From assembly GCA_964600695.1 (NCBI GenBank), contig CAZRKK010000003.1, forward strand, positions 86,914 to 150,913: a stretch of DNA of 64,000 nt. Direction: 5' to 3'. This DNA is from an uncultured Candidatus Saccharibacteria bacterium (lineage in GTDB: Bacteria; Patescibacteriota; Doudnabacteria; UBA920). Positions 1 through 64,000 of this stretch are shown here, piece after piece; the stretch's first letter is position 1, and each line of letters begins with the position of its first letter. Below the pieces are notes generated by a model that had not been told where the DNA came from, made no database searches, and saw only the letters and a list, made by a program, of their open reading frames with translations. A program made the position numbers and the translations under genes.

Positions 1-53
1 GCAGACGCCTGAAGAGCGTCGTGTCGTCAGTTCAATTCTGACCCGGGGCACCA
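1..53 (+). tRNA. tRNA-Phe (GAA), 3' portion only (window begins inside gene)
   Basis: Anticodon stem-loop agacg/CTGAAGA/cgtcg with GAA anticodon, T-arm gtcag-ttcaatt-ctgac, acceptor 3' ccggggc + A + CCA ending at 53. Confidence 0.55.
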
Positions 54-76
54 GAGAATTTTAAAATAAATATCGT

Positions 77-150
77 GCGGCTATGGTTCAATGGTAGAAC
101 TCTTCCTTGCCAAGGAAGGGATAGGGGTTCGATTCCCCTTAGCCGCTCCA
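77..150 (+). tRNA. tRNA-Gly (GCC)
   Basis: Cloverleaf read by eye: acceptor gcggcta/tagccgc, anticodon loop ttGCCaa, T-loop ttcgatt, 3' CCA encoded. Confidence 0.85.
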
Positions 151-155
151 GCATC

Positions 156-186
156 AAACTCCCCCTAAAGGGGAGTTTTTTGTTTT
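156..186 (+). terminator. Rho-independent terminator after tRNA-Gly
   Basis: Hairpin aactcccc-ctaaa-ggggagtt followed by T-run. Confidence 0.7.
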
Positions 187-204
187 CAAAATAGAGAAAA
201 AATA

Positions 205-240
205 AAAAAGCTGGAAATATTCCAGCTTGAGCTAAAACCT
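205..240 (-). terminator. Rho-independent terminator of minus-strand gene 248..757
   Basis: Hairpin aagctggaa-tatt-ccagctt; on minus strand followed by T-run. Confidence 0.6.
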
Positions 241-247
241 TGTAAGA

Positions 248-757
248 CTAGAGAATCGTTACCAGACCGGAATTAACTCTAATCATAAAGTTTTGGACAT
301 GATCGACAGACACTGTTTTTTTATCAATCTTTCTAATCTTGTCCCGATATTCTGTAAATTTACCCGTCCACACTTTAGACAAGTCAATTTGTTTCTGAGA
401 CCATCCATCAGCTATCAACAACTCGGGTTTTTCGTTTATCAGGTAGAATGTCACCCACAAATTCGAATAAGAATTCAGAGTTTTCCTTGATTCTGAGTAA
501 GCCAGCACAAGCTCTGTGAAGGATTGCCTAAAAAGTTCTGAGTCTGGGTCATAATTGGACCTAGAAATAGAAAGGTACTGGTTTTGAAGTTGAGATTTTG
601 AATCCTCATACCTCTTAAAAAACGAGGGGAGCTCTTTCACCTGATCTTTGAGCTGTTCGTGGGTCATAAAATTTCTTTTTTCTTGAGCAACCACAGAGCA
701 GGGAAAATAAGCACACCAAACCATGACAACAAAAACTAAACTGATGATCTTTTTCAT
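248..757 (-). CDS. hypothetical secreted protein (N-terminal signal peptide)
   Basis: 169-aa ORF with hydrophobic N-terminus MKKIISLVFVVMVWCAYFPCSVVAQ; terminator downstream. Confidence 0.5.
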   Translation of the reverse strand: MKKIISLVFVVMVWCAYFPCSVVAQEKRNFMTHEQLKDQVKELPSFFKRYEDSKSQLQNQYLSISRSNYDPDSELFRQSFTELVLAYSESRKTLNSYSNLWVTFYLINEKPELLIADGWSQKQIDLSKVWTGKFTEYRDKIRKIDKKTVSVDHVQNFMIRVNSGLVTIL

Positions 758-1114
758 ATTCCCTCCCTAAAAATCTAACACTTTCACTTTAACATAGCAC
801 CTAAAAAAATCAAACTCCTTTTAAATAAGCCAAAAGCTATGCCGATTCAGCCCTAAAGCAAGCCAAAAAAAAGGTCTTTTGGCTTAATTAAGGGGTAAAT
901 TGACTAAAAAGGCTTGTAATTAAGCCAGTTTTCTGGTATTATATACATGTAAGGTACTGCTATTGGCAGTCTTTTTTATAGCCCTTTTGGGCGAAACTAG
1001 TCTAAAAAAGCCGCCAAAACCGCAGTAACCCCAAAGGTCAATGCTAATTTATCAATTAAACCTCTCTTTTTAACAAAAGGATCACTGTACTAGAAGAAAC
1101 CTTTTAATGATTAG

Positions 1115-1828
1115 TTGAGGCAAGGAGTTGCCACTGAACAAATGACAGCTCGCTTATCCTTCAGTTCTGCAGTCGAGAAAGCTATCCTATTGGTTGCTTT
1201 CTTACCAGTAGTCCTCATGGTTTATCCTGAGACTGCTGCCGCAGCATTTACTGCACAGAACTCTGGTGAAAAAGCTCTAGTTTTTCAAGTCAACTCAAAA
1301 TCAAAAACAGAAATTACCGAAATAGTAACTGGTCTTTCATATGATGAATTAGTCTCAAACGACATTCTTGTACAGAAAGTAAAAGCCTATTTAGAATCCA
1401 AAGGTTCACCTCTAGCAATTTATGCAAAAGAAATTGTTGAAGAACCTCAATGGCAACGTGCCTTAGCAATTAGTTATGTAGAAAGCAACTTCGGTAAACG
1501 ATGTGCTAACAATAACTGTAGCGGTATTGGTGTTAGTCCTAAGCATGCATCTTGGCGTCGTTATCCAACGAAGCTAGAATGGTTTAAGGACATGAACGCT
1601 TTATTAGAAAAACCTACATATAAGCATAAGTATACAACTTGTGCCAAAATGAAAGGTGTCTACGTTGTTCCTGGATCTGCTAAATGGGTAAATGGTTGTA
1701 ATAAAGTAAGTGAAGAATTACTTGCTCTTACAGAGCAAGCTAAGATGGAGCAATTGGCTCTAGCTAACCAACCAGTTAATCAACCAACAGTAGTTGCTGC
1801 TACAACAGAACTCGCTATGGTTAAATAA
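1115..1828 (+). CDS. hypothetical protein with N-terminal hydrophobic segment (true start may be ATG at 1142)
   Basis: 237-aa ORF; AGGAG upstream; followed by 10-bp hairpin with GU pairs + T-run terminator at ~1853-1890. Confidence 0.5.
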   Translation: MRQGVATEQMTARLSFSSAVEKAILLVAFLPVVLMVYPETAAAAFTAQNSGEKALVFQVNSKSKTEITEIVTGLSYDELVSNDILVQKVKAYLESKGSPLAIYAKEIVEEPQWQRALAISYVESNFGKRCANNNCSGIGVSPKHASWRRYPTKLEWFKDMNALLEKPTYKHKYTTCAKMKGVYVVPGSAKWVNGCNKVSEELLALTEQAKMEQLALANQPVNQPTVVAATTELAMVK

Positions 1829-1977
1829 TTCGGTTAATAAACTAAAATTTTAAAACCCCTGTCTCGTTATAGAGGCGGGGGTTTTCCGTAAGTTAAGCAT
1901 CTTGAATAAACTGATGAGTTCAGTTAAAATTAGATAGTATTTACCGGCAACATAGCCGGCCAAATAGTTCACAGAGT

Positions 1978-2052
1978 GGCCGGGTAGCCAAGTGGTAAGG
2001 CATGGGTCTGCAAAACCTATATTCACGGGTTCGATTCCCGTTCCGGCCTCCA
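1978..2052 (+). tRNA. tRNA-Cys (GCA)
   Basis: Acceptor ggccggg/tccggcc, anticodon loop ctGCAaa, T-loop ttcgatt, CCA encoded. Confidence 0.8.
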
Positions 2053-2074
2053 ACTAAATACAAACACAATCTAT

Positions 2075-2161
2075 GCCTGGGTGGCGGAACTGGTATACGC
2101 TGGGGACTTAAAATCCCCCGCCCGCAAGGGATTGAGGGTTCAACTCCCTCCCCAGGCACCA
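2075..2161 (+). tRNA. tRNA-Leu (TAA)
   Basis: Acceptor gcctggg/cccaggc, anticodon stem gggga/tcccc with loop ctTAAaa, long variable arm, CCA encoded. Confidence 0.85.
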
Positions 2162-2164
2162 AAA

Positions 2165-2195
2165 TAAAACACCTCAATTGAGGTGTTTTATTATT
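2165..2195. terminator. bidirectional terminator (tRNA cluster on + strand, rpsA on - strand)
   Basis: Hairpin aaaacacctcaattgaggtgtttt flanked by A/T runs on both sides. Confidence 0.7.
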
Positions 2196-2222
2196 GCTAA
2201 ATTTTGATTTAGTAAGAAAAGC

Positions 2223-3518
2223 TTATTCGGCTTTTTCTTCGGTTGTAGTTCCTTCGACAACTGCTTCAGCAGCAACTTCTTCAGTCTTTGCTTCTTCTGC
2301 AGGAGCTTCAGTTTTCTCTTCAGCTTTTTCTGCTTTAGCTGGGGCTTCTGTAAGTTGTTTAATAGAAAGACCTAAACGGTGTTCTGCAGGTTCGATAGAA
2401 ATAACCTTGAATTCGCGTTCTTCACCTTCTTTTACAATAGTAGTAGCATCTTTAACTTCGTCGTGAGAGAGTTCAATTAAATGAGCTAAACCTTGGATAT
2501 CGGTATCAAGTTCTACGAATACACCAAATGGCATGATCTTAGAAACTTTACCTTTTACAATTTGACCTAATTGATACTTCTTAACAGATTCCTGCCAAGG
2601 GTCAGTTTGCAATTGCTTGATAGACAAAGACACACGGCCTTTTTCGATTGCAATAACTTTAGCTTGAACAGTATCACCAACTTTAAAGAGATCTTTTGGA
2701 TTCTCAATTCTCTGCCATGCAAGTTCGGAAATATGAACCAAACCTTCAAGGTCATCAAATTTAACGAAGACACCGAAGTCTACAATACCAGTGATTTGTC
2801 CTTTAACAATATCGCCGATTTTAAGAACAGATAAGTTCTTTTGTAACTCTTCTTCGAACACAGCTTTTTCGGAAACGATCAACTTTTCTTCTTCTGGGTC
2901 TGCAGTAATAACTTGAACATTAAAGTATTGGCCGATATAGCTATTAAGAATTCCCAAGATACGATTCTTGTCACCTTCTTCTACACGAGGATAATGTTCG
3001 ATTGATAATTGAGATACTGGCAAGAAACCAGTCACGTTATTAATTTCGATCATCAAACCACCTTTGTTAGCAGCTAAGATCTTGGTAGCAACAACGTCGC
3101 GAGTTTCCATAAGATCTTGAAGCTTTTGCCAAACACGTTCGTGTCCAGCTTGGCGAAGAGATAATTCAACATTACCATCTTTGTTTTCTGTTTCTACAAC
3201 AGCAGCTTCGATAGTATCACCAGGTTTAAGAGAGTTAAGAGTGGCTTGATCATCATAAAGTTCACGACCACGTACCACACCAACACCATAACCGGTAAGG
3301 TCTAAGTAAACTTCATTCTTTGTTACAGAAATGATTTTACCTTCGATCATATCACCAGGTTTTAACACACGGATTTCTGCACCACTAGTGATAAGGTCAG
3401 TCATGGTTTGAGCAGAGCTGTCGCCAGTGACATTACTTGGAACTACCTGCACAGCAGGAGTAGCTGGAGCTTGAGTGTTGTTTCCACCAACACCATTGTC
3501 TACAATTTCTTCTGACAT
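2223..3518 (-). CDS. rpsA: 30S ribosomal protein S1 (multi-S1-domain)
   Basis: 431 aa with repeated S1 OB-fold segments (GxxVxGxV...G.VHISE..), acidic C-terminal tail; no Shine-Dalgarno upstream, as is typical of rpsA. Confidence 0.85.
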   Translation of the reverse strand: MSEEIVDNGVGGNNTQAPATPAVQVVPSNVTGDSSAQTMTDLITSGAEIRVLKPGDMIEGKIISVTKNEVYLDLTGYGVGVVRGRELYDDQATLNSLKPGDTIEAAVVETENKDGNVELSLRQAGHERVWQKLQDLMETRDVVATKILAANKGGLMIEINNVTGFLPVSQLSIEHYPRVEEGDKNRILGILNSYIGQYFNVQVITADPEEEKLIVSEKAVFEEELQKNLSVLKIGDIVKGQITGIVDFGVFVKFDDLEGLVHISELAWQRIENPKDLFKVGDTVQAKVIAIEKGRVSLSIKQLQTDPWQESVKKYQLGQIVKGKVSKIMPFGVFVELDTDIQGLAHLIELSHDEVKDATTIVKEGEEREFKVISIEPAEHRLGLSIKQLTEAPAKAEKAEEKTEAPAEEAKTEEVAAEAVVEGTTTEEKAE

Positions 3519-3788
3519 TTTTTAAACTTTCTAAATATATGCAAAATAAAAACAATGTCTAGACGTTGAATAAAATCTAAAAACTATTCTTCATATATTA
3601 ATTATTAAACACGCCCATTACTTAGACCTACCGGGGGTTAAGATTTAGATTGGCTACCGCCAGCTTGGCGATTGACCTAGGCGCGTACGCCGGTAAGTAG
3701 GGGAATTATAGCTATTTATGAAGATTTTGTAAAGCGTGAGTATGACAAAAAAATAGCCACATTAGTGACTATTATAAATTTATTTCCT
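3519..3788 (-). promoter_or_regulatory. rpsA 5' leader containing a GC-rich structured island (3611-3705)
   Basis: GC-rich hairpins (cgcca-gct-tggcg; ggcg-cgta-cgcc) in an otherwise AT-rich spacer; no SD before the rpsA ATG. Confidence 0.35.
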
Positions 3789-4499
3789 TTAGGTCATCCA
3801 AACTACGGCAATTAAAACCAGAATCAAAATTGAATTGTACATCGTGTGATAAGCTGTGCAATTTAACAATGCTTCCTCATTTGAATCTTCTGGTCCCAAA
3901 CCCTGGTCTGTCGCCTTTATATAAGCATTTATATACTTTAAGGCGTAAAAAAGACCTACAACAGATAACAGTAACCCTATAGAGATAGGGACACCTACTA
4001 ACAAATGGATAAATCCAAATTTTAAAGATTGTATTATTACATAAAGCCAATCTCTAGAACTAGAATAGGATCGGAATGCAACCTCTTCGTAATGAGCCAT
4101 AAATGGCAATCCAAACAGCAGAGCTACCAAAAAGATTGTTCCTATTGCTGTAAACACAACCTCACCATCCTTGACTGAATCTATTACAGGACTAAGCAAA
4201 ATGTTTCCGCCACCTGAATATATCAGATTTGACCAACCCCAACTCAATATGGGGATATAGGAATTCAGCAACAGAAACCCAACCACCACAAACACCAACA
4301 TACCGAAGCATTCAAAAAACATCATAAGCCGGAAACGTTTCCATATCTTTATGATAAAACCGAGATTGTCCCAATTCTTATAAAGCTCAAAAACTATGGT
4401 AGCGACTGCTAAAAGTGCAAGTAAGACCTTAACAATTGTCATATAATTCCCCCTATATAATTTAAGCATCATTATAGGATAATATATGATTTTTGTCAA
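3789..4499 (-). CDS. CPBP-family intramembrane metalloprotease (CAAX protease / Abi-like)
   Basis: Polytopic membrane protein with motifs EEVAFR (EExxxR), FGFIH (FxxxH) and HTMYN (HxxxN). Confidence 0.6.
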   Translation of the reverse strand: MTKIIYYPIMMLKLYRGNYMTIVKVLLALLAVATIVFELYKNWDNLGFIIKIWKRFRLMMFFECFGMLVFVVVGFLLLNSYIPILSWGWSNLIYSGGGNILLSPVIDSVKDGEVVFTAIGTIFLVALLFGLPFMAHYEEVAFRSYSSSRDWLYVIIQSLKFGFIHLLVGVPISIGLLLSVVGLFYALKYINAYIKATDQGLGPEDSNEEALLNCTAYHTMYNSILILVLIAVVWMT

Positions 4500-4554
4500 T
4501 ATTTATAAGGGTAATTTGCTGGAAAGTAAAACTAAAAACTGCTATAATTTAAGC

Positions 4555-5184
4555 ATGCAAATTCAATATTTTGGTCTTTCTAGCTTCAAAATCACAACAA
4601 AAGAAGCAACTATAATAACCGATCCATTCGACAAGGAATCTGGCTTAACCCCACCTCGAGGAGCAGCAGATATTCTAGTTCTAGCAGAGAAAAACAACAA
4701 ACTTTATAACGCAACCTCAGGAATCTCGGGGGAGCCTTTTTTAATTACTGACCCTGGCGAATACGACCTCAAAGGAGTTACTGTGACAGGTATCCCACTG
4801 GAACAAGATCCGAAACGCTTTGTAACAATCTATTTAATCGAAAGTGAAGATATTTCTATTCTAAACTTAACTCACATCAGAGAATGGAACATTAAAGAAA
4901 GTGATCTCGAAGACTTAGGTCAAATTGATATTCTAATCTTACCTGTCGGTAGCAACAGCGTTCTAACTCCAAAACTAGCTTCACAAATTGTTCACGACAT
5001 CGAACCAAAAATTGTTATCCCTTCACATTACGAAACTTCCGGTCTAAAGTTGCCTAACGAAAAAGTTGATGTGTTCCTAAAACAATTCGGAGCTAAACCA
5101 GAAGTCATCGAAAAATTCACTGTTAAGAAAAAAGAATTGATAGAAGAAAAAACTCAAGTTGTTTTACTAGAAGCGCTTCGTTAA
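4555..5184 (+). CDS. MBL-fold metallo-hydrolase-like protein
   Basis: Start trimmed to MQIQYFG to avoid overlap with the divergent gene; resembles UPF0173/UlaG-like beta-lactamase-fold hydrolases (weak, by eye). Confidence 0.45.
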   Translation: MQIQYFGLSSFKITTKEATIITDPFDKESGLTPPRGAADILVLAEKNNKLYNATSGISGEPFLITDPGEYDLKGVTVTGIPLEQDPKRFVTIYLIESEDISILNLTHIREWNIKESDLEDLGQIDILILPVGSNSVLTPKLASQIVHDIEPKIVIPSHYETSGLKLPNEKVDVFLKQFGAKPEVIEKFTVKKKELIEEKTQVVLLEALR

Positions 5185-5226
5185 AAAGAAATCACAAAAC
5201 ACGAATTAAAATCCCAAAATATATTT

Positions 5227-5448
5227 ATGTCTAAATTAATCGAAAACATCCGCCAAAAACCAGACCATCATAAAAATAGAATTGTCTGGACAATCATTGG
5301 TATCACTGCAGGACTACTCTTAATCATTTGGGCAATAATTGGCATCCCACAAAGAGAAGGTAAGTCTACGGATGTAATTGATGAGTTTAGTAACAACCTC
5401 GACGAAAGCAAAGATACTCTTCCTAAATTATTTGATAATACTAAATAA
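5227..5448 (+). CDS. small membrane protein, hypothetical
   Basis: 73 aa with one TM helix (VWTIIGITAGLLLIIWAIIGI); ends 6 nt before gyrA. Confidence 0.4.
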   Translation: MSKLIENIRQKPDHHKNRIVWTIIGITAGLLLIIWAIIGIPQREGKSTDVIDEFSNNLDESKDTLPKLFDNTK

Positions 5449-5454
5449 GAAGTT

Positions 5455-7956
5455 ATGGCAAAAAGCAACAACCCTCAAGCACCAACAGCTGGTGGAGAAC
5501 CAACAACTCGAACCGATAACAATCTTGGTTTAATCAAACAACGATTCCTAGAACAAGAAATGCAGGAATCGTATTTGGATTATGCCATGAGTGTAATTGT
5601 CGCTCGTGCACTTCCTGATGTTCGTGATGGACTAAAACCAGTTCACCGCCGTATTCTTTATGCCATGCATTCCATGGGTTTGCGTTCTGGTGGTAAGACA
5701 ACTAAGTCGGCTAAAGTAGTTGGTGAAGTTTTAGGTAAATACCACCCTCATAGTGATACTGCAGTTTACGACACTATGGTTAACTTAGCTCAAACCTTTA
5801 GCATGCGCTATCCATTGGTGATTGGGCAGGGAAACTTTGGTTCTATGGATGGAGATAACGCTGCTGCTATGCGTTATACCGAAGCCAAAATGAGCCCATT
5901 TGCAGAGGCTATTTTAGAAGATATCGAAAAAGACACAGTTGATTTTCGTCCTAACTACGACGCTACAGAAAAAGAACCAGTTGTTCTTCCTGGAAAATTA
6001 CCAAACCTATTATTAAATGGGACTCTTGGTATTGCGGTTGGTATGGCTACTGATATTCCACCTCACAACTTAACAGAAGTTGCCGATGCTATTGTGGCGG
6101 TCATTGATAATTCAGAAGTCACTATTGATGAACTTACAGACATTGTGAAGGGTCCAGATTTTCCTACCGGTGGAATTATTTACGATCGTAAATCTATCAA
6201 AGAAGCTTATACTACAGGTAAAGGTGGAATTGTAGCACGTGGTAAAACCGAAATCGAAGAAATGAATAATGGTGCGATGCGAATTTTAATTACCGAAATT
6301 CCATACCGTGTTAACAAAGCAACTATGTTAGAAAAAATTGCTTTGTTAGTTCAAGAAAAAAAGATGGAAGGCATTAAAGATGTTCGCGACGAAAGCGACA
6401 AAGATGGTGTACGTGTTGTTATCGAACTTAAAAAAGGTGCTCTTGCCAACAAAATTCTTAACCAACTATTTAAGTTCACACAACTTCAAGATACTTTCCA
6501 CATGAACACTTTGGCTTTAGTCGATGGACTAGAACCTCACGTCTTGAACTTAAAAACTATTTTAGAAAAATATATTGAGCATCGCCAAGTTGTGGTTCGC
6601 CGTCGTACAGCATATGAACTTCGCAAAGCCGAAGAACGTGCTCACATCTTAGAAGGATTAAAAACTGCTTTAGATAATATTGATGCGGTAATCAAAACTA
6701 TTCGAGCCAGCAAAGATCGTGCCGAAGCTCATGTAGCGTTGATGAAGAAGTTCAAACTTACTGATATCCAAACCAATGCGATCTTGGATATGCGTTTACA
6801 AACCTTGGCAGGCCTAGAAAGAAAGAAGATTGAAGATGAATTAGCCGAGAAACTAAAATTAATTGCCGAGCTAAAAGGAATCTTGCAATCAGAAAAAAAG
6901 ATCTTAGCAATTATAAAAGCCGAAGTCATCGAAATGAAAGACAAATTTGGTGACGAACGCCGTACTCAAATTGTTGCTCAAGGAATAGGGGACTTTAGTG
7001 CCGAAGATTTGATCCCAGAAGACAATGTAATTATCTCTACTACTAAATCTGGATATATCAAACGCCAATCCCCAGACACTTACCGTCAACAGAGTCGCGG
7101 TGGCAAAGGTGTAATTGGCCAAGCCTTAAAGGAAGAAGATGTAGTAGATTCTGTATTATCTGCTTCTACTCATGATGATATCTTATTCTTTACCAACAAA
7201 GGCCGGTTATTAGTAACCAAGGCTTATGAGCTTCCAGAAAGCTCCAGAACCAGCAAAGGCCAAGCCTTAGTTAACTTCCTACAACTTGCTCCAGAAGAAT
7301 TTGCTACTGCGGTATTGGCTGTTTCTAAAAAGAGTGATGGTCAATTCCTAGTTATGGCCACTCGTAATGGAACTATCAAAAAAGTTAGTCGTGATGAATT
7401 TAGCAAAGTTCGCAAGTCCGGAATTATTGCTATCAACTTAAAAGGCGATGATGAGCTCCGTTGGGTTAAGACCAGCACCGGTAAAGACGAAATTATGCTT
7501 TCTACCGAAGATGGTCAAGCCATTCGCTTTAATGAGACCGATGTTCGTGCCATGGGCCGCTTAGCAAGTGGTGTAACTGGAATTCGGTTACGTAAAGGTG
7601 ACCACGTTATCTCTATGGATATTGTTAACAAAGAGATGGAAGGTCAAGGCCGTGAAGTTCTAGTTATCACCGAACACGGACTAGGAAAGAAAACTCCGAT
7701 CAAAGATTATAAAGTTCAAAAGCGTTCTGGTAGTGGAATCAAGACAGTAAAGATTAGTGAAAAAACTGGAAAGATTGTCTCGATGTGCATCCTTGATGCA
7801 AGTGATGAAGAAAAAGATTTATTGTTAATTTCTAAACAAGGTCAAACCATTCGCACACCGTTAAAAACAATTTCTACTCTAGGTCGTGCTACACAAGGTG
7901 TAAGAGTAATGAAGTTAAGCGGAGACGACACAGTAGCCAGTGTGGCCGTTGTATAA
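5455..7956 (+). CDS. gyrA: DNA gyrase subunit A
   Basis: 833 aa; N-terminal region DGLKPVHRRILYAM (active-site Tyr region), C-terminal beta-pinwheel repeats. Confidence 0.95.
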   Translation: MAKSNNPQAPTAGGEPTTRTDNNLGLIKQRFLEQEMQESYLDYAMSVIVARALPDVRDGLKPVHRRILYAMHSMGLRSGGKTTKSAKVVGEVLGKYHPHSDTAVYDTMVNLAQTFSMRYPLVIGQGNFGSMDGDNAAAMRYTEAKMSPFAEAILEDIEKDTVDFRPNYDATEKEPVVLPGKLPNLLLNGTLGIAVGMATDIPPHNLTEVADAIVAVIDNSEVTIDELTDIVKGPDFPTGGIIYDRKSIKEAYTTGKGGIVARGKTEIEEMNNGAMRILITEIPYRVNKATMLEKIALLVQEKKMEGIKDVRDESDKDGVRVVIELKKGALANKILNQLFKFTQLQDTFHMNTLALVDGLEPHVLNLKTILEKYIEHRQVVVRRRTAYELRKAEERAHILEGLKTALDNIDAVIKTIRASKDRAEAHVALMKKFKLTDIQTNAILDMRLQTLAGLERKKIEDELAEKLKLIAELKGILQSEKKILAIIKAEVIEMKDKFGDERRTQIVAQGIGDFSAEDLIPEDNVIISTTKSGYIKRQSPDTYRQQSRGGKGVIGQALKEEDVVDSVLSASTHDDILFFTNKGRLLVTKAYELPESSRTSKGQALVNFLQLAPEEFATAVLAVSKKSDGQFLVMATRNGTIKKVSRDEFSKVRKSGIIAINLKGDDELRWVKTSTGKDEIMLSTEDGQAIRFNETDVRAMGRLASGVTGIRLRKGDHVISMDIVNKEMEGQGREVLVITEHGLGKKTPIKDYKVQKRSGSGIKTVKISEKTGKIVSMCILDASDEEKDLLLISKQGQTIRTPLKTISTLGRATQGVRVMKLSGDDTVASVAVV

Positions 7957-8001
7957 AATAAAAAACTACTTAAGTTTATAACTTAGGTAGTTTTATTTTA
8001 T

Positions 8002-8223
8002 CTACATTATGGTTTGCTGTAATTCCTTCTGTTCGATTCTTGCAAGCTCTCTAAGCTCCCAATCATGGCAATTTCTCATAATAGAATTGCCAGTACCAAA
8101 GAGGCAACTTCGAAAATCTCTGTTATCGAGTTGGTCCCAGCCTTCGGGTGGTGGGTCACTTTCATCTAATGATTTTGTAGGATCAATTCTTTGATCAAAG
8201 GGAAAACTTGTTCCGTAACTCAT
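8002..8223 (-). CDS. small hypothetical protein (73 aa) with its own promoter
   Basis: Strong RBS AGGAGG 6 nt upstream; near-consensus promoter TTGACG-N17-TATAAT on minus strand at ~8240-8285. Confidence 0.5.
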   Translation of the reverse strand: MSYGTSFPFDQRIDPTKSLDESDPPPEGWDQLDNRDFRSCLFGTGNSIMRNCHDWELRELARIEQKELQQTIM

Positions 8224-8336
8224 AGCATTTATTCCTCCTATTTTTCACTCTGCCAATTATATATAACATTTATTTATGCGTCAATAATCCTAATAAAAGA
8301 ACCGCGTTGCTCAATAAACGAGCGACGCGGTTTTGT

Positions 8337-9614
8337 TTACCAAATTTCCTGAGTAATAAAGTCAAGTGCCTTATCCCTAAGCTTATCGGCCACAGACCTG
8401 TCGAGATTTATATGAACCCTGTAATTACGAGGCTTGGTAACAGCCTCTCGATCATCAGGGAATTGCTGCACCAGTAGTTCTTCCACGGTAGAAACACCGT
8501 CGTAGCCGAACACAGGCACATTAATAGCCCTCTCCATGCCATCAATGCCGACATAAACAGTTACTTGATTAATATCAATATCGTAACGAGTAGCAAATCT
8601 ATCTGCCAGTTCCATTCTCATCATGGAATCATTGGCGATTTGCTTCATCCTTTCGCTAGGCTCTGTGGTTACTCCTTCAATCACTTGCTTAAACCAGTTC
8701 ATCCGAAGGATTTTATCCATCATCACAGGACTGTCTTCTGTCAGCAACTTGATCATACTAGTATCTGAACCAAGATAGTCTTCCATCTTGATACATCCTT
8801 TTTGATGAGCCTGCCATAAAGCAGAGAAGAGCATGGTACCAACAATAATGTGCTGACCTTCGGAGATATCTCTGTAAACCAACCGACGGGTTTTCTTCCA
8901 GTCGAGCAAAGTCTCGGGAACCAAATCCTTGAATTTACCTACGTCCATGTTGTAGTTCTTCTTAATCACAGCTTGGATATCATGTTTTTGTATACCCCAA
9001 CATTCAAGTTCTTCGCTCCATTTAAAGTTAATAGCTACAATCGAAGGGCAGCCAAGCTTGCCTTTTAAATTACCACACATCGCATAGCGGTAGACGTTAT
9101 CGAGATTGTCGACATCAAGATCACCATGAATCAATTTTGAATATGGTTCGAGATTACCAGAAATCATTGCTACCAACTTTTCTGGATCGACACCCATATT
9201 ATTGAGTGCTTCTTTAGCAGACTTACCGATCTCGCTATCAAGCAATACCTGTAAAAATGTTTCGCCATTGTAACCGATATCAACTTTCATGAGTCGTTCG
9301 GTAAGATGAGCAAAAGGTCCATTACCCCAATCATGCATCATCGCTGCAGCTCTGTAATAATTACCCATCTCTGTTTTGAAGAGTTCTTGATTGTTGGTTC
9401 GGACATAAACATCAGTTAGCAAGTAAGAACCGATGTTGTGATGAAAACGGCTTGGTAAAGCGCCATTCATTCGAAACGAATTTGGCACTGTACCCATGGT
9501 AATGTCGCGAGCTCTGACAGCCAAATCCGAACTTATTAAATCTTGGAAGTTGCTATCAAGACTAATAAAATTTAAATGCAACGGATCCTGATATTCAACA
9601 AGTTTTTCGTTCAT
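8337..9614 (-). CDS. HD-domain dNTP triphosphohydrolase-like protein (dGTPase/SAMHD1 family)
   Basis: Motifs RFHHNIGSY, AMMHDWGNGPFAH and DVDNLDNVYRYA match the dGTPase HD signature; start set at MNEKL, which has AGGAGG 6 nt upstream. Confidence 0.7.
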   Translation of the reverse strand: MNEKLVEYQDPLHLNFISLDSNFQDLISSDLAVRARDITMGTVPNSFRMNGALPSRFHHNIGSYLLTDVYVRTNNQELFKTEMGNYYRAAAMMHDWGNGPFAHLTERLMKVDIGYNGETFLQVLLDSEIGKSAKEALNNMGVDPEKLVAMISGNLEPYSKLIHGDLDVDNLDNVYRYAMCGNLKGKLGCPSIVAINFKWSEELECWGIQKHDIQAVIKKNYNMDVGKFKDLVPETLLDWKKTRRLVYRDISEGQHIIVGTMLFSALWQAHQKGCIKMEDYLGSDTSMIKLLTEDSPVMMDKILRMNWFKQVIEGVTTEPSERMKQIANDSMMRMELADRFATRYDIDINQVTVYVGIDGMERAINVPVFGYDGVSTVEELLVQQFPDDREAVTKPRNYRVHINLDRSVADKLRDKALDFITQEIW

Positions 9615-9742
9615 ATTTCCTCCTGCGAATTTACTCATTAAGTTATCATTATTTGTTGATTTGGTCAACCCACAGACTTATAATAAAAAACCACATTGCT
9701 GTGGTTTGAATTAATAGTAACGAGGCAAACTCCTCTTTATAG

Positions 9743-10405
9743 TTAGACTATCTGAACCTTCGACGAAGACTTAACATGGTCCACAAATTGCCGAAGCTCA
9801 CGTAAACAAGTCTGGCAAAAACTCGCACATCCATTCAACTTTTTATTTGGATTGTATGGGGACATAATACAATAATTGTCAGGGCAATGCGAACTCGATA
9901 AATGAGGTCGAGAGGTGTCCAAAATCAGTCCAAACAAATGACCGAATTCATGTAACGCCAAATTATAAATTGCCTTATTCTCATCAGCACCATTTTGATG
10001 GAAATGATGCAAACTGAAAATAGAACTATAGTACTTTGATGTCGCCCCGAATGTTAAGCCCGTAATTGGGTGAATCGTAAGACGCTCTGTGATAAAGATT
10101 GTGTAATCAATCTTTTTTTTCATAGCGTAAATTTTTAAATTCGAAACCAAATTTGCAGTATTAATGTTTAGACAGCTTTTATCTACTCTGTCATGATAAG
10201 CAGACTCTAAAAACCAATCAACACTTTTATAAGGAACCTTAACTCCATAATCCAGATAATCTGGCTCTCGCCAAGCTCCTAAATCATGTAATTCAAAGTA
10301 ACCCCGAATCCCCAAAGCATCAAGAAGATCTGCAAAAGCCGAATAAATTGGGTAAGTATGCTTTGTTTCCACCTTTGGATCAACCAAAATATGTACGCTT
10401 TTCAT
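9743..10405 (-). CDS. archaemetzincin-like zinc metallopeptidase
   Basis: HEFGHLFGL (HExxHxxG) followed by a CPDNYCIM ... CASFCQTC Cys cluster, characteristic of AmzA. Confidence 0.65.
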   Translation of the reverse strand: MKSVHILVDPKVETKHTYPIYSAFADLLDALGIRGYFELHDLGAWREPDYLDYGVKVPYKSVDWFLESAYHDRVDKSCLNINTANLVSNLKIYAMKKKIDYTIFITERLTIHPITGLTFGATSKYYSSIFSLHHFHQNGADENKAIYNLALHEFGHLFGLILDTSRPHLSSSHCPDNYCIMSPYNPNKKLNGCASFCQTCLRELRQFVDHVKSSSKVQIV

Positions 10406-10454
10406 AGCTTTTCATTAGTCCTCCTAATCAACAAAATACACTAAAATTAGACAA

Positions 10455-10483
10455 TTGCCCAGATGCCTGAACTTATCTATAAT
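10455..10483 (+). promoter_or_regulatory. sigma-70-like promoter upstream of tRNA-Ile
   Basis: TTGCCC-N17-TATAAT. Confidence 0.5.
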
Positions 10484-10521
10484 ATATAGGTATTTGAGCG
10501 GCTTTACCGCATACAATCCTA

Positions 10522-10598
10522 GGGCGTGTAGCTCAGTTGGTTAGAGCGCCAAGCTTATACCTTGGTGGTCCATGGTTCGAGTCCATGCACGCCCACCA
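10522..10598 (+). tRNA. tRNA-Ile with genomically encoded TAT (UAU) anticodon
   Basis: Acceptor gggcgtg/cacgccc, D-arm gctcagttggttagagc, anticodon stem ccaag/cttgg with loop ctTATac, T-loop ttcgagt, CCA encoded. Confidence 0.75.
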
Positions 10599-10620
10599 TC
10601 AGAATTTAATTACTATATAT

Positions 10621-10890
10621 ATGGACCCAGAAAAATTACAAAGTCTATTCGAAGAAAAATACGAACACAAGCTCGGCTTATCTTATGAAGAATGGCTAGC
10701 TACTGCCCCAGAAACAGAAGACCAAGCATACGAAAAACTTCAAGAAATTGATGATGAGCTTAAACAAATTCAAGATCAATACCCAGACGCCACCGCAGAG
10801 GCTAAAGACTCTTTAGAAGAAGAGAGAGATCGTTTAAAGCTAGAGTACGACATTATTGAAGATATGTTTGGCTTAGAACTAAAAGATTAA
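10621..10890 (+). CDS. acidic hypothetical protein (89 aa)
   Basis: ORF-track frame 10537..10890 trimmed to the first ATG downstream of the tRNA. Confidence 0.45.
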   Translation: MDPEKLQSLFEEKYEHKLGLSYEEWLATAPETEDQAYEKLQEIDDELKQIQDQYPDATAEAKDSLEEERDRLKLEYDIIEDMFGLELKD

Positions 10891-10910
10891 ATCATAATTT
10901 CTTAATAACC

Positions 10911-11576
10911 ATGTTGTATATAGTTCCAACACCGCTCGGTAACCTAGACGACATCACGCAACGCGCGCGCAAGATACTAGCAGCGTGCGATTTTATTATT
11001 GGCGAGAACCCCGCCCAAACCCATAAACTTTTACAACTGTTAGCACTTCCAAAAAAAGAAGTAATTCAATTTGCAGATCACAACGAACTTAAAGTTTTAG
11101 ATAAAATTACTACTCGCTTAAATAATAGTGATGCTTGTTTAGTAAGTGATGCTGGAACACCAGGAATTTCTGATCCAGGTTTTAGATTAGTCCGTGCATG
11201 CAGAGAAAATGATATTGATGTAGTTTCTCTCCCTGGTGCATCAGCGGCAATCACAGCATTAGCCGGATCTGGATTACCAACAGATAAATTTATTTTTGTA
11301 GGGTTCCTCCCAAAAACAGAACCAAAGTTAATTCGTGCAGTACAAGAAACCAAAGATATCGAGGCAACTTTAATAGCTTACGAATCACCGCAAAGAATTA
11401 CTAAAACAATTACTCTAATAGAAAAGAACTTTCCAGAAGTAAAAGTTGTTGTTGCTAGGGAACTTACTAAACTGCATGAAGAATATCTAACTGGTTCTGC
11501 GATGGAAGTTTTGCAATCATTAAAAAATAAACCAAGCATCAAAGGTGAAATTACCTTATTGTTATCATTTAAATAA
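10911..11576 (+). CDS. rsmI: 16S rRNA (cytidine1402-2'-O)-methyltransferase
   Basis: N-terminus LYIVPTPLGNLDDIT and tetrapyrrole-methylase-fold features. Confidence 0.85.
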   Translation: MLYIVPTPLGNLDDITQRARKILAACDFIIGENPAQTHKLLQLLALPKKEVIQFADHNELKVLDKITTRLNNSDACLVSDAGTPGISDPGFRLVRACRENDIDVVSLPGASAAITALAGSGLPTDKFIFVGFLPKTEPKLIRAVQETKDIEATLIAYESPQRITKTITLIEKNFPEVKVVVARELTKLHEEYLTGSAMEVLQSLKNKPSIKGEITLLLSFK

Positions 11577-11581
11577 CTTTT

Positions 11582-12319
11582 ATGTCGGGACACTCTAAAT
11601 GGTCAACAATCAAACGTTCTAAAGGAGCAGCCGATGGTAAGCGCGCTGTTATTTTTGGCAAACTTTCTAAAAAGATCTCGATCGCTGCTAAAGAGGGTAA
11701 TAATGGGGATCCAGCCTTAAACTTTAAACTTCGAGTAGAAATTGACAAAGCTAAGGCAGCCAGCTTACCTAACGACAACATCGAGAGAGCTATTAAAAAA
11801 GGCTTAGGAATAGGTGGAGGGCCAGCCATCGAAGAGGTTATATACGAAGGATATGGCCCCTTTGGAGTAGCTATGATTATCCAAACAGCAACAGATAATA
11901 CCAATAGAACCGTACAAAGTATTAAACACATACTTTCTAAAAATGGCGGTAGTTTGGGTACAAAAGGCTCTACTATTTGGCAATTCGAAACTGTCGGTCA
12001 AATCATGGTGGAAGGCTCTGAAAATGGCAAACACAGCACCCAAGACATAGATCAGTTTGAATTATTAGCAATAGAACACAACGCAAAAGATATAGAAGAA
12101 TCTGAACACGGACTCATTATTACTACAGATCCAGCTAATTTAAATGAAGTCACAGAGAGCTTAAAATCAATTGGTGCTACCATAGCTTCTAGTGAAGTAA
12201 TAAGTAGAAGTACTAATCTAACTTCTCTAAATGAACAACAAGAGGAAACAGTTCACCAACTCATAGAACAGCTGGAAAATGACGAAGACGTAGTCGCTGT
12301 ATATACTTCTATTAATTAA
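11582..12319 (+). CDS. yebC: YebC/PmpR-family DNA-binding regulatory protein
   Basis: N-terminus MSGHSKWSTIKRSKGAADGKR is diagnostic. Confidence 0.9.
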   Translation: MSGHSKWSTIKRSKGAADGKRAVIFGKLSKKISIAAKEGNNGDPALNFKLRVEIDKAKAASLPNDNIERAIKKGLGIGGGPAIEEVIYEGYGPFGVAMIIQTATDNTNRTVQSIKHILSKNGGSLGTKGSTIWQFETVGQIMVEGSENGKHSTQDIDQFELLAIEHNAKDIEESEHGLIITTDPANLNEVTESLKSIGATIASSEVISRSTNLTSLNEQQEETVHQLIEQLENDEDVVAVYTSIN

Positions 12320-12340
12320 TCTACTCACTTACAAAACAAA

Positions 12341-12838
12341 ATGATTATTTTAGGAATAGACCCAGGCACAGCCACAACTGGCTTCGGTATCATCAAACAA
12401 AACAAGAATAATAAATCTGAATTCGAAATTTTAGAATTTGGAGTAATTTCTACACCTAAAACAGACAGTGATCAAAAAAGATTAAAAATATTATTCGATG
12501 ATTTAAATTATCTAATCAAAAAATATAGACCAAATAAGATTGGGGTAGAAAAATTATTCTTTACTACTAACCAAAAAACAGCCATGACAGTTAGTCAGGC
12601 TAGGGGAGTAATCATGTTAACCGCTGTGAACCACGACATCGAAACTTTGGAATTCACACCGCTGCAAGTCAAAAATATTTTATGTGGTTATGGCAAAGCA
12701 GATAAAAAACAGGTTCAGTTTATGATTAAGCAAACCTTTGGACTCAAACAAGTTCCCAAACCAGACGATGCAGCCGACGCCTTGGCAATTGCCCTATGCG
12801 CAGGTTGGAGCAATCTTCAAACTAGAAAAAAACTTTAA
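12341..12838 (+). CDS. ruvC: Holliday junction resolvase RuvC
   Basis: MIILGIDPGTATTGFG N-terminus with catalytic Asp, C-terminal DDAADALAIA. Confidence 0.9.
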   Translation: MIILGIDPGTATTGFGIIKQNKNNKSEFEILEFGVISTPKTDSDQKRLKILFDDLNYLIKKYRPNKIGVEKLFFTTNQKTAMTVSQARGVIMLTAVNHDIETLEFTPLQVKNILCGYGKADKKQVQFMIKQTFGLKQVPKPDDAADALAIALCAGWSNLQTRKKL

Positions 12839-12846
12839 AACGGCTC

Positions 12847-12875
12847 TGGACAAAACAATTAATAAGTGTTAATAT
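12847..12875 (+). promoter_or_regulatory. sigma-70-like promoter TGGACA-N17-TAATAT
   Basis: Consensus-like hexamers with 17-bp spacer, ~85 nt upstream of small ORF 12963..13124. Confidence 0.45.
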
Positions 12876-12962
12876 ATTTACACAGTTCAATTAAATCGGA
12901 CTGCGTATTTTTATAACTAACACTTTGTGCATTCCCTTGCACTAAAGTAGGGAGAACATCAC

Positions 12963-13124
12963 ATGTTCTTAGACGACGAAATGACCGACGACGCTGCTGT
13001 AATGCCAGCTGCTTCTGACGACACAATGAATGACGACGCTGCAGAAACTTCTCACGAAGACATGCCAGCTACAGAAGAAACTTCTCACGAAGAAGCTCCT
13101 GCTGCTGAAGGCGACGCAATGTAA
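12963..13124 (+). CDS. small highly acidic protein (53 aa) with internal ETSHE(D/E) repeat
   Basis: AGGGAG RBS 7 nt upstream of the ATG; translation MFLDDEMTDDAAVMPAASDDTMNDDAAETSHEDMPATEETSHEEAPAAEGDAM; terminator immediately downstream; below the 60-aa ORF-track cutoff. Confidence 0.4.
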   Translation: MFLDDEMTDDAAVMPAASDDTMNDDAAETSHEDMPATEETSHEEAPAAEGDAM

Positions 13125-13127
13125 AAT

Positions 13128-13160
13128 AAAACCCTCAATTTATTGGGGGTTTTATTTTAT
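13128..13160. terminator. bidirectional terminator between small ORF and tyrS
   Basis: Hairpin ccctcaa-ttta-ttggggg flanked by A-run and T-run. Confidence 0.6.
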
Positions 13161-13182
13161 CTCAATTAGATCTACTACACTC

Positions 13183-14403
13183 TTACTTTATCTTTATAAA
13201 CTTCCGTTTGCCCACCTGAATCATCAGGTTATTTTTTTTATCAATGTTTATTGACTGTTTAGTATAAGTTTCTTGATTAACCTTCACACCATTTTGATCC
13301 AATAGACGTCGAGCCTCACTCTTGCTTGTAGCTAAATTTAATTTTACTAATAACTCAGTAGTTTGATATTCTCCTGGCTTTACAGTAACTTCCTTTACAT
13401 CATCTGGTAATTCCTTATTACTAAATTGACTAATAAATTTTTCTTGTGCTAAAGCTGCGGCTTTCTCACCGTGATACATCTTAGTAATTTCTGATGCAAG
13501 TTCTAGTTTTATAGTTCGTGGGTTTTCACCTTTCTTTAATCTCTTTTGCTTCTGCTCAATTTCATCCATAGACAAACGAGTGCAATCTATAAAGACTTGG
13601 ATAACACCTTCGTCCGGTAAAGCCATTACTTTGCCAAACATATTATTCGCAGGTTCATTTAATCCAATACCTGTACCCAAACTCTTGCTCATCATCTTCT
13701 CTCCAGTAACAGGGTTAGTCAACAAGGTTGTAGAAATTACAAATTTTTCTTTGTCTAAATACCTACGCACCAAAGTACGACCAGCGAGCATGTTAAATGT
13801 CTGGTCTGTTCCACCAATTTCCATATCTACCTTCATTTCCACAGAATCATATCCCTGCATAAGAGGATAAAAGAACTCATGAACGAAAAGAGGTTTATTT
13901 TCCTTTAATCTTTTTTCAAACATATCACGCTCTAACATTTGTTGAACTGTAAAGTTAGAGGCGAGATCCGTGAGGTCTTCGAAATTTAGCTTAGAAAGCC
14001 ATTGGCTATTGAACTTAAAAAGAATTGGATTCTTCTTATCTTTAAAATCTAAAATTTTTGCAATCTGATCTTTAAAAGTTTTTAGATTGGATAATACTTG
14101 TTTCTTTGTTAAACGAGATCTGGTTGTAGTCTTATCTGTAGGGTCACCAATCATCGCTGTAAAATCACCAACTAAAACAATTATTTGATGCCCCATTTGA
14201 TGAAGCTTTTCTAGTAATAAATAATTTGTTGAATGACCCAAATGAACATAGTCCGCAGTAGCATCAATTCCTGTATATATAGTGAGTCGCTTACCAGAGA
14301 GTAAGGCATCCTTTACATGCTTTTTGGTTGGATAAATTGTATCAACAGAACGGGTTAGCAATTCATCTATTATTTTTGGATTGATATTAATCTTCATAAT
14401 CAA
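13183..14403 (-). CDS. tyrS: tyrosine--tRNA ligase
   Basis: Class I motifs HLGH and KMSKS, C-terminal S4-like domain. Confidence 0.9.
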   Translation of the reverse strand: MIMKININPKIIDELLTRSVDTIYPTKKHVKDALLSGKRLTIYTGIDATADYVHLGHSTNYLLLEKLHQMGHQIIVLVGDFTAMIGDPTDKTTTRSRLTKKQVLSNLKTFKDQIAKILDFKDKKNPILFKFNSQWLSKLNFEDLTDLASNFTVQQMLERDMFEKRLKENKPLFVHEFFYPLMQGYDSVEMKVDMEIGGTDQTFNMLAGRTLVRRYLDKEKFVISTTLLTNPVTGEKMMSKSLGTGIGLNEPANNMFGKVMALPDEGVIQVFIDCTRLSMDEIEQKQKRLKKGENPRTIKLELASEITKMYHGEKAAALAQEKFISQFSNKELPDDVKEVTVKPGEYQTTELLVKLNLATSKSEARRLLDQNGVKVNQETYTKQSINIDKKNNLMIQVGKRKFIKIK

Positions 14404-14547
14404 GTTACTATTAGCTATTAAAACCGTTAAATATAATTGAATTATAACATTTTTAGGTTAAATAGAAACCTTTTAATGATAATAGCGATATAACTAAGTA
14501 AGACTTCTCATTTTCTCTAATAATCAGTATAATATAGATACAAATTT

Positions 14548-17355
14548 ATGAAATTATATAACTTTTCTTCATCTCCAACTGGGGACAGAAAACCAAAAAA
14601 GTGGTTTTCTAAACAGACTCTAAAAAACTTACCATGGCCAACTATTGGTACATGGTCATTTCGTATCGGTGCAGCAGGTATTTTATTCGTGGCTTTTTTG
14701 TTTATTTATTATAGCCGTCAACTTCCGGACCCAAATAGATTACTTGGTAGAAATGTCCCAGAAAGCACAAAGATTTATGCCAAAGATGATAGTTTAATTT
14801 ACGAAGTCCATGGAGAAATCAAAAGAACTTTAGTTAACTTGGATCAAATTTCTCCTGACCTTAAGAATGCCACCATCTCTGCGGAAGATAAAAACTTTTA
14901 TAAACATTCTGGTGTATCTTTTACAGGACTAGCACGTTCTGCAATTATCGATATTATCTACCGAGAAAAAAGACAAGGTGGAAGCACCATCACTCAACAG
15001 TTTGTAAAGAATGCTGTCTTAACTCGTGATAAATCTTTTATTAGAAAGATTAAAGAAATTATTATTGCAATCGAATTGGAAGCTCGGTTTAGTAAGGATG
15101 ATATTTTCAAACTTTATTTAAATGAAATTCCTTATGGTCGCAATGCTTATGGTATAGAAGCGGCTAGCCAAACTTACTTTAATAAGCATGCTAATGAATT
15201 AACATTGGCTCAAAGCGCTTACTTAGCAGCTTTACCACAAGCACCTTCCTACTATAATCCAAGTGGTCCAAACTTCGACGCTCTTCAAGCTAGACAAAAA
15301 TTCATCTTAAACCAGATGGAAGATTTGGGATACATCAATGCCGAACAAAAAGAAGCTGCTCTTAACGAAGAAGTAAAGTTTGAAACAATTAAAACCGCGA
15401 TAGTTGCACCACATTTCGTTCAGTATGTAGAAAACTACCTTGCAGAAAAATATGGTGAGACCTCTTTGCAAGAAGGTGGCTTAAAAGTTTATACAACCTT
15501 AGATCCCAAGCTTCAACAAATTGCCGAACAAGCTGTGAGTGAAGGTGCTAAGAAGAATTTAGCCGCCAATGGACATAACGCCGCTTTAGTAGCAATTGAC
15601 CCTAAAACAGGGCAAATATTGGCAATGGTGGGCAGTAAAGATTACTTCGGTGAGTCAGAACCTGCAGGGTGTGTTCAAGGTAAAACATGTTTGTTTGAAC
15701 CAAATGTTAACGTTGCAACATCTTTGCAACAACCAGGAAGTAGCTTCAAACCATACGCTTATGTAACCGCCTTTGGTAGAGACTTTAAATATTCTCCAGC
15801 CTCCATGTTAATGGATGTAAAAACTGATTTTGGTGACTACTCTCCTAACAACTTCAATCTTTCTCAAAATGGACCAGTGTCGATGCGAAAAGCCTTAGCG
15901 GGAAGTTTGAATATTCCAGCTGTAAAAACAATTGCTTTGGTTGGTGCGGATAACGTTACAAAAACTGCTAGAGAACTTGGTATAGAAGCTCCGTTCAAAG
16001 ATTGTGGATTAGCTCTTGTACTTGGTGGTTGTGATGTTAAACTGGTTGATCATACTTCTGCTTATGGTGTGTTTGCCAACGGCGGAAAGAAAGTAGAAAA
16101 AACTTCTATTCTAAAAATTGTTAGCCAAGAAGGAGAAGTCTTAGAAGAGTACAAAGAAAAGAGCCAACAAGTTTTAGACCCACAGGCTGTGTATGAATTA
16201 GTTAGCATCATGACAGATAACAATGCTCGGAGTTATGTGTTTGGAGCTAACTCTGCTCTCACGCTAGGTGGTGGTAGACCAGTTGCTGCAAAAACTGGAA
16301 CCACTCAAGATTTTAAAGATGGTTGGACTGTAGGATTTACCCCGTCATTAGTTGCTGGTGTGTGGACAGGAAACAATAATAATACATCTATGAAAAAAGA
16401 TGCGGTACTTACAGCTGGTCCAATCTGGAATCAATTCATGAAGCAAGCCTTAGCAGGTACACCTGTTGAAGAATTTAATAAGCCAGAACAAATTAAAACC
16501 ATCACTGTTGATAGTGTCTCTGGATTACTTCCAACACAACATACTCCAGAAACTAAATCAGAGGTGTTTGCAGATTATGCTGTGCCAACTAAATATGACA
16601 ATGTTCATGTTCCAGTAGAAATTGATACTCTAACTGGCCAACCAGCTACGGAAGACACCCCACCAGAACGTAAGATTACCGAAATCTATACCGTGCTACA
16701 TAGCGAAAAACCTAGTAATGCAGCTTGGGAACAACCTGTAATTGCATGGGCATTAGCTAATGGTTATAAATACCCTCCAGGAAGTGGAATTACCAACCCA
16801 AACCCAGAGGGCACTAGTGATAAAGTTGCATTCCTAACCCCTTCTGGTGGCTCTACAATCACTAAACTCCCTTTTAATGTCAGTCTGGGAGTAGAAGGTC
16901 AACCTAAAAAAATAGATCTTTTGCTAGATGGTGAGACTGTTGAGACACTAACTAATGGTGACCTACAAGCTCAGATTAGTAAAAAACTACCTGATGGTAA
17001 TCACACTCTAACAGCAAAGGTAAGTTACGAGAACGGTAGCTCTGCTAGCACCAGTATTCAAATTAAATACTCACTTACTGAAGGTTTAGTACTTATCAGC
17101 CCTGCTGAAGGTGATGAAATATCCTTTCCTTGGCAACTAGAGGCAGCTAGCTCTACTAATATGCCAGGAGTAAGCTTCTATTATCAATCAGGTAATGTCA
17201 TCAAAACAATTGGTACTGCAGAAGTAGTTAGTACAGCAGGTGGTTATAAATATATTTATACTTGGGACAGCCAACCAAAAAGCGGAACCTATCGACTATT
17301 TGCTAAAAGCAGTAATGGAACAACCTCTACCAAAGTAATCTTCAGTATCAATTAA
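14548..17355 (+). CDS. class A penicillin-binding protein (bifunctional glycosyltransferase/transpeptidase) with long C-terminal extension
   Basis: GT51 motifs EDKNFYKHSG and RQGGSTITQQ; transpeptidase SSFK, SLN and KTGTT; ~300-aa C-terminal beta-rich extension. Confidence 0.9.
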   Translation: MKLYNFSSSPTGDRKPKKWFSKQTLKNLPWPTIGTWSFRIGAAGILFVAFLFIYYSRQLPDPNRLLGRNVPESTKIYAKDDSLIYEVHGEIKRTLVNLDQISPDLKNATISAEDKNFYKHSGVSFTGLARSAIIDIIYREKRQGGSTITQQFVKNAVLTRDKSFIRKIKEIIIAIELEARFSKDDIFKLYLNEIPYGRNAYGIEAASQTYFNKHANELTLAQSAYLAALPQAPSYYNPSGPNFDALQARQKFILNQMEDLGYINAEQKEAALNEEVKFETIKTAIVAPHFVQYVENYLAEKYGETSLQEGGLKVYTTLDPKLQQIAEQAVSEGAKKNLAANGHNAALVAIDPKTGQILAMVGSKDYFGESEPAGCVQGKTCLFEPNVNVATSLQQPGSSFKPYAYVTAFGRDFKYSPASMLMDVKTDFGDYSPNNFNLSQNGPVSMRKALAGSLNIPAVKTIALVGADNVTKTARELGIEAPFKDCGLALVLGGCDVKLVDHTSAYGVFANGGKKVEKTSILKIVSQEGEVLEEYKEKSQQVLDPQAVYELVSIMTDNNARSYVFGANSALTLGGGRPVAAKTGTTQDFKDGWTVGFTPSLVAGVWTGNNNNTSMKKDAVLTAGPIWNQFMKQALAGTPVEEFNKPEQIKTITVDSVSGLLPTQHTPETKSEVFADYAVPTKYDNVHVPVEIDTLTGQPATEDTPPERKITEIYTVLHSEKPSNAAWEQPVIAWALANGYKYPPGSGITNPNPEGTSDKVAFLTPSGGSTITKLPFNVSLGVEGQPKKIDLLLDGETVETLTNGDLQAQISKKLPDGNHTLTAKVSYENGSSASTSIQIKYSLTEGLVLISPAEGDEISFPWQLEAASSTNMPGVSFYYQSGNVIKTIGTAEVVSTAGGYKYIYTWDSQPKSGTYRLFAKSSNGTTSTKVIFSIN

Positions 17356-17378
17356 ATCTGTAAAAGTTTTCTAATAAA

Positions 17379-17486
17379 AAAACAGAGAGTAATATTTTAA
17401 GCGACACTTCTCGCACAGTAACCATTCGCCGGAAGGCGGATAGGTTACGTAGCGATACTGGAGCGTAAATATTACTCTCTGTTTTT
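17379..17486 (+). repeat. Copy A of a conserved structured element: 66-nt core (17400-17465) closed by a perfect 20-bp stem, with T-run
   Basis: Arms aaaaacagagagtaatattt / aaatattactctctgttttt; core agcgacacttctcgcacagtaaccattcgccggaaggcggataggttacgtagcgatactggagcg; lies between convergent PBP and jag genes. Confidence 0.8.
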
Positions 17487-17504
17487 ATTTATAGTAAATA
17501 ACTT

Positions 17505-17975
17505 TTATATATTCATTTGAATACTACGATTAGGTTCTTCACCTGTACTACTTGTAGTAATATGGGGGAATTGTTCTTGAATATAATTATGGACAAACTT
17601 TCTTTCGTGTCTTGGCATTGCCGGTAAAACAATTGGCTCTTTGCTGTATTTCAATTTCGAAACTGCATCTTTAACAGTTTGTTTTAGTTGCCATTGTCGA
17701 TGGGAGCGATATTCATCCACATCAAGAGAGAATCTAACCGGTTGTTCTGAATCTTTCTGATGACGGTTAACGATTGCAAAAACTAAAAGTTCTAAAGCCT
17801 GTAAAGTCATACCTTGTCGGCCGATCAATAATTTTGAATCTCTAGAATTTATGTGGAAAATTAAACCACTAACCAAACTTTGTTCGTACTCTACTCGAAC
17901 ATTAAATCCACCAGAAGACAAAATATCGGTTATTACTTTTTTAATGTATTCGATTGTTTCGTAATCGGTATTCAT
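17505..17975 (-). CDS. khpB: Jag/KhpB-like RNA-binding protein (KH + R3H domains)
   Basis: KH-like LIGRQGMTLQALE and R3H-like MPRHERKFVHNYI; conserved position downstream of yidC. Confidence 0.8.
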   Translation of the reverse strand: MNTDYETIEYIKKVITDILSSGGFNVRVEYEQSLVSGLIFHINSRDSKLLIGRQGMTLQALELLVFAIVNRHQKDSEQPVRFSLDVDEYRSHRQWQLKQTVKDAVSKLKYSKEPIVLPAMPRHERKFVHNYIQEQFPHITTSSTGEEPNRSIQMNI

Positions 17976-17981
17976 AATTTA

Positions 17982-18722
17982 TTATTTTATAACTTCAACA
18001 TCAATAATTGAGGTGGTTGTAGTTGGATGAGTTTTTTGAACATAATATTGCTGACCAACAGCAAATAAGGTTGTTACTATCCAATACAGTGGAAGTCCTG
18101 CTGGTAAAGTCCAAGCGATAACCACGGAAACTACAGGCAAAACATAGGTCATTTGAACATTAAGAGCTTTGGCTGTCATATCTTGCCCGGCTGGCTTACC
18201 AGACCATTTAGTAATCATGCGAGACTGCCAGAACTGCGCTAAACCAGCCAATAGAGCGAAGACTATATTAGGATGAGATAAATCAACTAAATTTAAGAAT
18301 TTAGGATCCAAAACCCCTGGATTATAAACAAAACTATACAAACCTTCTAAATTTCCCTTTAAAGCTTTGCTAAATACTTGATATAACGCAATTAAAATTG
18401 GTAATTGGATTAACACTGGCAAACAAGAAGAAAAAGGATTAACCTTATGTTCTTTATACAAATCCATCATTGCTTTGGCTTGCTCTTCTTTATTATCTTT
18501 GTGGCGCTCTCGCAATTCATTCATTTTAGGCTGGAGGGCACTTAAAGCCTTTTGACCTTTTAAAGACTTATGCATAAAAGGTGCTAAAACTACTCTAATC
18601 GCTAGAGTAACCAAAATAATAACAATTCCAATATCTTGAATTGGAAATACATTATACAAACCTACTAAAAGGTTTAAAATTGGTCTATAAATTGCTTCGT
18701 TGTAAATGTCTAATAAAAACAT
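17982..18722 (-). CDS. yidC: membrane protein insertase YidC (short form)
   Basis: Five-TM core, 246 aa; conserved rnpA-yidD-yidC-jag synteny. Confidence 0.8.
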   Translation of the reverse strand: MFLLDIYNEAIYRPILNLLVGLYNVFPIQDIGIVIILVTLAIRVVLAPFMHKSLKGQKALSALQPKMNELRERHKDNKEEQAKAMMDLYKEHKVNPFSSCLPVLIQLPILIALYQVFSKALKGNLEGLYSFVYNPGVLDPKFLNLVDLSHPNIVFALLAGLAQFWQSRMITKWSGKPAGQDMTAKALNVQMTYVLPVVSVVIAWTLPAGLPLYWIVTTLFAVGQQYYVQKTHPTTTTSIIDVEVIK

Positions 18723-18733
18723 AATCGTATTTT

Positions 18734-18967
18734 TTAAAGGGGTTTATTAATTTTAGGTCTACTGAATGGGTTGCATTTAACAACTCTTACTAATGATAAC
18801 ATTATTCCTTTTATCGTACCGTGTTTTTGTAAAACTTGAATGGAATACTCACTACAACTTGGATAAAATCTACAAAAACCATAAGGATATTTAACTTTTA
18901 ACCAACCATGGTCTGGTGATAAAGTTTTTTGGTAGATTTTTATTAAGTAAATTAAAGGTTTATTCAT
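18734..18967 (-). CDS. yidD: membrane protein insertion efficiency factor YidD
   Basis: CRFYPSCSEY motif. Confidence 0.85.
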   Translation of the reverse strand: MNKPLIYLIKIYQKTLSPDHGWLKVKYPYGFCRFYPSCSEYSIQVLQKHGTIKGIMLSLVRVVKCNPFSRPKINKPL

Positions 18968-18975
18968 AATTAGTA

Positions 18976-19314
18976 TTAAACCATTTTACTTTTTTCTAAA
19001 GCTGTTATGATTTCTTTCCGCAAATTAGCTGAATTTACTGGAACGGCAGTTTTTTTAACAATAAATACATAAGAACCAGGCTTTATTTGGTCTATATATT
19101 CATGAACCACCTGACGAATTATCCGCCTTAGACGGTTTCTAGTAACAGCACTTTTAGAGACTTTTACAGAAGTAATTACAGTAATTTTTGGTTGATCTAA
19201 ACCAGTTTGATTAAGGAATTTGATCAAAAAAGATTGACTAAAAAAACTCCGCCCCTTGGCTGTCGTTAGATTTACATCAGCTGTTTTGGAAAGGCGGTGT
19301 TTTTTAGGAAGCAT
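18976..19314 (-). CDS. rnpA: ribonuclease P protein component
   Basis: RNRLRR-containing basic protein of 112 aa; its reading frame is open upstream into the rpmH C-terminal frame. Confidence 0.85.
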   Translation of the reverse strand: MLPKKHRLSKTADVNLTTAKGRSFFSQSFLIKFLNQTGLDQPKITVITSVKVSKSAVTRNRLRRIIRQVVHEYIDQIKPGSYVFIVKKTAVPVNSANLRKEIITALEKSKMV

Positions 19315-19320
19315 GTATTT

Positions 19321-19453
19321 AAACTGTTAATTTCTTTCGTCCCTTTAGGCGGCGACGGGCTAGAACAGCTTTACCAGTACGGGTTAGCATTCTCTTTAGA
19401 AAGCCGTGTACTTGCTTACGTTTTTTTACTTTGGGATTATAAGTTGGTTGCAT
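19321..19453 (-). CDS. rpmH: 50S ribosomal protein L34 coding region, apparently frameshifted in a GGGG run
   Basis: From ATG at 19453 the frame reads [24 protein letters not shown], then hits a stop after the GGGG run at 19380-19383. The +1 frame continues (P)[20 protein letters not shown] (canonical L34 C-terminus) and runs without a stop into rnpA. Confidence 0.6.
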
Positions 19454-19523
19454 ACTAACAATTATATTGAAAAAAATCGGTTTGGTCAACCTTAAATATC
19501 TGGTCTTTTAAAGAACACACAGG

Positions 19524-19600
19524 TTTTCCACAGGTTTTACACACTCCATAACAAACTTGGCTTGTTTAAAGGCTTTTTACTTGTGGTTTACATGTTGATA
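19524..19600. promoter_or_regulatory. DnaA-box cluster upstream of dnaA (oriC part 1 / dnaA promoter region)
   Basis: TTTTCCACA (19524-32), TTTTACACA (19535-43), TGTGGTTTA, TTGATAACT are near-matches to TTATCCACA. Confidence 0.5.
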
Positions 19601-19623
19601 ACTCCACTGGTAGAATAAAAAAT

Positions 19624-20982
19624 ATGAATAACCAACAGCTCTGGCAGGCCATGTTAGGCAGCCTAGAAATCACTTTAAGCAAAGGAAATTTTAACACTTG
19701 GTTTAAAAACACAGGAATTATCGAGAAAGGTGAGGATTATATTATAGTCGGAGTGCCAAGTAACTTCACTTTAGACTGGATAAAAAATAAGTTTCATACT
19801 CTATTGTTAAAATCTCTAAAATCTCTATCTCCTGAGATAAAAGAAATTCGTTATTTTGTTGGAAACCTAAAAACCGAAGCAGAAAAACAAGGCACGCTTT
19901 TACAAAGAACAGAAAGCAACAGCAAGAACACTGTAGTTTACAAAGAATCATCCTTTAACCAAACCGGGAGTTTAAATAAAACATATACTTTCGAAACATT
20001 TATTGTAGGAAAGAATAATGAGCTAGCTCATGCAGCTAGTCAAGGAGTTTCTAAAAATCCTGGCACTCAATATAATCCATTATTTATTTATGGTGGTGTT
20101 GGATTGGGAAAAACTCATTTAATGCATGCTGTGGGAAACAAACTAATCGCTAATAACCCCCGCATGAGAGTTTTATACGCAACTAGTGAAAAGTTTACCA
20201 GTGATTATATAGATGCCCTTCGTCAAAAGAAAATGGACGATTTTAAAAAACGTTATAGGCAAGTTGATATGTTGCTCATTGATGATATTCAATTCATCGC
20301 TGGTAAAGAACAAACTCAGGAGGAATTTTTTCATACTTTTAACGAATTAAGAGATAAAGGTAAACAAATTATTCTTACTGCAGATCGTTTACCAAAGGAT
20401 ATTCCTGCAATTGAACAAAGATTAGTTTCTAGATTCGAATGGGGGATGGTCGCAGATGTTGGAGCACCAAGTTTAGAAACCAGAATAGCGATTCTAAAAA
20501 CTAAATTAGCTAAGTCTGGGATTAATTTAGATAACGATATTGTTCAATACGTAGCAGAAAATGTAGTTAATAACATCCGTGAGTTAGAAGGAGCGATGAA
20601 CAAAATTATTGTTTATCAGCAGATAGAAAGTAATCCAATCACGTTAAACGAAGTTAAGGAATTATTGGTTAGCATAGTAAATGCTAAGAAAAAGACCGTT
20701 TCTGTTAGGAAAATTGCCGAATGTGTAGCTAGTTTTTACAGCATTACAATGGAAGATTTGATAAAACAATCACGACGTAAAGAATATGTTAAACCTAGAC
20801 AAGCAGCTATGTACTTAACAAGAAAAGAACTAGGTAGTTCATTTCCTTCAATTGGTGAATTCTTCGGTGGTAGAGACCATACAACTGTGATGCATGGAGT
20901 AGAAAAAGTAGAGAAAGCAGTTAATGCCCAAGATCAAATTAAACAAGAATTAGATTTGATCTTAGAAAAAATTTACAACTAA
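19624..20982 (+). CDS. dnaA: chromosomal replication initiator protein DnaA
   Basis: AAA+ Walker A GVGLGKTHL, C-terminal DNA-binding domain. Confidence 0.95.
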   Translation: MNNQQLWQAMLGSLEITLSKGNFNTWFKNTGIIEKGEDYIIVGVPSNFTLDWIKNKFHTLLLKSLKSLSPEIKEIRYFVGNLKTEAEKQGTLLQRTESNSKNTVVYKESSFNQTGSLNKTYTFETFIVGKNNELAHAASQGVSKNPGTQYNPLFIYGGVGLGKTHLMHAVGNKLIANNPRMRVLYATSEKFTSDYIDALRQKKMDDFKKRYRQVDMLLIDDIQFIAGKEQTQEEFFHTFNELRDKGKQIILTADRLPKDIPAIEQRLVSRFEWGMVADVGAPSLETRIAILKTKLAKSGINLDNDIVQYVAENVVNNIRELEGAMNKIIVYQQIESNPITLNEVKELLVSIVNAKKKTVSVRKIAECVASFYSITMEDLIKQSRRKEYVKPRQAAMYLTRKELGSSFPSIGEFFGGRDHTTVMHGVEKVEKAVNAQDQIKQELDLILEKIYN

Positions 20983-21214
20983 AAGGTGTTGTAATGAGTG
21001 GATAGAGTTGTTAATAAGTGTGTGTAGGTTGTGTATAAATTCCCGATAAAAACAAGATAAAGAATTTATTAAAAAGTTATCAAATTTAGTTCACAAAAAT
21101 ATAAAGAAGTTATAAACAACTAATTTGGAATAATAAGTAATGTTTAATTCAGATTAAAGTGTTTATCCACTAATCCACCGACTCTATTACAACTACTAAT
21201 TAATTATATAAAGA
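20983..21214. promoter_or_regulatory. candidate oriC (AT-rich dnaA-dnaN spacer with DnaA boxes)
   Basis: Very AT-rich 232 bp; TTATCCAC at 21163-21170 (8/9 to consensus), TTATCAAAT, AGTTCACAA. Confidence 0.5.
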
Positions 21215-22336
21215 ATGAAGATAATAAGTACACAGGAAAACTTAAAGAACGGATTACAAATCGTTAGCCGAGTAGTTGGTAATAGTTCGACATTGCCAAT
21301 TCTAAATAATGTAATGTTAGAAACTGATAATGGTTTACTAAAAATTTCTGGTACTAATCTAGAAACTGGAATCAGTACTTATATCCGATGCGCGATTGAA
21401 GAAGAAGGTGGAATTTGCGTTGGTGTAAAAACAATCACTGATTTAATTAATAGTTTTCCTTCCGAAAATATCACAATCGAAACTGGTGAGTTAGAAACCT
21501 CAATTACTACAGATAACAGTAATGTAAAAATCAAACACCTTTCAACAGAAGATTTCCCATTAATCCCTAAAATTGAAGATTCAGGTGTAGTAAAGATTAA
21601 TGCCTCTGATTTAAAAATCGCTTTGGATCAAGTTATTTTTGCTTCTAGTACCAGTGAAACTCAGCCAGAGATTTCTGGGATATTATTCTGGTTTGGGGGT
21701 GAGAATGTATTAATTACTGCCACAGACCGTTATCGTTTGGCAGAAAAGAAGGTTTCGTACAAAGGTGATGTTTCTTCACTTGGAAACAGTGAAAATGGGC
21801 AAAAGATTATTATTCCTCACCGAAGCAGTATAGAAATCTCCCGCTTACTTACTGGTTTAACCGGCGAAATAGAATTAAACATTACTTCTACTCAATTAGC
21901 CTTTAATCTTGAAAATACCTATATTGTGACTAGATTAATTGATGGAACATATCCTGATTATCAACAAATTATCCCAGACTCTAGTAATACAACCATAATA
22001 TTTGATAAAAATGATCTAGTTTCGGCATTAAAAACCAGTAGTGTATTTTCTCGAGGATCTGGTAGTATTACTGTAAATTATGATTCTGAGCAGAATTCAA
22101 TGCAGTTAAATTCCGTTTCGCACGATCTAGGTGAAAGCAAAGTGGATGTAGTCTGTAGAATTTCCGGCCCATCTGGTTCTTTGGTAGTAAATTATCGATA
22201 TTTATCTGATTTCTTAAACAATTTAAATACTGATACACTGGTTATGAAGATTATTGATGAAAATGAACCTATTACTTTTGTTCCAGAAAATGACAACTCC
22301 TACCTTTATCTTGTAATGCCTATTAAGCAACAATAA
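21215..22336 (+). CDS. dnaN: DNA polymerase III beta sliding clamp
   Basis: 373 aa, three-domain clamp architecture; conserved dnaA-dnaN-recF order. Confidence 0.9.
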   Translation: MKIISTQENLKNGLQIVSRVVGNSSTLPILNNVMLETDNGLLKISGTNLETGISTYIRCAIEEEGGICVGVKTITDLINSFPSENITIETGELETSITTDNSNVKIKHLSTEDFPLIPKIEDSGVVKINASDLKIALDQVIFASSTSETQPEISGILFWFGGENVLITATDRYRLAEKKVSYKGDVSSLGNSENGQKIIIPHRSSIEISRLLTGLTGEIELNITSTQLAFNLENTYIVTRLIDGTYPDYQQIIPDSSNTTIIFDKNDLVSALKTSSVFSRGSGSITVNYDSEQNSMQLNSVSHDLGESKVDVVCRISGPSGSLVVNYRYLSDFLNNLNTDTLVMKIIDENEPITFVPENDNSYLYLVMPIKQQ

Positions 22337-22359
22337 TTTATTAGCCTAGAAAGACTATT

Positions 22360-23454
22360 ATGCAAATCAAAAAGATTAACTTAAAGAACTTCCGTAATTA
22401 TCCAGACTTAGATTTAGATATTACCCACGAGATGGTAATTTTATCCGGTCCTAATGCAGTAGGTAAGACTAACTTATTAGAATCCATATATTTTGGTTCT
22501 TTATTTAAATCTTTTCGTGATGATGCAGATTTTATCTTCTTAAAATCAACCAATGATTCAAAAATTAAAATCGATTTCGAATCAAGTAGTGGAGAAGCTA
22601 ATGAATTAGAAATATTTTTAGAAAAGCGGGATCGAATATTTGCAAACTTTAAAATCAATGGAGTAAAAAAGAAACGTAAACAAGCCCAAGGATTTTTAAA
22701 AGTTGTAATTTTTGAACCTAGTGATGTTGATTTATTTACTAAACCACCAGAAGCTCGACGTAAATATTTTAATATGGTGTTATCCCAAAAACATCCTGAG
22801 TATCTAGAATTGCTAGGAAGTTATAAAAAGGCGATGACTCAAAAGAATCGCTTTCTACAAGACTTAAAACAAGGTAATGGGGATGTTTCTGCACTAGATA
22901 GTTGGAATGAGCAAATTGCAAACATTGGTTCGGAAATTATTTGGTTTAGAAAACAGTTTGTAAATTTCCTTAATCAAAATTTGTCCGAAGTATACACCAA
23001 TATTTCTAAATTTCAGAGAACAGTTGAACTTGTTTATGAAAGTATTGCTGGAGAAACTAAAGAAGAAATTTACAATAACTTTTTACAACAATTAGATAAG
23101 GTTCGTCCTAGAGAATTAGGTGCCGCTACCTGCCTCGTAGGGCCTCATAGAGACGACTTTTTCCTTCAGAGTGAGGGATTGTTCCTGGTCTCATTCTCGT
23201 CCCGTGGTGAGCAACGTAGTCAGATTTTAGCACTAAAGATTTTAGAATTAGAATACTTAACTAAAGAAGGTGAGTCCCCGATATTATTGTTGGACGACGT
23301 ACTTAGCGAGTTAGATGATACCCGTCGAACATTCTTATTAAAATATCTTCAAGGTAAATTCCAAACCTTTATTACCACTACTCATCCATTAGAAATGGTG
23401 GGTCAACATGTAACTTTAAGCCCTGCAGTTGTAGAAGAAGAAGTTACTGAATAG
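22360..23454 (+). CDS. recF: DNA replication/repair protein RecF
   Basis: N-terminal Walker A LSGPNAVGKTNLLE, C-terminal LLLDDVLSELD. Confidence 0.9.
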   Translation: MQIKKINLKNFRNYPDLDLDITHEMVILSGPNAVGKTNLLESIYFGSLFKSFRDDADFIFLKSTNDSKIKIDFESSSGEANELEIFLEKRDRIFANFKINGVKKKRKQAQGFLKVVIFEPSDVDLFTKPPEARRKYFNMVLSQKHPEYLELLGSYKKAMTQKNRFLQDLKQGNGDVSALDSWNEQIANIGSEIIWFRKQFVNFLNQNLSEVYTNISKFQRTVELVYESIAGETKEEIYNNFLQQLDKVRPRELGAATCLVGPHRDDFFLQSEGLFLVSFSSRGEQRSQILALKILELEYLTKEGESPILLLDDVLSELDDTRRTFLLKYLQGKFQTFITTTHPLEMVGQHVTLSPAVVEEEVTE

Positions 23455-23469
23455 CTATAATACTAATAT

Positions 23470-23578
23470 AAAACTAAAAGGTATTACTTTCGCTCCAATA
23501 TCGCTACGTAACCTATCCGCCTTCCGGCGAATGGTTACTGTGCGAGAAGTGTCGCTTAAAGTAATACCTTTTAGTTTT
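23470..23578 (-). repeat. Copy B of the conserved structured element (inverted relative to copy A): 66-nt core (23491-23556) closed by a perfect 21-bp stem
   Basis: Arms aaaactaaaaggtattacttt / aaagtaataccttttagtttt; core is the reverse complement of copy A core (65/66 identical); lies between convergent recF and nucleotidyltransferase genes. Confidence 0.8.
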
Positions 23579-23592
23579 TATTATAATAGGAT

Positions 23593-24660
23593 CTATAAAA
23601 ACTTATTTAACTTAGGGGAGGATTTAAGCTTTTCTATAAGGTGCTTTAACTCTTCACTTTTATTTTTATCAGCCACTAATACTGCTTCTGGTGTGACTAC
23701 AATAATTAGATTGTCTACATGTAAAGTACTAACTATTTGTTTAGGGTTGTAATTGTAAATTAAACTACCAGTAGTTTTATGAGAAATTGTTAATCCTTCA
23801 GTTAGGTTGTCATTTAGTTCTGATTGAATATCTTTGATTACACTCCAACGACCTACATCAGCCCAATCAAATTTTCCTGGTGTGACTAAAATTTCTTTTG
23901 GATTCTTAATAAGAATTTCTTCAAAATCAAATGACGGCATCTTGGAGTAATATTTTTTAATCACTTGAGTTTGATTTTTAGTACCAATAGCTGGTTTAAT
24001 TACCATGAGCAATTTATAAGCTTCTGGTTGGTATTGTTTATATAAATCCAATATATGATTAGCAGAAGAAATAAAATATCCGGAATTGATCAAATACTTT
24101 CCTGATTTAAAATATTTTTCTGCGAGTTTGTCTGTTGGTTTATCAGTAAATTGTTTTACAGAATATACAGTTTTAGATATTGCTTTACCTGTATTTAAAT
24201 ATCGAAATGCTTTACTTGGAGAAGTAGGTTTTATTCCAACTGCTACAATCGTGTTAGGATTTTCTTTTAAAAACTTCTCTGCATTTTTTAAAGTCTGATG
24301 ATAAATATCATCTTGTTTAATATGATCATCAGACCAAGCAGTAGCAAAAATATCGTCATTACTTTGAGATTGCATAATTAAAGCCGCTAAACCTAATGCA
24401 GGGCCACGATCTTTTCTCATAGGCTCTAGTGAAAGATGAGATTTTTTTATTTGGGGAAGTTGTTGTTGAATTTGCTCCGCGTAATCACTTGCGGTGGCTA
24501 TAAAAATTTGCGCAGGGTTAAAACCTTTGCGCATTCTTTTGTATGTTTGTTGTAAAAGAGTGTCTTTTCCAACTAGCTTTAGTAGTTGTTTGGGTTGAGA
24601 TTTACGGCTAGCTGGCCAGAGTCTTGTGCCTTGGCCACCAGCAAAGATTAATACATTCAT
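23593..24660 (-). CDS. mannose-1-phosphate guanylyltransferase-like nucleotidyltransferase
   Basis: N-terminus MNVLIFAGGQGTRLWPASRKSQPKQL is typical of the ManC/CpsB NTP-transferase domain. Confidence 0.7.
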   Translation of the reverse strand: MNVLIFAGGQGTRLWPASRKSQPKQLLKLVGKDTLLQQTYKRMRKGFNPAQIFIATASDYAEQIQQQLPQIKKSHLSLEPMRKDRGPALGLAALIMQSQSNDDIFATAWSDDHIKQDDIYHQTLKNAEKFLKENPNTIVAVGIKPTSPSKAFRYLNTGKAISKTVYSVKQFTDKPTDKLAEKYFKSGKYLINSGYFISSANHILDLYKQYQPEAYKLLMVIKPAIGTKNQTQVIKKYYSKMPSFDFEEILIKNPKEILVTPGKFDWADVGRWSVIKDIQSELNDNLTEGLTISHKTTGSLIYNYNPKQIVSTLHVDNLIIVVTPEAVLVADKNKSEELKHLIEKLKSSPKLNKFL

Positions 24661-24669
24661 TTAAAAAGG

Positions 24670-25212
24670 TTAAGGTTTTGGGTTTTCTTTACTTGTATTA
24701 CTATGAGCTTCATAGAGTTGCAAGATTAAACTAGCGATTTCTCCAGGGTGAGGTACATTATGAAACTCAAAACGTTGGGCTGCTCCAGCGGTTTGTATAA
24801 AGACAGTCCCATAATTTAGAATGTTTCCAAAGACACCAACATTTTGACTGGTTACATCTTCAATGGTTTCGATGTTTAATTCAGAAACTTCACGGAACAA
24901 TAATCCAACTTGATCAATATCAACAATTCTTTGGTCTGTAACTATATGAACATTTAAATAATATAGCACCCAAAGAATAAAAGCCGCTAATACTAGTACT
25001 AAGTAATAAATTTGTAAACCAACCGATAAAATTGTATTAAAAGTTTCTGATTCAATGATAAAATCTACAGCCGCCATAATAATGCCAAGAATAATTGGAG
25101 CTAAAATAAACACTGTTATTAATGCAAACTTCACAGCAAGTAAAAACCAATGCTCTCGCACTACTAGCATGATTTTTTCGTTAGGTTGTTGGCTAGGGAA
25201 TAATTTATTCAT
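24670..25212 (-). CDS. membrane protein with bacterial PH (YdbT-like) domain
   Basis: Two TM helices then a bPH-like region; start trimmed to MNKLFPS to avoid overlap with the upstream small ORF. Confidence 0.45.
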   Translation of the reverse strand: MNKLFPSQQPNEKIMLVVREHWFLLAVKFALITVFILAPIILGIIMAAVDFIIESETFNTILSVGLQIYYLVLVLAAFILWVLYYLNVHIVTDQRIVDIDQVGLLFREVSELNIETIEDVTSQNVGVFGNILNYGTVFIQTAGAAQRFEFHNVPHPGEIASLILQLYEAHSNTSKENPKP

Positions 25213-25216
25213 ATAT

Positions 25217-25423
25217 TTAAAAAGCGAATTGAAGAGTTGCGAAGGCAGCGATAATTTGCAAAACAAAAATCGCACCAAACACCATACTAGTTAAAGTACT
25301 GACGGTTATTGTTCGACCATATTTAATTACGATATAAACCGAGAGTAGCGCTGCTACTGACAGTAGGGCAACTACAACCAAGAAAACAATATTGGCGATA
25401 CTCTGGATACTTGTTAAGTCCAT
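25217..25423 (-). CDS. small two-TM membrane protein
   Basis: 68 aa, hydrophobic; abuts the downstream gene with a 4-nt gap. Confidence 0.35.
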   Translation of the reverse strand: MDLTSIQSIANIVFLVVVALLSVAALLSVYIVIKYGRTITVSTLTSMVFGAIFVLQIIAAFATLQFAF

Positions 25424-25441
25424 TCTAGTCCAAATTAAAGA

Positions 25442-26512
25442 TTAAAAAATAGAAGGCTGATTATTTATTGAATTCAAATTTTCAGGGATATCTATATTGA
25501 GAAGTTCGTAGGCTTGCTTGGTAGCTTGACGCCCTTTAGGAGTGCGAATAAGAAATCCTGAGCGAATTAAAAATGGTTCGTGGACATCAGATATTGTGTC
25601 TGGTTCTTCCCCAGTTGCTGCTGCAATTGAATTAACACCAACAGGCCCACCTTTGAATTGCTTGATGATAATTTCAAGAATTTTCCGGTCATGCTTATCT
25701 AGTCCAAATTCATCAATTTCTAGCATTTTTAGACTTTCTGTAGCATGTTCTGAGGTTATTTTATCATGGCCAGCAACTTGAGAAAAATCCCTAACCCTCT
25801 TCAGTAATCGATTAGCTATCCTAGGTGTGTAGCGACTGCGAGTTGAGATCAAATCTACTGCATTTCTATCAATATTAGTTTTTAAAATATCAGCCGATCG
25901 GGAAATAATTTCTGAAAGATCATTTGGTTCGTAGTAATCTAAATGATAAACAATTCCAAAACGGTCTCGCATTGGAGCAGAAATTAAACCAACTCTAGTT
26001 GTGGCACCGATCAAAGTAAATCTTGGTAATTCCATACGAACACTTCGTGCCCCTGGTCCTTTACCAATCATAATATCTAAAACTCTATCTTCCATAGCTG
26101 GGTAGAGAATTTCTTCTATTACTTTATTGAGTCTGTGAATTTCATCAATAAATAAAACATCACCTTCATTTAGATTAGTAAGGAGTGAGGCGAGGTCCCC
26201 AGCACGTTCGATTGCTGGTCCAGATGTTGTTTTAATATTACTACCCAGTTCTTTAGCTACGATATGGGCAAGTGTAGTCTTTCCTAATCCTGGTGGCCCG
26301 TAAAGAAGTAAATGATCAAGAGGTTCGTTGCGAAGTTTAGTAGCTTTTATTACAACGTTAAGATTATCTTTGAGTTGTTGCTGGCCAATAAATTGACCTA
26401 AGGTTTGAGGTCGAAGTGATAGTTCAAAATAACCATCATCTACCATGGCTTCATTTAAAAGTTGTTCCGAAATTTTCTCGGAATCTAATTCTGAATCACT
26501 CGAAGAAATCAT
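25442..26512 (-). CDS. ruvB: Holliday junction branch migration helicase RuvB
   Basis: [12 protein letters not shown] ... [17 protein letters not shown]+ motifs. Confidence 0.9.
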
Positions 26513-27837
26513 TATTGAATTAAATTAGTTGGAGAAGTTGCAGGTGTTGTAGTAGCTGGGCTAGTGGCTGGGGGAGCGGTAGGTTCTGTTACAGGAGTGA
26601 TGTTTGAGTTTGGATTAGGGACAAATTCTTCTTTCTTATGGAATAAAGCAGGTGGTTGGTAGGTGGACGCAAACTTGTCTGTTTTGCTTTCGCCATTCTT
26701 TATCACAGTTCTGGTCCAGGTAGCTTTCATAGATCCATCGCTCTTTCTGTCGTAAGCCACTGGTTGATTTAGTTTTACTTCACGACCATCATAAGTACCG
26801 TAAAAATCAAAGACTAAGTAATCTTCAGTTTTGAAATATGGCCAAATCAAAATACTTTTGCCAGTATCATTCATAAATTTCAAGTCAATCACACCAGGAT
26901 AAATAGTAGCGTCACTGCCTTGTGGGGCATAGTACTGAACCGCGTAAGAGTGGTTGCGACGTTGGGTAATTGGTAAGCCCGCGTGCATAGCTGCTCTAAA
27001 AGTAGTTGAAGAAACCTGACAAAGGCCACCTCCTAATTCTGGTACAGTCCCTTCTGCTTTAATCACTAACTCTGGTTTAAAACCTTGATCGGCTTCTACT
27101 GGACCAAGGTATTTGTTAAAGCTAAATTCTTCACCTGGTTTAACAATAACTCCCTTCATCTTTGATACTCCAACTTTTATATTATGTCTGCGATTAGATG
27201 GGCTACCAGAAAACTTTGATTCCCCACGACCAATTAACTCGGTAATTCCTAAATCATTAGTAGAGCTAAGAGATTTATTTGGTTGAGTAGTTTTTGGGTT
27301 AAGGTCAATTTTATTATTCCCAAGTTCTAGATTTTGAATAATTTGCAAAGTCGCTTGGTATCGGTCTAATCTTTTACCAATTGTTGGAGGAGTAAACTTT
27401 GTTGCCCGACCATTTTTGATAACAAGTTCTGGTTCTTTGCTTTCGGTGTTGATGGTGTCAGAAATTGTTTTTGTCCAAGCATAAACTTTACTCGGACTAT
27501 ATTTATAGGTTCTAGTTTCTGGGACTAGTTTCCCCGGCTTCAAATAAACATTTTTTATAAGTTGGTCAATTGGCCAGCTTTGATATTTAATTAAAGAATT
27601 AACAGGTAGAGTGAAGCTTCCTTTCCAGTCACTTTTTAGAGCTTCGGAGATTGTGGCTTGAGTGGTGCTGTCGAAACTAGTGACGGTTTCATAGGTTGGG
27701 ACAGGTGTTTGTGTGAATGGGGCACCATTAGCTGATGCTGGAAAAAACCAAACAAACCCAACTACTGTAAAAGTAATTAAGTAATAAGTTTTTGATAAAG
27801 TGTAGATTGGTTTTATTGTTTGATTAGTTAACATCAA
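26512..27837 (-). CDS. VanW-domain protein
   Basis: N-terminal TM; [15 protein letters not shown] resembles the VanW signature. Confidence 0.6.
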
Positions 27838-28213
27838 TGTCTCTAGTAAAATTTATATGAATTGTGTTGCTTGGTAGGTGGTCTCGGATCTTCTCTGCCC
27901 ATTCTATAACAGTGATGGTTTCTTTTCTTCCCCAAACTTCTTCTAACCCTAAAGCAGAGACTTCGGCAAAATTTTTGGTTCTATAAAGATCTAAGTGATA
28001 TATCCAAAAATTTTTACCTTTATACTGTTGCATTAGGACAAAAGTTGGGCTGGTGACTGTTCTAGAAACACCTAACTCTTTAGCAAGGGCTTTGGTAAAA
28101 CTAGTTTTTCCACTGCCTAAAGTGCCTGATAAGGCTAAAATCTCCCCACCTTTGAGCTTTTTAGCTATTTTCACAGCTTCTGAGTTAACCTGTGAGAGTT
28201 TAATTTCTATCAT
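27824..28213 (-). CDS. tsaE: tRNA t6A37 biosynthesis ATPase TsaE
   Basis: Walker A LSGTLGSGKTSFTKA; small YjeE-like P-loop protein. Confidence 0.8.
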   Translation of the reverse strand: MIEIKLSQVNSEAVKIAKKLKGGEILALSGTLGSGKTSFTKALAKELGVSRTVTSPTFVLMQQYKGKNFWIYHLDLYRTKNFAEVSALGLEEVWGRKETITVIEWAEKIRDHLPSNTIHINFTRDIDVN

Positions 28214-28285
28214 AATCTACTGTTATTTTAGCGGTATTGACCAAATTAGTAAACGTTTAGTATAGTAACTAACTACCCTAATATT

Positions 28286-29503
28286 ATGGATTCAGAAACA
28301 CCAATAAAAATTAATAAAATGATTGCCGGTGCTACTAAAATAGCAGTGGTTTTACCACAGCATCTAAACCTAGATGTGCTTTGTGCTGGGCTGGCTCTTC
28401 ATCAAAAACTTACTTCTATAGACGGTAAGCAGGTCAGCCTATTTAGTAGTGCTAAGACTATTCCACTAGTAGAATTTAATCATAAGCTACCAGCGATTCA
28501 CTCCAGTTTTGGTTCCGGTAATGAGCTAACTATTAAAGTCAGTGGTGAGAATGTTAAACCTAAACAACTTCGTTACGAAAAAATTCAAGATGACTTATTT
28601 ATTTATGTAGCCCCAGAAGTTTCTACAACCCCTGAAGTCTCTGTAACTACAAGTAACCCTTCTCAATTTACAACCGCAGATGTAGAAGTATTTCCACCAT
28701 TAACCACCTTTGATTTATTGATAATTATTGGTGCAGAAAATCTAGAAACCCTCGGAACTCTATACGAAAAAAATCCAGAAGTTTTTTATAGCACAGCCAA
28801 GATTGCTATTAACAACAAAATAGAACAAGAATATTTTGCTACAGCAACTTGGGTAGAAAGTGATATACCAAGTTTGTCACAACAACTAGGTGAATGGTTT
28901 TTGCAAACCCTACAAGTTTCCAATAACGGCACACATCTTTTTTTGAGTGATGATTTTATAACCACTAATTTATTAGCAGGAATAATTTCTGCTACTCAAA
29001 GCTTTAGTGATCCAAAGACAACTCCAAATACTTTGGCTTTGGCTGCAAAGTTAGTTGCAAGTGGTGCACGACGCCAAGATATAATTAAATATTTATTTAA
29101 AACCAAGCCATTTAATTTATTACAGCTTTGGGGCAGAGCTTTAGCTCGGATTAAAACTTTTCAGAACGAGACAATTCTTTATACCCAGATCACTGCTCAA
29201 GATTTTACAAAGACTAACACTACGTCCGAATTATTATCCGACGTGATCTCAGAAATTATCAATATGGCGAATAATTATAAGTTAATTATTTTAGCTGCCG
29301 AGGTTGTTAATGGTGTGGAATTGTTGTTTGCTGGCCCTCCTCATGTAAAGATTAAACAGTTAGCTAAGGGGATTGACCCAACATTTGCAGGCCAATCCGA
29401 GCCTTTGCTTGGCAACTATCAATATATAAAACTAAATTTACCAGATTTTAAACTAGAAGATTTAGATCAAGTAGTTTCTACTCTTAGCGCAACTGGTATA
29501 TAA
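28286..29503 (+). CDS. hypothetical protein
   Basis: 405-aa ORF immediately upstream of the pilB/gspE ATPase; N-terminal HLNLD..G segment faintly resembles a degenerate DHH motif. Confidence 0.35.
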   Translation: MDSETPIKINKMIAGATKIAVVLPQHLNLDVLCAGLALHQKLTSIDGKQVSLFSSAKTIPLVEFNHKLPAIHSSFGSGNELTIKVSGENVKPKQLRYEKIQDDLFIYVAPEVSTTPEVSVTTSNPSQFTTADVEVFPPLTTFDLLIIIGAENLETLGTLYEKNPEVFYSTAKIAINNKIEQEYFATATWVESDIPSLSQQLGEWFLQTLQVSNNGTHLFLSDDFITTNLLAGIISATQSFSDPKTTPNTLALAAKLVASGARRQDIIKYLFKTKPFNLLQLWGRALARIKTFQNETILYTQITAQDFTKTNTTSELLSDVISEIINMANNYKLIILAAEVVNGVELLFAGPPHVKIKQLAKGIDPTFAGQSEPLLGNYQYIKLNLPDFKLEDLDQVVSTLSATGI

Positions 29504-29538
29504 TTAAGTATATTAGTATTGAGAAATAAAAATAAAAC

Positions 29539-31170
29539 ATGTCCGGATTTTTATCAAATAATCCTGCCGAACTAAGCCGAGCTTTATCAGATCAAAATAG
29601 AAGAATAGAAGAAATCCAAACCCAGAAAATGGCGATGACTTTGCATTTGCCATATTTAAATATGCAAAGCTTTCCTTTAGATTTAAACTCTTTGTCTTTG
29701 ATCACCAAAGAACAGGCAGTGGCTGCGGAGAGCCTACCTTTTTTTAAAGAAGGTAAAGATTTAAAAATTGCTACCACTAACCCAAACAACCAATTATATA
29801 CAGAGTTAGTAAAGTCTCTTGGCGAGAAATTTAAAATCAGTTCATACTTAGTTTCAAAAACTAGTTTTCTTCATACTTTACAATTTTACGAGAAGGTAGT
29901 CTTACCTTCATCAAAGTTTCAAGAAGTTATTCAGGTTGAAACTGGAGTTGATTATCTTAAGCAACTCCCAGAATTAGAGAAAGACTCTTCCAATACATCC
30001 CATCTGCTAACCACAATTTTTGGGGGAGCACTTCAACAAGACTCTTCGGATATTCATATCGAACCAGAAGATCATTTAATAAAAATTCGTTATCGTGTTG
30101 ATGGAGTTTTGCATGATGCTGTTATTCTTCCAAAAACTTTTCAACGTCCAATCATTTCTCGTATAAAGTTAATGGCCAAGTTAAAGCTAAACGTAGAAAA
30201 TGAAGCTCAAGATGGTCGCATTACTATCTTAAATGGCAAAGAACAATTAGATGTTCGTGTGTCTTCGTTGCCTTCTAGTTTTGGAGAAGCCTTGGTTATG
30301 CGTTTGTTAGGGGTTGGGGCAGTAAACTTAGATATACGAGAATTAGGCCTGCGTGGTGTTGCTTTGGATATGATTGAGGCGCAACTCAACAAACCAAATG
30401 GAATGATAATTACTACTGGTCCAACTGGAAGTGGTAAGACTTCCACCTTGTACTCATTCTTAAAAGAATTGAATGAACCAGGTGTAAAAATTATTACCCT
30501 AGAGGATCCAGTGGAGTATAAAGTTGAAGGTATTCAACAAACTCCAATTGATCACCGAGTTGATTTTAGTTTTCCTAAAGCGTTACGAGCAGTGTTGCGT
30601 CAAGATCCTGATGTTGTAATGGTGGGAGAAATCAGAGATCCAGAAACAGCGGAGACAGCTCTTCAAGCAGCTTTAACAGGGCACATTGTTTTATCTACAC
30701 TACATACCAACGACGCTACAGGGGCAGTGCCACGATTAGTGACTATGGGAGTAAAACCGTTTATTATTGCCCCAGCATTAAATGCGATAATTGCTCAGCG
30801 TTTAGTTAGAAGATTGTGCACTTTTTGTATAAAGGAAACTAAACTAGACGAAGTTTTACTTAAGAAAGTTACCCAGCATATATCAGAGATTCCTGCGGCA
30901 AGTGGTTTTGTGGTGCCTGCTGAATTAAAATTCTATACAGCCTCTGGATGCGACAAATGTGGAGGAATTGGGTATAAAGGTCGTATGGCTATTTATGAAG
31001 TCATCGAAGTAACAGACGCAATGAGAGAATTAATTTTAACCGAACCTTCTGGTTTGGCTATAAAAAAGCAAGCTTACCAACAAGGAAGTTTAACTATGGT
31101 GCAAGATGGATTAATTAAAGCCTTAGAAAAAATCACAGATGTTGAAGAAGTCTTCCGTGTGGCTGGTTAG
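29539..31170 (+). CDS. pilB: type IV pilus / type II secretion assembly ATPase (PilB/GspE family)
   Basis: Walker A TGPTGSGKTST, Asp box, His box, C-terminal CxxC...CxxC zinc site, GspE N-terminal domain. Confidence 0.85.
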   Translation: MSGFLSNNPAELSRALSDQNRRIEEIQTQKMAMTLHLPYLNMQSFPLDLNSLSLITKEQAVAAESLPFFKEGKDLKIATTNPNNQLYTELVKSLGEKFKISSYLVSKTSFLHTLQFYEKVVLPSSKFQEVIQVETGVDYLKQLPELEKDSSNTSHLLTTIFGGALQQDSSDIHIEPEDHLIKIRYRVDGVLHDAVILPKTFQRPIISRIKLMAKLKLNVENEAQDGRITILNGKEQLDVRVSSLPSSFGEALVMRLLGVGAVNLDIRELGLRGVALDMIEAQLNKPNGMIITTGPTGSGKTSTLYSFLKELNEPGVKIITLEDPVEYKVEGIQQTPIDHRVDFSFPKALRAVLRQDPDVVMVGEIRDPETAETALQAALTGHIVLSTLHTNDATGAVPRLVTMGVKPFIIAPALNAIIAQRLVRRLCTFCIKETKLDEVLLKKVTQHISEIPAASGFVVPAELKFYTASGCDKCGGIGYKGRMAIYEVIEVTDAMRELILTEPSGLAIKKQAYQQGSLTMVQDGLIKALEKITDVEEVFRVAG

Positions 31171-31255
31171 TTTAATATAGATTTGATGAGTAAATTTTGA
31201 TATCATTAAAGTAATTAAAACAAAGGTTATTAGGTGGGGATAACTAGAAAAAAAT

Positions 31256-31744
31256 ATGGAAAATAATACAGACAATGCTAATGTATTCACAAAATATCCA
31301 GCTTTGAAGATTGTTGCTGGTGTTGCTGTTGTTGTCGCCTTGTTTCTAGGTGTTCAAGAACTTAGAGATAACGGCCGACTAAGTGGAGTATTTTCGGACG
31401 CTTCATGTTATGGGTATAACTGTCAGCCATTTGTTGTCCTAGGTGGACGAGCAGTTGCTGGTGGTTACCAACCAAACCCAATCTCCTATGGAACTCTAAC
31501 GGTTCGTTCTGGAACACCAATCGAATTGACTTGGTCAGGATCCGACGTGGATCGTTGTAGAGCAGACTGGACACGATACACAGGAACTTATCTTGCTCCT
31601 ACAGTGTACGGTGCAGTAACAAGATCTCAAGTTTTTGAAGTAACTTGTTTCAAGGGCCGTGAAAGAGTTAAGAGTAATTTAAAGGTTCGAGTTTTGCGCC
31701 AAGGTGCGCCGCTTGATAGTACTAAAGAATCCGATTTACAATAA
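31256..31744 (+). CDS. hypothetical protein with N-terminal TM anchor
   Basis: 162-aa ORF; TM helix ALKIVAGVAVVVALFLGV; terminator hairpin downstream. Confidence 0.4.
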   Translation: MENNTDNANVFTKYPALKIVAGVAVVVALFLGVQELRDNGRLSGVFSDASCYGYNCQPFVVLGGRAVAGGYQPNPISYGTLTVRSGTPIELTWSGSDVDRCRADWTRYTGTYLAPTVYGAVTRSQVFEVTCFKGRERVKSNLKVRVLRQGAPLDSTKESDLQ

Positions 31745-31784
31745 ACTGATCTAAAAAACCTCTCCATTTAATTGGGGAGGTTTT

Positions 31785-33122
31785 TTATTTATTGCAGGTG
31801 TATTTATAAAAATGAGTAGAGATTTTTTGTAAACAGTGCCAAGGGTTAGTTTGTTGATCTGGGTAAAAAATCGTTGATCGCTCGTACAGGTAAAGCGGTT
31901 GAGGAAAAGAGTTTAAGAAAGATTCGTTCTTAGGGCTAACCCAAAAGTTTTGCCAGACGGGTTTGCTAAATTTATCTTCAAAAAGCCCAGCTGATGCTAA
32001 TCTTACATTACCCCCAAGATTGGCCAAAAGCCATGTCGCATCTTGAGCGCTCAAACTTAAAACAAAAGCACCTTGATGATTATCGGAAAAATCTCTTATC
32101 TCAGTAATTTCTGTTTCTGAGATTTGAGGCTTTAAATCATTTTTAGAAAATTGAACTAATCCTAATAAAGCCAAAGCTATAACTAAAATACCTATAATTG
32201 TTTGTTGTTTGGTTTTTTCTTTAAGCTCATAAATGGTAATAACATTAAAGAATATTAAGGCTAGGTCTGCATAAGCAAGTAGTCTTTGATAAAAAGTTAT
32301 TTGGAATACAATAAATATTAAACTTACACCAAGTAATCCTAACCATGGTAAGTTGGTCTTTGTCTTAAAACTTAAGTACACTCCATAACTAGCCATCGGG
32401 ATTAAATACCAGGAGTATTTTAAATAGTTAGTAACATTTAAAAATAATCCGTTCTGAACATCTGAATTTAAAAGTTGTTTGATGTAATCTCCAGCGCCGA
32501 GGAAAAAAATAAATATTAATCCGGCTACACCAAGCCCACCAATTATTAATACCTTCTGTTTTAGATTGCTAAATAAATAATAGGGGATGAGTGATAGTAG
32601 CGTGATAATTGTTGTAGTCTTGTGGCTAATAAATAATACAACCAAGGGGAGTAGTTCCCAAAAATATTTTTTATGATGTTGAATTAACAAAAAAATTAGG
32701 AGTAATAAAACTTGACCATATGCAGCTTTCCATAAAAACATAGTGAAGGTTTGATTTTGAGCAATTGATAAACAAAATAAACTTACTCCGACCAACACGG
32801 CGACTGTTCCATATTTTTTTATTTGTTCGTAAAACAAAATTCCCGCAATGACAAAAAATGAAATGAATAAAAAGTTTAAAGTTGGTAGTTGGGGTAGTCT
32901 TATCCAATTAATAAATACAAATAAATGATTTCCATAATCATTTACCCGGCCCAGAAGGTAAGCAATTGAATTTAATGGTGTGTGTTGAATAGCATAGGAA
33001 TAAAAACCATAATCATAACCGTAATTATTAAAACCTAAGGGGTGAGTTAAAAACATCACCGCAACAATAAAGATTGCGATGAGGATATATATAGATATGG
33101 AAGTTAAGATATGTTTCTTCAT
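31785..33122 (-). CDS. polytopic integral membrane protein (possible glycosyltransferase-like), hypothetical
   Basis: 445 aa with 10 or more predicted TM segments. Confidence 0.4.
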   Translation of the reverse strand: MKKHILTSISIYILIAIFIVAVMFLTHPLGFNNYGYDYGFYSYAIQHTPLNSIAYLLGRVNDYGNHLFVFINWIRLPQLPTLNFLFISFFVIAGILFYEQIKKYGTVAVLVGVSLFCLSIAQNQTFTMFLWKAAYGQVLLLLIFLLIQHHKKYFWELLPLVVLFISHKTTTIITLLSLIPYYLFSNLKQKVLIIGGLGVAGLIFIFFLGAGDYIKQLLNSDVQNGLFLNVTNYLKYSWYLIPMASYGVYLSFKTKTNLPWLGLLGVSLIFIVFQITFYQRLLAYADLALIFFNVITIYELKEKTKQQTIIGILVIALALLGLVQFSKNDLKPQISETEITEIRDFSDNHQGAFVLSLSAQDATWLLANLGGNVRLASAGLFEDKFSKPVWQNFWVSPKNESFLNSFPQPLYLYERSTIFYPDQQTNPWHCLQKISTHFYKYTCNK

Positions 33123-33217
33123 CTGTCTATATTATAAGAGGATTAGTAGAAATAGGCTAATATCTATGTGCCGACAGCTTTTTTTATATTCCAAAACAGG
33201 CTAAAATTATAATAATT

Positions 33218-36061
33218 ATGACTAAAAATTCTTCCCCAAACCGATATTTATTAATAGATGGTAATGCATTAATTCACCGTGGTTATCACGCTATTCCACC
33301 ACTTTCTAACAAGGACGGTGAGCAAACTAACGCAGTATATGGTTTTACAATGATTCTTCTCCGAGCAATTAAGGAGTTAAAACCAACCCATATCGCGTGC
33401 AGTTTTGACCTTGCTGGGCCAACTTTTAGGCATGATGAGTTTGATCACTACAAAGCCAATCGTGTTAAAGCAGACCCAGAATTGTATGATCAATTTCCTA
33501 GAGTTAAAGAGGTTGTGAGGGCTTTAAATATTCCTATTTTCGAAATAGCTGGTTTTGAAGCTGATGATGTTTTAGGTACTCTCGCAAAACATATTTGCGA
33601 AAAGCATCCAAGTGGGGATTGTGATGTGATGATAGCGACAGGAGATTTAGATACTCTTCAGTTAGTTAATAAATGTGTTAAGGTTTATACTCTTCGCAAA
33701 GGCTTAACTGATACAGCTATTTATGACGAAAAGGCAATCTTAGATCGATATGGTTTGAGCCCGATTCAAATGATTAGTTATAAAGCTCTGCGAGGTGATC
33801 CTTCTGATAATATCAAAGGCGTTAAAGGAATAGGAGAAAAAGGAGCCACAGATCTAATTAAGGAATTTGGGTCTATCGAAAATTTATATTCTGCAATAAA
33901 AAGTGGAAAGGGAATTGGAAATATTAAACCACGAACTCTAAAACTATTAGTTGATGGCGAACAAGATGCTCGCGATAGTTTTTATTTATCTACGATTATT
34001 TTAGACGTACCAATTGATATTGACATACCACAATACAAATTTGGTTCTAAGGAATTAGAATCCACTACTCAAATTTTTAGCCAACTTGAATTTCGAAGTT
34101 TACTAGATAAGTTACCAAAAAATTATGCCGGTAATTTGTCTAACAATAGTGACAGCGAAAATAACAACAAGCATAAAAAAGAAGTTGTTGGTGGTGGGGC
34201 AGTGGGTACGGACGGAGAGGATGTTGAAAATGAAGGAGAACGCCAGCCATCAGAAACTAACCTTGTAAACAACATAGGCAAGCAAGATTATACTCTAATA
34301 GATACCTCACAAAAACTAGAGCCGTTATTAAAGAAATTAGCAAAACAATCAGATGTGGTTATTGATACCGAAACCGATCAATTGAACCCAATTGATGCTA
34401 ATATTATTGGAATTTCCTTAGCCTTCACCGAAGGCGAGGCATATTATATTACTGTGGATGTTCTAAATAATAGCTCGGAGCTAAAAGATTTAATCTCTAG
34501 TGAGAAACTAAAAAAGTCTGGGCAAAACATTAAATATGATTTGGCTACTTTCCAAAACTTAGGAATAAAACTTTCACCGATTTATTTTGATACTATGATT
34601 GCCTCATATTTATTAAATGCCGGATCTCGGCAACATGGATTAGATGCACTGGCTTTTAATATGTTGGGATACCAAATGCAATCTATCACTGAACTTATTG
34701 GTAAGGGGAAGAATCAGATTTCCATGAAAGATGTGCCAGTGGAAAAAGTCTCATGGTATGCAGCAGAAGACGCTGATATCACTTTTCGAATTAAACAGAT
34801 TTTAGAAAAAGATTTACACACAGAAAAACTAGATAAAATTTTCTTTGATATAGAAATGCCATTAATCGAAGTACTGGCAAAAATGGAACGAGCTGGAATT
34901 ATTGTCGATACTAAATTTTTAGAAGATCTGTCTAAGCAAGCAGGTGTTGAACTAGCTAAGTTAGAGAAGAGTATTTACAAACATGCTGGGATGGAATTTA
35001 ATATTAATTCTCCAAAGCAGCTGCAAGAAATATTATTTGATAAACTTGGTCTTACAACAGGGAAGAAAAACAAAACTGGTATATCCACCGCCGCCAGGGA
35101 ACTGGATAGGTTGAAAGACGATCATCCTATCGTGGCTGATATTTTATACTACCGTGAATTGGCAAAATTAAAGTCTACTTACCTCGACAGTTTGCCGTTA
35201 TTGGTTAACAAGAGAACAGGACGTATTCATACTAACTATAATCAGATCATAGCTGCCACAGGTCGGCTAAGTAGTACTGATCCTAATCTTCAAAACATTC
35301 CTATTAAAGGCGAAGGGATGGGATCAAAAGTACGCCAGGCTTTCGTTGCAAAAAAAGGCTATAAATTATTAGCTTTGGATTATTCACAAATTGAACTTCG
35401 CATTGTTGCTCATCTATCTGCCGATAAGAACATGACAGACATCTTTAATAAGGGCGAAGACATTCACTCTCAGACTGCTTTGGCATTGTTTGATGTTAAA
35501 GAAAAAGATCTCACTCCGGATATGCGTCGTTATGCGAAGACTGTTAACTTCGGAATTTTATACGGGTTGTCCAGTTTCGGTTTCGCAGACCGAATTAGTG
35601 GGGTGTCTGTAGGTGAAGCCAAAGATTTTATTGATAAATATTTTGCAACGTTCCCACAAGTTGGAGATTTTCTAGAAAAAGTTAAAATGCAAGTCCGTGA
35701 AGATGCTCAAGTTACAAATCAGATTGGACGTGTTAGAAAATTTCCAGAAATGAAGTCGAGCCAGTACTTTATTCGCCAGGCTGCAGAACGAGCTGCAATT
35801 AATTTCCCAATTCAAAGTTTAAGTGCCGATATTATCAAGATTGCTATGATCGCGACTCACAAGATTCTAGAAGGGCACGAAGAAGAAATTCAGATGTTAC
35901 TACAAGTACATGATGAATTAGTTTTTGAAGTTGCAGAAGACAAGGTTAATTTTTGGGCTGATAAAATTAAACCATTGATGGAAAATGCTATCAAACTTTC
36001 TGTACCAGTTATTGTCGAAGCAAAAGCAGGAAATAATTGGGGAGAGATGGAAAAGATTTAA
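33218..36061 (+). CDS. polA: DNA polymerase I
   Basis: 5'-3' exonuclease domain, Klenow-like polymerase motifs (DYSQIELR, QVHDELV); low-complexity acidic insert at ~34140-34270. Confidence 0.9.
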   Translation: MTKNSSPNRYLLIDGNALIHRGYHAIPPLSNKDGEQTNAVYGFTMILLRAIKELKPTHIACSFDLAGPTFRHDEFDHYKANRVKADPELYDQFPRVKEVVRALNIPIFEIAGFEADDVLGTLAKHICEKHPSGDCDVMIATGDLDTLQLVNKCVKVYTLRKGLTDTAIYDEKAILDRYGLSPIQMISYKALRGDPSDNIKGVKGIGEKGATDLIKEFGSIENLYSAIKSGKGIGNIKPRTLKLLVDGEQDARDSFYLSTIILDVPIDIDIPQYKFGSKELESTTQIFSQLEFRSLLDKLPKNYAGNLSNNSDSENNNKHKKEVVGGGAVGTDGEDVENEGERQPSETNLVNNIGKQDYTLIDTSQKLEPLLKKLAKQSDVVIDTETDQLNPIDANIIGISLAFTEGEAYYITVDVLNNSSELKDLISSEKLKKSGQNIKYDLATFQNLGIKLSPIYFDTMIASYLLNAGSRQHGLDALAFNMLGYQMQSITELIGKGKNQISMKDVPVEKVSWYAAEDADITFRIKQILEKDLHTEKLDKIFFDIEMPLIEVLAKMERAGIIVDTKFLEDLSKQAGVELAKLEKSIYKHAGMEFNINSPKQLQEILFDKLGLTTGKKNKTGISTAARELDRLKDDHPIVADILYYRELAKLKSTYLDSLPLLVNKRTGRIHTNYNQIIAATGRLSSTDPNLQNIPIKGEGMGSKVRQAFVAKKGYKLLALDYSQIELRIVAHLSADKNMTDIFNKGEDIHSQTALALFDVKEKDLTPDMRRYAKTVNFGILYGLSSFGFADRISGVSVGEAKDFIDKYFATFPQVGDFLEKVKMQVREDAQVTNQIGRVRKFPEMKSSQYFIRQAAERAAINFPIQSLSADIIKIAMIATHKILEGHEEEIQMLLQVHDELVFEVAEDKVNFWADKIKPLMENAIKLSVPVIVEAKAGNNWGEMEKI

Positions 36062-36132
36062 AGTCGTTTTATTTATCGTACTTTGAGATTAAATTTATCA
36101 TAATTTTATTAACAGTATGATATGTTGAATAT

Positions 36133-37137
36133 ATGAAACTAGAAGATAAAAATACCGGAGAAATAATAATTTACAAAGAATCTACAGGCCCTGTTGTAGA
36201 AGTTAGTTTTGTAAATGAATCAGTATGGCTAAATCAGCAACAAATTGCACAATTATTTGGAACCCAGCGGTCAGCAATTACTAAACATTTAAACAATATC
36301 TTTAAATCCTCAGAATTAAGCCAGAATTCAGTATGTTCCATTTTGGAACACACTGCCACCGATGGAAAAAAGTATAAAACTAAGTTTTATAATCTAGACG
36401 CTATTGTATCTGTTGGTTATCGTGTAAATTCAATTAGGGCTACTAACTTTAGAATTTGGGCCACAAACACCCTTAATGATTATCTACTCAAAGGTTATGC
36501 AATTAACAAAGATCGGCTCAATGATCAGAATTTAGCAAAAGTTAAAGAGTTGCAATCTGCTGTGCAGCTTATTCAAACAGCCATTCGAGACAAAAAGCTT
36601 GAAGGTTACGAGAAAGAAGTATTAAATATCATCACTGACTATACGAATACTTGGACTGCATTGTATCAATATGATAAAGATAGTTTGCAACCAGAGTCGA
36701 CCACAAAGAAAATTGTTTCTGCTTTGGATTACGACAAGATCAAAAAATCTGTAGAACGTTTTAGAGATAGATTGGTAAAAGATAAGCAAGCCAGTAGTTT
36801 ATTTGGTAAGGAAGTTGGTGATAAATTAAAAGGATTGTTGGGAAATATAGAACAGTCTTTTTCTGGAAAGCAGTTATATAATTCTTTAGAAGAAAAAGCA
36901 GCTCATCTTTTATACTTTGCAATTAAAGATCATCCTTTTGCAGATGGCAATAAACGTATTGGATCGCTGATGTTTATTCTATATCTAGTAGAAAACAATC
37001 GTATTTATAATAAACGTGGAGAAAAAATTATTAACGATACTGCACTCACTGCTTTAGCTTTATTAATTGCAGAAAGTAAACCAAATCAAAAAGAAGTAAT
37101 GGTTAATCTGGTGGCTAGTTTAATAGTTAAGAATTAA
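36133..37137 (+). CDS. RhuM-family / Fic-Doc domain protein
   Basis: N-terminus ESVWLNQQQIAQLFGTQRSAITKHLNNIF...FYNLDAIVSVGYRVNS is RhuM-like; Fic motif HPFADGNKRIGS (HxFx[DE]GNKR). Confidence 0.7.
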   Translation: MKLEDKNTGEIIIYKESTGPVVEVSFVNESVWLNQQQIAQLFGTQRSAITKHLNNIFKSSELSQNSVCSILEHTATDGKKYKTKFYNLDAIVSVGYRVNSIRATNFRIWATNTLNDYLLKGYAINKDRLNDQNLAKVKELQSAVQLIQTAIRDKKLEGYEKEVLNIITDYTNTWTALYQYDKDSLQPESTTKKIVSALDYDKIKKSVERFRDRLVKDKQASSLFGKEVGDKLKGLLGNIEQSFSGKQLYNSLEEKAAHLLYFAIKDHPFADGNKRIGSLMFILYLVENNRIYNKRGEKIINDTALTALALLIAESKPNQKEVMVNLVASLIVKN

Positions 37138-37147
37138 TTAATATATT

Positions 37148-37603
37148 ATGTCTGTAGATAATCGAGAATTTTATCATGTGTCTTTAAAACTTTTTATAAA
37201 AAATTCTGAAGGTAAAACTTTAGTCTTAAAAGCTGTTGATAACGGCACTTTTGCTGGATACCATGATTTCCCCGGTGGAAGAATAGATAAAGATGAATTT
37301 AAAACTCTACTAGTAGATATTTTACAAAGAGAAGTACTCGAAGAAGTTGGTGATGTAGAAGTTTCTATTAATCCTGTCCCCGTTAGTGTGGGAAGGCATC
37401 TAATACTTTCCAAATTTACGGCGACAAAAGAAAAAGATATTCCTGTTTTGTATCTATTTTTTAAAGCAAGTTATATCAAGGGAGATCCAACTATAAGCAA
37501 TGAACATTCCGGGATAGAATGGGTGGACCTAGAAAGCATAGATTTAGAGAAGTACTTTACCTCTGGAATATTAGAAGCTGTGAAAATGTATTTAAAGAAA
37601 TAA
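37148..37603 (+). CDS. NUDIX hydrolase
   Basis: Nudix box GGRIDKDEFKTLLVDILQREVLEEVG. Confidence 0.75.
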   Translation: MSVDNREFYHVSLKLFIKNSEGKTLVLKAVDNGTFAGYHDFPGGRIDKDEFKTLLVDILQREVLEEVGDVEVSINPVPVSVGRHLILSKFTATKEKDIPVLYLFFKASYIKGDPTISNEHSGIEWVDLESIDLEKYFTSGILEAVKMYLKK

Positions 37604-37637
37604 AAAACTCCCAACAATCTTGTTGGGAGTTTTGAAT

Positions 37638-37904
37638 TTACTTTGATAGCTTTGCAATAGCTTTTGCTAAACGAGATTTCTTTCGAGAAGCAGTATTCTT
37701 GTGCAATACATCTTTTTTTACAGCTTTATCTAGTGCAGACATTGCTTTCTTTAAGCTTTCTACAGATTCTTTAGCATTGCCTTCGGCGATAAGAGTGCGA
37801 GTTGCTTTAACTGCGCTTTTGAATTTAGACTTGGTTCGCAAGTTAATAGTATTGCGACGGCGAGATTGGCGCATAGCCTTCTTCGCAGAACTGGTATTTG
37901 GCAT
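37638..37904 (-). CDS. rpsT: 30S ribosomal protein S20
   Basis: MPNTSSAKKAMRQSRRRN N-terminus; start trimmed from the ORF-track frame. Confidence 0.8.
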   Translation of the reverse strand: MPNTSSAKKAMRQSRRRNTINLRTKSKFKSAVKATRTLIAEGNAKESVESLKKAMSALDKAVKKDVLHKNTASRKKSRLAKAIAKLSK

Positions 37905-38083
37905 TTTAAAATTTAAATTATTACTTAATAAGTCCCAAAATTGGGACATTTGTTAGAAACAGCTTTTTGTTAAACCCTTATCTAAAGTGGACACGGAAGA
38001 CAGGGAAATATGTAAAGCTTTTGTATTATATAGAAAAGCCATAAAAAAAACAAGGGCAGAGCTTATTAGTCTCTGCCTCTATA

Positions 38084-38782
38084 TTACCTATGCCTTCCTA
38101 CTAAGGTGTCACAATGGGATTCTTGGCAAATAGTTAAGAGGTATTTCCCAGGTGGAAAGATGTCCCTAGAATTAGAATTAACATTAAACTCAATTTTCCC
38201 TGGTGGGGTTTGGGTAATAGTCTTCGGTGGGATTATGAAATTGGTATTAATTAGTATTATACTTGGCACGGTTGTATCAAAAATACCTTCAATCTTAATA
38301 TTATAATCAACTCCATATCCTCCAGTTTCTTTGATACTAGTGATCATTGGTTCTTTATATTGCTCCATGTAATTAACTGGAAAATATATAGATGAATAGG
38401 ATTGCATAGTTGGAGATGACGCTGTGACGGAAAAGTATAACCATGGAGTACTATAAAATGAGTTAAAATCTCCGTTCCATAATTGTATGGTCTGCCCACG
38501 TTTTAAACCTTGTTCAAATCGAAGCGGTTTAAATTGGTTTACTATTCCTTCCGAGGTTGTAGTTTGCATTTTTAGTTCTATTGGTCCAGCCATATCTTTA
38601 ACTATAACCAATACTATTTTCTTATTGTTTGTAGAAAGCAAACTATCTTCGAGCACAATTGCCATTGAGTTTGTATTATAACTTTGCGCGCAAGCACTTT
38701 GTGGGAAGATTATAAAAACTCCACACAAGGCTACACTCACATTAATAAGATAACAAACCCATTTGTAAATTAGGTTTTTCAT
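38084..38782 (-). CDS. hypothetical secreted protein
   Basis: Start set at MKNLIYKW (AAGGAG 7 nt upstream); signal peptide ends ...SACAQS. Confidence 0.5.
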   Translation of the reverse strand: MKNLIYKWVCYLINVSVALCGVFIIFPQSACAQSYNTNSMAIVLEDSLLSTNNKKIVLVIVKDMAGPIELKMQTTTSEGIVNQFKPLRFEQGLKRGQTIQLWNGDFNSFYSTPWLYFSVTASSPTMQSYSSIYFPVNYMEQYKEPMITSIKETGGYGVDYNIKIEGIFDTTVPSIILINTNFIIPPKTITQTPPGKIEFNVNSNSRDIFPPGKYLLTICQESHCDTLVGRHR

Positions 38783-38948
38783 TTTGATCTCCTTGAAATT
38801 GTAAATTCTACTCAGTCGCATCCCTAAAATATTTGGAGTGGTTTGAATAGGATTTATCATAGCAATATAGTGATAAAGATGACTTTAAGTTTTTCTCAAA
38901 GTGGAATCAGAAAAACCTCTGCAATCAGCAAAGGTTTATTAAGCAATT

Positions 38949-41024
38949 CTATTTTTTCTTGCGCATTTTTTGAATTTGTTTGATCTCGGTAATCTGGTCC
39001 CGTATTCGTGCTGCGTGTTCAAATTCTAAATTCCTTGATGCTAGATCCATTTGGTCCGTTAACTCCTCTATATATAACTTGATTTCATCCATGTTAAGTT
39101 TTGTCGGGTCAAGTTCGTTAGGATTGATTGGCGCTACGACTTCATGGCTTCCCGCTAATCGAGAATCTGTAATAGCTTTTTGAATACTCTCTGGGGTTAT
39201 ACCATGTTTTTTATTATAACTTTCCTGAATTTTTCGACGTCGAACAGTTTCATCTATAGCTGCTTTCATGGAGCGAGTTATTCTATCAGCGTACATAATA
39301 ACATGACCATTTAAATGCCGAGCGGCACGTCCCATGATCTGCATGAAAGCAGTTTCACTTCGTAAGAAACCTTCTTTATCTGCATCTAAGATCGCAACTA
39401 AAGATACTTCTGGTAAGTCTAATCCCTCTCGAAGTAAGTTAATTCCAACAATTACATCAAAAATACCTAGGCGCAGATCGCGAAGAATTTCTAAACGATC
39501 AAAGGTGTCGACTTCACTATGTAAATATTGAGCTTTAATCCCGGCTTCTTTAATATATTCTGTTAATTCTTCTGCCATTCTTTTTGAGAGGGTTGTAACG
39601 ATAACGCGTTGGCCGTTTTTTACACGGAGTCGGATTTGTTCTAGAAGATGATCAACTTGATTTTTAATTGGTTGAATTTCGATAGTTGGATCAATAAGTC
39701 CTGTTGGACGGTTGATTTGCTCAACTATGGTAATCTTTTTTAACTCATCAGGTGATGGTAATTTTTTCTTAGTCTTAGATTTAGCACTACCAGATGTTAT
39801 AAATTCATTTTCTATTAAACTTTTATTTAATTCGTATGGGCCTGGCGTGGCAGAAACGTAAACAACTTGATTTACTTTTCCTTCAAACTCAGTAAATTGC
39901 AAGGGTCGATTATCCATAGCGCTTGGTAATCGAAAACCATAATCTACTAAGTTAGTTTTCCTGGCACGGTCACCGTTATACATACCACCTATTTGGGGGA
40001 TGGTTTGGTGAGACTCATCTATAAATAGAGAAAAGTCATCTGGAAAATAATCAATTAAAGTTGCAGGTGGATCTCCTGCATTGCGTCCGTCCAATTGCCG
40101 TGAGTAATTTTCTATACCAGGGACGAAGCCAGTATTGGTAAGCATTTCCAAATCAAAATTGGTGCGTTGCTCTAACCGAGCAGCTTCTAATATTTTTCCT
40201 TGGGTTCGTAATTCTTTGAGCCTGTCTAATAGTTCGGCTCTAATTTTGTCCATCGCAATATGAATTTTTTGCTCGGTAGTTACAAAATGCTTTGCGGGGA
40301 AGATTTTTACATAATCCATTTCTTCTAAAACTTCACCACTGATCATGTGGCGGCGTTGCATCTCTTCTAATTCATCACCAAAAAATCTTAGAGTAATAAC
40401 TGTGTCCTCGGAAGATAAAACAATTTCCAAAGTGTCACCTTGGGCTCGATACGTTCCGCGGTGTAAATCATAATCGTTTCGGCCGTATTGCATATCTGTT
40501 AAACGACGAAGGAGCTTGTCTCGTTTATAACTTTTACCTTTGGATAATTCTAAAGAAAGTTCTAAGTAGTCTGCCGGATTACCTAACCCATAAATACATG
40601 AAACCGAAGCTACGATTAATACATCTTCACGAGTCATTAGTGATGTAGTGGCGGCATTGCGAAGTCGATCGATTTCTTCATTGATTTGAGTTTCTTTTTC
40701 TATAAATGTATCTGAGCGAGGGATGTAGGCTTCTGGTTGGTAGTAGTCATAATAAGATACAAAATAATGAACAGCATTTTCTGGAAAAAATTCTTGAAAT
40801 TCACTAGCCAGTTGAGCAGCTAAAGTTTTATTATGACAAATAATTAAAGTCGGTTTTTGAATCTCTGCAACTATATTTGCCATAGTAAAAGTTTTACCAG
40901 AGCCAGTTACTCCGAGCAGTGTTTGGTGTTTGTATCCCGCTTTAAGCGACTTTAACAAACCCTTAATTGCTAAAGGCTGGTCACCAGCTGGTTGGTATTT
41001 TGTGTGCAGTTTAAAGTTCATCAA
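38949..41024 (-). CDS. uvrB: excinuclease ABC subunit B
   Basis: Helicase motifs GVTGSGKT and DESH, beta-hairpin, C-terminal UvrB/UvrC interaction domain. Confidence 0.95.
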
Positions 41025-41091
41025 CTGTCAGTATAATCAATAAAATTGACAAAAGCAATCCCGTATATTATATTTTAGGGTCGTAATCACG

Positions 41092-41604
41092 ATGCCAAAT
41101 GGAGGTTATATGAATTTAGTGTTTTACAAGCTTAGCAGTGAAATTAGAACATTCACATTGGTTCAATTTCTTGGAGCGATAATAGGATCGATTTCTGCCT
41201 TGTATTTTTATATTCAAGGAAGAGTCGTGTCCTCAGAATATTATTTTGCGGCGCTATGGGCTTCAGTATTAACTTTGTTAATCATTGGCCTTTGTGACTT
41301 TTTTATCCACCGGAATGCTGCGTATTTAAAAACTGGAGATTTTAGCACTTCAATGGGAGAAGGGCTTCCCGTTCGGGTGTATGAGAATGCAAAAGCAACT
41401 CACTGGTCTACAAAAATTGTTGTGCCAGTAGCGATGCTAACGTTTGGTAATGTTCAAGTTTTTATTTTTTCTTCAAGCTATTTTCGGTATGCTTCTACAG
41501 CCGACGAAAAAGTCTTCTATCCGGCTTTTATGGGTGTAGCTATTGCGTTATTTTGCAGTGGGGCATTCCTAGGCAAAATAGGTTGGAAGAAAAATGAAAA
41601 GTAA
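41092..41604 (+). CDS. hypothetical membrane protein
   Basis: 170 aa, four TM; followed by hairpin + T-run terminator at ~41612-41650. Confidence 0.4.
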   Translation: MPNGGYMNLVFYKLSSEIRTFTLVQFLGAIIGSISALYFYIQGRVVSSEYYFAALWASVLTLLIIGLCDFFIHRNAAYLKTGDFSTSMGEGLPVRVYENAKATHWSTKIVVPVAMLTFGNVQVFIFSSSYFRYASTADEKVFYPAFMGVAIALFCSGAFLGKIGWKKNEK

Positions 41605-41937
41605 GTTTTTTAAAGGGTCGGCAAATTTGCAACCCTTTTTTATTTTCTCAGAATAAAAAAACCGACGAAATGTCGGTTTGAGAAGTGCAAAACAGAAATA
41701 CATGGCTATGATTGTGAAGGTAATCATGTCTGCTACCATCGCGTTTTTCGCAGAAGGAATAATTTTTGGTTCTTTTACTCCTGTCATGCAAATGGTTGAT
41801 GGTACTAAGTTTGAATTGGCAGCGATTACCATCGGTCTTGCTGGGTGCCTCCACATGTAATTTTTTCGACGCTTTTTATACCAGGCCGAGTTTAAGTTTC
41901 TTTCGTGGTACTTTGGATCATGTGTCTTCTTCATCAA
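41569..41937 (-). CDS. hypothetical small basic protein (extent uncertain)
   Basis: GGAGGTG RBS 4 nt upstream of the ATG, overlapping the stop of the upstream gene; the frame reads through two terminator hairpins, so the true C-terminus is doubtful. Confidence 0.25.
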   Translation of the reverse strand: MMKKTHDPKYHERNLNSAWYKKRRKNYMWRHPARPMVIAANSNLVPSTICMTGVKEPKIIPSAKNAMVADMITFTIIAMYFCFALLKPTFRRFFYSEKIKKGCKFADPLKNLLFIFLPTYFA

Positions 41938-41944
41938 TCACCTC

Positions 41945-42427
41945 CTAGTTTATATTTTCCAGAATTCCCCTCGATGGTACTTCGTCACTTAATTTAGAAC
42001 TTAGTGCTTCTGCTTCCAGAATCTTTTTCGCTTCGGCTTGTCTAATTAAAAACTTTGCCTTCTTATCAAGTAAATAGTTTTGCCTTAGGTTTATTATCTT
42101 GGCAATGTATAAATCGATATGATATTTAGAAGCAATGATGATGCTTTTAGCCAACCAAGCTATTCCAAATACACACAACGATAGCAGAGCATATTTGAAT
42201 AGAGTGAGGCCTAGACTTAATTCATTAAGACACACCATGATTGTTAAAAGCGCCACACCTACTGCAAAGTAAATTGTAGACTTAACAATTCCCATAGTGA
42301 TCGCAGTTACTTCGAACCCATTTGTCTTGGGTGGTTCACCTCCCATCTGAAAGATGATTTTATCAACTAACAAATGACTCCAGTAACCAATCAGTATTCC
42401 AATTGCTGGCAATATCAAGCTTTCCAT
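41945..42427 (-). CDS. hypothetical membrane protein
   Basis: 160 aa, several TM helices, charged C-terminal tail. Confidence 0.4.
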   Translation of the reverse strand: MESLILPAIGILIGYWSHLLVDKIIFQMGGEPPKTNGFEVTAITMGIVKSTIYFAVGVALLTIMVCLNELSLGLTLFKYALLSLCVFGIAWLAKSIIIASKYHIDLYIAKIINLRQNYLLDKKAKFLIRQAEAKKILEAEALSSKLSDEVPSRGILENIN

Positions 42428-42510
42428 TTTATCCTCCCTAAAGCAAAATTTGAATACCTCGTAGTATAGAACACTTTGACCACATGGTCAAGATGTGGCA
42501 AAATTACATT

Positions 42511-43470
42511 ATGTTAAAAACTTCTGAACAAGTGATTCAAGTCTCAAACTTACAAAAAACTTACCCACTACCAAAACAAGAACGCAAAGATGGCGTAGTA
42601 ACCTTTGATGCTGTGAAAGGCATTTCTTTTGATGTTTTAGAAGGAGAAATTTTTGGAATCCTTGGTCCTAACGGTGCTGGTAAAACTACTACTTTAGAAA
42701 TCATTGAAGGATTAAAGCAACAAAGCTCCGGTACTGTAAAAGTTTTAGGATTAGATAATATTCAGGATAGTCTAGCAATAAAAAGACAAATCGGTGTTCA
42801 ACTACAATCTAGCGAGTATCTTCACTTGATGACTCTCTCTGAATTATTAAAATTATTTGCTGGTTTGTACAAAAAAGAAGCAGATGTTGATACACTGTTG
42901 GGGTTTGTAAATTTAGAAAGTAAGAAAAATTCTTTGGTCAAAGATTTATCCGGCGGCCAAAAGCAAAGATTTACTTTAGCATCTGCTTTGGTTAATCAAC
43001 CTAAGATATTATTTTTAGATGAACCAACAACAGGGTTAGACCCTCGAGCACGTCGAGATGTTTGGGAACTCATTAAAAAAATTAGAGAATCCGGAATCAC
43101 TATTATTTTAACTACTCACTACATGGAAGAAGCGGAATATTTATGTGACCGTGTGGCGATTATGGACTCTGGAAAAATATTAGTGATCAATCACCCTAAT
43201 AAATTAATTGAAGATTTATCCCACACAACCCAAATTAGTTTTTTAACAGAGCAGGAGATAGATGAAGAAATTTGGAAAAAAATTCCTAGTATAGAAAAAG
43301 TCTATAGTAGTTACCCTAAAGTGATTTTAGAAATTAAAAATCTTGATGTAATAGGTGATGTAGTTAGATTACTAGAAGAACAGAATATATCTTTCAGTAG
43401 CTTCACTGTACGTACAGCTAGTTTAGAAGATGTTTATTTAGATTTAACCGGTAAAGTTTTTGAAATATAA
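42511..43470 (+). CDS. ABC transporter ATP-binding protein
   Basis: Walker A GPNGAGKTT, signature LSGGQKQR, Walker B ILFLDEPT. Confidence 0.85.
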   Translation: MLKTSEQVIQVSNLQKTYPLPKQERKDGVVTFDAVKGISFDVLEGEIFGILGPNGAGKTTTLEIIEGLKQQSSGTVKVLGLDNIQDSLAIKRQIGVQLQSSEYLHLMTLSELLKLFAGLYKKEADVDTLLGFVNLESKKNSLVKDLSGGQKQRFTLASALVNQPKILFLDEPTTGLDPRARRDVWELIKKIRESGITIILTTHYMEEAEYLCDRVAIMDSGKILVINHPNKLIEDLSHTTQISFLTEQEIDEEIWKKIPSIEKVYSSYPKVILEIKNLDVIGDVVRLLEEQNISFSSFTVRTASLEDVYLDLTGKVFEI

Positions 43471-43472
43471 TT

Positions 43473-44270
43473 ATGACAACTTCTACTCCAACAACAAATT
43501 CATCTTCAGTTTCAGGCTCAATGTTTAATTCATCTTTGTTTCAATTATTTTTGATGAACTTGCGATTAATTTATCGTAATAGTTCTGGATTGTTTTTTAC
43601 ATTGGTAATGCCAGTAATTATTTATGTGGCTTTATCTATTTTACCAATTGGTTCATTGGTTGGGGCTAAGGTAAGTTATTCTCAGTTTGTTTTACCAGGA
43701 ATAATCGCCATGACTATTATGCAAGGTGGAATTTACACTTTAGCTTATTGGATGATCGATTTAAAATCTCGTAATGTTATCAAACGCTTCTTGGTCACCC
43801 CCTTAAAACCTGGAGAGTTAATTGCCACTGTACTATTTAGTAGAACCTTAGTTGCACTGGCTCAAGTTTTATTTTTGAGCATTATTGGCTGGATATTTTT
43901 TGGAGCTACTGTAGGTGGAAGCTTGTGGTTTGCTTTGGGGTTTGCAGCATTAGGAGCGCCAATATTTTTGTTAATTGGTTTATTAATTTCTACTTTTGCC
44001 GATTCTTATGAGGCCGCCGCTCCGGTTACTGCTGCAATTGGCATGCCCTTAATATTTTTAGGAAATATTTTTTATCCTATAGAAGTTTTACCCAAAATTT
44101 TTCAAACTATTGCTAAGCTTCTACCAACTACTTATTTAGCCGATGGTATCAGAAGTGTTTACTTAAATACTGGAACTTGGGGTGACTGGGGTTATAACGC
44201 TGCGATTTTAACCATTTGGTTAATTATTATGATATTGTTAGCTACTAGATTCTTTAAGTTGAAAGAGTAG
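43473..44270 (+). CDS. ABC-2 type transporter permease
   Basis: Six-TM permease directly after the ATPase gene (2-nt gap). Confidence 0.75.
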   Translation: MTTSTPTTNSSSVSGSMFNSSLFQLFLMNLRLIYRNSSGLFFTLVMPVIIYVALSILPIGSLVGAKVSYSQFVLPGIIAMTIMQGGIYTLAYWMIDLKSRNVIKRFLVTPLKPGELIATVLFSRTLVALAQVLFLSIIGWIFFGATVGGSLWFALGFAALGAPIFLLIGLLISTFADSYEAAAPVTAAIGMPLIFLGNIFYPIEVLPKIFQTIAKLLPTTYLADGIRSVYLNTGTWGDWGYNAAILTIWLIIMILLATRFFKLKE

Positions 44271-44341
44271 GATCAGTTGACACAGGCCTGATATTATTAT
44301 ATGATTTGAGACTTGTTATATTTTGATCTAAGGAGGTTATT

Positions 44342-44752
44342 ATGAACTGGAAATCGGTTTGGTCTTTTTCTAAATATTGCTTTTGGCTAATCTGGGGGAT
44401 AATAGTAGTTGTTTATCTACTTGGATATCTAGAAGCCTGGCCGACGTTACTTGCAGAAGGATCTATTCTCTTGTTGGGGGTTTATACAATCGCCGTTTGT
44501 ACTGGGATGGAGTGGGAGTCTGCGGTTTCGGAGTTTGAGATTGGCATCTGGGCAATACTGCTTACTCTTGTTTGCACTTTTGGATTTTACTCATTTGGAG
44601 CATATCAAGGTTTTGTAATTCTTATGGCGATGATTGTCGCTTCTCTTGGAGGATTTAATTTAATCTTGTGGATCTCTAATATATTTAATCCTGGGACTTG
44701 GTCTAGGCGCAGGGAAAAATATCACCAAAAATATTATGGTAAAACGCGTTGA
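44342..44752 (+). CDS. hypothetical membrane protein
   Basis: AAGGAGG RBS; four TM helices. Confidence 0.45.
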   Translation: MNWKSVWSFSKYCFWLIWGIIVVVYLLGYLEAWPTLLAEGSILLLGVYTIAVCTGMEWESAVSEFEIGIWAILLTLVCTFGFYSFGAYQGFVILMAMIVASLGGFNLILWISNIFNPGTWSRRREKYHQKYYGKTR

Positions 44753-44772
44753 GCAATCAACGCGTTCTTTTT

Positions 44773-45186
44773 TTATCTATTCTTTTTTGACTTTGTAATT
44801 TTGGGTTTTTGACCGTAGTTTAGTAGAAGTTTCTTGGTTGTTTTTGATTTAGTTGGTGTTTTGAGTTCTGTTAACAGTTTTTCTAAATCAGTTGGAATCT
44901 TTTTCTTAGCGATAGCTTCTACTGGTATCCCTAATGCAAAAGCCATGGCCATAGACATAGAAACACCAACTCTAATTCCTGTAAAGGAACCTGGTCCAGA
45001 ACAGACAACAATTTTAACTAGTTGTTTGGGAGTGACTTTATGTTTTTTTAAAAACTTTTCTAGTAGGTCGAGAGTTTTATAATTTTCATTGAAGGCAAGT
45101 ATTTTAGAAAATTCTTTTGTAGCATCTTTTTTAATCAAAGCAAATTGAACTCGATCAAAATCTGTTGTGTTGATGTAAAGCAGCAT
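44773..45186 (-). CDS. tsaB: tRNA t6A37 biosynthesis protein TsaB (short form)
   Basis: GPGSFTGIRVG motif of the inactive Kae1/YeaZ family. Confidence 0.7.
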   Translation of the reverse strand: MLLYINTTDFDRVQFALIKKDATKEFSKILAFNENYKTLDLLEKFLKKHKVTPKQLVKIVVCSGPGSFTGIRVGVSMSMAMAFALGIPVEAIAKKKIPTDLEKLLTELKTPTKSKTTKKLLLNYGQKPKITKSKKNR

Positions 45187-45187
45187 A

Positions 45188-46525
45188 TTATTTAGTTTGA
45201 TTTTTTAATACTACGCTATTTTTAATAGCTTCACGAACAACTTCACGTTCGTCCCAAGAAATTCGTTGATTATTAGGAAGAACTAAAAATTGCTCACTAC
45301 CTTTACCGGTAATAAGGATTAAATCATTTTTTTCTGCAGAGTTAATAGCTAATTGAATAGCTGTCTTTCTGTCCAGCTCAATAATAACTTCAGAAGCTTT
45401 AGCTTTACTGCCAGCTTGAGTGATCCCTTCTTTCACATTGTCGGCAATTTCCTGAGGATCGCTGTCGTAAACATCATCATTGGTAATAATAATCTTATCA
45501 GCAAATTGACTGCTGATTTTACCAAATTCAAATCTCTTTGCAACATCTCTGTGGCCACCCGTAGAACCAAAAACATGAATAAGCTTATTATGTGGCACCA
45601 TCAAGGCCGCGCGTAATGATTGTTCTAGAGGCTGTGGTTCTGGGGCATAGTCGACGATAACAGTAATTCCCAAGTCGTTGCTAATGGTTTCCATTCGCCC
45701 TGGAACTGTTCCAAAACTAGTCAGTGCTTTTGCAGAATTTTCTAAACTAACATTTAAGTACTGAGCTAATCCTATTGCAAGTAATGCGTTAGAAATATTA
45801 AATGAACCTTTAAGATTTAAATTGAATTTTACTTTTTCAACTTCAAAGCTGAGTCCTTCTGGGTTAACACTAATATTTTCTGCTCGTAAAATAGGAACTT
45901 CTGTTTGGGCAATTTTATCTTCTCTAGTAGAGGTGCCAAATTTTTTAGCAACATTAAAATTTAAAAAGTATTGGTAGTTTGGATCGTCAGTGTTGGCTCC
46001 AATGATTCCATTATTATTAATTGCGGCAAATAATTTTCCTTTTGCTTCTCGGTATTTCTCAAAACTGCCATGACTGTCGATGTGAGCAGGGGAGAGGTTG
46101 GTGAATAGTCCCGCAAAAAAATTAATTCCATGATGTCGGTTTTGAGCTAAGCCTTCGGATGTTGCTTCGACAATTGCAAACTTACAACCATTATCAACAA
46201 ATTCTTTTAATGTCTTTTGGATGATCGGCCCAGAAGGCATAGACAAACCATGTTTGTTAACTGTTTGAGTGTCACCATTAGAATATCCAACTGTGGTTAT
46301 GTAGCCAGTTTTGAAACCAGAGTTATTTAAGATGTGTGCCAACATCATCACAGTAGTAGATTTACCTGCTGTGCCAGTGACTCCTATAACTGATAATTTG
46401 GAACTTGGGTTACCAAAATAAGTCGCAGCAAATTTTGCTGCTGTACCGTGATAATATGGCTGCAAAATTTTAAATAAGTTTTTAGGGACTAACTTACGAA
46501 TGATATTTTTGATGGTTTGAAACAT
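45188..46525 (-). CDS. Mur ligase family protein (MurE-like)
   Basis: VIGVTGTAGKSTT P-loop, central Mur ligase domain; adjacent to a FemAB gene. Confidence 0.6.
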   Translation of the reverse strand: MFQTIKNIIRKLVPKNLFKILQPYYHGTAAKFAATYFGNPSSKLSVIGVTGTAGKSTTVMMLAHILNNSGFKTGYITTVGYSNGDTQTVNKHGLSMPSGPIIQKTLKEFVDNGCKFAIVEATSEGLAQNRHHGINFFAGLFTNLSPAHIDSHGSFEKYREAKGKLFAAINNNGIIGANTDDPNYQYFLNFNVAKKFGTSTREDKIAQTEVPILRAENISVNPEGLSFEVEKVKFNLNLKGSFNISNALLAIGLAQYLNVSLENSAKALTSFGTVPGRMETISNDLGITVIVDYAPEPQPLEQSLRAALMVPHNKLIHVFGSTGGHRDVAKRFEFGKISSQFADKIIITNDDVYDSDPQEIADNVKEGITQAGSKAKASEVIIELDRKTAIQLAINSAEKNDLILITGKGSEQFLVLPNNQRISWDEREVVREAIKNSVVLKNQTK

Positions 46526-46552
46526 AAACTAAATTTATCAAATATTAAAGTT

Positions 46553-47575
46553 TTAAAATAGCCGGTTTATTTTACGTAGTAATTTGTAAATCATGTACCA
46601 GGTACCTTTATTTACGATGTCCACTGGACTTGGGTAACTAATTTGCTCTCCGCCCCATTTGAGTTTAAACTGCACAAATCCTGGAGTTTCACCTGATGCT
46701 GTTTCGATGCCCCACCAATCATAACTCTTTAAACCAGCTATTTTAGCATCTTGAATGGCTTGCCAGTGCAAAGCATATGGGGCCATTAAATTCCTTTGAG
46801 AATTATCACTACCACCAAATAAATATGTTCGAGTAGTTCCATGATCAATCATCACTGCCCCTGCTACAAGATGTTTATTATATAGGGCTTTGTATAAGCT
46901 AACTTTACAATCGTTTTCTCTGGAGTGAAGTACAAAAAAGTCTATCAACTTTTGATAATAATTTTGATCGTAACTTCGAAATTTTTGTCTGTCACTAGTT
47001 TGAGTTAGTAAATCTAGAAGTTCGGTAATATGAAAACCATGTTGAGGGGATACACTAATTTCTGATTCAACTATTACATTGTGTTTCTCGGCAACTTTAA
47101 TGTTGTAACGATTTTTTTGATGCATGCCACTCAAGATAGTTTCTAAAGAATCGGTGAGATTGGTAATTAAAGTTTTACCAGGTTGAATTCTTGGAGTTGC
47201 CACACCTTCAATTTGTAAATTGTGTTTTGGTTCGTATCTGATAAACCAACAATCTGGATAATCTAAAATTACTTGCTTGGTTAATTCGTTTACTAATTTT
47301 TTCGCATCAGTATTTTTATTTAAAGTCTCACTGACAACTGGTCCGTAAGGTGAGTATAAATAAAAACCATTCAAGTGGGGGATAAGAGTTTTGATAAATT
47401 GAACAGTAGCTACTATTTGTTCTTTTTCAAAAACCCCATATCGAACCACAGAACGATTAAGTTGTATTTGAAATTCACCCCAGCCCCAACTTTGTAAAAA
47501 AGAACCACCACTATTAGTGGCTACAAAATTTGAATATTGGTTTTGGTCGTCGGTTGTTAGTTTACGAATTAGCAT
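46553..47575 (-). CDS. FemAB-family peptidoglycan aminoacyltransferase
   Basis: FLQSWGWGEFQ motif and size typical of FemX/FemAB. Confidence 0.7.
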   Translation of the reverse strand: MLIRKLTTDDQNQYSNFVATNSGGSFLQSWGWGEFQIQLNRSVVRYGVFEKEQIVATVQFIKTLIPHLNGFYLYSPYGPVVSETLNKNTDAKKLVNELTKQVILDYPDCWFIRYEPKHNLQIEGVATPRIQPGKTLITNLTDSLETILSGMHQKNRYNIKVAEKHNVIVESEISVSPQHGFHITELLDLLTQTSDRQKFRSYDQNYYQKLIDFFVLHSRENDCKVSLYKALYNKHLVAGAVMIDHGTTRTYLFGGSDNSQRNLMAPYALHWQAIQDAKIAGLKSYDWWGIETASGETPGFVQFKLKWGGEQISYPSPVDIVNKGTWYMIYKLLRKINRLF

Positions 47576-48135
47576 TAAGATTTTCCAATCAACTTGAGAG
47601 CTTCTTTAATTTGAGTCGCGGTATCTAGTGAACTATCAATTTTCGTTACTGCTTCTCGAACTTCGCGAGGGTTATAACCCAAAGAAATTAGAGCATCAAA
47701 CAAATCACTGCTACCACTAGTAGACCCTTCAAGTAATCCTCCAGAGATTTTATTCTTCAATTCTAAAATTATACGTTCGGCAGTTTTTTTACCAACCCCA
47801 GACATGCGAGTAAAAATATCACTATCAGCATTGATAATGGCTTGTTGTAAGATATCAATTTTAGAACTTGAGATAATTGTTAAAGCCATTTTAGGGCCAA
47901 CACCAGTGACAGAGATCAACATTTCAAAAAACATCAAAGATTCAAAGTTAGGCATTCCAAACAATGTTTGCCCGTCGTCAGAGCTTTTATGGTGAATATA
48001 TAGTTCAACTTCGCTTCCTAGGGGTTTTTCTAGGATTTCTGGTATCACAAAAACCTTATAACCTATGTTGTTTTGCAATAAGATTATATATTGAGTAGTT
48101 TTTTGATGAACTTTTCCTGATAAATAAGCGATCAT
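47575..48135 (-). CDS. ruvA: Holliday junction DNA helicase RuvA
   Basis: MIAYLSGKV N-terminus, HhH motifs GVGPKMA and GVGKKTAERI. Confidence 0.85.
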   Translation of the reverse strand: MIAYLSGKVHQKTTQYIILLQNNIGYKVFVIPEILEKPLGSEVELYIHHKSSDDGQTLFGMPNFESLMFFEMLISVTGVGPKMALTIISSSKIDILQQAIINADSDIFTRMSGVGKKTAERIILELKNKISGGLLEGSTSGSSDLFDALISLGYNPREVREAVTKIDSSLDTATQIKEALKLIGKS

Positions 48136-48316
48136 AGTAGCTAAATTATATCACGCCGTGGTAGTTAAGAGGAAAGGTGTTAATCAACTTGATTTTTTTG
48201 AGTAAATATGCTAAAATAATAATAAGTTGAGATAAAATATCTCTAAAAATTCTTTTAGTTCACAAAATTTGAACTAAATGTTGAAACCAAAACAAAAACA
48301 CAATTAAATAAATAGA

Positions 48317-51073
48317 ATGAAAGATAGCCAGTTCATAGTACCACCAGAAAATATGGTGGCTAATAATAGTGTGCAACCATCTTCTGTTGCACCCGTAGTC
48401 CCAAGTCCTCAGCCAGTTGTGCAATCAAGTCCACAACCAAGCTCACAGTCAAGCCCAGAACCAAATGGGCCTGATTCTAATTCTGGAATCTCTGGAGCAG
48501 TTAAATGGTTAGCTACCCACAAGGCTTTAACAGCTAGTATTGGTGGGGCTTGTATAATCATTGTTCTTGTTGCTACTGTGTTAATCACTAGACAGCCAGT
48601 GTCCTTATTTGGCTTTCAATTAAACCCACTAGTGCCTCATGCACAAGTTCCAATTTGTGATCCAATAGATCCAGATTGTCCTCCAATTGGTGGAGGAGGA
48701 GGTGGGGGTACCCCTGCTCCAACAGTGGATGTTCCATCTGTTGGTTTAATTATTGGTGATAGTAATGATAGTACTCCTAATTTACCTAGTGGTTGTGATG
48801 CAGAAGTGAATGGACCTGCTGGTAGTGTGTCTGTAAGCGGTGCAGCAGATTGTTTGAAAGTAAAAATTAATAATCCTAAAGCAACTTATTCTAAAGATTT
48901 TCGTATTTGTTTTGGTTTAGATGGCACGGGTGAACAATGTACTCCTTGGGCTAGCAGTGGGGGAGGTTCTACTACTCAAATTCGAAGTGGTGGTTCTTTC
49001 AGTTCTGCTCAGGTTCGAGTTGATTCTCAGGATCTTCCGGTAGGAAAAGCGATCTCTGCAGTAGAGATTGGTGTACAAGTCTTTTATCAAAAAGATAATG
49101 ATGCTTGTGGAGCAAGTTCAGGTTTGAACTGGGCCAAAGCCATTGAAGGACAGAATACCTCTAACCCTTGGTCTTATGGTGACCAGCAAGATGACGATCC
49201 AGGTTGTGCGTTAATGTCGATACGTTCTCAATTGATAGATAATAATCCAACAACACCAATTTCGATTGAAGGTACTTTACCAAATGGAACAGTCGGTGTT
49301 GCTTATTCCCAAAATCTAAATTTGTTTGGAGTTGCTAACCCTCCTTGTACTTGGACTTTGGTTTCCATAACTCCAAACTTAGTAGTAGGAAATATTATCA
49401 CTGCCGAAGGTCCTGGTACTACTGCTATATTTAAAAGCACACCTATTACAGCTGGTAATTACCAGGTTTCGATTAAAGTGACTTGTCAAAATGGTCAAGT
49501 TGCAACAAAAACTATCCCATGGGCGGTTGCTACTGGTCCTTCTGAATCAGCTTTACAAATCGAAGGAACTTTTCCTGATGGAGTAGTTGGCCAAGATTAT
49601 TCAACACAAATCACTACAAAAAATGCTGGACAAGGAAATTGTAGTTTTGAGTTAACAAAAATTACCCCAGCAATGCCAAGTGCAGTTATGACACGGGTAG
49701 ATAGAATCGCCAATGCGACAGAAACTTTGGGATTATTTACCGCAAAACCAACAAATGCAGGTGGTTATGTTGTAAGTATTTCTGCAGAGTGTCCTCCGTT
49801 AGTAGGCGATGGTCCTACTCGTGTGGCTACAAAAGATTTTCCATGGACAGTTAAAATTAATCAAATTGATCCACCACCTCCTGTGGGGACGATCAGTCTT
49901 TCGGGCACTTTTCCTAATAGCCCAGTCGGACAAGTATTTAATACAACAATTTCTACTGTAGGAGTTGCAAAGACTCCGTGTACTTGGACATTAGTTTCTG
50001 TTAGCCCTACAATTTCTGGTGCAGCTTTAGTTACTCCAACAACTAACGATCTACCTAATCAATCAAGCACTGGTTTTAGAGCAACACCAACTACTGCTGG
50101 AACTTATCAAATTACAATTAAAGCAACTTGTCAGAATAATCAAACAGCAACAAAAACATTTAGTTGGGTAGTGACAGGGATAACTCCTCCACCACCTCCT
50201 TCTCAAGCAAGTTGTACTGATCCAGCTAACCTACCTTTCTTAACAGCGATTTACCGATCTTGGAGTCCTGCTAAAGGTGATCACTTATATACTACAAATG
50301 CGAGCGAAAAACCTGCTGGTTATCGCGCAGAAGGTATCGCTGGTTATGTTTATAACAAACAAGTCGCTGGCACAGTTGCTATTTATAGAAGCAACCAACC
50401 ACAAATTGGTGCTCATTACTACTCAACAACAGATGACGCTACTAACTATGGATATACTAATGAAGGAATCCTAGGTTACACATTTGCTACAAATGTTACT
50501 GGGTCTGCAGCTTGGTACCGCATGCATAAAGGTGGTGCTACAAGTGACTATGTTCATACTGTAAGTGAAGAAGAACGCACAGCGATCAAAGAATTAGGTT
50601 ATGTCGATGAAGGTACTGTGGCTTACTTGTGTGGCACCCCACAACCAACTTCTCTACAACCTATTTATAGAATGTGGAATGGCGCAGTTAAAGAACATTT
50701 CTACACAACCAACCCTGCCGAACGTGATACTGTATTAGCTAAAGGATTTATCTCCGAAGGAATTACTGGCTATATGTATGGAGTTCGTAAAGAGGGTAGT
50801 TCTCCTGTGTATCGTTCATATCACAAACAGGAAAAACACCATTACTTTAGTTTGACCGAAGCTGATGCAACTCGCTGGGGTTATACAGTCGAAGGTATTG
50901 TAGGGTATATTTGGCCGACAACTCAAAGTAATACTATTCCTCTATATCGATTATTCCATCCTGTAACTCGAGACAATTTGTACACCGCCTCTGGTGCAGA
51001 AGTGGTTTCTGCTGTAGCCAGTGGTTATGAAGATCAAGGTATTCTCGGTTACATGTTCCTCACTGCTCAGTAA
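48317..51073 (+). CDS. large cell-surface repeat protein (N-terminal TM anchor, Pro-rich linker, three Ig-like (He_PIG-like) repeats, five C-terminal YR...H(F/Y)YT...GY..EG..GY repeats)
   Basis: 918 aa; TM ALTASIGGACIIIVLVATVLI; tandem ~90-aa Ig-like segments (GTLPNG.VG..Y...L...G...PCTWTLVS); five ~50-aa C-terminal repeats. Confidence 0.55.
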   Translation: MKDSQFIVPPENMVANNSVQPSSVAPVVPSPQPVVQSSPQPSSQSSPEPNGPDSNSGISGAVKWLATHKALTASIGGACIIIVLVATVLITRQPVSLFGFQLNPLVPHAQVPICDPIDPDCPPIGGGGGGGTPAPTVDVPSVGLIIGDSNDSTPNLPSGCDAEVNGPAGSVSVSGAADCLKVKINNPKATYSKDFRICFGLDGTGEQCTPWASSGGGSTTQIRSGGSFSSAQVRVDSQDLPVGKAISAVEIGVQVFYQKDNDACGASSGLNWAKAIEGQNTSNPWSYGDQQDDDPGCALMSIRSQLIDNNPTTPISIEGTLPNGTVGVAYSQNLNLFGVANPPCTWTLVSITPNLVVGNIITAEGPGTTAIFKSTPITAGNYQVSIKVTCQNGQVATKTIPWAVATGPSESALQIEGTFPDGVVGQDYSTQITTKNAGQGNCSFELTKITPAMPSAVMTRVDRIANATETLGLFTAKPTNAGGYVVSISAECPPLVGDGPTRVATKDFPWTVKINQIDPPPPVGTISLSGTFPNSPVGQVFNTTISTVGVAKTPCTWTLVSVSPTISGAALVTPTTNDLPNQSSTGFRATPTTAGTYQITIKATCQNNQTATKTFSWVVTGITPPPPPSQASCTDPANLPFLTAIYRSWSPAKGDHLYTTNASEKPAGYRAEGIAGYVYNKQVAGTVAIYRSNQPQIGAHYYSTTDDATNYGYTNEGILGYTFATNVTGSAAWYRMHKGGATSDYVHTVSEEERTAIKELGYVDEGTVAYLCGTPQPTSLQPIYRMWNGAVKEHFYTTNPAERDTVLAKGFISEGITGYMYGVRKEGSSPVYRSYHKQEKHHYFSLTEADATRWGYTVEGIVGYIWPTTQSNTIPLYRLFHPVTRDNLYTASGAEVVSAVASGYEDQGILGYMFLTAQ

Positions 51074-51209
51074 AAAAGGAAGAACCAAAATTATTTAAAC
51101 AACTCTAATAAAATAGAGTTGTTTTTTTATATTATTCAATTACAGTCAGATTGACATAGCTCACGTAATAAGGCATGATACAAAATCATATTAGAGGAGG
51201 AAAAATGAT

Positions 51210-52526
51210 ATGTACGAAACTAAGAATGTCATCTTTAATGAAGAACGTGCACTAGAGGTTTTTACTCTTCTGTGCGAACAATGGGAACAGCAGTCGTGGT
51301 TGTTTAAAGATATCGTCTTACCAGAAGATCAATTTGGTTACTGGATGGACGGTGTAACTCCCGAAGCGCGAGCTCACTGGTTGTTTATTGCTGCACTGCC
51401 ACAACGCGGCGGGGTGATGGCAGAAGATCCTTTCACGCCGCTCTGGGCGTTGTATAAAAAACATCCAGGATTGTATGATCCGAAAGAATTTGTTGATCCT
51501 AAAAAATGGACTATTCGAAAGATCACCAATGCAATTAATAGAGTGTCTCCGTTAATTGGCAAATCAAAACCGGCTGGTGAAAGACAAGCTCATGCTTTGG
51601 GTTATAAACTCGAACAGCACGCTGCCGCTTGGAAACACAACATGGCCATGGTAGCGAATCGCTTTGATTCCAATATCCTAAATCTGTTCAAACAAGTCGA
51701 GCATCTTCCCGAAGAAGATCGTTTTGAAGCATCCTTTGCTTTAATCGATAACAAACTTCGTGATGATGGAATTATTGGAATGCGTCGAAAAATTTTCTCT
51801 TTGTTTATCATCTGGTTGCAAAAAGAAAAATTGATTAGCGACTTTCCTTGTCCAATCCCAGTAGACTTTCACGCTCTTCGAGTATTGTTGGCTACCGATA
51901 TCGTCACACTCAAAGATCTGAAAGTTGTAACAGGTTTAGATGACGGCACAGAAAAACATCTTAAAGCTTTAATGGGCTTTGAGTATAAGCGTGTTTCGGA
52001 TGGAATCATTACAGATATTGCCCAGTGGACGAACAAATTTTTGTATCGTCACGGCTTGTCACATTTACATCTCAACCCTGCATTGTGGGTGTTGAGTCGT
52101 GAATTATGTGCTGCTCATCCACAGAACACTGCTTATAAAGGTAATTCGCTGTATCTATTGGCAAAGGATTTTGAGAATGGATTAAAATCTTTTGGGATCA
52201 AGACTTCAAAATCACTCTGTGGTTTTTGTCCCATTCAAAGTTATTGTGAATATGCCGTGCCTTCCAAAACTTATTACAAAGCGGGAAGTTTGGTGAAGAT
52301 TGAAAGAGCCAAAAATCTTGCTTGCTATACTGTGCCAGCAACATTGTTTGGAACCCACGAAGATTTTTTCCCTTTTAAAGGTAAGAAACATTCGAGGAGT
52401 AAGGCTCAGGATATGACACAACATGTTGGTAATGGTACTGATTTTAAGTACCATATCCCGCAAGTAAAAAGAGATTTAGGAGAGGAGCATGTTCAATCAG
52501 GTTTCTGGGATGACTTTGTAGACTAG
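51210..52526 (+). CDS. divergent HhH-GPD superfamily (endonuclease III-like) DNA glycosylase-like protein with Cys cluster
   Basis: GIIGMRRKIFSLFI (HhH-like) followed by PIPVDFHALRV (compare EndoIII VDTHIFRV, Asp-containing) and C-x2-C-x5-C CGFCPIQSYC; GC higher than neighbours. Confidence 0.35.
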   Translation: MYETKNVIFNEERALEVFTLLCEQWEQQSWLFKDIVLPEDQFGYWMDGVTPEARAHWLFIAALPQRGGVMAEDPFTPLWALYKKHPGLYDPKEFVDPKKWTIRKITNAINRVSPLIGKSKPAGERQAHALGYKLEQHAAAWKHNMAMVANRFDSNILNLFKQVEHLPEEDRFEASFALIDNKLRDDGIIGMRRKIFSLFIIWLQKEKLISDFPCPIPVDFHALRVLLATDIVTLKDLKVVTGLDDGTEKHLKALMGFEYKRVSDGIITDIAQWTNKFLYRHGLSHLHLNPALWVLSRELCAAHPQNTAYKGNSLYLLAKDFENGLKSFGIKTSKSLCGFCPIQSYCEYAVPSKTYYKAGSLVKIERAKNLACYTVPATLFGTHEDFFPFKGKKHSRSKAQDMTQHVGNGTDFKYHIPQVKRDLGEEHVQSGFWDDFVD

Positions 52527-52548
52527 GTTTGTATAGGGGGTAATTAGC

Positions 52549-53574
52549 ATGGGAGAAAAATGGGCCCGCCTCGAAACAGTTATTCGAGATGTTGGTTTAG
52601 TAAAAGAAAATGCGGTTAGAATTTTTCTAATCAAAAATGACGGCAGTGTCGAGATTATTGACAATGAAAATTGTCGGTTAGATGTTGTGGCTGTCGTAGG
52701 TCCGTACAAAGATGGAAAGTGGGATTTAGAAGAAGCTGTGTTATTGGAAATTGGGTTAAACAGAACTCGGCCATATAACGAGGTTCATATTCCTACTGAT
52801 CTTCGCAAAATAGGTGAACCGCAAAATTTTACAATTCGGTTCCATGGTTTGCATCTTACACCAAAGCAATATTTACTTGTCGCTCCTTACATTTTTGAGT
52901 ATTTGGAATCTCGGGCAGCTGCCCAAATTTCTACTCGTAAAGATGGGTGGGAGCCATACAAGGTTAAAGCATTGGGAAAACATAATTCTAGTGATCAATT
53001 GTTAAAAGCGTTCTTGGGACGAAGAGGGAGGCTGGTTACCGGAAAACTAAAATACGAAGTTCCTCCATTGGTTAGGTTTAGTGCCCGCATGACGGATAAA
53101 TTATTTATCAGTGATATTTATTGGGCTGAATTATTCGGAAATCAAAAAGTACAAGACCAGCTGAAAGGTTTAGGTAGAGAGATTCAAACCCTGCTGAACA
53201 CTGCTTTAAGAAAAACCCGATCAACACCAAAAGATTGGAGAACAAATAAATTTTTCAATCTTGCGATGATAAAATTTGATCGTTTTAGTATGTCTTACGG
53301 TGATAGCTTAGGTCGAGATCGTTCTTATCTGCAAAAAATCTTACTGAGGGATCATGTTGGAGAAAGGCATTATTTCTTTGATGAGATCGCAAGTAGATTA
53401 GGGTGGGTCTGGAACGAACCAATCAGTGAAGAACAGTTAGCTTTAGAATCATTACCCAATCCTGAGGCAAGATTAGGGGGGGTTCAGTTAAAAGTTTGGA
53501 GAATCATTAAGAATCAACTGACCTTCGACTTATATCCTCGAAAACCAGAAGATGAGGATGAAATCCCGTTTTAG
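52549..53574 (+). CDS. hypothetical protein (341 aa), co-oriented partner of the glycosylase-like gene
   Basis: RBS GGGGGT then ATG; no motifs recognised by eye; terminator directly after stop. Confidence 0.4.
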   Translation: MGEKWARLETVIRDVGLVKENAVRIFLIKNDGSVEIIDNENCRLDVVAVVGPYKDGKWDLEEAVLLEIGLNRTRPYNEVHIPTDLRKIGEPQNFTIRFHGLHLTPKQYLLVAPYIFEYLESRAAAQISTRKDGWEPYKVKALGKHNSSDQLLKAFLGRRGRLVTGKLKYEVPPLVRFSARMTDKLFISDIYWAELFGNQKVQDQLKGLGREIQTLLNTALRKTRSTPKDWRTNKFFNLAMIKFDRFSMSYGDSLGRDRSYLQKILLRDHVGERHYFFDEIASRLGWVWNEPISEEQLALESLPNPEARLGGVQLKVWRIIKNQLTFDLYPRKPEDEDEIPF

Positions 53575-53606
53575 TCGACTTATTGCAAGTCGACTTTTTT
53601 ATTTAC
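53575..53606 (+). terminator. Rho-independent terminator
   Basis: Palindrome gtcgac-ttattgcaa-gtcgac + TTTTTT. Confidence 0.6.
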
Positions 53607-53654
53607 TCATTTTTACCGAAATTGTTAAGTATTTTTCAATATTCTCGTGTTATT

Positions 53655-53763
53655 AGAAATCTAGAAGTTTTATCAAACGAAACCATATGAGCCCAAATCC
53701 CCATCTGCGAAGCAGATTAGGGGATTGTTGCGAATTGGTTGAGGTGGTAAACTTCTAGATTTC
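53655..53763. repeat. perfect 15-bp inverted repeat (gaaatctagaagttt / aaacttctagatttc) enclosing an internal 13-bp hairpin
   Basis: Arms at 53656-53670 and 53749-53763; internal aatccccatctgc-gaa-gcagat(ta)ggggatt at ~53692-53726. Confidence 0.5.
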
Positions 53764-53794
53764 ATGATAATCCAGAGAAAATCTTGAAAAATAC

Positions 53795-53822
53795 TTGACA
53801 AGATTTTCTTGACAGTTATAAT
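53795..53822 (+). promoter_or_regulatory. consensus sigma-70 promoter (TTGACA-N16-TATAAT) for rpoBC
   Basis: Perfect -35 and -10 hexamers; gives a ~290-nt leader before the rpoB ATG. Confidence 0.6.
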
Positions 53823-54120
53823 GAATTTGTGAACAAAATTATAGGAAATTAAGGCAAGTTTTGAAGCCCTTTTTTGCGTACGGCAAGAATGGGGGTCTTT
53901 TTTTTCTAAAAACTTAATATTTTACCTTTTTCTAGACTATTGGCGGCACCTCCTCTTTTATATATATTCACGTATTAAAACAAAAACCCGCTTATTTTAG
54001 TCTTTTTTTGTCGCCCAAGCTGCTGATAGCTGGAGGTTGACCCGACTAAAACTTTTACAAAAATTTAGCATTAAATAACCCTTTTTCTGCAGAAATATGG
54101 GTTAGGAAGTCATACTCTAG

Positions 54121-57100
54121 ATGCCTACCGAGAATAAACCAAAAACCTCTGGCAAGAAGGTCTCCAAAGCCATTGGTAGCGTAGTTGTGCCTGGTCAAAC
54201 TGCCAATCCGCGTAAGTTTTTTAGCAAGCGCCACGACGCTGTCAAAATGCCGAACCTAATTGAGGTTCAGCTGAATTCATACAAATGGTTCTTTGAGCAC
54301 GGTCTTAAAGAATTATTAGCTGAAATCAACCCAATTCATGATTTCACTAGCAAGAACTTAGAACTTTATTTTGGAGATTACTTCTTCGATAAACCTAAGT
54401 ATGACGAAATCACTGCCCGAGAAAGAAACACCACCTACGAAGCTCCTCTATATGTAAGCGCTAAGTTGGTTAACAAGGTTACAGGTAAGACTAAAACCCA
54501 AGATGTATATTTTGGTGATTTTCCATTGATGACTCCTCGTGGAACATTAGTAATCAATGGAGTAGAACGTGTAGTTGTATCTCAGTTGATTAAGTCACCT
54601 GGGGTTTTCTTCACAACTGAGTATGCAAAAGGTAAAGATTTATACGGCGCAAAGATTGTTCCTAACCGCGGTGCTTGGTTAGAGCTCGACACAGATACTT
54701 CTGGAGTAATCGGAGTAAAGATCGACCGTAAGCGTCGTATCCCTGTTACTGCTTTACTACGTATTTTTGGATTAAAGACTAATGAACAAATTCTAGAGGC
54801 CTTCAAAGATGTCGATACTAATCCAGAAGTTAAATACATCCAAAATACTTTAGACAAAGATGCTTCTACTAATGCTGATGAAGGTTATAAAGAAGTTTAC
54901 AAACGTATTCGTCCTGGAGATTTAGCAACAGTTGATAACGCTCGCTCTTTAATTGATGCGATGTTCTTTAACTTTGATCGTTATGATATTTCCGAAGTTG
55001 GACGTTACAAATTTAATCAACGTTTGGAATTCCCAGAAGACCATGACTCTCGCATTTTGAGTCAAGAAGATATGGTTGCTGTAGTCAAAGAAATTATCAA
55101 ACTAAACAACACTGGCGCTCCTGCAGATGATATTGATCACTTAGCTAACCGTCGTATTCGTGCAGTTGGTGAACTTATTCAAACTCGTTACCGTGTAGGT
55201 TTGGCTCGTATGGCTCGTATTAGTAAAGATCGTATGTCTTTGGCTGATCTAGAAACTGTCACACCAGCTCAACTTATTCACGTTCGTCCAATTGTGGCTG
55301 CTACTCAAGAGTTCTTCTCTTCTTCTCAATTATCACAGTTCATGGACCAAACCAACCCGTTGGCAGAACTCGAACACAAACGTCGTTTATCCGCGATGGG
55401 TCCTGGTGGGCTTTCTCGTGAACGCGCTGGTTTCGAAGTTCGTGACGTACACCGTTCTCATTACGGTCGTCTATGTCCGATTACCACTCCTGAAGGTCCA
55501 AACATTGGACTTGTTGCTCACTTAGCAACTTATGCTCGTATTAATGATTTTGGTTTTATTGAAACTCCATATCAGCTTGTTAAGCGTTTCGCTAAAAATG
55601 ACGGTAAGGATGCAGTAGGTGAATTCGCTCTATATGATATAAAAGATGGTGATTCTGTTGTGGTTTCTGCTGGTACAAAAATGACCGAAGCAGATGCGAA
55701 GAAACTTCAGAAAATTCAAGATTTAGACAAGGTTCAAGTTAAGAGTCGTCTTACCAAAGACACTAAGTTTATGGATGCTTATGAAGAAGAAAAACTTACC
55801 ATTGGAACTGCTAACTTAGAAGTTGATGAAAATGGTTACTTTACCGAAGAACGTGCTTCGGTTCGTGTTCACGGTACTCCAACAATTACTGATATTGATC
55901 AAATCGATTGTATTGATATTTCTCCAAAGCAAATTATTTCTGTAACAACATCATTGATTCCTTTCTTGGAACACGATGATGCTAACCGTGCTTTGATGGG
56001 ATCAAACATGCAACGTCAAGCTGTATCTTGTATCGTACCTCGCGCTCCAATTGTGGGAACTGGTATGGAAGCAAAAGCAGCTCGTGATTCTGGACAGGTT
56101 ATTTTAGCCGAAGAAAATGGAACTGTAACCTCTGTAGGTAGTGGAAAGATCGTTATGAAAGGCGAGTCTGGAAAAACTTACGAATACACTTTACTTAAAT
56201 TCGTTCGTACAAACAGTGGAACATCTTTGAACCAGGTTGCTCGTGTCGATAAAGGCATGAAAGTAAAAGCTGGTGATGTTCTTGCTGATGGTACTTCTAC
56301 TCAACATGGCGAATTAGCCCTAGGTCAAAACGTACTTGTTGCGTTCATGTCTTGGGAAGGTGGTAACTATGAAGATGCGATTTTACTATCTAGCCGTTTA
56401 GTACAAGATGACTACTATACTTCTGTTCATATTGAAGATTTCAAAATTGATGTGCGTGATACCAAGCTTGGACCAGAAGTTGTAACTCGTGATATTCCAA
56501 ATGTTGGTGATGAAAAACTTAAGAACCTAGATGACGAAGGCATTATCCGTGTTGGTGCTCAAGTTAAAGCCGGCGATATCTTAGTTGGAAAAATTACTCC
56601 AAAAGGTGAAACCGATCTTACTGCAGAAGAAAAACTATTACGGGTTATCTTTGGTGAAAAGTCTCGTGATGTAAAAGACACTTCTCTTAATTTGCCTCAT
56701 GGCGAATACGGTAAAGTTGTAAACATTCGTGAATTCTCTCGTGAAGCTGGTGATAAACTTCAAAGCGGTGTAATTCGATCTATTCAAGTATCTATTGCTG
56801 TACTTCGTAAAATTCAAGTTGGAGATAAAATGGCTGGACGTCACGGTAATAAAGGTGTTATCTCTCGTATCATTCCTGTAGAAGACATGCCTTACATGGC
56901 TGACGGTACATCTGTAGATGTAATCTTAAACCCATTAGGTATTGTATCTCGTATGAACTTAGGACAGGTTTTGGAAACCCACTTAGGTTTTGCAGCAAGC
57001 AAACTTGGTTATAAAGTTGCGACTCCGGTATTGGATGGATTAACCGAAGACCAAATTAAAGATGAATTAGAAAAAGCTGGTGTACCTCGTACAGGAAAAG

Positions 57101-57660
57101 TTGATCTTTATGACGGAAAAACTGGTGATAAGTTTGATGAACCTGTAACTGTTGGTGTGAAGTACATGTTGAAGCTTCATCACTTAGTAGACGACAAGAT
57201 GCACGCACGTTCTACTGGACCATACTCCTTAATTACACAACAGCCTTTGGGTGGTAAAGCTCAAATGGGTGGACAGCGTTTTGGAGAAATGGAAGTATGG
57301 GCGCTAGAAGGTTATGGTGCCGCTCATACTCTACAAGAAATGTTGACTATCAAATCAGATGACGTTGTAGGTCGAAGTAAGACTTACGAATCGATTGTAA
57401 AAGGTGAACCAATCAAAAAGCCTAACGTTCCAGAATCATTCCGTGTATTAGTTAAAGAATTACAAAGCTTAGGTCTAGATGTGGAATTGCTAGGCGAAAG
57501 TGGTGCGGTAATGAGTGCTACGGCTGAACCCGACGTAGATCCGGATAATCCTCAAGATCCAAGTGTAGATAGTCAGACCCCTGTAGGAGTCGTACAGAGT
57601 GGTCCTTCGTTGTTTGACGAACCAGCTAAGCCTGCAAAGGCCAAGAAGAAAAAGGAATAA
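54121..57660 (+). CDS. rpoB: DNA-directed RNA polymerase subunit beta
   Basis: 1179 aa; conserved blocks throughout (e.g. rifampicin-cluster region, catalytic NADFDGD partner regions). Confidence 0.95.
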   Translation: MPTENKPKTSGKKVSKAIGSVVVPGQTANPRKFFSKRHDAVKMPNLIEVQLNSYKWFFEHGLKELLAEINPIHDFTSKNLELYFGDYFFDKPKYDEITARERNTTYEAPLYVSAKLVNKVTGKTKTQDVYFGDFPLMTPRGTLVINGVERVVVSQLIKSPGVFFTTEYAKGKDLYGAKIVPNRGAWLELDTDTSGVIGVKIDRKRRIPVTALLRIFGLKTNEQILEAFKDVDTNPEVKYIQNTLDKDASTNADEGYKEVYKRIRPGDLATVDNARSLIDAMFFNFDRYDISEVGRYKFNQRLEFPEDHDSRILSQEDMVAVVKEIIKLNNTGAPADDIDHLANRRIRAVGELIQTRYRVGLARMARISKDRMSLADLETVTPAQLIHVRPIVAATQEFFSSSQLSQFMDQTNPLAELEHKRRLSAMGPGGLSRERAGFEVRDVHRSHYGRLCPITTPEGPNIGLVAHLATYARINDFGFIETPYQLVKRFAKNDGKDAVGEFALYDIKDGDSVVVSAGTKMTEADAKKLQKIQDLDKVQVKSRLTKDTKFMDAYEEEKLTIGTANLEVDENGYFTEERASVRVHGTPTITDIDQIDCIDISPKQIISVTTSLIPFLEHDDANRALMGSNMQRQAVSCIVPRAPIVGTGMEAKAARDSGQVILAEENGTVTSVGSGKIVMKGESGKTYEYTLLKFVRTNSGTSLNQVARVDKGMKVKAGDVLADGTSTQHGELALGQNVLVAFMSWEGGNYEDAILLSSRLVQDDYYTSVHIEDFKIDVRDTKLGPEVVTRDIPNVGDEKLKNLDDEGIIRVGAQVKAGDILVGKITPKGETDLTAEEKLLRVIFGEKSRDVKDTSLNLPHGEYGKVVNIREFSREAGDKLQSGVIRSIQVSIAVLRKIQVGDKMAGRHGNKGVISRIIPVEDMPYMADGTSVDVILNPLGIVSRMNLGQVLETHLGFAASKLGYKVATPVLDGLTEDQIKDELEKAGVPRTGKVDLYDGKTGDKFDEPVTVGVKYMLKLHHLVDDKMHARSTGPYSLITQQPLGGKAQMGGQRFGEMEVWALEGYGAAHTLQEMLTIKSDDVVGRSKTYESIVKGEPIKKPNVPESFRVLVKELQSLGLDVELLGESGAVMSATAEPDVDPDNPQDPSVDSQTPVGVVQSGPSLFDEPAKPAKAKKKKE

Positions 57661-57663
57661 TAT

Positions 57664-60600
57664 ATGTTCACACAAACCGAAGAATTTAAAGGCGTTAAGA
57701 TCAAATTAGCGTCTCCAGAGACAATCTTAGGATGGTCTCATGGTGAAGTTACCAAACCAGAAACAATTAACTATCGTACTCAGCGTCCAGAAAAAGAAGG
57801 TCTTTTCGATGAAAAGATTTTTGGTCCGATTCGTGACTGGGAATGTTACTGTGGTAAATACAAGCGTATTCGTTACAAGAATATTGTTTGTGATAAATGT
57901 GGTGTAGAAGTTACTAAGAGCAGTGTTCGTCGTGAACGTATGGGTCATATCCAATTGGCTGTACCTGTTGCTCATATTTGGTTTTTGCGAAGCGTACCAT
58001 CCCGTTTAGGTTTGGTATTAGACCTTGGTGTTCAAGAACTTGAACGCTTGGTTTATTTTGCTGCTTACATTATTACTGGTGTAGACGAAGAAGCTCGCGC
58101 CGCAACACTTGAACAAATCGAAAATGAATTTAAAGGTAAGAAGAAAGAAATCGAAACTCGTTACGAAACACTCTTAGCTAAAACTAAAACTCAGCTCGGC
58201 CAAGATTTAAAAGGTGATGCTGATGTAAAAGAAGCTAAGATTGATGCCGAAACCACAGCTATCAAAGATATGTGGGCTAAAGAAATCGAGAATCTAGAAG
58301 CTATCCGCGATCAAGCTCGTAGTGAACTTAAGAGCATCAAAAAGATGCAGATCATTTCCGAACTTGCATACCGTGATCTTTCTCTTAAGTATGGACAAGT
58401 CTTTACTGCCGGAATTGGTGCCGAAGCCCTTCAAGGTCTATTAGAAGAAGTTAACTTAGAAGAACTTGCTACCGAACTAGAAGGCCAGTTAAAAACTGCC
58501 GAAGGTCAGGCTGCTAAAAAGTTAACTCGCCGTTTGAAGTTAATGAAGTCATTGGTTCGTTCTGGGGTTCGTCCAGAATGGATGTTGATTAAACACCTTC
58601 CTGTTATCCCACCAGATTTACGTCCTATGGTGCAATTGGATGGTGGTCGCTTTGCGACTTCCGATTTGAACGATTTATACCGTCGTGTCATTAACCGTAA
58701 CAATCGTCTAAAGAAACTTTTGGAAATTAAATCTCCAGAAGTAATTACTCGAAACGAAAAACGTATGTTGCAAGAAGCGGTTGATGCTCTTATCGACAAC
58801 TCTGTTCGTCATGGTAAAGAGGTTACTGCAAGTACTGGTCAAAAGCGCAAACTTCGTTCTTTGGCAGACATGCTTAAAGGTAAGCAAGGTCGGTTCCGTC
58901 AGAACTTGCTTGGTAAGCGTGTAGACTATTCTGGACGTTCAGTTATTGTAGTTGGACCTAACTTAAAACTTCATCAATGTGGTTTACCAAAAGCTATGGC
59001 TTTGGAATTATTCAAACCATTTGTTATCTCTAAATTAATTTCTCGTGAATTTGCACACAACGTACGTAGTGCTAATCGTTTAATCGAACAAGCTCGTACC
59101 GAAGTTTGGGATATCCTAGAAGAAGTTAGCAAGGATCACTATGTATTACTTAACCGTGCTCCGACCTTGCATAGACTTGGTTTCCAAGCTTTCCAACCAG
59201 TATTGATTGAAGGAAAAGCTATACAACTTCACCCTATGGTATGTGCTGCGTTCAACGCCGACTTCGATGGTGACCAGATGGCTGTTCATGTTCCTTTAAC
59301 TGATGCTGCCCAAAAAGAAGCTAAAGAGATTATGGTATCTAGCCATAACTTGCTTAAGCCTGCATCAGGTGATGCGGTAATGACTCCAGCGCAAGACGTT
59401 GTGGTAGGTTGTTACTATATTACAACTATCCGTGATGGCCTTAAAGGTGAAGGTAAAGTCTTCAGCGATCGCGACGAAGCTATTATGGCTTACAACAACA
59501 AGTTTATTCACTTGCAAGCTAAGATCAAGCTACGTATTGAATCTGGTGAAATTATCGAAACTTGCGTGGGTCGAATTATCTTTAACAAGATTCTTCCTGC
59601 TGAATTCGAATATCGCAATATTGCTTTCGACAAAAAAGCTTTACAAGCTTTGGTTCGTGAATCTTACCGTGCTTATGGTTTAGATAGCACTGCTGAATTA
59701 ATCGACGAAATCAAGCGTATTGGTTTCACTTACATGAAGCAGTCTGGTATTTCTTGGGGTATGGATGACCTTACAGTACCTGATACTAAATATGGTTTAT
59801 TAGCAGCTGCCGATAAAGAAGTTCAGATTACTCAAGAACAATTCTTAGAAGGTTTGTTAACCGAAGAAGAACGTTATGGTCGTGTAGTAGAAATTTGGGG
59901 TGATGCTTCTGCGAAGATCGCGAAGGATGTGGTTGGAACAGTATTACCTCACTCTAGTGTGAACTATTTCGTATCTAGTGGTGCTCGTGGTTCTTTCTCT
60001 CAGATTACTCAGATGTCTGGACTTAAAGGTTTAGTGGTAAACCCTGGTGGTCGTACTATTGAGTTGCCAATTCGTGGCTCTTTCAAAGAAGGAATCGACA
60101 TTTTGGAATATTTCATCTCTACTCACGGAAGTCGAAAAGGTATGAGTGATACTGCGTTGCGTACTGCGGATGCTGGTTATCTAACCCGTCGTTTGGTAGA
60201 CGTTGCCCAGGATGTAGTTATTAACGCCGAAGATTGCGGTACTAAAGATTATGATGTAATTAGCCGAGCAGAAAGTGAAGCTATGAATCAATCTTTCGAA
60301 CGTCGCTTATTTGGTCGTGTAACTGCCGAAGACATCAAAGGTAAGGATGGTAATGTATTAGTAAAGAAGAATCATGGTATTGATGAACATGAAGCTATAG
60401 AAATTGCCGAAACAGATGTTCAAGAAATTAAGTGTCGTAGCGTATTAAAATGTAAATTAGTTCGTGGTGTTTGTCGCCAATGTTACGGATTCGATCTTGG
60501 TTTCAACCGCATGGTAGAACTTGGTGCTGCTGCAGGAATTGTAGCTGCTCAAGCTATTGGTGAACCGGGAACTCAGTTAACAATGAGAACCTTCCATACT

Positions 60601-61536
60601 GGTGGATCGGCTTCTGTAAGCGACATTACTCAAGGGTTGCCTCGTGTAGAAGAATTATTCGAAGCTCGTGAACCAAAAGGTATGGCTACAATAGCCGAGA
60701 TCGCAGGTAAAGTTTCTATTATACAATCTTCTAGTCGCGAAAATATTATTCGTGTCGAAGGCCAAGATGCTAAAGCAGATACAATTACTATTCCAGCTGG
60801 TAGCGAAATTCTAATCAAAGACGGAAGTAATGTAGAAGCAGGGGATGGTTTGTATAACGATCCATCTGGTGTGTTAGCAAAAGCTCCTGTAACTGGAATC
60901 GTTAAGGTGACTGATGGTCAAATTAAGCTGGTTCACGAAAGTGATGACTTAATTGAATATGTTGTACCTTCTGGATTTACTCTATTAGTTAAAGATGGTG
61001 ACTTAGTATATGCTGGTCAGCCTTTGACTGAAGGTAACTTGAGCCCAAATAAGATTTTGGAACTTCAAGGAACTCAAGCTGCTCAGAAGTATATTGTAAA
61101 AGAAGTTCAAGATATTTACGGATCTCAAGGTCAGCAAATTCACGATAAGCATATCGAAGTTATTGTTCGCCAAATGTTTAGCAAGATGCGCGTAACTAAT
61201 AATAGTGATACAGATTTGGTACTAGGTGATGTTCTTGATAAGTCTAAAATGCAAGAAATCAACGAACAGTTAGCTGCTGATGGCCGTGGCTTAGTAGAAG
61301 CAGAGCAACTTTTGATGGGGATAACTAAGATTTCCTTATCCACAGAAAGCTTCTTAGCTGCCGCATCCTTCCAAGAAACAACCCGTGTGTTAATCGAAGC
61401 TGCCGTTACTGGTAAAACTGATTATCTAAAGGGTCTTAAAGAAAACGTTATTATTGGTAAGTTAATTCCAGCAGGAACAGGGTTTAATCCTGATATTGCT
61501 AAGGAAAATCAGCGAACTGCTGAGTTACCTATCTAA
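57664..61536 (+). CDS. rpoC: DNA-directed RNA polymerase subunit beta'
   Basis: Zn-finger [20 protein letters not shown], catalytic NADFDGDQM, trigger loop; 3-nt gap after rpoB. Confidence 0.95.
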
Positions 61537-61555
61537 AAATAATATTTCCAGAAGA

Positions 61556-61582
61556 AAAGACGCCATATGGCGTCTTTTTTCT
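61556..61582 (+). terminator. Rho-independent terminator after rpoC
   Basis: Hairpin agacgcc-atat-ggcgtct + TTTTTT. Confidence 0.85.
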
Positions 61583-61675
61583 TTACAAAACAGTAAAAGT
61601 CTGCTATAATAATAGTAATTAAATTGATATACAACTTTGCCAGAGTAGTGAATTTGTATAAGGAAACAAAAACAA

Positions 61676-62752
61676 ATGCAAAAATTAATGAAAAGCTGGT
61701 TACCAAAGCTTACCGCTATTACAATAGTGGTTATGGCTATTGGTATTCAGGCTTCCACAGCGACAGCTGCGTCTTTGACCAGCTTGTCAGATAATATGAG
61801 TCGATTAAAAGCTAGCACAGCTTCTAACCACGATATTCGTTTCGTTACACCTGCAGGTGGTGGTGTGGCTTCTGGAGAAACAGTTGAATTAACTTTTTCT
61901 GCCGATTTCACTCCTGGCTCTGTAGCCTTTGGAGATATTGATTTTCAAGAAGGCAGTACTAACAACTGTACTTCCGCATCTTGGACAGACGAAACATTAG
62001 TTGCATCTGGACCGTCTTCATCACAGTTTAGTGCTGCATGGTCTGGTAACGTATTAACATTCACATCTGGTGGGGCTTCAGCTACAGTTGCCGCAGATAA
62101 ATGTATCCGTATTTTAATCGGTACAAATGCTGCTGGTGGTACAAACCAAATCACCAATGGTGCTATCGATGATGATGATACAATTGCTATCGCTGGGACA
62201 TTTGGTGACACTGGAACAATTTCTGTAGATATTATCACAGATGACCAAGTGGTTATTTCCGCTACAGTAGCTCCAAGTATTACTTTCTCTATTTCAGACA
62301 ACACAATTGGTTATGGTGCATTAAACGCTAGTGATGATCGCTTTGCTACAGGCGATACTAATGGTAACTCATCTGCTACAGTCGCTCATACATTAGCAGC
62401 AGGAACAAACGCTACTAGTGGATATATTATGTATGTGATGGGTGCAACTTTGACCAGTGGTGGTAATACAATTACCGCACCAGCTGGACCAAGTGCCACA
62501 ACAGTTGGGTCTGAACAGTTCGGTTTGAACTTATCAGCTTCAGGAGGAAGCGGTACAGTTGATTCTCAATATGGAACATCATCTCAATATGGTTGGGGTG
62601 CTACTGGTTCTACTCAAGACAATGTTGCAGCTGCAACAGGAGCAACTGCTTCTACAACATATAGTGCTACTTATGTAGGTAACATCGCTGCAGAAACAGA
62701 AGCTGGAACCTACGGCACAACCCTCACATATACCGCCACAGCTACCTACTAG
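61676..62752 (+). CDS. secreted Ser/Thr/Gly/Ala-rich surface protein, hypothetical
   Basis: Signal peptide LTAITIVVMAIGIQASTATAAS; low-complexity beta-rich body. Confidence 0.45.
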   Translation: MQKLMKSWLPKLTAITIVVMAIGIQASTATAASLTSLSDNMSRLKASTASNHDIRFVTPAGGGVASGETVELTFSADFTPGSVAFGDIDFQEGSTNNCTSASWTDETLVASGPSSSQFSAAWSGNVLTFTSGGASATVAADKCIRILIGTNAAGGTNQITNGAIDDDDTIAIAGTFGDTGTISVDIITDDQVVISATVAPSITFSISDNTIGYGALNASDDRFATGDTNGNSSATVAHTLAAGTNATSGYIMYVMGATLTSGGNTITAPAGPSATTVGSEQFGLNLSASGGSGTVDSQYGTSSQYGWGATGSTQDNVAAATGATASTTYSATYVGNIAAETEAGTYGTTLTYTATATY

Positions 62753-62808
62753 ACAATCCTAAAATCTGTTATACTTATAGGGTAGATTATTATTATCCTT
62801 ATACTCTG

Positions 62809-63858
62809 GTGAGAATTCCTCAAGTTTTCTCAATTGAACATCTAAAAAGATTCCATCTGACCCTTGCATTGGTCGGTGGTCTCTTTTTATTTTTAGTTTT
62901 AGGCCAAATATTGCTATTTTCCCAACAGGCACAGGCTATTACTATTTCTCCTCCTCGATTGGAATTGGCAGGCGATCCTGGCTCTACAGTTTCTGGAGAA
63001 GTAAAAGTTACTAATGATTCCAATGGTGTTATTACATATTATACGCAAGTAGAGAACTTTGAAGCAGGAGATGAAACAGGAAACCCAGCTTTTGTAGTCG
63101 CAAAAGAAGGATTGGCAACATGGGTTAATGTTCCAGACAGTGTTTTTGCTAAAGCTGGTGAACAAGTAGTTATTCCATTTTCTATTAAAATTCCTCGTAG
63201 TACAGAACCAGGTGGTTATTTTGCTTCTATATTTGTTCGCACCACACCCCCACCACGTAGTGGTAGTGAAGTAAGTATTGGTGCTCGACTTGGATCCTTA
63301 ATCTTGCTTCGTGTTAATGGGGAGATTCAAGAAGGTGTAAATATTTTAGAATTTGGTTCTAAAGAAAAACAACGTTTCTTTACATCATTACCTGTAGAAT
63401 TTTACTATCGCTTTCAAAATACTGGAGCAGATCGTGTTAAGCCAGAAGGTGATATTGTAATCAAAAACCTAATTGGTATGACTGCCAAGACATTAAGCGC
63501 TAATCGTAGCGAAGGTAGTGTTTTACCACGCAGTATTCGTAGATTCGAATCGCCTTGGATTAATGCCGGTGGAGACAAAGAAGATGTTAATGCGGTTGTG
63601 CCAGCACCTGTTGCTGGAGGATTCTTCACCCAAGCAAAGTATCAATTAACCAATTTTGCTTTTGGTTATTATAAGGCAAATTTGGATATTCGTTTTGGTG
63701 AAAATAACAACTCAGCTACCGAAACCTTTAGATTCTTTATTTTCCCATGGCAGTTATTGATTTCTGCAATTGTAATCTTTGTTGTCGGATTCATAGTGTT
63801 AAGATTTATGTTACGAAGATATAACCGCAGAATCATTGCTAAGCACTCACGACAATAA
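62809..63858 (+). CDS. cell-surface protein with N-terminal signal peptide and C-terminal TM anchor (DUF916/DUF3324-like architecture)
   Basis: Signal peptide, ISPPRLEL beta-rich domain, C-terminal TM IVIFVVGFIVLRFML + basic tail. Confidence 0.35.
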   Translation: MRIPQVFSIEHLKRFHLTLALVGGLFLFLVLGQILLFSQQAQAITISPPRLELAGDPGSTVSGEVKVTNDSNGVITYYTQVENFEAGDETGNPAFVVAKEGLATWVNVPDSVFAKAGEQVVIPFSIKIPRSTEPGGYFASIFVRTTPPPRSGSEVSIGARLGSLILLRVNGEIQEGVNILEFGSKEKQRFFTSLPVEFYYRFQNTGADRVKPEGDIVIKNLIGMTAKTLSANRSEGSVLPRSIRRFESPWINAGGDKEDVNAVVPAPVAGGFFTQAKYQLTNFAFGYYKANLDIRFGENNNSATETFRFFIFPWQLLISAIVIFVVGFIVLRFMLRRYNRRIIAKHSRQ

Positions 63859-64000
63859 TTGCTAATAAATTTGAATAAGAAACAGTCTCTGGTTGTACTG
63901 GAAGCTGTTTTTTAATAGGAAAGCTCGTGGTATTATATAAACACACAGCAATTTACTATGAAATTAAGAAATAAATACACAATTATCTTTGCTTTATTAC

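Follow-up and report, generated by a model that had tools for sequence, protein, structure and literature searches.

Template switching during replication has been described to leave characteristic footprints, among them inverted spacers, homogenised arms and sequence copied as the reverse complement (PMC8604942; PMC8794818). Insertion into a palindrome or hairpin also has a precedent, in the insertion sequences that target REP elements (PMC1525189, PMC3333891). The locus described here, from the window (the whole 64,000-nt stretch of DNA analyzed), appears to be a two-copy, single-species feature of predicted structure. Our main reading, which we hold at about even odds (roughly 0.5), is that a non-coding, GC-rich, self-complementary insert of 73-76 nt sits in the loops of two terminators and was copied from one of them (copy B) to the other (copy A) by template switching.

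The 66-nt core (AGCGAC...GGAGCG) lies at 17400-17465 on the + strand in copy A and recurs as its reverse complement at 23491-23556 (- strand) in copy B, with a single mismatch at core position 59 (17458 in A), which is C in A and T in B. By blastn the common stretch is slightly longer, 70 nt comprising TTTA and the core, after which copy A continues with TAA and copy B with AAA; the 73-nt unit of copy B that is common to A (TTTA, core and AAA) spans 23488-23560 on the - strand. A repeat search of the window returned inverted arms of 112 nt at 17377-17488 and 23468-23579 (86% complementary). Copy A is closed by a perfect 20-bp stem (17378-17397/17467-17486) and copy B by a perfect 21-bp stem, with the recF-side arm AAAACTAAAAGGTATTACTTT at 23470-23490 and the manC-side arm at 23558-23578; the structured loops inside these outer stems measure 69 nt in A and 67 nt in B. 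A 31-nt sub-pattern occurred twice in the window against zero expected from 100 shuffles. The original prediction of a 66-nt inverted repeat with one mismatch and perfect 20- and 21-bp stems therefore agrees with the coordinates, the repeat search and blastn. Its claim of a strong fold also held, since the full elements A and B, at -55.6 and -57.7 kcal/mol (z = -10.7 and -10.0 relative to shuffles), lie far below the shuffled energies, and the apical GGAA loop of the core is consistent with a GNRA tetraloop. As read from the sequence, the ends of the core-insert share only TTTA/TAAA, with the remainder a roughly 60% imperfect palindrome (the ends for comparison with any IS are TTTAAGCGAC.../...GGAGCGTAAA), and the stem tips adjoining the core match between A and B at 9/11 and 7/10 positions.

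Copy A is located between a PBP1A-type gene (14548-17355, + strand; transglycosylase and transpeptidase, Pfam PF00912 and PF00905) and jag/khpB (17505-17975, - strand; KH and R3H by Pfam), the last gene of the rpmH-rnpA-yidD-yidC-jag operon, both of which converge on it. Copy B is located between recF (22360-23454, + strand; PF02463) and a manC-like nucleotidyltransferase gene (23593-24660, - strand; PF00483, PF22640), which likewise converge; homologues of the latter, from Patescibacteria/Doudnabacteria, are named mannose-1-phosphate guanylyltransferase or sugar phosphate nucleotidyltransferase. Between the two copies, the leftward jag-yidC-yidD-rnpA-rpmH genes and the rightward dnaA-dnaN-recF genes diverge from the origin region (19454-21214, by Pfam and GC skew), which comprises the rpmH/dnaA intergenic region, dnaA (19624-20982) and the dnaA-dnaN intergenic region; the cumulative GC-skew minimum falls at ~14-18 kb, just left of it. 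The gene map and Pfam thus agree with the predicted context of two copies between convergent gene pairs, bracketing the dnaA cluster in inverted orientation.

The origin of the outer stem at A is revealed by a sister species (93% nucleotide identity over rpmH-jag, 86% over manC), in which eight or more contigs, recognised by an identical Jag or YidD protein, carry a plain terminator without the core in the PBP1A/jag spacer, AAAACAGAGAGTAA-TAT/ATA-TTACTCTCTGTTTT. This allele folds into a 14-bp stem with a 3-nt loop (-17 kcal/mol), and the sister species is itself polymorphic at the loop, having both TAT and ATA. The copy A outer stem CAGAGAGTAA/TTACTCTCTG together with its A- and T-runs thus occurs core-free in the sister species, the PBP1A-jag intergenic region measures 149 nt in the window versus 70-71 nt there, and by alignment the window at site A is the stem of the sister species with 76 nt placed in its loop. 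The A-run and 5' arm of the host terminator (17376-17392, + strand; CAGAGAGTAA at 17383-17392), which also occur in the insert-free sister species, are followed by TAT (17393-17395), the old 3-nt loop that is now base-paired (empty sites are S-TAT-S' or S-ATA-S', S and S' being the arms). Then come the 76 extra nucleotides defined by lengths and alignment (17396-17471, one among several equivalent placements), which consist of TTTA, the core, TAA and a final ATA, which repeats the old loop TAT in reverse-complement form, and the 3' arm TTACTCTCTG with the T-run (17472-17486, by alignment and stem search). The resulting layout, S-TAT-[TTTA core TAA]-ATA-S', indicates that the loop triplet was duplicated in inverted, not direct, orientation; inverted flanks are found at both copies, TAT...ATA at A and TAC...GTA at B.

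In both elements a perfect stem lies between an A-run and a T-run; they are predicted to be intrinsic terminators on both strands, and similar A-run/T-run flanks accompany other terminators of the window at 13122-13159, 31752-31787 and 2163-2192. This architecture between convergent genes implicates terminators, in line with the termination that had been considered probable at both sites, and the outer closing stems appear to be the host bidirectional terminators of PBP1A/jag and manC/recF. It is at A that the sequences show insertion into a pre-existing terminator. The different perfect stems had also been taken as covariation, a hallmark of selection on structure. This interpretation fails on the sister species, where the stem of A pre-exists as an ordinary terminator; A and B have different stems because each core occupies a terminator of its own, shown at A to occur also without the insert. 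Within the core, no double compensatory change was found among all copies compared, which differ by only three SNPs.

Site A is occupied in every conspecific contig (97-99%) extending that far (L009, L020-22, L040, L044, L045 and L047), and copy B, which is fixed in the species, is present in every conspecific contig reaching the recF-manC site. The predicted conservation across related genomes was not found: at the readable sites the core is missing in relatives at 93%, 84% and 80% identity, the outgroup (L013, 80%) having different plain terminators at both sites and a further relative (L015, 84%) having a recF-manC spacer of 19 nt without copy B. In the sister-species MAG, site B coincides with a scaffold gap of 100 N. 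The insert appears restricted to one lineage, a single species of Patescibacteria. Copies were counted from the break coordinates of Logan contigs, which are 31-mer assemblies. Some contigs end k-1 = 30 nt into the common unit (core position 26 from the manC side), while others begin at core position 29, which is 31 nt before the SNP at 59; a second contig class starts at -3, from which we predicted that copy A in this sublineage would carry one more SNP, at position 28, and L047 then proved to have it, as C28T. Exactly two copies explain these break positions, and contigs crossing the entire core unbroken rule out a third copy sharing at least 31 nt. A covariance model run with filters off found only A and B in the 64-kb window and 91 kb of other loci, mainly from relatives, and the core was absent from the phage, plasmid, IMG/VR, GTDB representative genome and JGI metagenome collections searched; a genome-wide repeat family, as had been suggested, is thus not supported. 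The proposed comparison with Rfam yielded no family matching the core: in Rfam 15 the only gathering-level matches in the window were tRNAs, and at E <= 10 the region 17300-17560 gave only spurious miRNA, lncRNA and sRNA matches (at most 27 bits versus cut-offs of 50-211). Having two copies only, the element is better described as a young lineage-specific insertion than as a conserved covarying RNA family.

On parsimony, polarised by one sister lineage, copy A appears to have arisen by insertion after the split from the sister species; B most likely served as the template of this reverse-complement copy, probably through template switching guided by microhomology. In this mechanism, a replication template switch would be guided by the microhomology of the AT-rich hairpin tips (GTAATATTT in A, GTATTACTTT in B), and the same event, or quasi-palindrome correction soon after, would copy the old 3-nt loop in inverted form, turning the loop into stem and producing the perfect 20-bp helix at A. 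The insert would fold as an irregular rod capped by the GGAA tetraloop and stacked on the terminator stem, leaving the A-run and T-run unaffected, and would be tolerated. With the runs intact and the insert stacked on the stem, the hairpins probably still terminate both convergent transcripts. We infer the B to A direction, the template switching and the retained terminator function. For a template switch, the locus has a reverse-complement donor, microhomologies of 2-4 nt and an old loop that has become double-stranded; the donor lies 6 kb away, and the junction of copy A has one extra T:A relative to B, which would not be expected from a simple two-switch model. Published template switches mostly act over short distances, and 6 kb across the origin is unusual. 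The polarity may also be the reverse, with an ancestral insert at A lost from the sister species by deletion at the GTAA or TT microhomologies.

A mobile element offers a different account of the same junctions, which we regard as unlikely though worth serious consideration: a MITE- or IS200/IS605-PATE-like non-autonomous element, served by a transposase elsewhere in the genome, that targets the single-stranded loop of terminator hairpins. The insert is indeed a small, non-coding, imperfect palindrome with short inverted ends (TTTA...TAAA), occupancy of site A separates the sister lineages, and insertion sequences specifically targeting palindromic REP elements are on record (PMC1525189). A and B also lie in the same orientation with respect to forks leaving the dnaA region, the inferred template of the lagging strand carrying the antisense core in both, as would fit ssDNA transposition, but with n = 2 this agreement has a 50% chance of arising by itself. 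A flanking TA can be read at both copies, yet a TA duplication predicts an empty site of 22 nt and 23 nt are observed; a direct target-site duplication is absent, the loop triplet being duplicated in inverted form instead. There are just two copies, 6 kb apart, the collections named above hold no related element, and the scanned ORFs of at least 90 aa in the 64 kb (rpoB and rpoC left out) encode no transposase or recombinase domain, including any PF01797-type Y1 (HUH) transposase. We consider it improbable that the insert represents a new kind of miniature mobile element, for which ssDNA integration into intrinsic-terminator loops may leave an inverted loop duplication and the insert may be hidden as a coaxial extension of the terminator, or a variant in which a reverse-complement copy may pass between sister replication forks just after initiation, giving origin-symmetric inverted duplicates.

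A functional module carried by the PBP1A and manC transcripts in their 3' UTRs, acting as a protein-binding or stabilising RNA or as a 3'-derived small RNA, is in our view similarly improbable; its partner could be, for example, the KH/R3H protein Jag/KhpB encoded beside copy A. The sense strand of the core, which in both copies is the strand transcribed from the upstream convergent gene (PBP1A and manC both being envelope genes), folds better than the antisense strand (-29.7 kcal/mol, z -5.5, versus -24.1 kcal/mol), and all three SNPs preserve the sense-strand fold, positions 59 and 66 being unpaired and C28T converting C-G to U.G on the sense strand while leaving an A.C mismatch on the antisense strand. 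However, three structure-neutral SNPs have an estimated chance of ~1 in 10. Similarly, copy B is invariant across at least 12 conspecific contigs whose flanking genes diverge by up to 3%, but SNP-free stretches of comparable length occur in the adjacent coding DNA. No Rfam match or diverged homologue was found in the searches above, and the core, missing in the sister species and in more distant relatives with the same genes, is not needed for the expression of PBP1A and manC. An RNA-level 3'-UTR function is possible and received no positive support. As for the DNA, the inverted 70-bp repeats might recombine with each other and so flip the 6-kb oriC-dnaA segment, or serve as protein-binding or fork-directing sites. 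Exactly two inverted copies bracket rnpA-rpmH and dnaA-dnaN-recF, their midpoint (20478) falls within dnaA, and 70 bp of identity is probably sufficient for RecA-dependent inversion. We nonetheless judge such a role highly improbable: the absence of copy A from the sister species leaves no room for a conserved origin function, no invertase or recombinase was found in or near the segment among the ORFs scanned, and the core has no resemblance to parS and matches the DnaA box at only 6/9 positions, as read from the sequence. The suggested inversion between the copies is not supported by the window and GCA_044227685.1, the two assemblies spanning both A and B, which share the ancestral gene order found also in the sister species and the outgroup.

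The locus is a worked example of apparent covariation, a conserved core with different perfect stems, without selection on RNA structure: a self-folding insert would have entered two unrelated terminators at their loops, and the stems would have been perfected by the very process of mutation. This calls for caution when motifs are derived from a small number of copies. The locus further records, in a Patescibacteria (CPR) genome, a palindromic insert that is nested in a loop and specific to one lineage, and our literature search found no report of comparable small repeats in CPR. The inverted loop duplication at the junction differs from the footprint of classical transposition; if more cases are found, templated hairpin-to-hairpin copying or a loop-targeting mobile element would be a source of new 3'-UTR structure.

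Among known systems, the ordinary bidirectional intrinsic terminators of this genome resemble A and B in their outer stems and A-run/T-run flanks, as does the sister-species allele, but have loops of 0-4 nt in place of the structured 69 and 67 nt. Bacterial MITEs, such as the Correia elements of Neisseria and RUP of Streptococcus pneumoniae, are like the insert short, non-coding, intergenic and hairpin-forming, lie near gene 3' ends, are co-transcribable and vary in presence between related lineages. The insert, which at 73-76 nt is about as short as the smallest MITEs or shorter, differs from them in having two copies only and terminal inverted repeats that are clear over no more than 4 nt; it lacks a direct target-site duplication, and no cognate IS was found. 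REP/BIME/REPIN sequences with their RAYT (Y1) are likewise GC-rich imperfect palindromes in extragenic positions after convergent genes (PMC1525189, PMC3333891), but number tens to hundreds of copies linked to RAYT, whereas the insert has two copies and no RAYT or TnpA in the window; moreover, REP-targeting insertion sequences hit REP palindromes, while here a host terminator was hit and the GC-rich palindrome is what was inserted. Template-switch (quasi-palindrome) mutations of the Ripley type usually move few bases, here a 70-nt block, and use the two arms of one quasi-palindrome, here two distinct hairpins that lie 6 kb from each other, one on each replichore. Published accounts describe reverse-complement copies from elsewhere in the genome and perfect hairpin arms made in one step (Monttinen & Loytynoja 2022, PMC8794818; PMC8604942), and the present locus shares with them the inverted 3-nt spacer (TAT/ATA) in the sister species and insert junctions that fall in the microhomologies TT, GTAA and TTTA.

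Both inverted copies of the 66-nt core were recovered in the window, copy A at 17400-17465 (+) in the PBP1A/jag spacer (site A) and copy B as the reverse complement at 23491-23556 in the recF/manC spacer (site B), with a single mismatch: core position 59 is C in A but T in B. By blastn, the block common to A and B spans 70 nt, TTTA plus the core; the next three bases are TAA in A and AAA in B. A repeat search found the closing stems to be perfect as described, with 20 bp in A (17378-17397/17467-17486) and 21 bp in B (23470-23490/23558-23578). A 31-nt sub-pattern of the core occurs twice in the window and in none of 100 shuffles. Elsewhere in the window, a 33-nt unit is directly repeated in tandem (79% identity) at 13043-13108 (+), a short way downstream of the tyrS-like gene region.

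The strong structure ascribed to the element is upheld by its predicted fold energies (-55.6 and -57.7 kcal/mol for the whole elements A and B, z ~ -10). The predicted fold is a single long irregular rod with the outer stem at its base, small internal loops including one tandem G.A, a 13-bp GUAACC.../...GGUUAC helix with one bulged A, and a GGAA tetraloop at the tip. The core lies outside Rfam, matching no family at the gathering cut-off or at E ≤ 10. Several known kinds of element were considered and rejected: the SRP RNA domain IV, which has a GGAA loop, gave no Rfam signal; in a K-turn the tandem G.A pairs would adjoin the 3-nt bulge, which they do not; frame 1 is open but lacks a start codon in both copies; and a -10-like TAATAT, as expected of an sRNA with its own promoter, is found upstream of A only. 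A separate near-perfect rod-like hairpin of ~190 nt with a GC-richer apex (AAUCCCCAUCUGCGAAGCAGAUUAGGGGAUU; -80.1 kcal/mol, z = -11) was observed at 53618-53806 (+), within the 545-nt spacer upstream of a 1179-aa ORF (54121-57660) taken as a putative rpoB. It has no Rfam match, is unlike the 66-nt core, and may represent a leader structure or a further palindromic insert of the nested kind.

Pfam assignments give the gene order PBP1A (+) > A < jag-yidC-yidD-rnpA-rpmH (-) | dnaA-dnaN-recF (+) > B < manC-like (-). This order, together with the cumulative GC skew minimum at ~14-18 kb of the window, puts the presumed origin between A and B. Neither a parS site nor a DnaA box matches the core well. 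The named homologues of the manC-like protein are from Patescibacteria, several of them Candidatus Doudnabacteria, and a short YidC (here 246 aa) with Jag present is usual for this group. The other terminators of the window are near-perfect palindromes in which an A-run and a T-run flank a short stem with a loop of 0-4 nt, and the proposed location of both copies at terminators holds.

The origin of the closing stems became apparent from relatives. An exact look-up of the window Jag protein returned nine contigs, eight of which have a PBP1A-jag spacer of 70-71 nt versus 149 nt in the window. In the alignment of site A and in later contigs, the outer stem recurs in these spacers as an ordinary 14-bp terminator, AAAACAGAGAGTAA-TAT-TTACTCTCTGTTTT or the same with the loop ATA, with a predicted energy of ~ -17 kcal/mol; the window has 76 additional nt within that terminator loop. 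Since the closing stem of A is found without the core, it is a host terminator, and the two closing stems differ while each is self-complementary because A and B sit in two different host terminators. The helices are thus not homologous, and the covariation that had been read from them does not stand. In the sister species, the loop of site A is TAT in L002/L007/L039/L041 and its reverse complement ATA in L003-L006, L008, L010 and L043; the stems are identical in all of these contigs, and spacer inversions like this one have been ascribed to template switching within a hairpin.

The window and the sister species (L003/L039) encode the same Jag protein (100% identity; jag, 17505-17975) despite roughly 45-50 nucleotide differences per 471, as estimated from per-200-nt SNP counts, and the Jag proteins of the conspecific MAG GCA_044227685.1 and of contig L022 are not identical to that of the window; this pattern points to purifying selection of unusual strength, or to a mosaic history. 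In PBP1A, the C-terminal 600 nt (16748-17348) differ from the sister species at 31-37 positions per 200 nt against ~20 elsewhere in the gene, diverging about twice as fast as the remainder.

The contigs with the empty site share 93% identity with the window over rpmH-jag and 86% over manC, and therefore represent a sister species rather than strains of the same population. Among conspecific contigs, defined by 97-99% identity, site A is occupied in all that reach it (L009, L020-22, L040, L044, L045 and L047) and site B in all that reach it (n ≥ 12). Further out, L015 (84% identity) has a recF-manC spacer of 19 nt without any hairpin, and in L013 (80% identity) both sites hold unrelated, plain terminators. 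The core is therefore missing at the readable sites of the 93%, 84% and 80% relatives, contrary to the expected conservation across related genomes. By parsimony, the insertion at A came after the two species had separated; an ancestral insert that the sister species later lost is formally conceivable as the less parsimonious course. The sister-species MAG L039 (GCA_964418025.1, contig CAYQJW010000005.1), in which site A is empty and recF was not called, is the only sister contig carrying manC, and a 100-N scaffold gap at 1751-1850 falls exactly where copy B would be. The break in the assembly is a hint that B of the sister species, too, holds a repeat or a hairpin that is difficult to sequence.

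The copy number could be read from the assemblies themselves. Logan assemblies are built from 31-mers, which makes contig stop points informative. All contigs coming from manC stop at core position 26, having covered 30 nt (k-1) of the shared unit, counted from TTTA. For contigs coming from the recF or jag side the first base is position 29, where the first 31-mer with the A/B SNP at 59 begins; two contigs of 6,101 nt correspond precisely to the sequence between the cores. A second class (L023-25, L027) runs from recF across the whole core to position -3, so that in those samples A and B share one 31-mer only (-4 to 27), which requires an additional SNP at position 28 in one copy. This SNP was confirmed in the copy-A contig L047 from such a sample, which has C28T, ruling out the third copy that the contigs beginning at -3 had led us to suspect. 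The contig-break pattern is fully explained by two copies, and because these contigs traverse the core unbroken, a third copy sharing ≥ 31 nt is excluded in those samples. When the window and 91 kb of other loci, mainly of relatives, were searched with filters off using a covariance model of A, B and the L047 variant, the only hits were A and B in the window. These results do not support the suggestion of a genome-wide repeat family.

Searches farther afield agreed in finding no other copy. The 108-nt element had no blastn match in PLSDB plasmids or INPHARED phages; in IMG/VR, an exact-pattern scan with the central 22-mer of the core gave none, and the 5' and 3' 17-mers gave four chance matches at which similarity ended; and a 20-mer gave one chance match among GTDB representative genomes, in a GC-rich Acidobacteriaceae MAG. 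A 22-mer was not found in JGI metagenomes, and a DnaN-anchored search there returned no relatives; these metagenomes appear to be without this lineage altogether. The three open frames of the core, translated and searched against 5.8 billion proteins for spurious ORFs marking other copies, found nothing. No transposase, recombinase, RAYT or TnpB was detected by Pfam in 50 window ORFs (all those ≥ 90 aa except rpoB/rpoC and overlapping spurious frames). The sole gene of mobile-element or toxin flavour found in the window is an ORF with RhuM and Fic/DOC domains at 36133-37137 (+), adjoining polA and a NUDIX gene.

The junctions bear on how the insert arose. Read along the plus strand of the window, copy A has the layout S(CAGAGAGTAA)-TAT-[TTTA-core-TAA]-ATA-S'(TTACTCTCTG), where S and S' are the terminator arms, and the sister species has S-TAT-S' or S-ATA-S'; the old 3-nt loop therefore now stands on both sides of the insert, inverted, which turns the loop into five extra base pairs (TATTT/AAATA). 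This differs from a classical direct target-site duplication, and a TA-duplication reading could apply to both copies but predicts an empty site 1 nt shorter than observed. Copy B is laid out in parallel as X-TAC-[TTTA-core-AAA]-GTA-X', with X and X' the hairpin arms, and its empty site, so far unseen, is predicted to read ...GGTAT-TAC-ATACC..., a plain hairpin AAAACTAAAAGGTAT-TAC-ATACCTTTTAGTTTT. The stem tips beside the core are alike in A and B (9/11 and 7/10 positions match), and microhomologies of 2-4 nt (TT, GTAA, TTTA) can accommodate the breakpoints.

Copying in reverse complement, perfected hairpin arms and inverted spacers are among the signatures of replication template switching described in PMC8794818 and PMC8604942. 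The recF/manC hairpin may accordingly have served as a template for a microhomology-guided copy into the PBP1A/jag hairpin during replication. Such a templated copy is favoured because A is the reverse complement of nearby sequence with perfected hairpin arms and the sister species displays the TAT/ATA inversion, and also because the copies are few, 6 kb apart and inverted, with no direct duplication and no transposase. Against it, the distance is unusually long for such an event, A has one extra T:A pair, and the model offers no source for the core itself. The main rival is trans-mobilisation of a very small MITE- or PATE-like element with hairpin loops as its target; the target type has a precedent in IS elements directed at REP palindromes (PMC1525189), and we consider this rival less likely given the lack of a direct duplication and the low copy number. 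For the overall reading, a lineage-specific two-copy insert in a pre-existing terminator that was copied from B to A by template switching, we estimate a probability of roughly 0.5, the direction and mechanism being what we infer; the insertion into a pre-existing terminator, the two copies and the lineage specificity are well supported within it.

The A-run, T-run and basal stem are intact and the insert is predicted to stack as a rod on the stem top, so that both hairpins probably still terminate in both directions. A role of the core at the RNA level is weakly hinted at by the isolated core, which is predicted to fold better in the sense strand, the one read from PBP1A and from manC, than in the antisense strand (-29.7 vs -24.1 kcal/mol), and by the three SNPs among the copies, all of which preserve the sense fold (C28T gives U.G; positions 59 and 66 are unpaired). 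However, three structure-neutral SNPs would arise by chance in ~1 in 10 cases by our estimate, and the sister species has these genes but lacks the core, which argues against a required function. Although copy B does not vary among conspecific contigs, SNP-free stretches of like length also occur in adjacent genes. Conspecific SNPs are strongly clustered at 23316-23427 and 23620-23692, with long invariant stretches between (for example, nine SNPs in 31 nt of recF and nine in 73 nt of manC), which suggests recombination mosaics within the species. The 70 bp of inverted identity could in principle mediate inversion of the origin segment, although the ancestral gene order is present in both assemblies spanning A and B, in the sister species and in the outgroup; short-read graphs do not tell the two isomers apart. 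What emerges is a palindromic insert nested in terminator loops, present in two copies and specific to one lineage, with an unusual junction, and any function of it would be putative. Among known kinds of sequence it resembles small palindromic intergenic inserts and the products of template switching.

Follow-up and report, generated by a model that had tools for sequence, protein, structure and literature searches.

A bicistronic unit ahead of rpoB

The locus described here lies in a window of 64,000 nucleotides (the whole stretch of DNA analysed) from an uncultured Candidatus Saccharibacteria bacterium, and comprises two co-oriented genes, A and B, whose products of 438 and 341 aa had been read correctly in an earlier note on this DNA (Table 1). 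Together they form a self-contained, bicistronic operon with a promoter-like site, a ribosome-binding site (RBS) for each gene and a terminator-like hairpin at its end, and the hairpin at the end of the preceding gene isolates the unit on its 5′ side. That preceding gene encodes a surface-protein-like product of 918 aa with DUF5648 domains, and rpoB and rpoC are located 3′ of the operon, in agreement with the placement between a surface-protein gene and the rpoB promoter region first proposed. The spacer between A and B is close, as had been said, but measures 22 nt rather than 23 bp, and the non-coding stretch after B, given as 545 bp, is present with a length of 546 nt. The hairpin that ends the operon and the codons for the tip of B constitute the conserved right-hand edge of a segment that is replaced between strains (see below). 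An antisense ORF of 83 aa within A (52212-52463) is regarded as spurious.

Table 1. Features of the A-B operon and its flanks (window coordinates)
Feature	Position	Strand	Remarks
Terminator-like hairpin and T-run	51097..51124	+	End of upstream surface-protein gene; 11-bp stem
A-B operon	51151-53605	+	Promoter-like site, A, B, terminator; 2 RBSs
Promoter-like TTGACA-17-CATGAT	51151..51179	+	10/12, consensus match only
RBS of A, GGAGGA		+	~8 nt 5′ of the ATG, downstream of the promoter-like site
Gene A	51210..52526	+	438 aa; predicted divergent [4Fe-4S]-type HhH-superfamily glycosylase-like enzyme (ORF, fold)
HhH segment GMRRKIFSL in A	51777..51803	+	K194 codon 51789-51791 (invariance, Nth alignment)
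PVDFH block in A	51858..51872	+	D219 codon 51864-51866, presumed catalytic Asp
Four-Cys cluster in A	52107..52247	+	C300-x36-C337-x2-C340-x5-C346; presumed [4Fe-4S] ligands, expanded cluster loop
Gene B	52549..53574	+	341 aa; orphan-fold partner; the hypervariable, allele-swapped segment; RBS GGGGG at ~52535
C-terminal tip of B, EDEDEIPF	53548..53571	+	Resembles the SSB C-terminal tip
Intrinsic-terminator-like hairpin and T-run	53573..53605	+	AGTCGACTTATTGCAAGTCGACT (53573-53595); end of the A-B operon
Non-coding stretch before rpoB	53575-54120		546 nt; terminator, rpoB promoter match, ~300-nt leader
Sigma-70-type promoter match for rpoB	53795-53822		Perfect 12/12; followed by ~300-nt leader

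The composition of the two genes, once described as higher in GC and distinct in codon usage from their neighbours, in a cassette that could have been acquired horizontally, is unexceptional. Their GC contents (0.406 for A and 0.390 for B) match those of the upstream gene (0.415) and of rpoB and rpoC (0.403 each), and lie 1.4 and 0.8 sd, respectively, above the mean of the 49 ORFs in the window (0.366, sd 0.029). GC at third codon positions is modestly higher (A 0.36, B 0.32; mean 0.28, sd 0.05), and the combined share of CGC, GCG, CCG and CGG codons, which averages 0.016 (sd 0.011) and amounts to 0.025 in A and 0.038 in B, reaches 0.041-0.059 in other genes. When 48 ORFs are ranked by deviation in synonymous codon use, A comes 12th (z 3.6) and B 14th (z 3.2), with far higher values for rpoB and rpoC (z 18-20). 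The idea of a horizontally acquired, GC-rich cassette is rejected on these GC, GC3 and codon statistics together with synteny, which is shared with a relative that has an A of 45% identity.

Protein A within the HhH superfamily

Profile searches against Pfam, NCBIfam, PADLOC and PHROGs gave no match for A; neither A nor any of 50 homologues matched a Pfam family at E<=1, PF00730 included, and the nth, mutY and EndIII Fe-S domain models of NCBIfam and Pfam did not match it. The nearest approach came from L056, a remote homologue paired with B, with a sub-threshold Pfam HhH-GPD match (15.8 bits, where the cut-off is 26.2; E 0.018). Searches of A and B against PDB sequences with phmmer and hmmsearch returned chance-level matches only, to WhiB3 (E 0.76, on the CxxC-x5-C motif) and Ubp6 (E 0.036), and no CPR glycosylase family resembling A was found in the literature searched. 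Pfam thus offers no HhH-GPD match for A and the 50 homologues, an outcome that the earlier note had listed as counting against its own assignment; formally it is what was found, but the structure search overrules it and the assignment stands despite the null profiles.

The AF2 model of A (pLDDT 83.9, pTM 0.85), disordered at the C-terminus (residues 404-438, variable across the family), has the HhH-glycosylase fold, with two all-alpha lobes and a central HhH. Foldseek against the PDB places HhH-superfamily structures at all ranks from 1 to 14 (probability 0.9-1.0), among them Qng1 (7ugk, E 2.5e-4), MUTYH (7ef9), EndoIII (1orn, TM 0.63 on target) and AGOG (1xqo), with TM-scores that are modest when normalised on the query (0.34-0.39) and matches below rank 14 falling to TM ~0.1. 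The ~170 aa at the N-terminus, previously taken for an unrecognised extension, mostly make up the N-terminal lobe of this fold, and their status as a separate domain is rejected because the fold alignments, spanning 300-350 columns of the 438-aa model, cover that part.

Residues expected of an HhH-superfamily active site are preserved throughout the family. Among 109 homologues of A, nearly all labelled Patescibacteria, K194, D219, G190 and N144 are present in every member and H221 in 108. In an hhalign comparison of the A family profile with E. coli Nth (reference sequence 2ABK), at a probability of only 6%, K194 falls on K120 (GVGRK120) and D219 on D138 (AVD138TH), and the combination of an HhH lysine, as in bifunctional members of the superfamily, with a catalytic aspartate about 20-30 residues past the HhH is found, as K194/D219, in 109/109 homologues. 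Asp and Lys are the sole residues invariant across the HhH superfamily (PMC9881137). The motifs quoted at the outset (GMRRKIFSL, PVDFH and CGFCPIQSYC) translate as claimed, and Foldseek, the hhalign register against Nth and family-wide invariance agree with their assignment, upholding the view of A as a relative of HhH glycosylases.

The cysteines are conserved almost as well, with C300 in 108 of the 109 homologues, C337 in 98, C340 in 107 and C346 in 107; at least four are present in 98 members, nine have three only, and in remote members the fourth is relocated to give C300-x2-C. In an extended alignment, of equally low hhalign probability, they are collinear with C187, C194, C197 and C203 of Nth, including the C-x2-C-x5-C tail and the ‘EY’ that follows it, but the canonical C-x6-C-x2-C-x5-C pattern is broken at its first spacing, x36 in A for x6 in Nth and MutY, through an insert of ~30 aa. 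In one subclade this loop carries an Arg/Lys-rich insert, which fits nucleic-acid binding, and the HhH segment itself is basic (R192, R193, K194).

Nth and MutY/MUTYH, HhH-GPD enzymes with a [4Fe-4S] cluster, thus have in common with A the two-lobed all-alpha fold (Foldseek 1orn, 7ef9, 8fay) and, in the case of Nth, the HhH lysine, the VD-x-H aspartate block and the order of the cluster ligands. A differs from Nth in being twice as long, with 8 residues inserted between Lys and Asp and extra N- and C-terminal segments, and from both in having no Pfam or NCBIfam profile match, a distribution almost confined to Patescibacteria and a conserved partner gene. The archaeal 8-oxoguanine glycosylase AGOG (1xqo, 7ou3; Foldseek probability 0.9, TM ~0.5 on target) shares the superfamily fold and is likewise a bifunctional Lys/Asp enzyme, although one with no detectable sequence relationship to A and no known Fe-S cluster. 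We infer that A breaks an N-glycosidic bond in DNA and that it probably combines glycosylase and AP-lyase activity, as a bifunctional enzyme working through K194. Its four cysteines would hold an Fe-S cluster; the DNA substrate and the lyase chemistry are likewise predictions.

A different substrate is suggested by the eight best Foldseek matches of A, all of them structures of the queuosine-5′-monophosphate hydrolase Qng1/DUF2419 (7ugk, 7ulc; E 2.5e-4, TM 0.45-0.50 on target), an enzyme that is not known to have a Cys cluster and whose length of ~320-340 aa is similar to that of A. It is conceivable, if improbable, that A is a Qng1-like hydrolase whose substrate is a free nucleoside or nucleotide, the released base being salvaged by an auxotrophic symbiont, with B unrelated to repair. 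Both proteins have the Asp/Lys pair, and in both the HhH is surrounded by small beta insertions; Qng1 applies this pair to queuosine-5′-monophosphate and its beta-insertions block the DNA cleft (PMC9881137), and in the model of A short beta elements occur at the N-terminus, immediately ahead of the HhH lysine and ~13 residues past the Asp. Yet Lys and Asp are spaced by 25 in A but by 32 in Qng1, A has no Pfam DUF2419 match, and its disordered C-terminus does not supply the carboxylate that Qng1 places in the active site, so that of these marks of Qng1 the fold alone is seen. Further points against such a hydrolase are the four-Cys cluster of Nth/MutY type, not found in the searched text of the Qng1 paper (PMC9881137), and the basic HhH segment, as well as the Arg/Lys-rich cluster loop of one subclade. 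Qng1 acts on a free nucleotide, whereas the context of A, among DNA-metabolism genes, and its partner, with an SSB-type tip, point to DNA.

Protein B, its C-terminal tip and its alleles

No match to B was found in Pfam, NCBIfam, PADLOC or PHROGs, and Pfam searches extended to 67 of its relatives were equally negative, for PF00436 as for other families. The AF2 model (pLDDT 81.8, falling below 50 at residues 336-341) retrieved nothing from the PDB or BFVD at E<=0.001 in Foldseek, with all TM-scores <0.25; scattered matches to class II aminoacyl-tRNA synthetases at TM ~0.1 were dismissed as noise. The family comprises at least 324 clusters at 50% identity, and a metagenome scan with a narrower alignment of B recovered 3 loci. 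Its only invariant charged residues are E67 and R97, with no obvious catalytic constellation, and we infer for B the role of a non-catalytic adaptor.

The one recognisable feature of B is its end, where a disordered tail closes with acidic residues followed by [IL]-P-F-COOH. This ending is similar to the C-terminal tip of bacterial SSB, DDDIPF (PMC5872125), on which at least 17 genome-maintenance proteins dock in E. coli (PMC7145534, PMC5872125). Sixty-six of 161 proteins of the B family (~40%) end in PF, mostly with acidic residues before it in the pattern acidic-[IVL]-P-F, and the tip is missing from the other ~60%. In related DNA totalling 644 kb, 27 of 1833 ORFs from six-frame translation terminate in PF, 19 of them B homologues and 2 true SSBs, and the true SSBs at the related loci L050 (labelled Sungiibacteriota) and L055 end in KDIPF and EDIPF. 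The resemblance stops at the tip, as B lacks the SSB OB-fold domain (PF00436) and hhalign against three SSBs, at a probability of 1%, aligned the tip alone with no globular similarity. Proteins with a pocket for the SSB tip are the putative binding partners of B.

Otherwise near-identical strains, in which A shows 100% identity, carry two versions of B that share only ~35% identity. The replacement is bounded exactly, from the stop codon of A to the last codons of B, and DNA identity between the alleles drops from 99-100% through A to 50-57% across B; more broadly, among 276 locus pairs the conservation of A exceeds that of B in 99.6%. Besides the window itself, locus L001 and further contigs have the window-type allele, and an assembly chimera as the source of the dimorphism is rejected because one MAG from NCBI and three SRA assemblies, independent of each other, show the alternative allele with the same junctions. 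Two such divergent alleles beside an identical A are unexpected for a housekeeping adaptor, and the replacement keeps a conflict-related role alive. Another reading, in which A damages DNA as a potentially lethal glycosylase and B is its cognate inhibitor, would agree with tight linkage, a single variable partner and a downstream gene replaced as an allele. We consider such a toxin-immunity pair very improbable, since a specific inhibitor is hard to reconcile with one A facing two B alleles so dissimilar; in addition, many copies of A have no adjacent B (see below), both proteins are large and mobile contexts are lacking.

Linkage, neighbourhoods and a possible base-excision module

B lies directly 3′ of A in 21 of 39 GTDB species-representative loci, co-directional in 14 and convergent in 7, and in the remote lineages L055 and L056 B precedes A. 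The pair, found in these three arrangements and in at least 17 different flanking contexts, remains adjacent across lineages whose A proteins are only 20-40% identical, so that the description of the partner gene as a conserved neighbour of A has held up. At ~45% of A loci B is absent within 6 kb, and A can evidently work alone or with a distant B; conversely, at L053, a locus anchored on B, A is missing within 5 kb. Loci of this kind would suit two functionally unrelated genes whose adjacency is inherited synteny, an idea to which we give very little credence, as adjacency has survived changes of order, orientation and flanks as well as such divergence of A. The two proteins may also be in physical contact.

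The neighbours at the loci seen are all housekeeping genes, including those for RuvA, rpoB, DnaE, RNase HII, NusB, SMC and rpsF-ssb-rpsR. Mobile-element and defence genes were absent within ~20 kb in the window and at ten related loci, A and B match no PADLOC model, and no copies of either were found in phage genomes, IMG/VR or plasmids. Placement in a defence island, which the earlier note had wanted checked, is not borne out by this picture, and the precedent then invoked, Brig1, has a different fold, that of the UDG superfamily rather than HhH (PMC11078745). A precedent with the HhH fold is Dag, defence-associated glycosylases invisible to sequence annotation (bioRxiv 10.1101/2025.10.29.685425), and an anti-phage module in which A, Dag-like, excises a modified base of phage DNA, with B diversifying as a sensor, specificity factor or target of counter-defence, is a less likely alternative. 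The discovery that divergent HhH-fold proteins missed by annotation proved to be defence glycosylases (bioRxiv 10.1101/2025.10.29.685425) speaks for it, as do the sharply bounded replacement of B, the stronger conservation of A than of B in nearly all locus pairs and the patchy distribution, with B so often missing next to A. It must be set against the null searches just described, the synteny retained in a relative with so divergent an A, the strong conservation of A itself and the typical GC of the pair, given that Dag genes occur in integrons, mobile contexts or AT-rich DNA (bioRxiv 10.1101/2025.10.29.685425) and the A-B unit consists of two genes in core surroundings.

A better fit is the other option raised in the earlier note, a housekeeping glycosylase with an accessory factor. 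The reading that we consider most likely, though tentatively and with substantial room for the others, is a lineage-specific base-excision module with an adaptor bearing an SSB-type tip. The operon would be inherited vertically within Patescibacteria; A would excise a base from DNA, probably as a glycosylase/AP-lyase using K194; and B would serve as a structured, non-catalytic adaptor whose disordered acidic tail, ending I-P-F-COOH, docks on proteins with an SSB-tip pocket, either repair and replication enzymes or A itself. Docking of this kind could couple the excision by A to downstream processing, or target it. Several observations sit uneasily with this module: the top-scoring structures for A are those of Qng1, acting on a nucleotide and not on DNA; A combines a low hhalign probability and modest TM-scores with non-canonical Cys spacing and null profiles; and nearly half of the A loci are without a nearby B and more than half of the B proteins without the tip.

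A more far-reaching form of the base-excision reading, and one we regard as speculative, takes in the alleles: a hitherto unrecognised two-component, Patescibacteria-specific base-excision system in which B copies the SSB tip to join, or compete for, the SSB network, its deeply divergent, recombining alleles being kept under balancing or diversifying selection, implying conflict with phage or host. If true, this would to our knowledge make B the first cellular family other than SSB for which use of the SSB tip is shown, and A the first glycosylase whose targeting subunit is polymorphic.

In the tiny genomes of Patescibacteria, most lineage-specific proteins still lack a functional assignment; with the base-excision reading, a widespread family pair of this group gains a concrete and testable assignment. 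Were the tip of B functional, the SSB interaction hub would be open to proteins other than SSB, and were its polymorphism selected, it would point to an arms race around a DNA-repair-like enzyme in cell-attached organisms. More generally, as A illustrates, proteins with a glycosylase fold can escape Pfam-level annotation entirely.

Layout and surroundings of the A-B operon

The two co-oriented genes of the earlier note, here A and B, are present in the window as described, and the ATG of each is preceded by a Shine-Dalgarno sequence. Given these, the promoter-like site and the terminators on both sides, A-B looks, from its sequence signals, like a self-contained bicistronic operon. The non-coding stretch previously reported as 545 bp (53575-54120) resolves into the terminator of B, the rpoB promoter, and an rpoB leader of ~300 nt downstream of that promoter.

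Features of the A-B locus (window coordinates)
Feature	Position	Strand	Remarks
Terminator-like hairpin	51097-51124	+	3' of the upstream gene for a 918-aa DUF5648 surface-type protein
Promoter-like site	51151-51179	+	Upstream of A, between the upstream hairpin and A
ORF A	51210-52526	+	438 aa
ORF B	52549-53574	+	341 aa; co-oriented with A, spacer 22 nt
Hairpin with T-run	53573-53605	+	Directly 3' of B
Sigma-70 consensus promoter of rpoB	53795-53822	+	12/12 match

The genes rplJ-rplL are absent directly upstream of rpoB (53606-54120), whose leader carries hairpin and T-run elements around 53865-53905, and ~170 nt (around 53610-53780, hairpin CCCCATCTGCGAAGCAGATTAGGGG included) are absent from the closely related locus L012. 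The DUF5648 surface-type gene (48317-51073) contains a short hypervariable segment (49200-49500), with 59-64% DNA identity to L012 and a 69-base indel while the remaining gene is 85-99% identical, a pattern typical of surface-protein variation.

The GC content of A (0.406) and B (0.390) lies close to that of flanking genes (0.415, 0.403, 0.403), the mean of 49 window ORFs being 0.366 +/- 0.029. Both genes show slightly elevated GC3 and use of CG-rich codons, levels that other genes surpass, and by synonymous-codon deviation A comes 12th and B 14th among 48 ORFs, far under rpoB and rpoC. The claim that GC and codon usage lift the pair above its surroundings thus does not hold, since A and B resemble their flanks and are outranked by others. 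No integrase or transposase was found in the ~20 kb around A-B, which hold polA, a RhuM/Fic gene, a NUDIX gene, uvrB, an ABC transporter, a Mur ligase, FemAB and ruvA, and the related locus L005 (A 45% identical) shares the series ABC transporter, Mur ligase, FemAB, RuvA, A, B, rpoB and rpoC. Horizontal acquisition, also suggested at first, is unsupported by composition, surroundings or this synteny, at least as a recent event. The RhuM and Fic/DOC domain protein (36133-37137; Pfam E 1e-23 and 5e-10), adjoining polA and the NUDIX gene, is the sole possibly conflict-related one found within 20 kb of A-B. Elsewhere, the window encodes a tRNA-Ile with anticodon TAT (UAU; 10522-10598), uncommon in bacteria, where AUA is mostly decoded by a modified CAU tRNA.

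Protein A and endonuclease III

Searched as a single protein or a 50-sequence profile, A was recognized by nothing in Pfam, NCBIfam, PADLOC, PHROGs or PDB sequences, and none of 50 homologues tested has an HhH-GPD Pfam match. Its 109 homologues at E<=1e-34, all annotated “hypothetical” and nearly all bearing the label of Patescibacteria or of a candidate phylum within that group, without exception keep K194, D219, G190 and N144, within an alignment core of G190-M-R-R-K194, P-V-D219-F-H221, N144, W293, R297, C300 and C337-x2-C340-x5-C346. A confident AlphaFold2 model built from the homologue alignment (pLDDT 83.9, pTM 0.85) has as its best 14 Foldseek PDB matches only HhH-glycosylase superfamily members, the remainder being at noise level; matches include Qng1/DUF2419 (E 2.5e-4), MUTYH, endonuclease III (TM 0.63 on target) and AGOG. 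Qng1 belongs to this superfamily, whose sole invariant residues are the HhH Asp and Lys (PMC9881137).

Against E. coli Nth (query matching 2ABK, E 2e-142), the A family profile gave a single local hhalign alignment of weak statistics (probability 6%), which counts because it is concordant with the fold result and the conservation pattern. It places GMRRK194 of A opposite GVGRK120 of Nth, and PVD219FH opposite AVD138TH. Greedily extended, it is collinear as far as the C-terminus, setting SRELC300 opposite GRYTC187 and LC337GFC340PIQSYC346EY opposite RC194GSC197IIEDLC203EY, with a ~30-residue insertion in A between the first two Cys. The HhH segment, VDFH Asp block and Cys cluster originally read from the sequence alone match this register and the conservation; the HhH-glycosylase likeness drawn from them stands by predicted fold, motifs and conservation, and not by profile search. 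Remote homologues (20-26% identity) retain K, D, H, W and three Cys, with the fourth relocated to C300-x2-C, and a single one has a sub-threshold Pfam HhH-GPD match; a three-Cys subclade carries an Arg/Lys-rich insert in the cluster loop. Thus, A, which fails sequence-level PF00730 membership and lacks canonical Nth/MutY Cys spacing, constitutes a new family within the known HhH superfamily, invisible to profiles and with an Nth/MutY-like predicted Fe-S site.

We tentatively favor, at somewhat less than even chances, A-B as a lineage-specific base-excision module. In it, A would act as an HhH glycosylase of the Fe-S type, probably lyase-active via K194, with presumptive substrate, Fe-S binding and chemistry, and B would be an SSB-tip adaptor whose contact with A is likewise presumptive. 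That A is instead a Qng1-like small-molecule enzyme, as its best fold matches suggest, is doubtful in view of its Cys cluster, basic HhH and cluster loop, the SSB-type tip of B, and the DNA-metabolism neighbors.

In the window's clade, A ends in a disordered extension (residues 405-438; 52423-52526) terminating in FWDDFVD, in place of which most of the distant homologues have a short Lys/Arg-rich tail. In one MAG locus (L054, 4764-5873), the CAA codon for the conserved Gln of VLPQDR in A is changed to an in-frame TAA, through pseudogenization or an error in sequencing, with B intact downstream.

Protein B, its SSB-type tip and its linkage to A

B matched no profile library or PDB sequence, and its model, though confident (pLDDT 81.8), nothing in PDB or BFVD by Foldseek. 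A word-indexed search returned only 7 relatives, an exhaustive profile search 324 cluster representatives (119 at E<=1e-30, nearly all full length), so that B is a sizeable, fast-diverging family. Only G51, L65, E67, G69, P75 and R97 are invariant across 67 diverse members, residues that would not suggest a metal-dependent nuclease. The C-terminus, on a tail disordered in the model, is EDEDEIPF-COOH, and a terminal PF, mostly in the form acidic-acidic-[IVLC]-P-F, occurs in 66 of the 161 members of the family. Among 1833 six-frame ORFs (>=80 aa) from 644 kb of related DNA, 27 end in PF: 19 B homologues, 2 genuine SSBs (...KDIPF, ...PEDIPF) and 6 others, non-acidic. The tip is all that B shares with SSB, whose own (DDDIPF) recruits at least 17 genome-maintenance proteins in E. 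coli (PMC5872125, PMC7145534); through it, B may link excision to other such proteins or to A.

Contigs of three independent runs and one MAG (L002, L003, L004, L012), with A 98-100% identical to that of the window, carry a deeply divergent allele of B, whose 323-aa product shares with the 341-aa one of the window (52524-53575) 33% identity by BLASTP and 37-38% in local alignments. DNA identity is 99-100% until the last two codons of A, drops to 50-57% throughout B, and recovers at the ...EDEIPF* codons and terminator; the cliffs thus fall exactly at the stop codon of A and at the tip codons plus terminator, in a 99-100% identical backbone. Across 276 locus pairs, conservation is higher for A than for B in 99.6% (mean 47% vs 34%). 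The polymorphism of B is what fits a purely housekeeping module least well, and it leaves room for a role in defence or conflict, the more so as defence glycosylases with a divergent HhH fold have now been described (bioRxiv 10.1101/2025.10.29.685425); genomic context, composition, absence from mobile elements and strong conservation of A make such a role a minor possibility.

Among 39 GTDB species-representative loci retrieved by the A profile, B lies directly 3' of A in 21 (14 co-directional, 7 convergent), and A just upstream of B in two of three B-anchored metagenome loci. Two remote lineages invert the order, and weak B-like genes occur upstream of A in two further “B-less” loci. The pair has at least 17 different flanking contexts, and ~45% of A loci lack B within 6 kb. 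The conservation elsewhere that the earlier note proposed checking is therefore found, with B a conserved yet non-obligatory neighbor of A. That the two are unrelated neighbors, or a toxin-immunity pair, is in either case very unlikely. Pairing of an HhH-fold enzyme with an orphan, polymorphic SSB-tip partner is undescribed in the papers searched. The remote pair of L055 (6001-9377), with its B-like gene preceding the A-like one, sits directly upstream of rpsF-ssb-rpsR, and both the B-like protein and the neighboring SSB end in acidic-x-P-F. In three loci without adjacent B (L016, 1968-3224; L022, 7182-8384; L032, 4563-5840), the immediate neighbor of A, in varying orientation, is a ParB-like protein of 400-425 aa (ParB_N + HTH_ParB).
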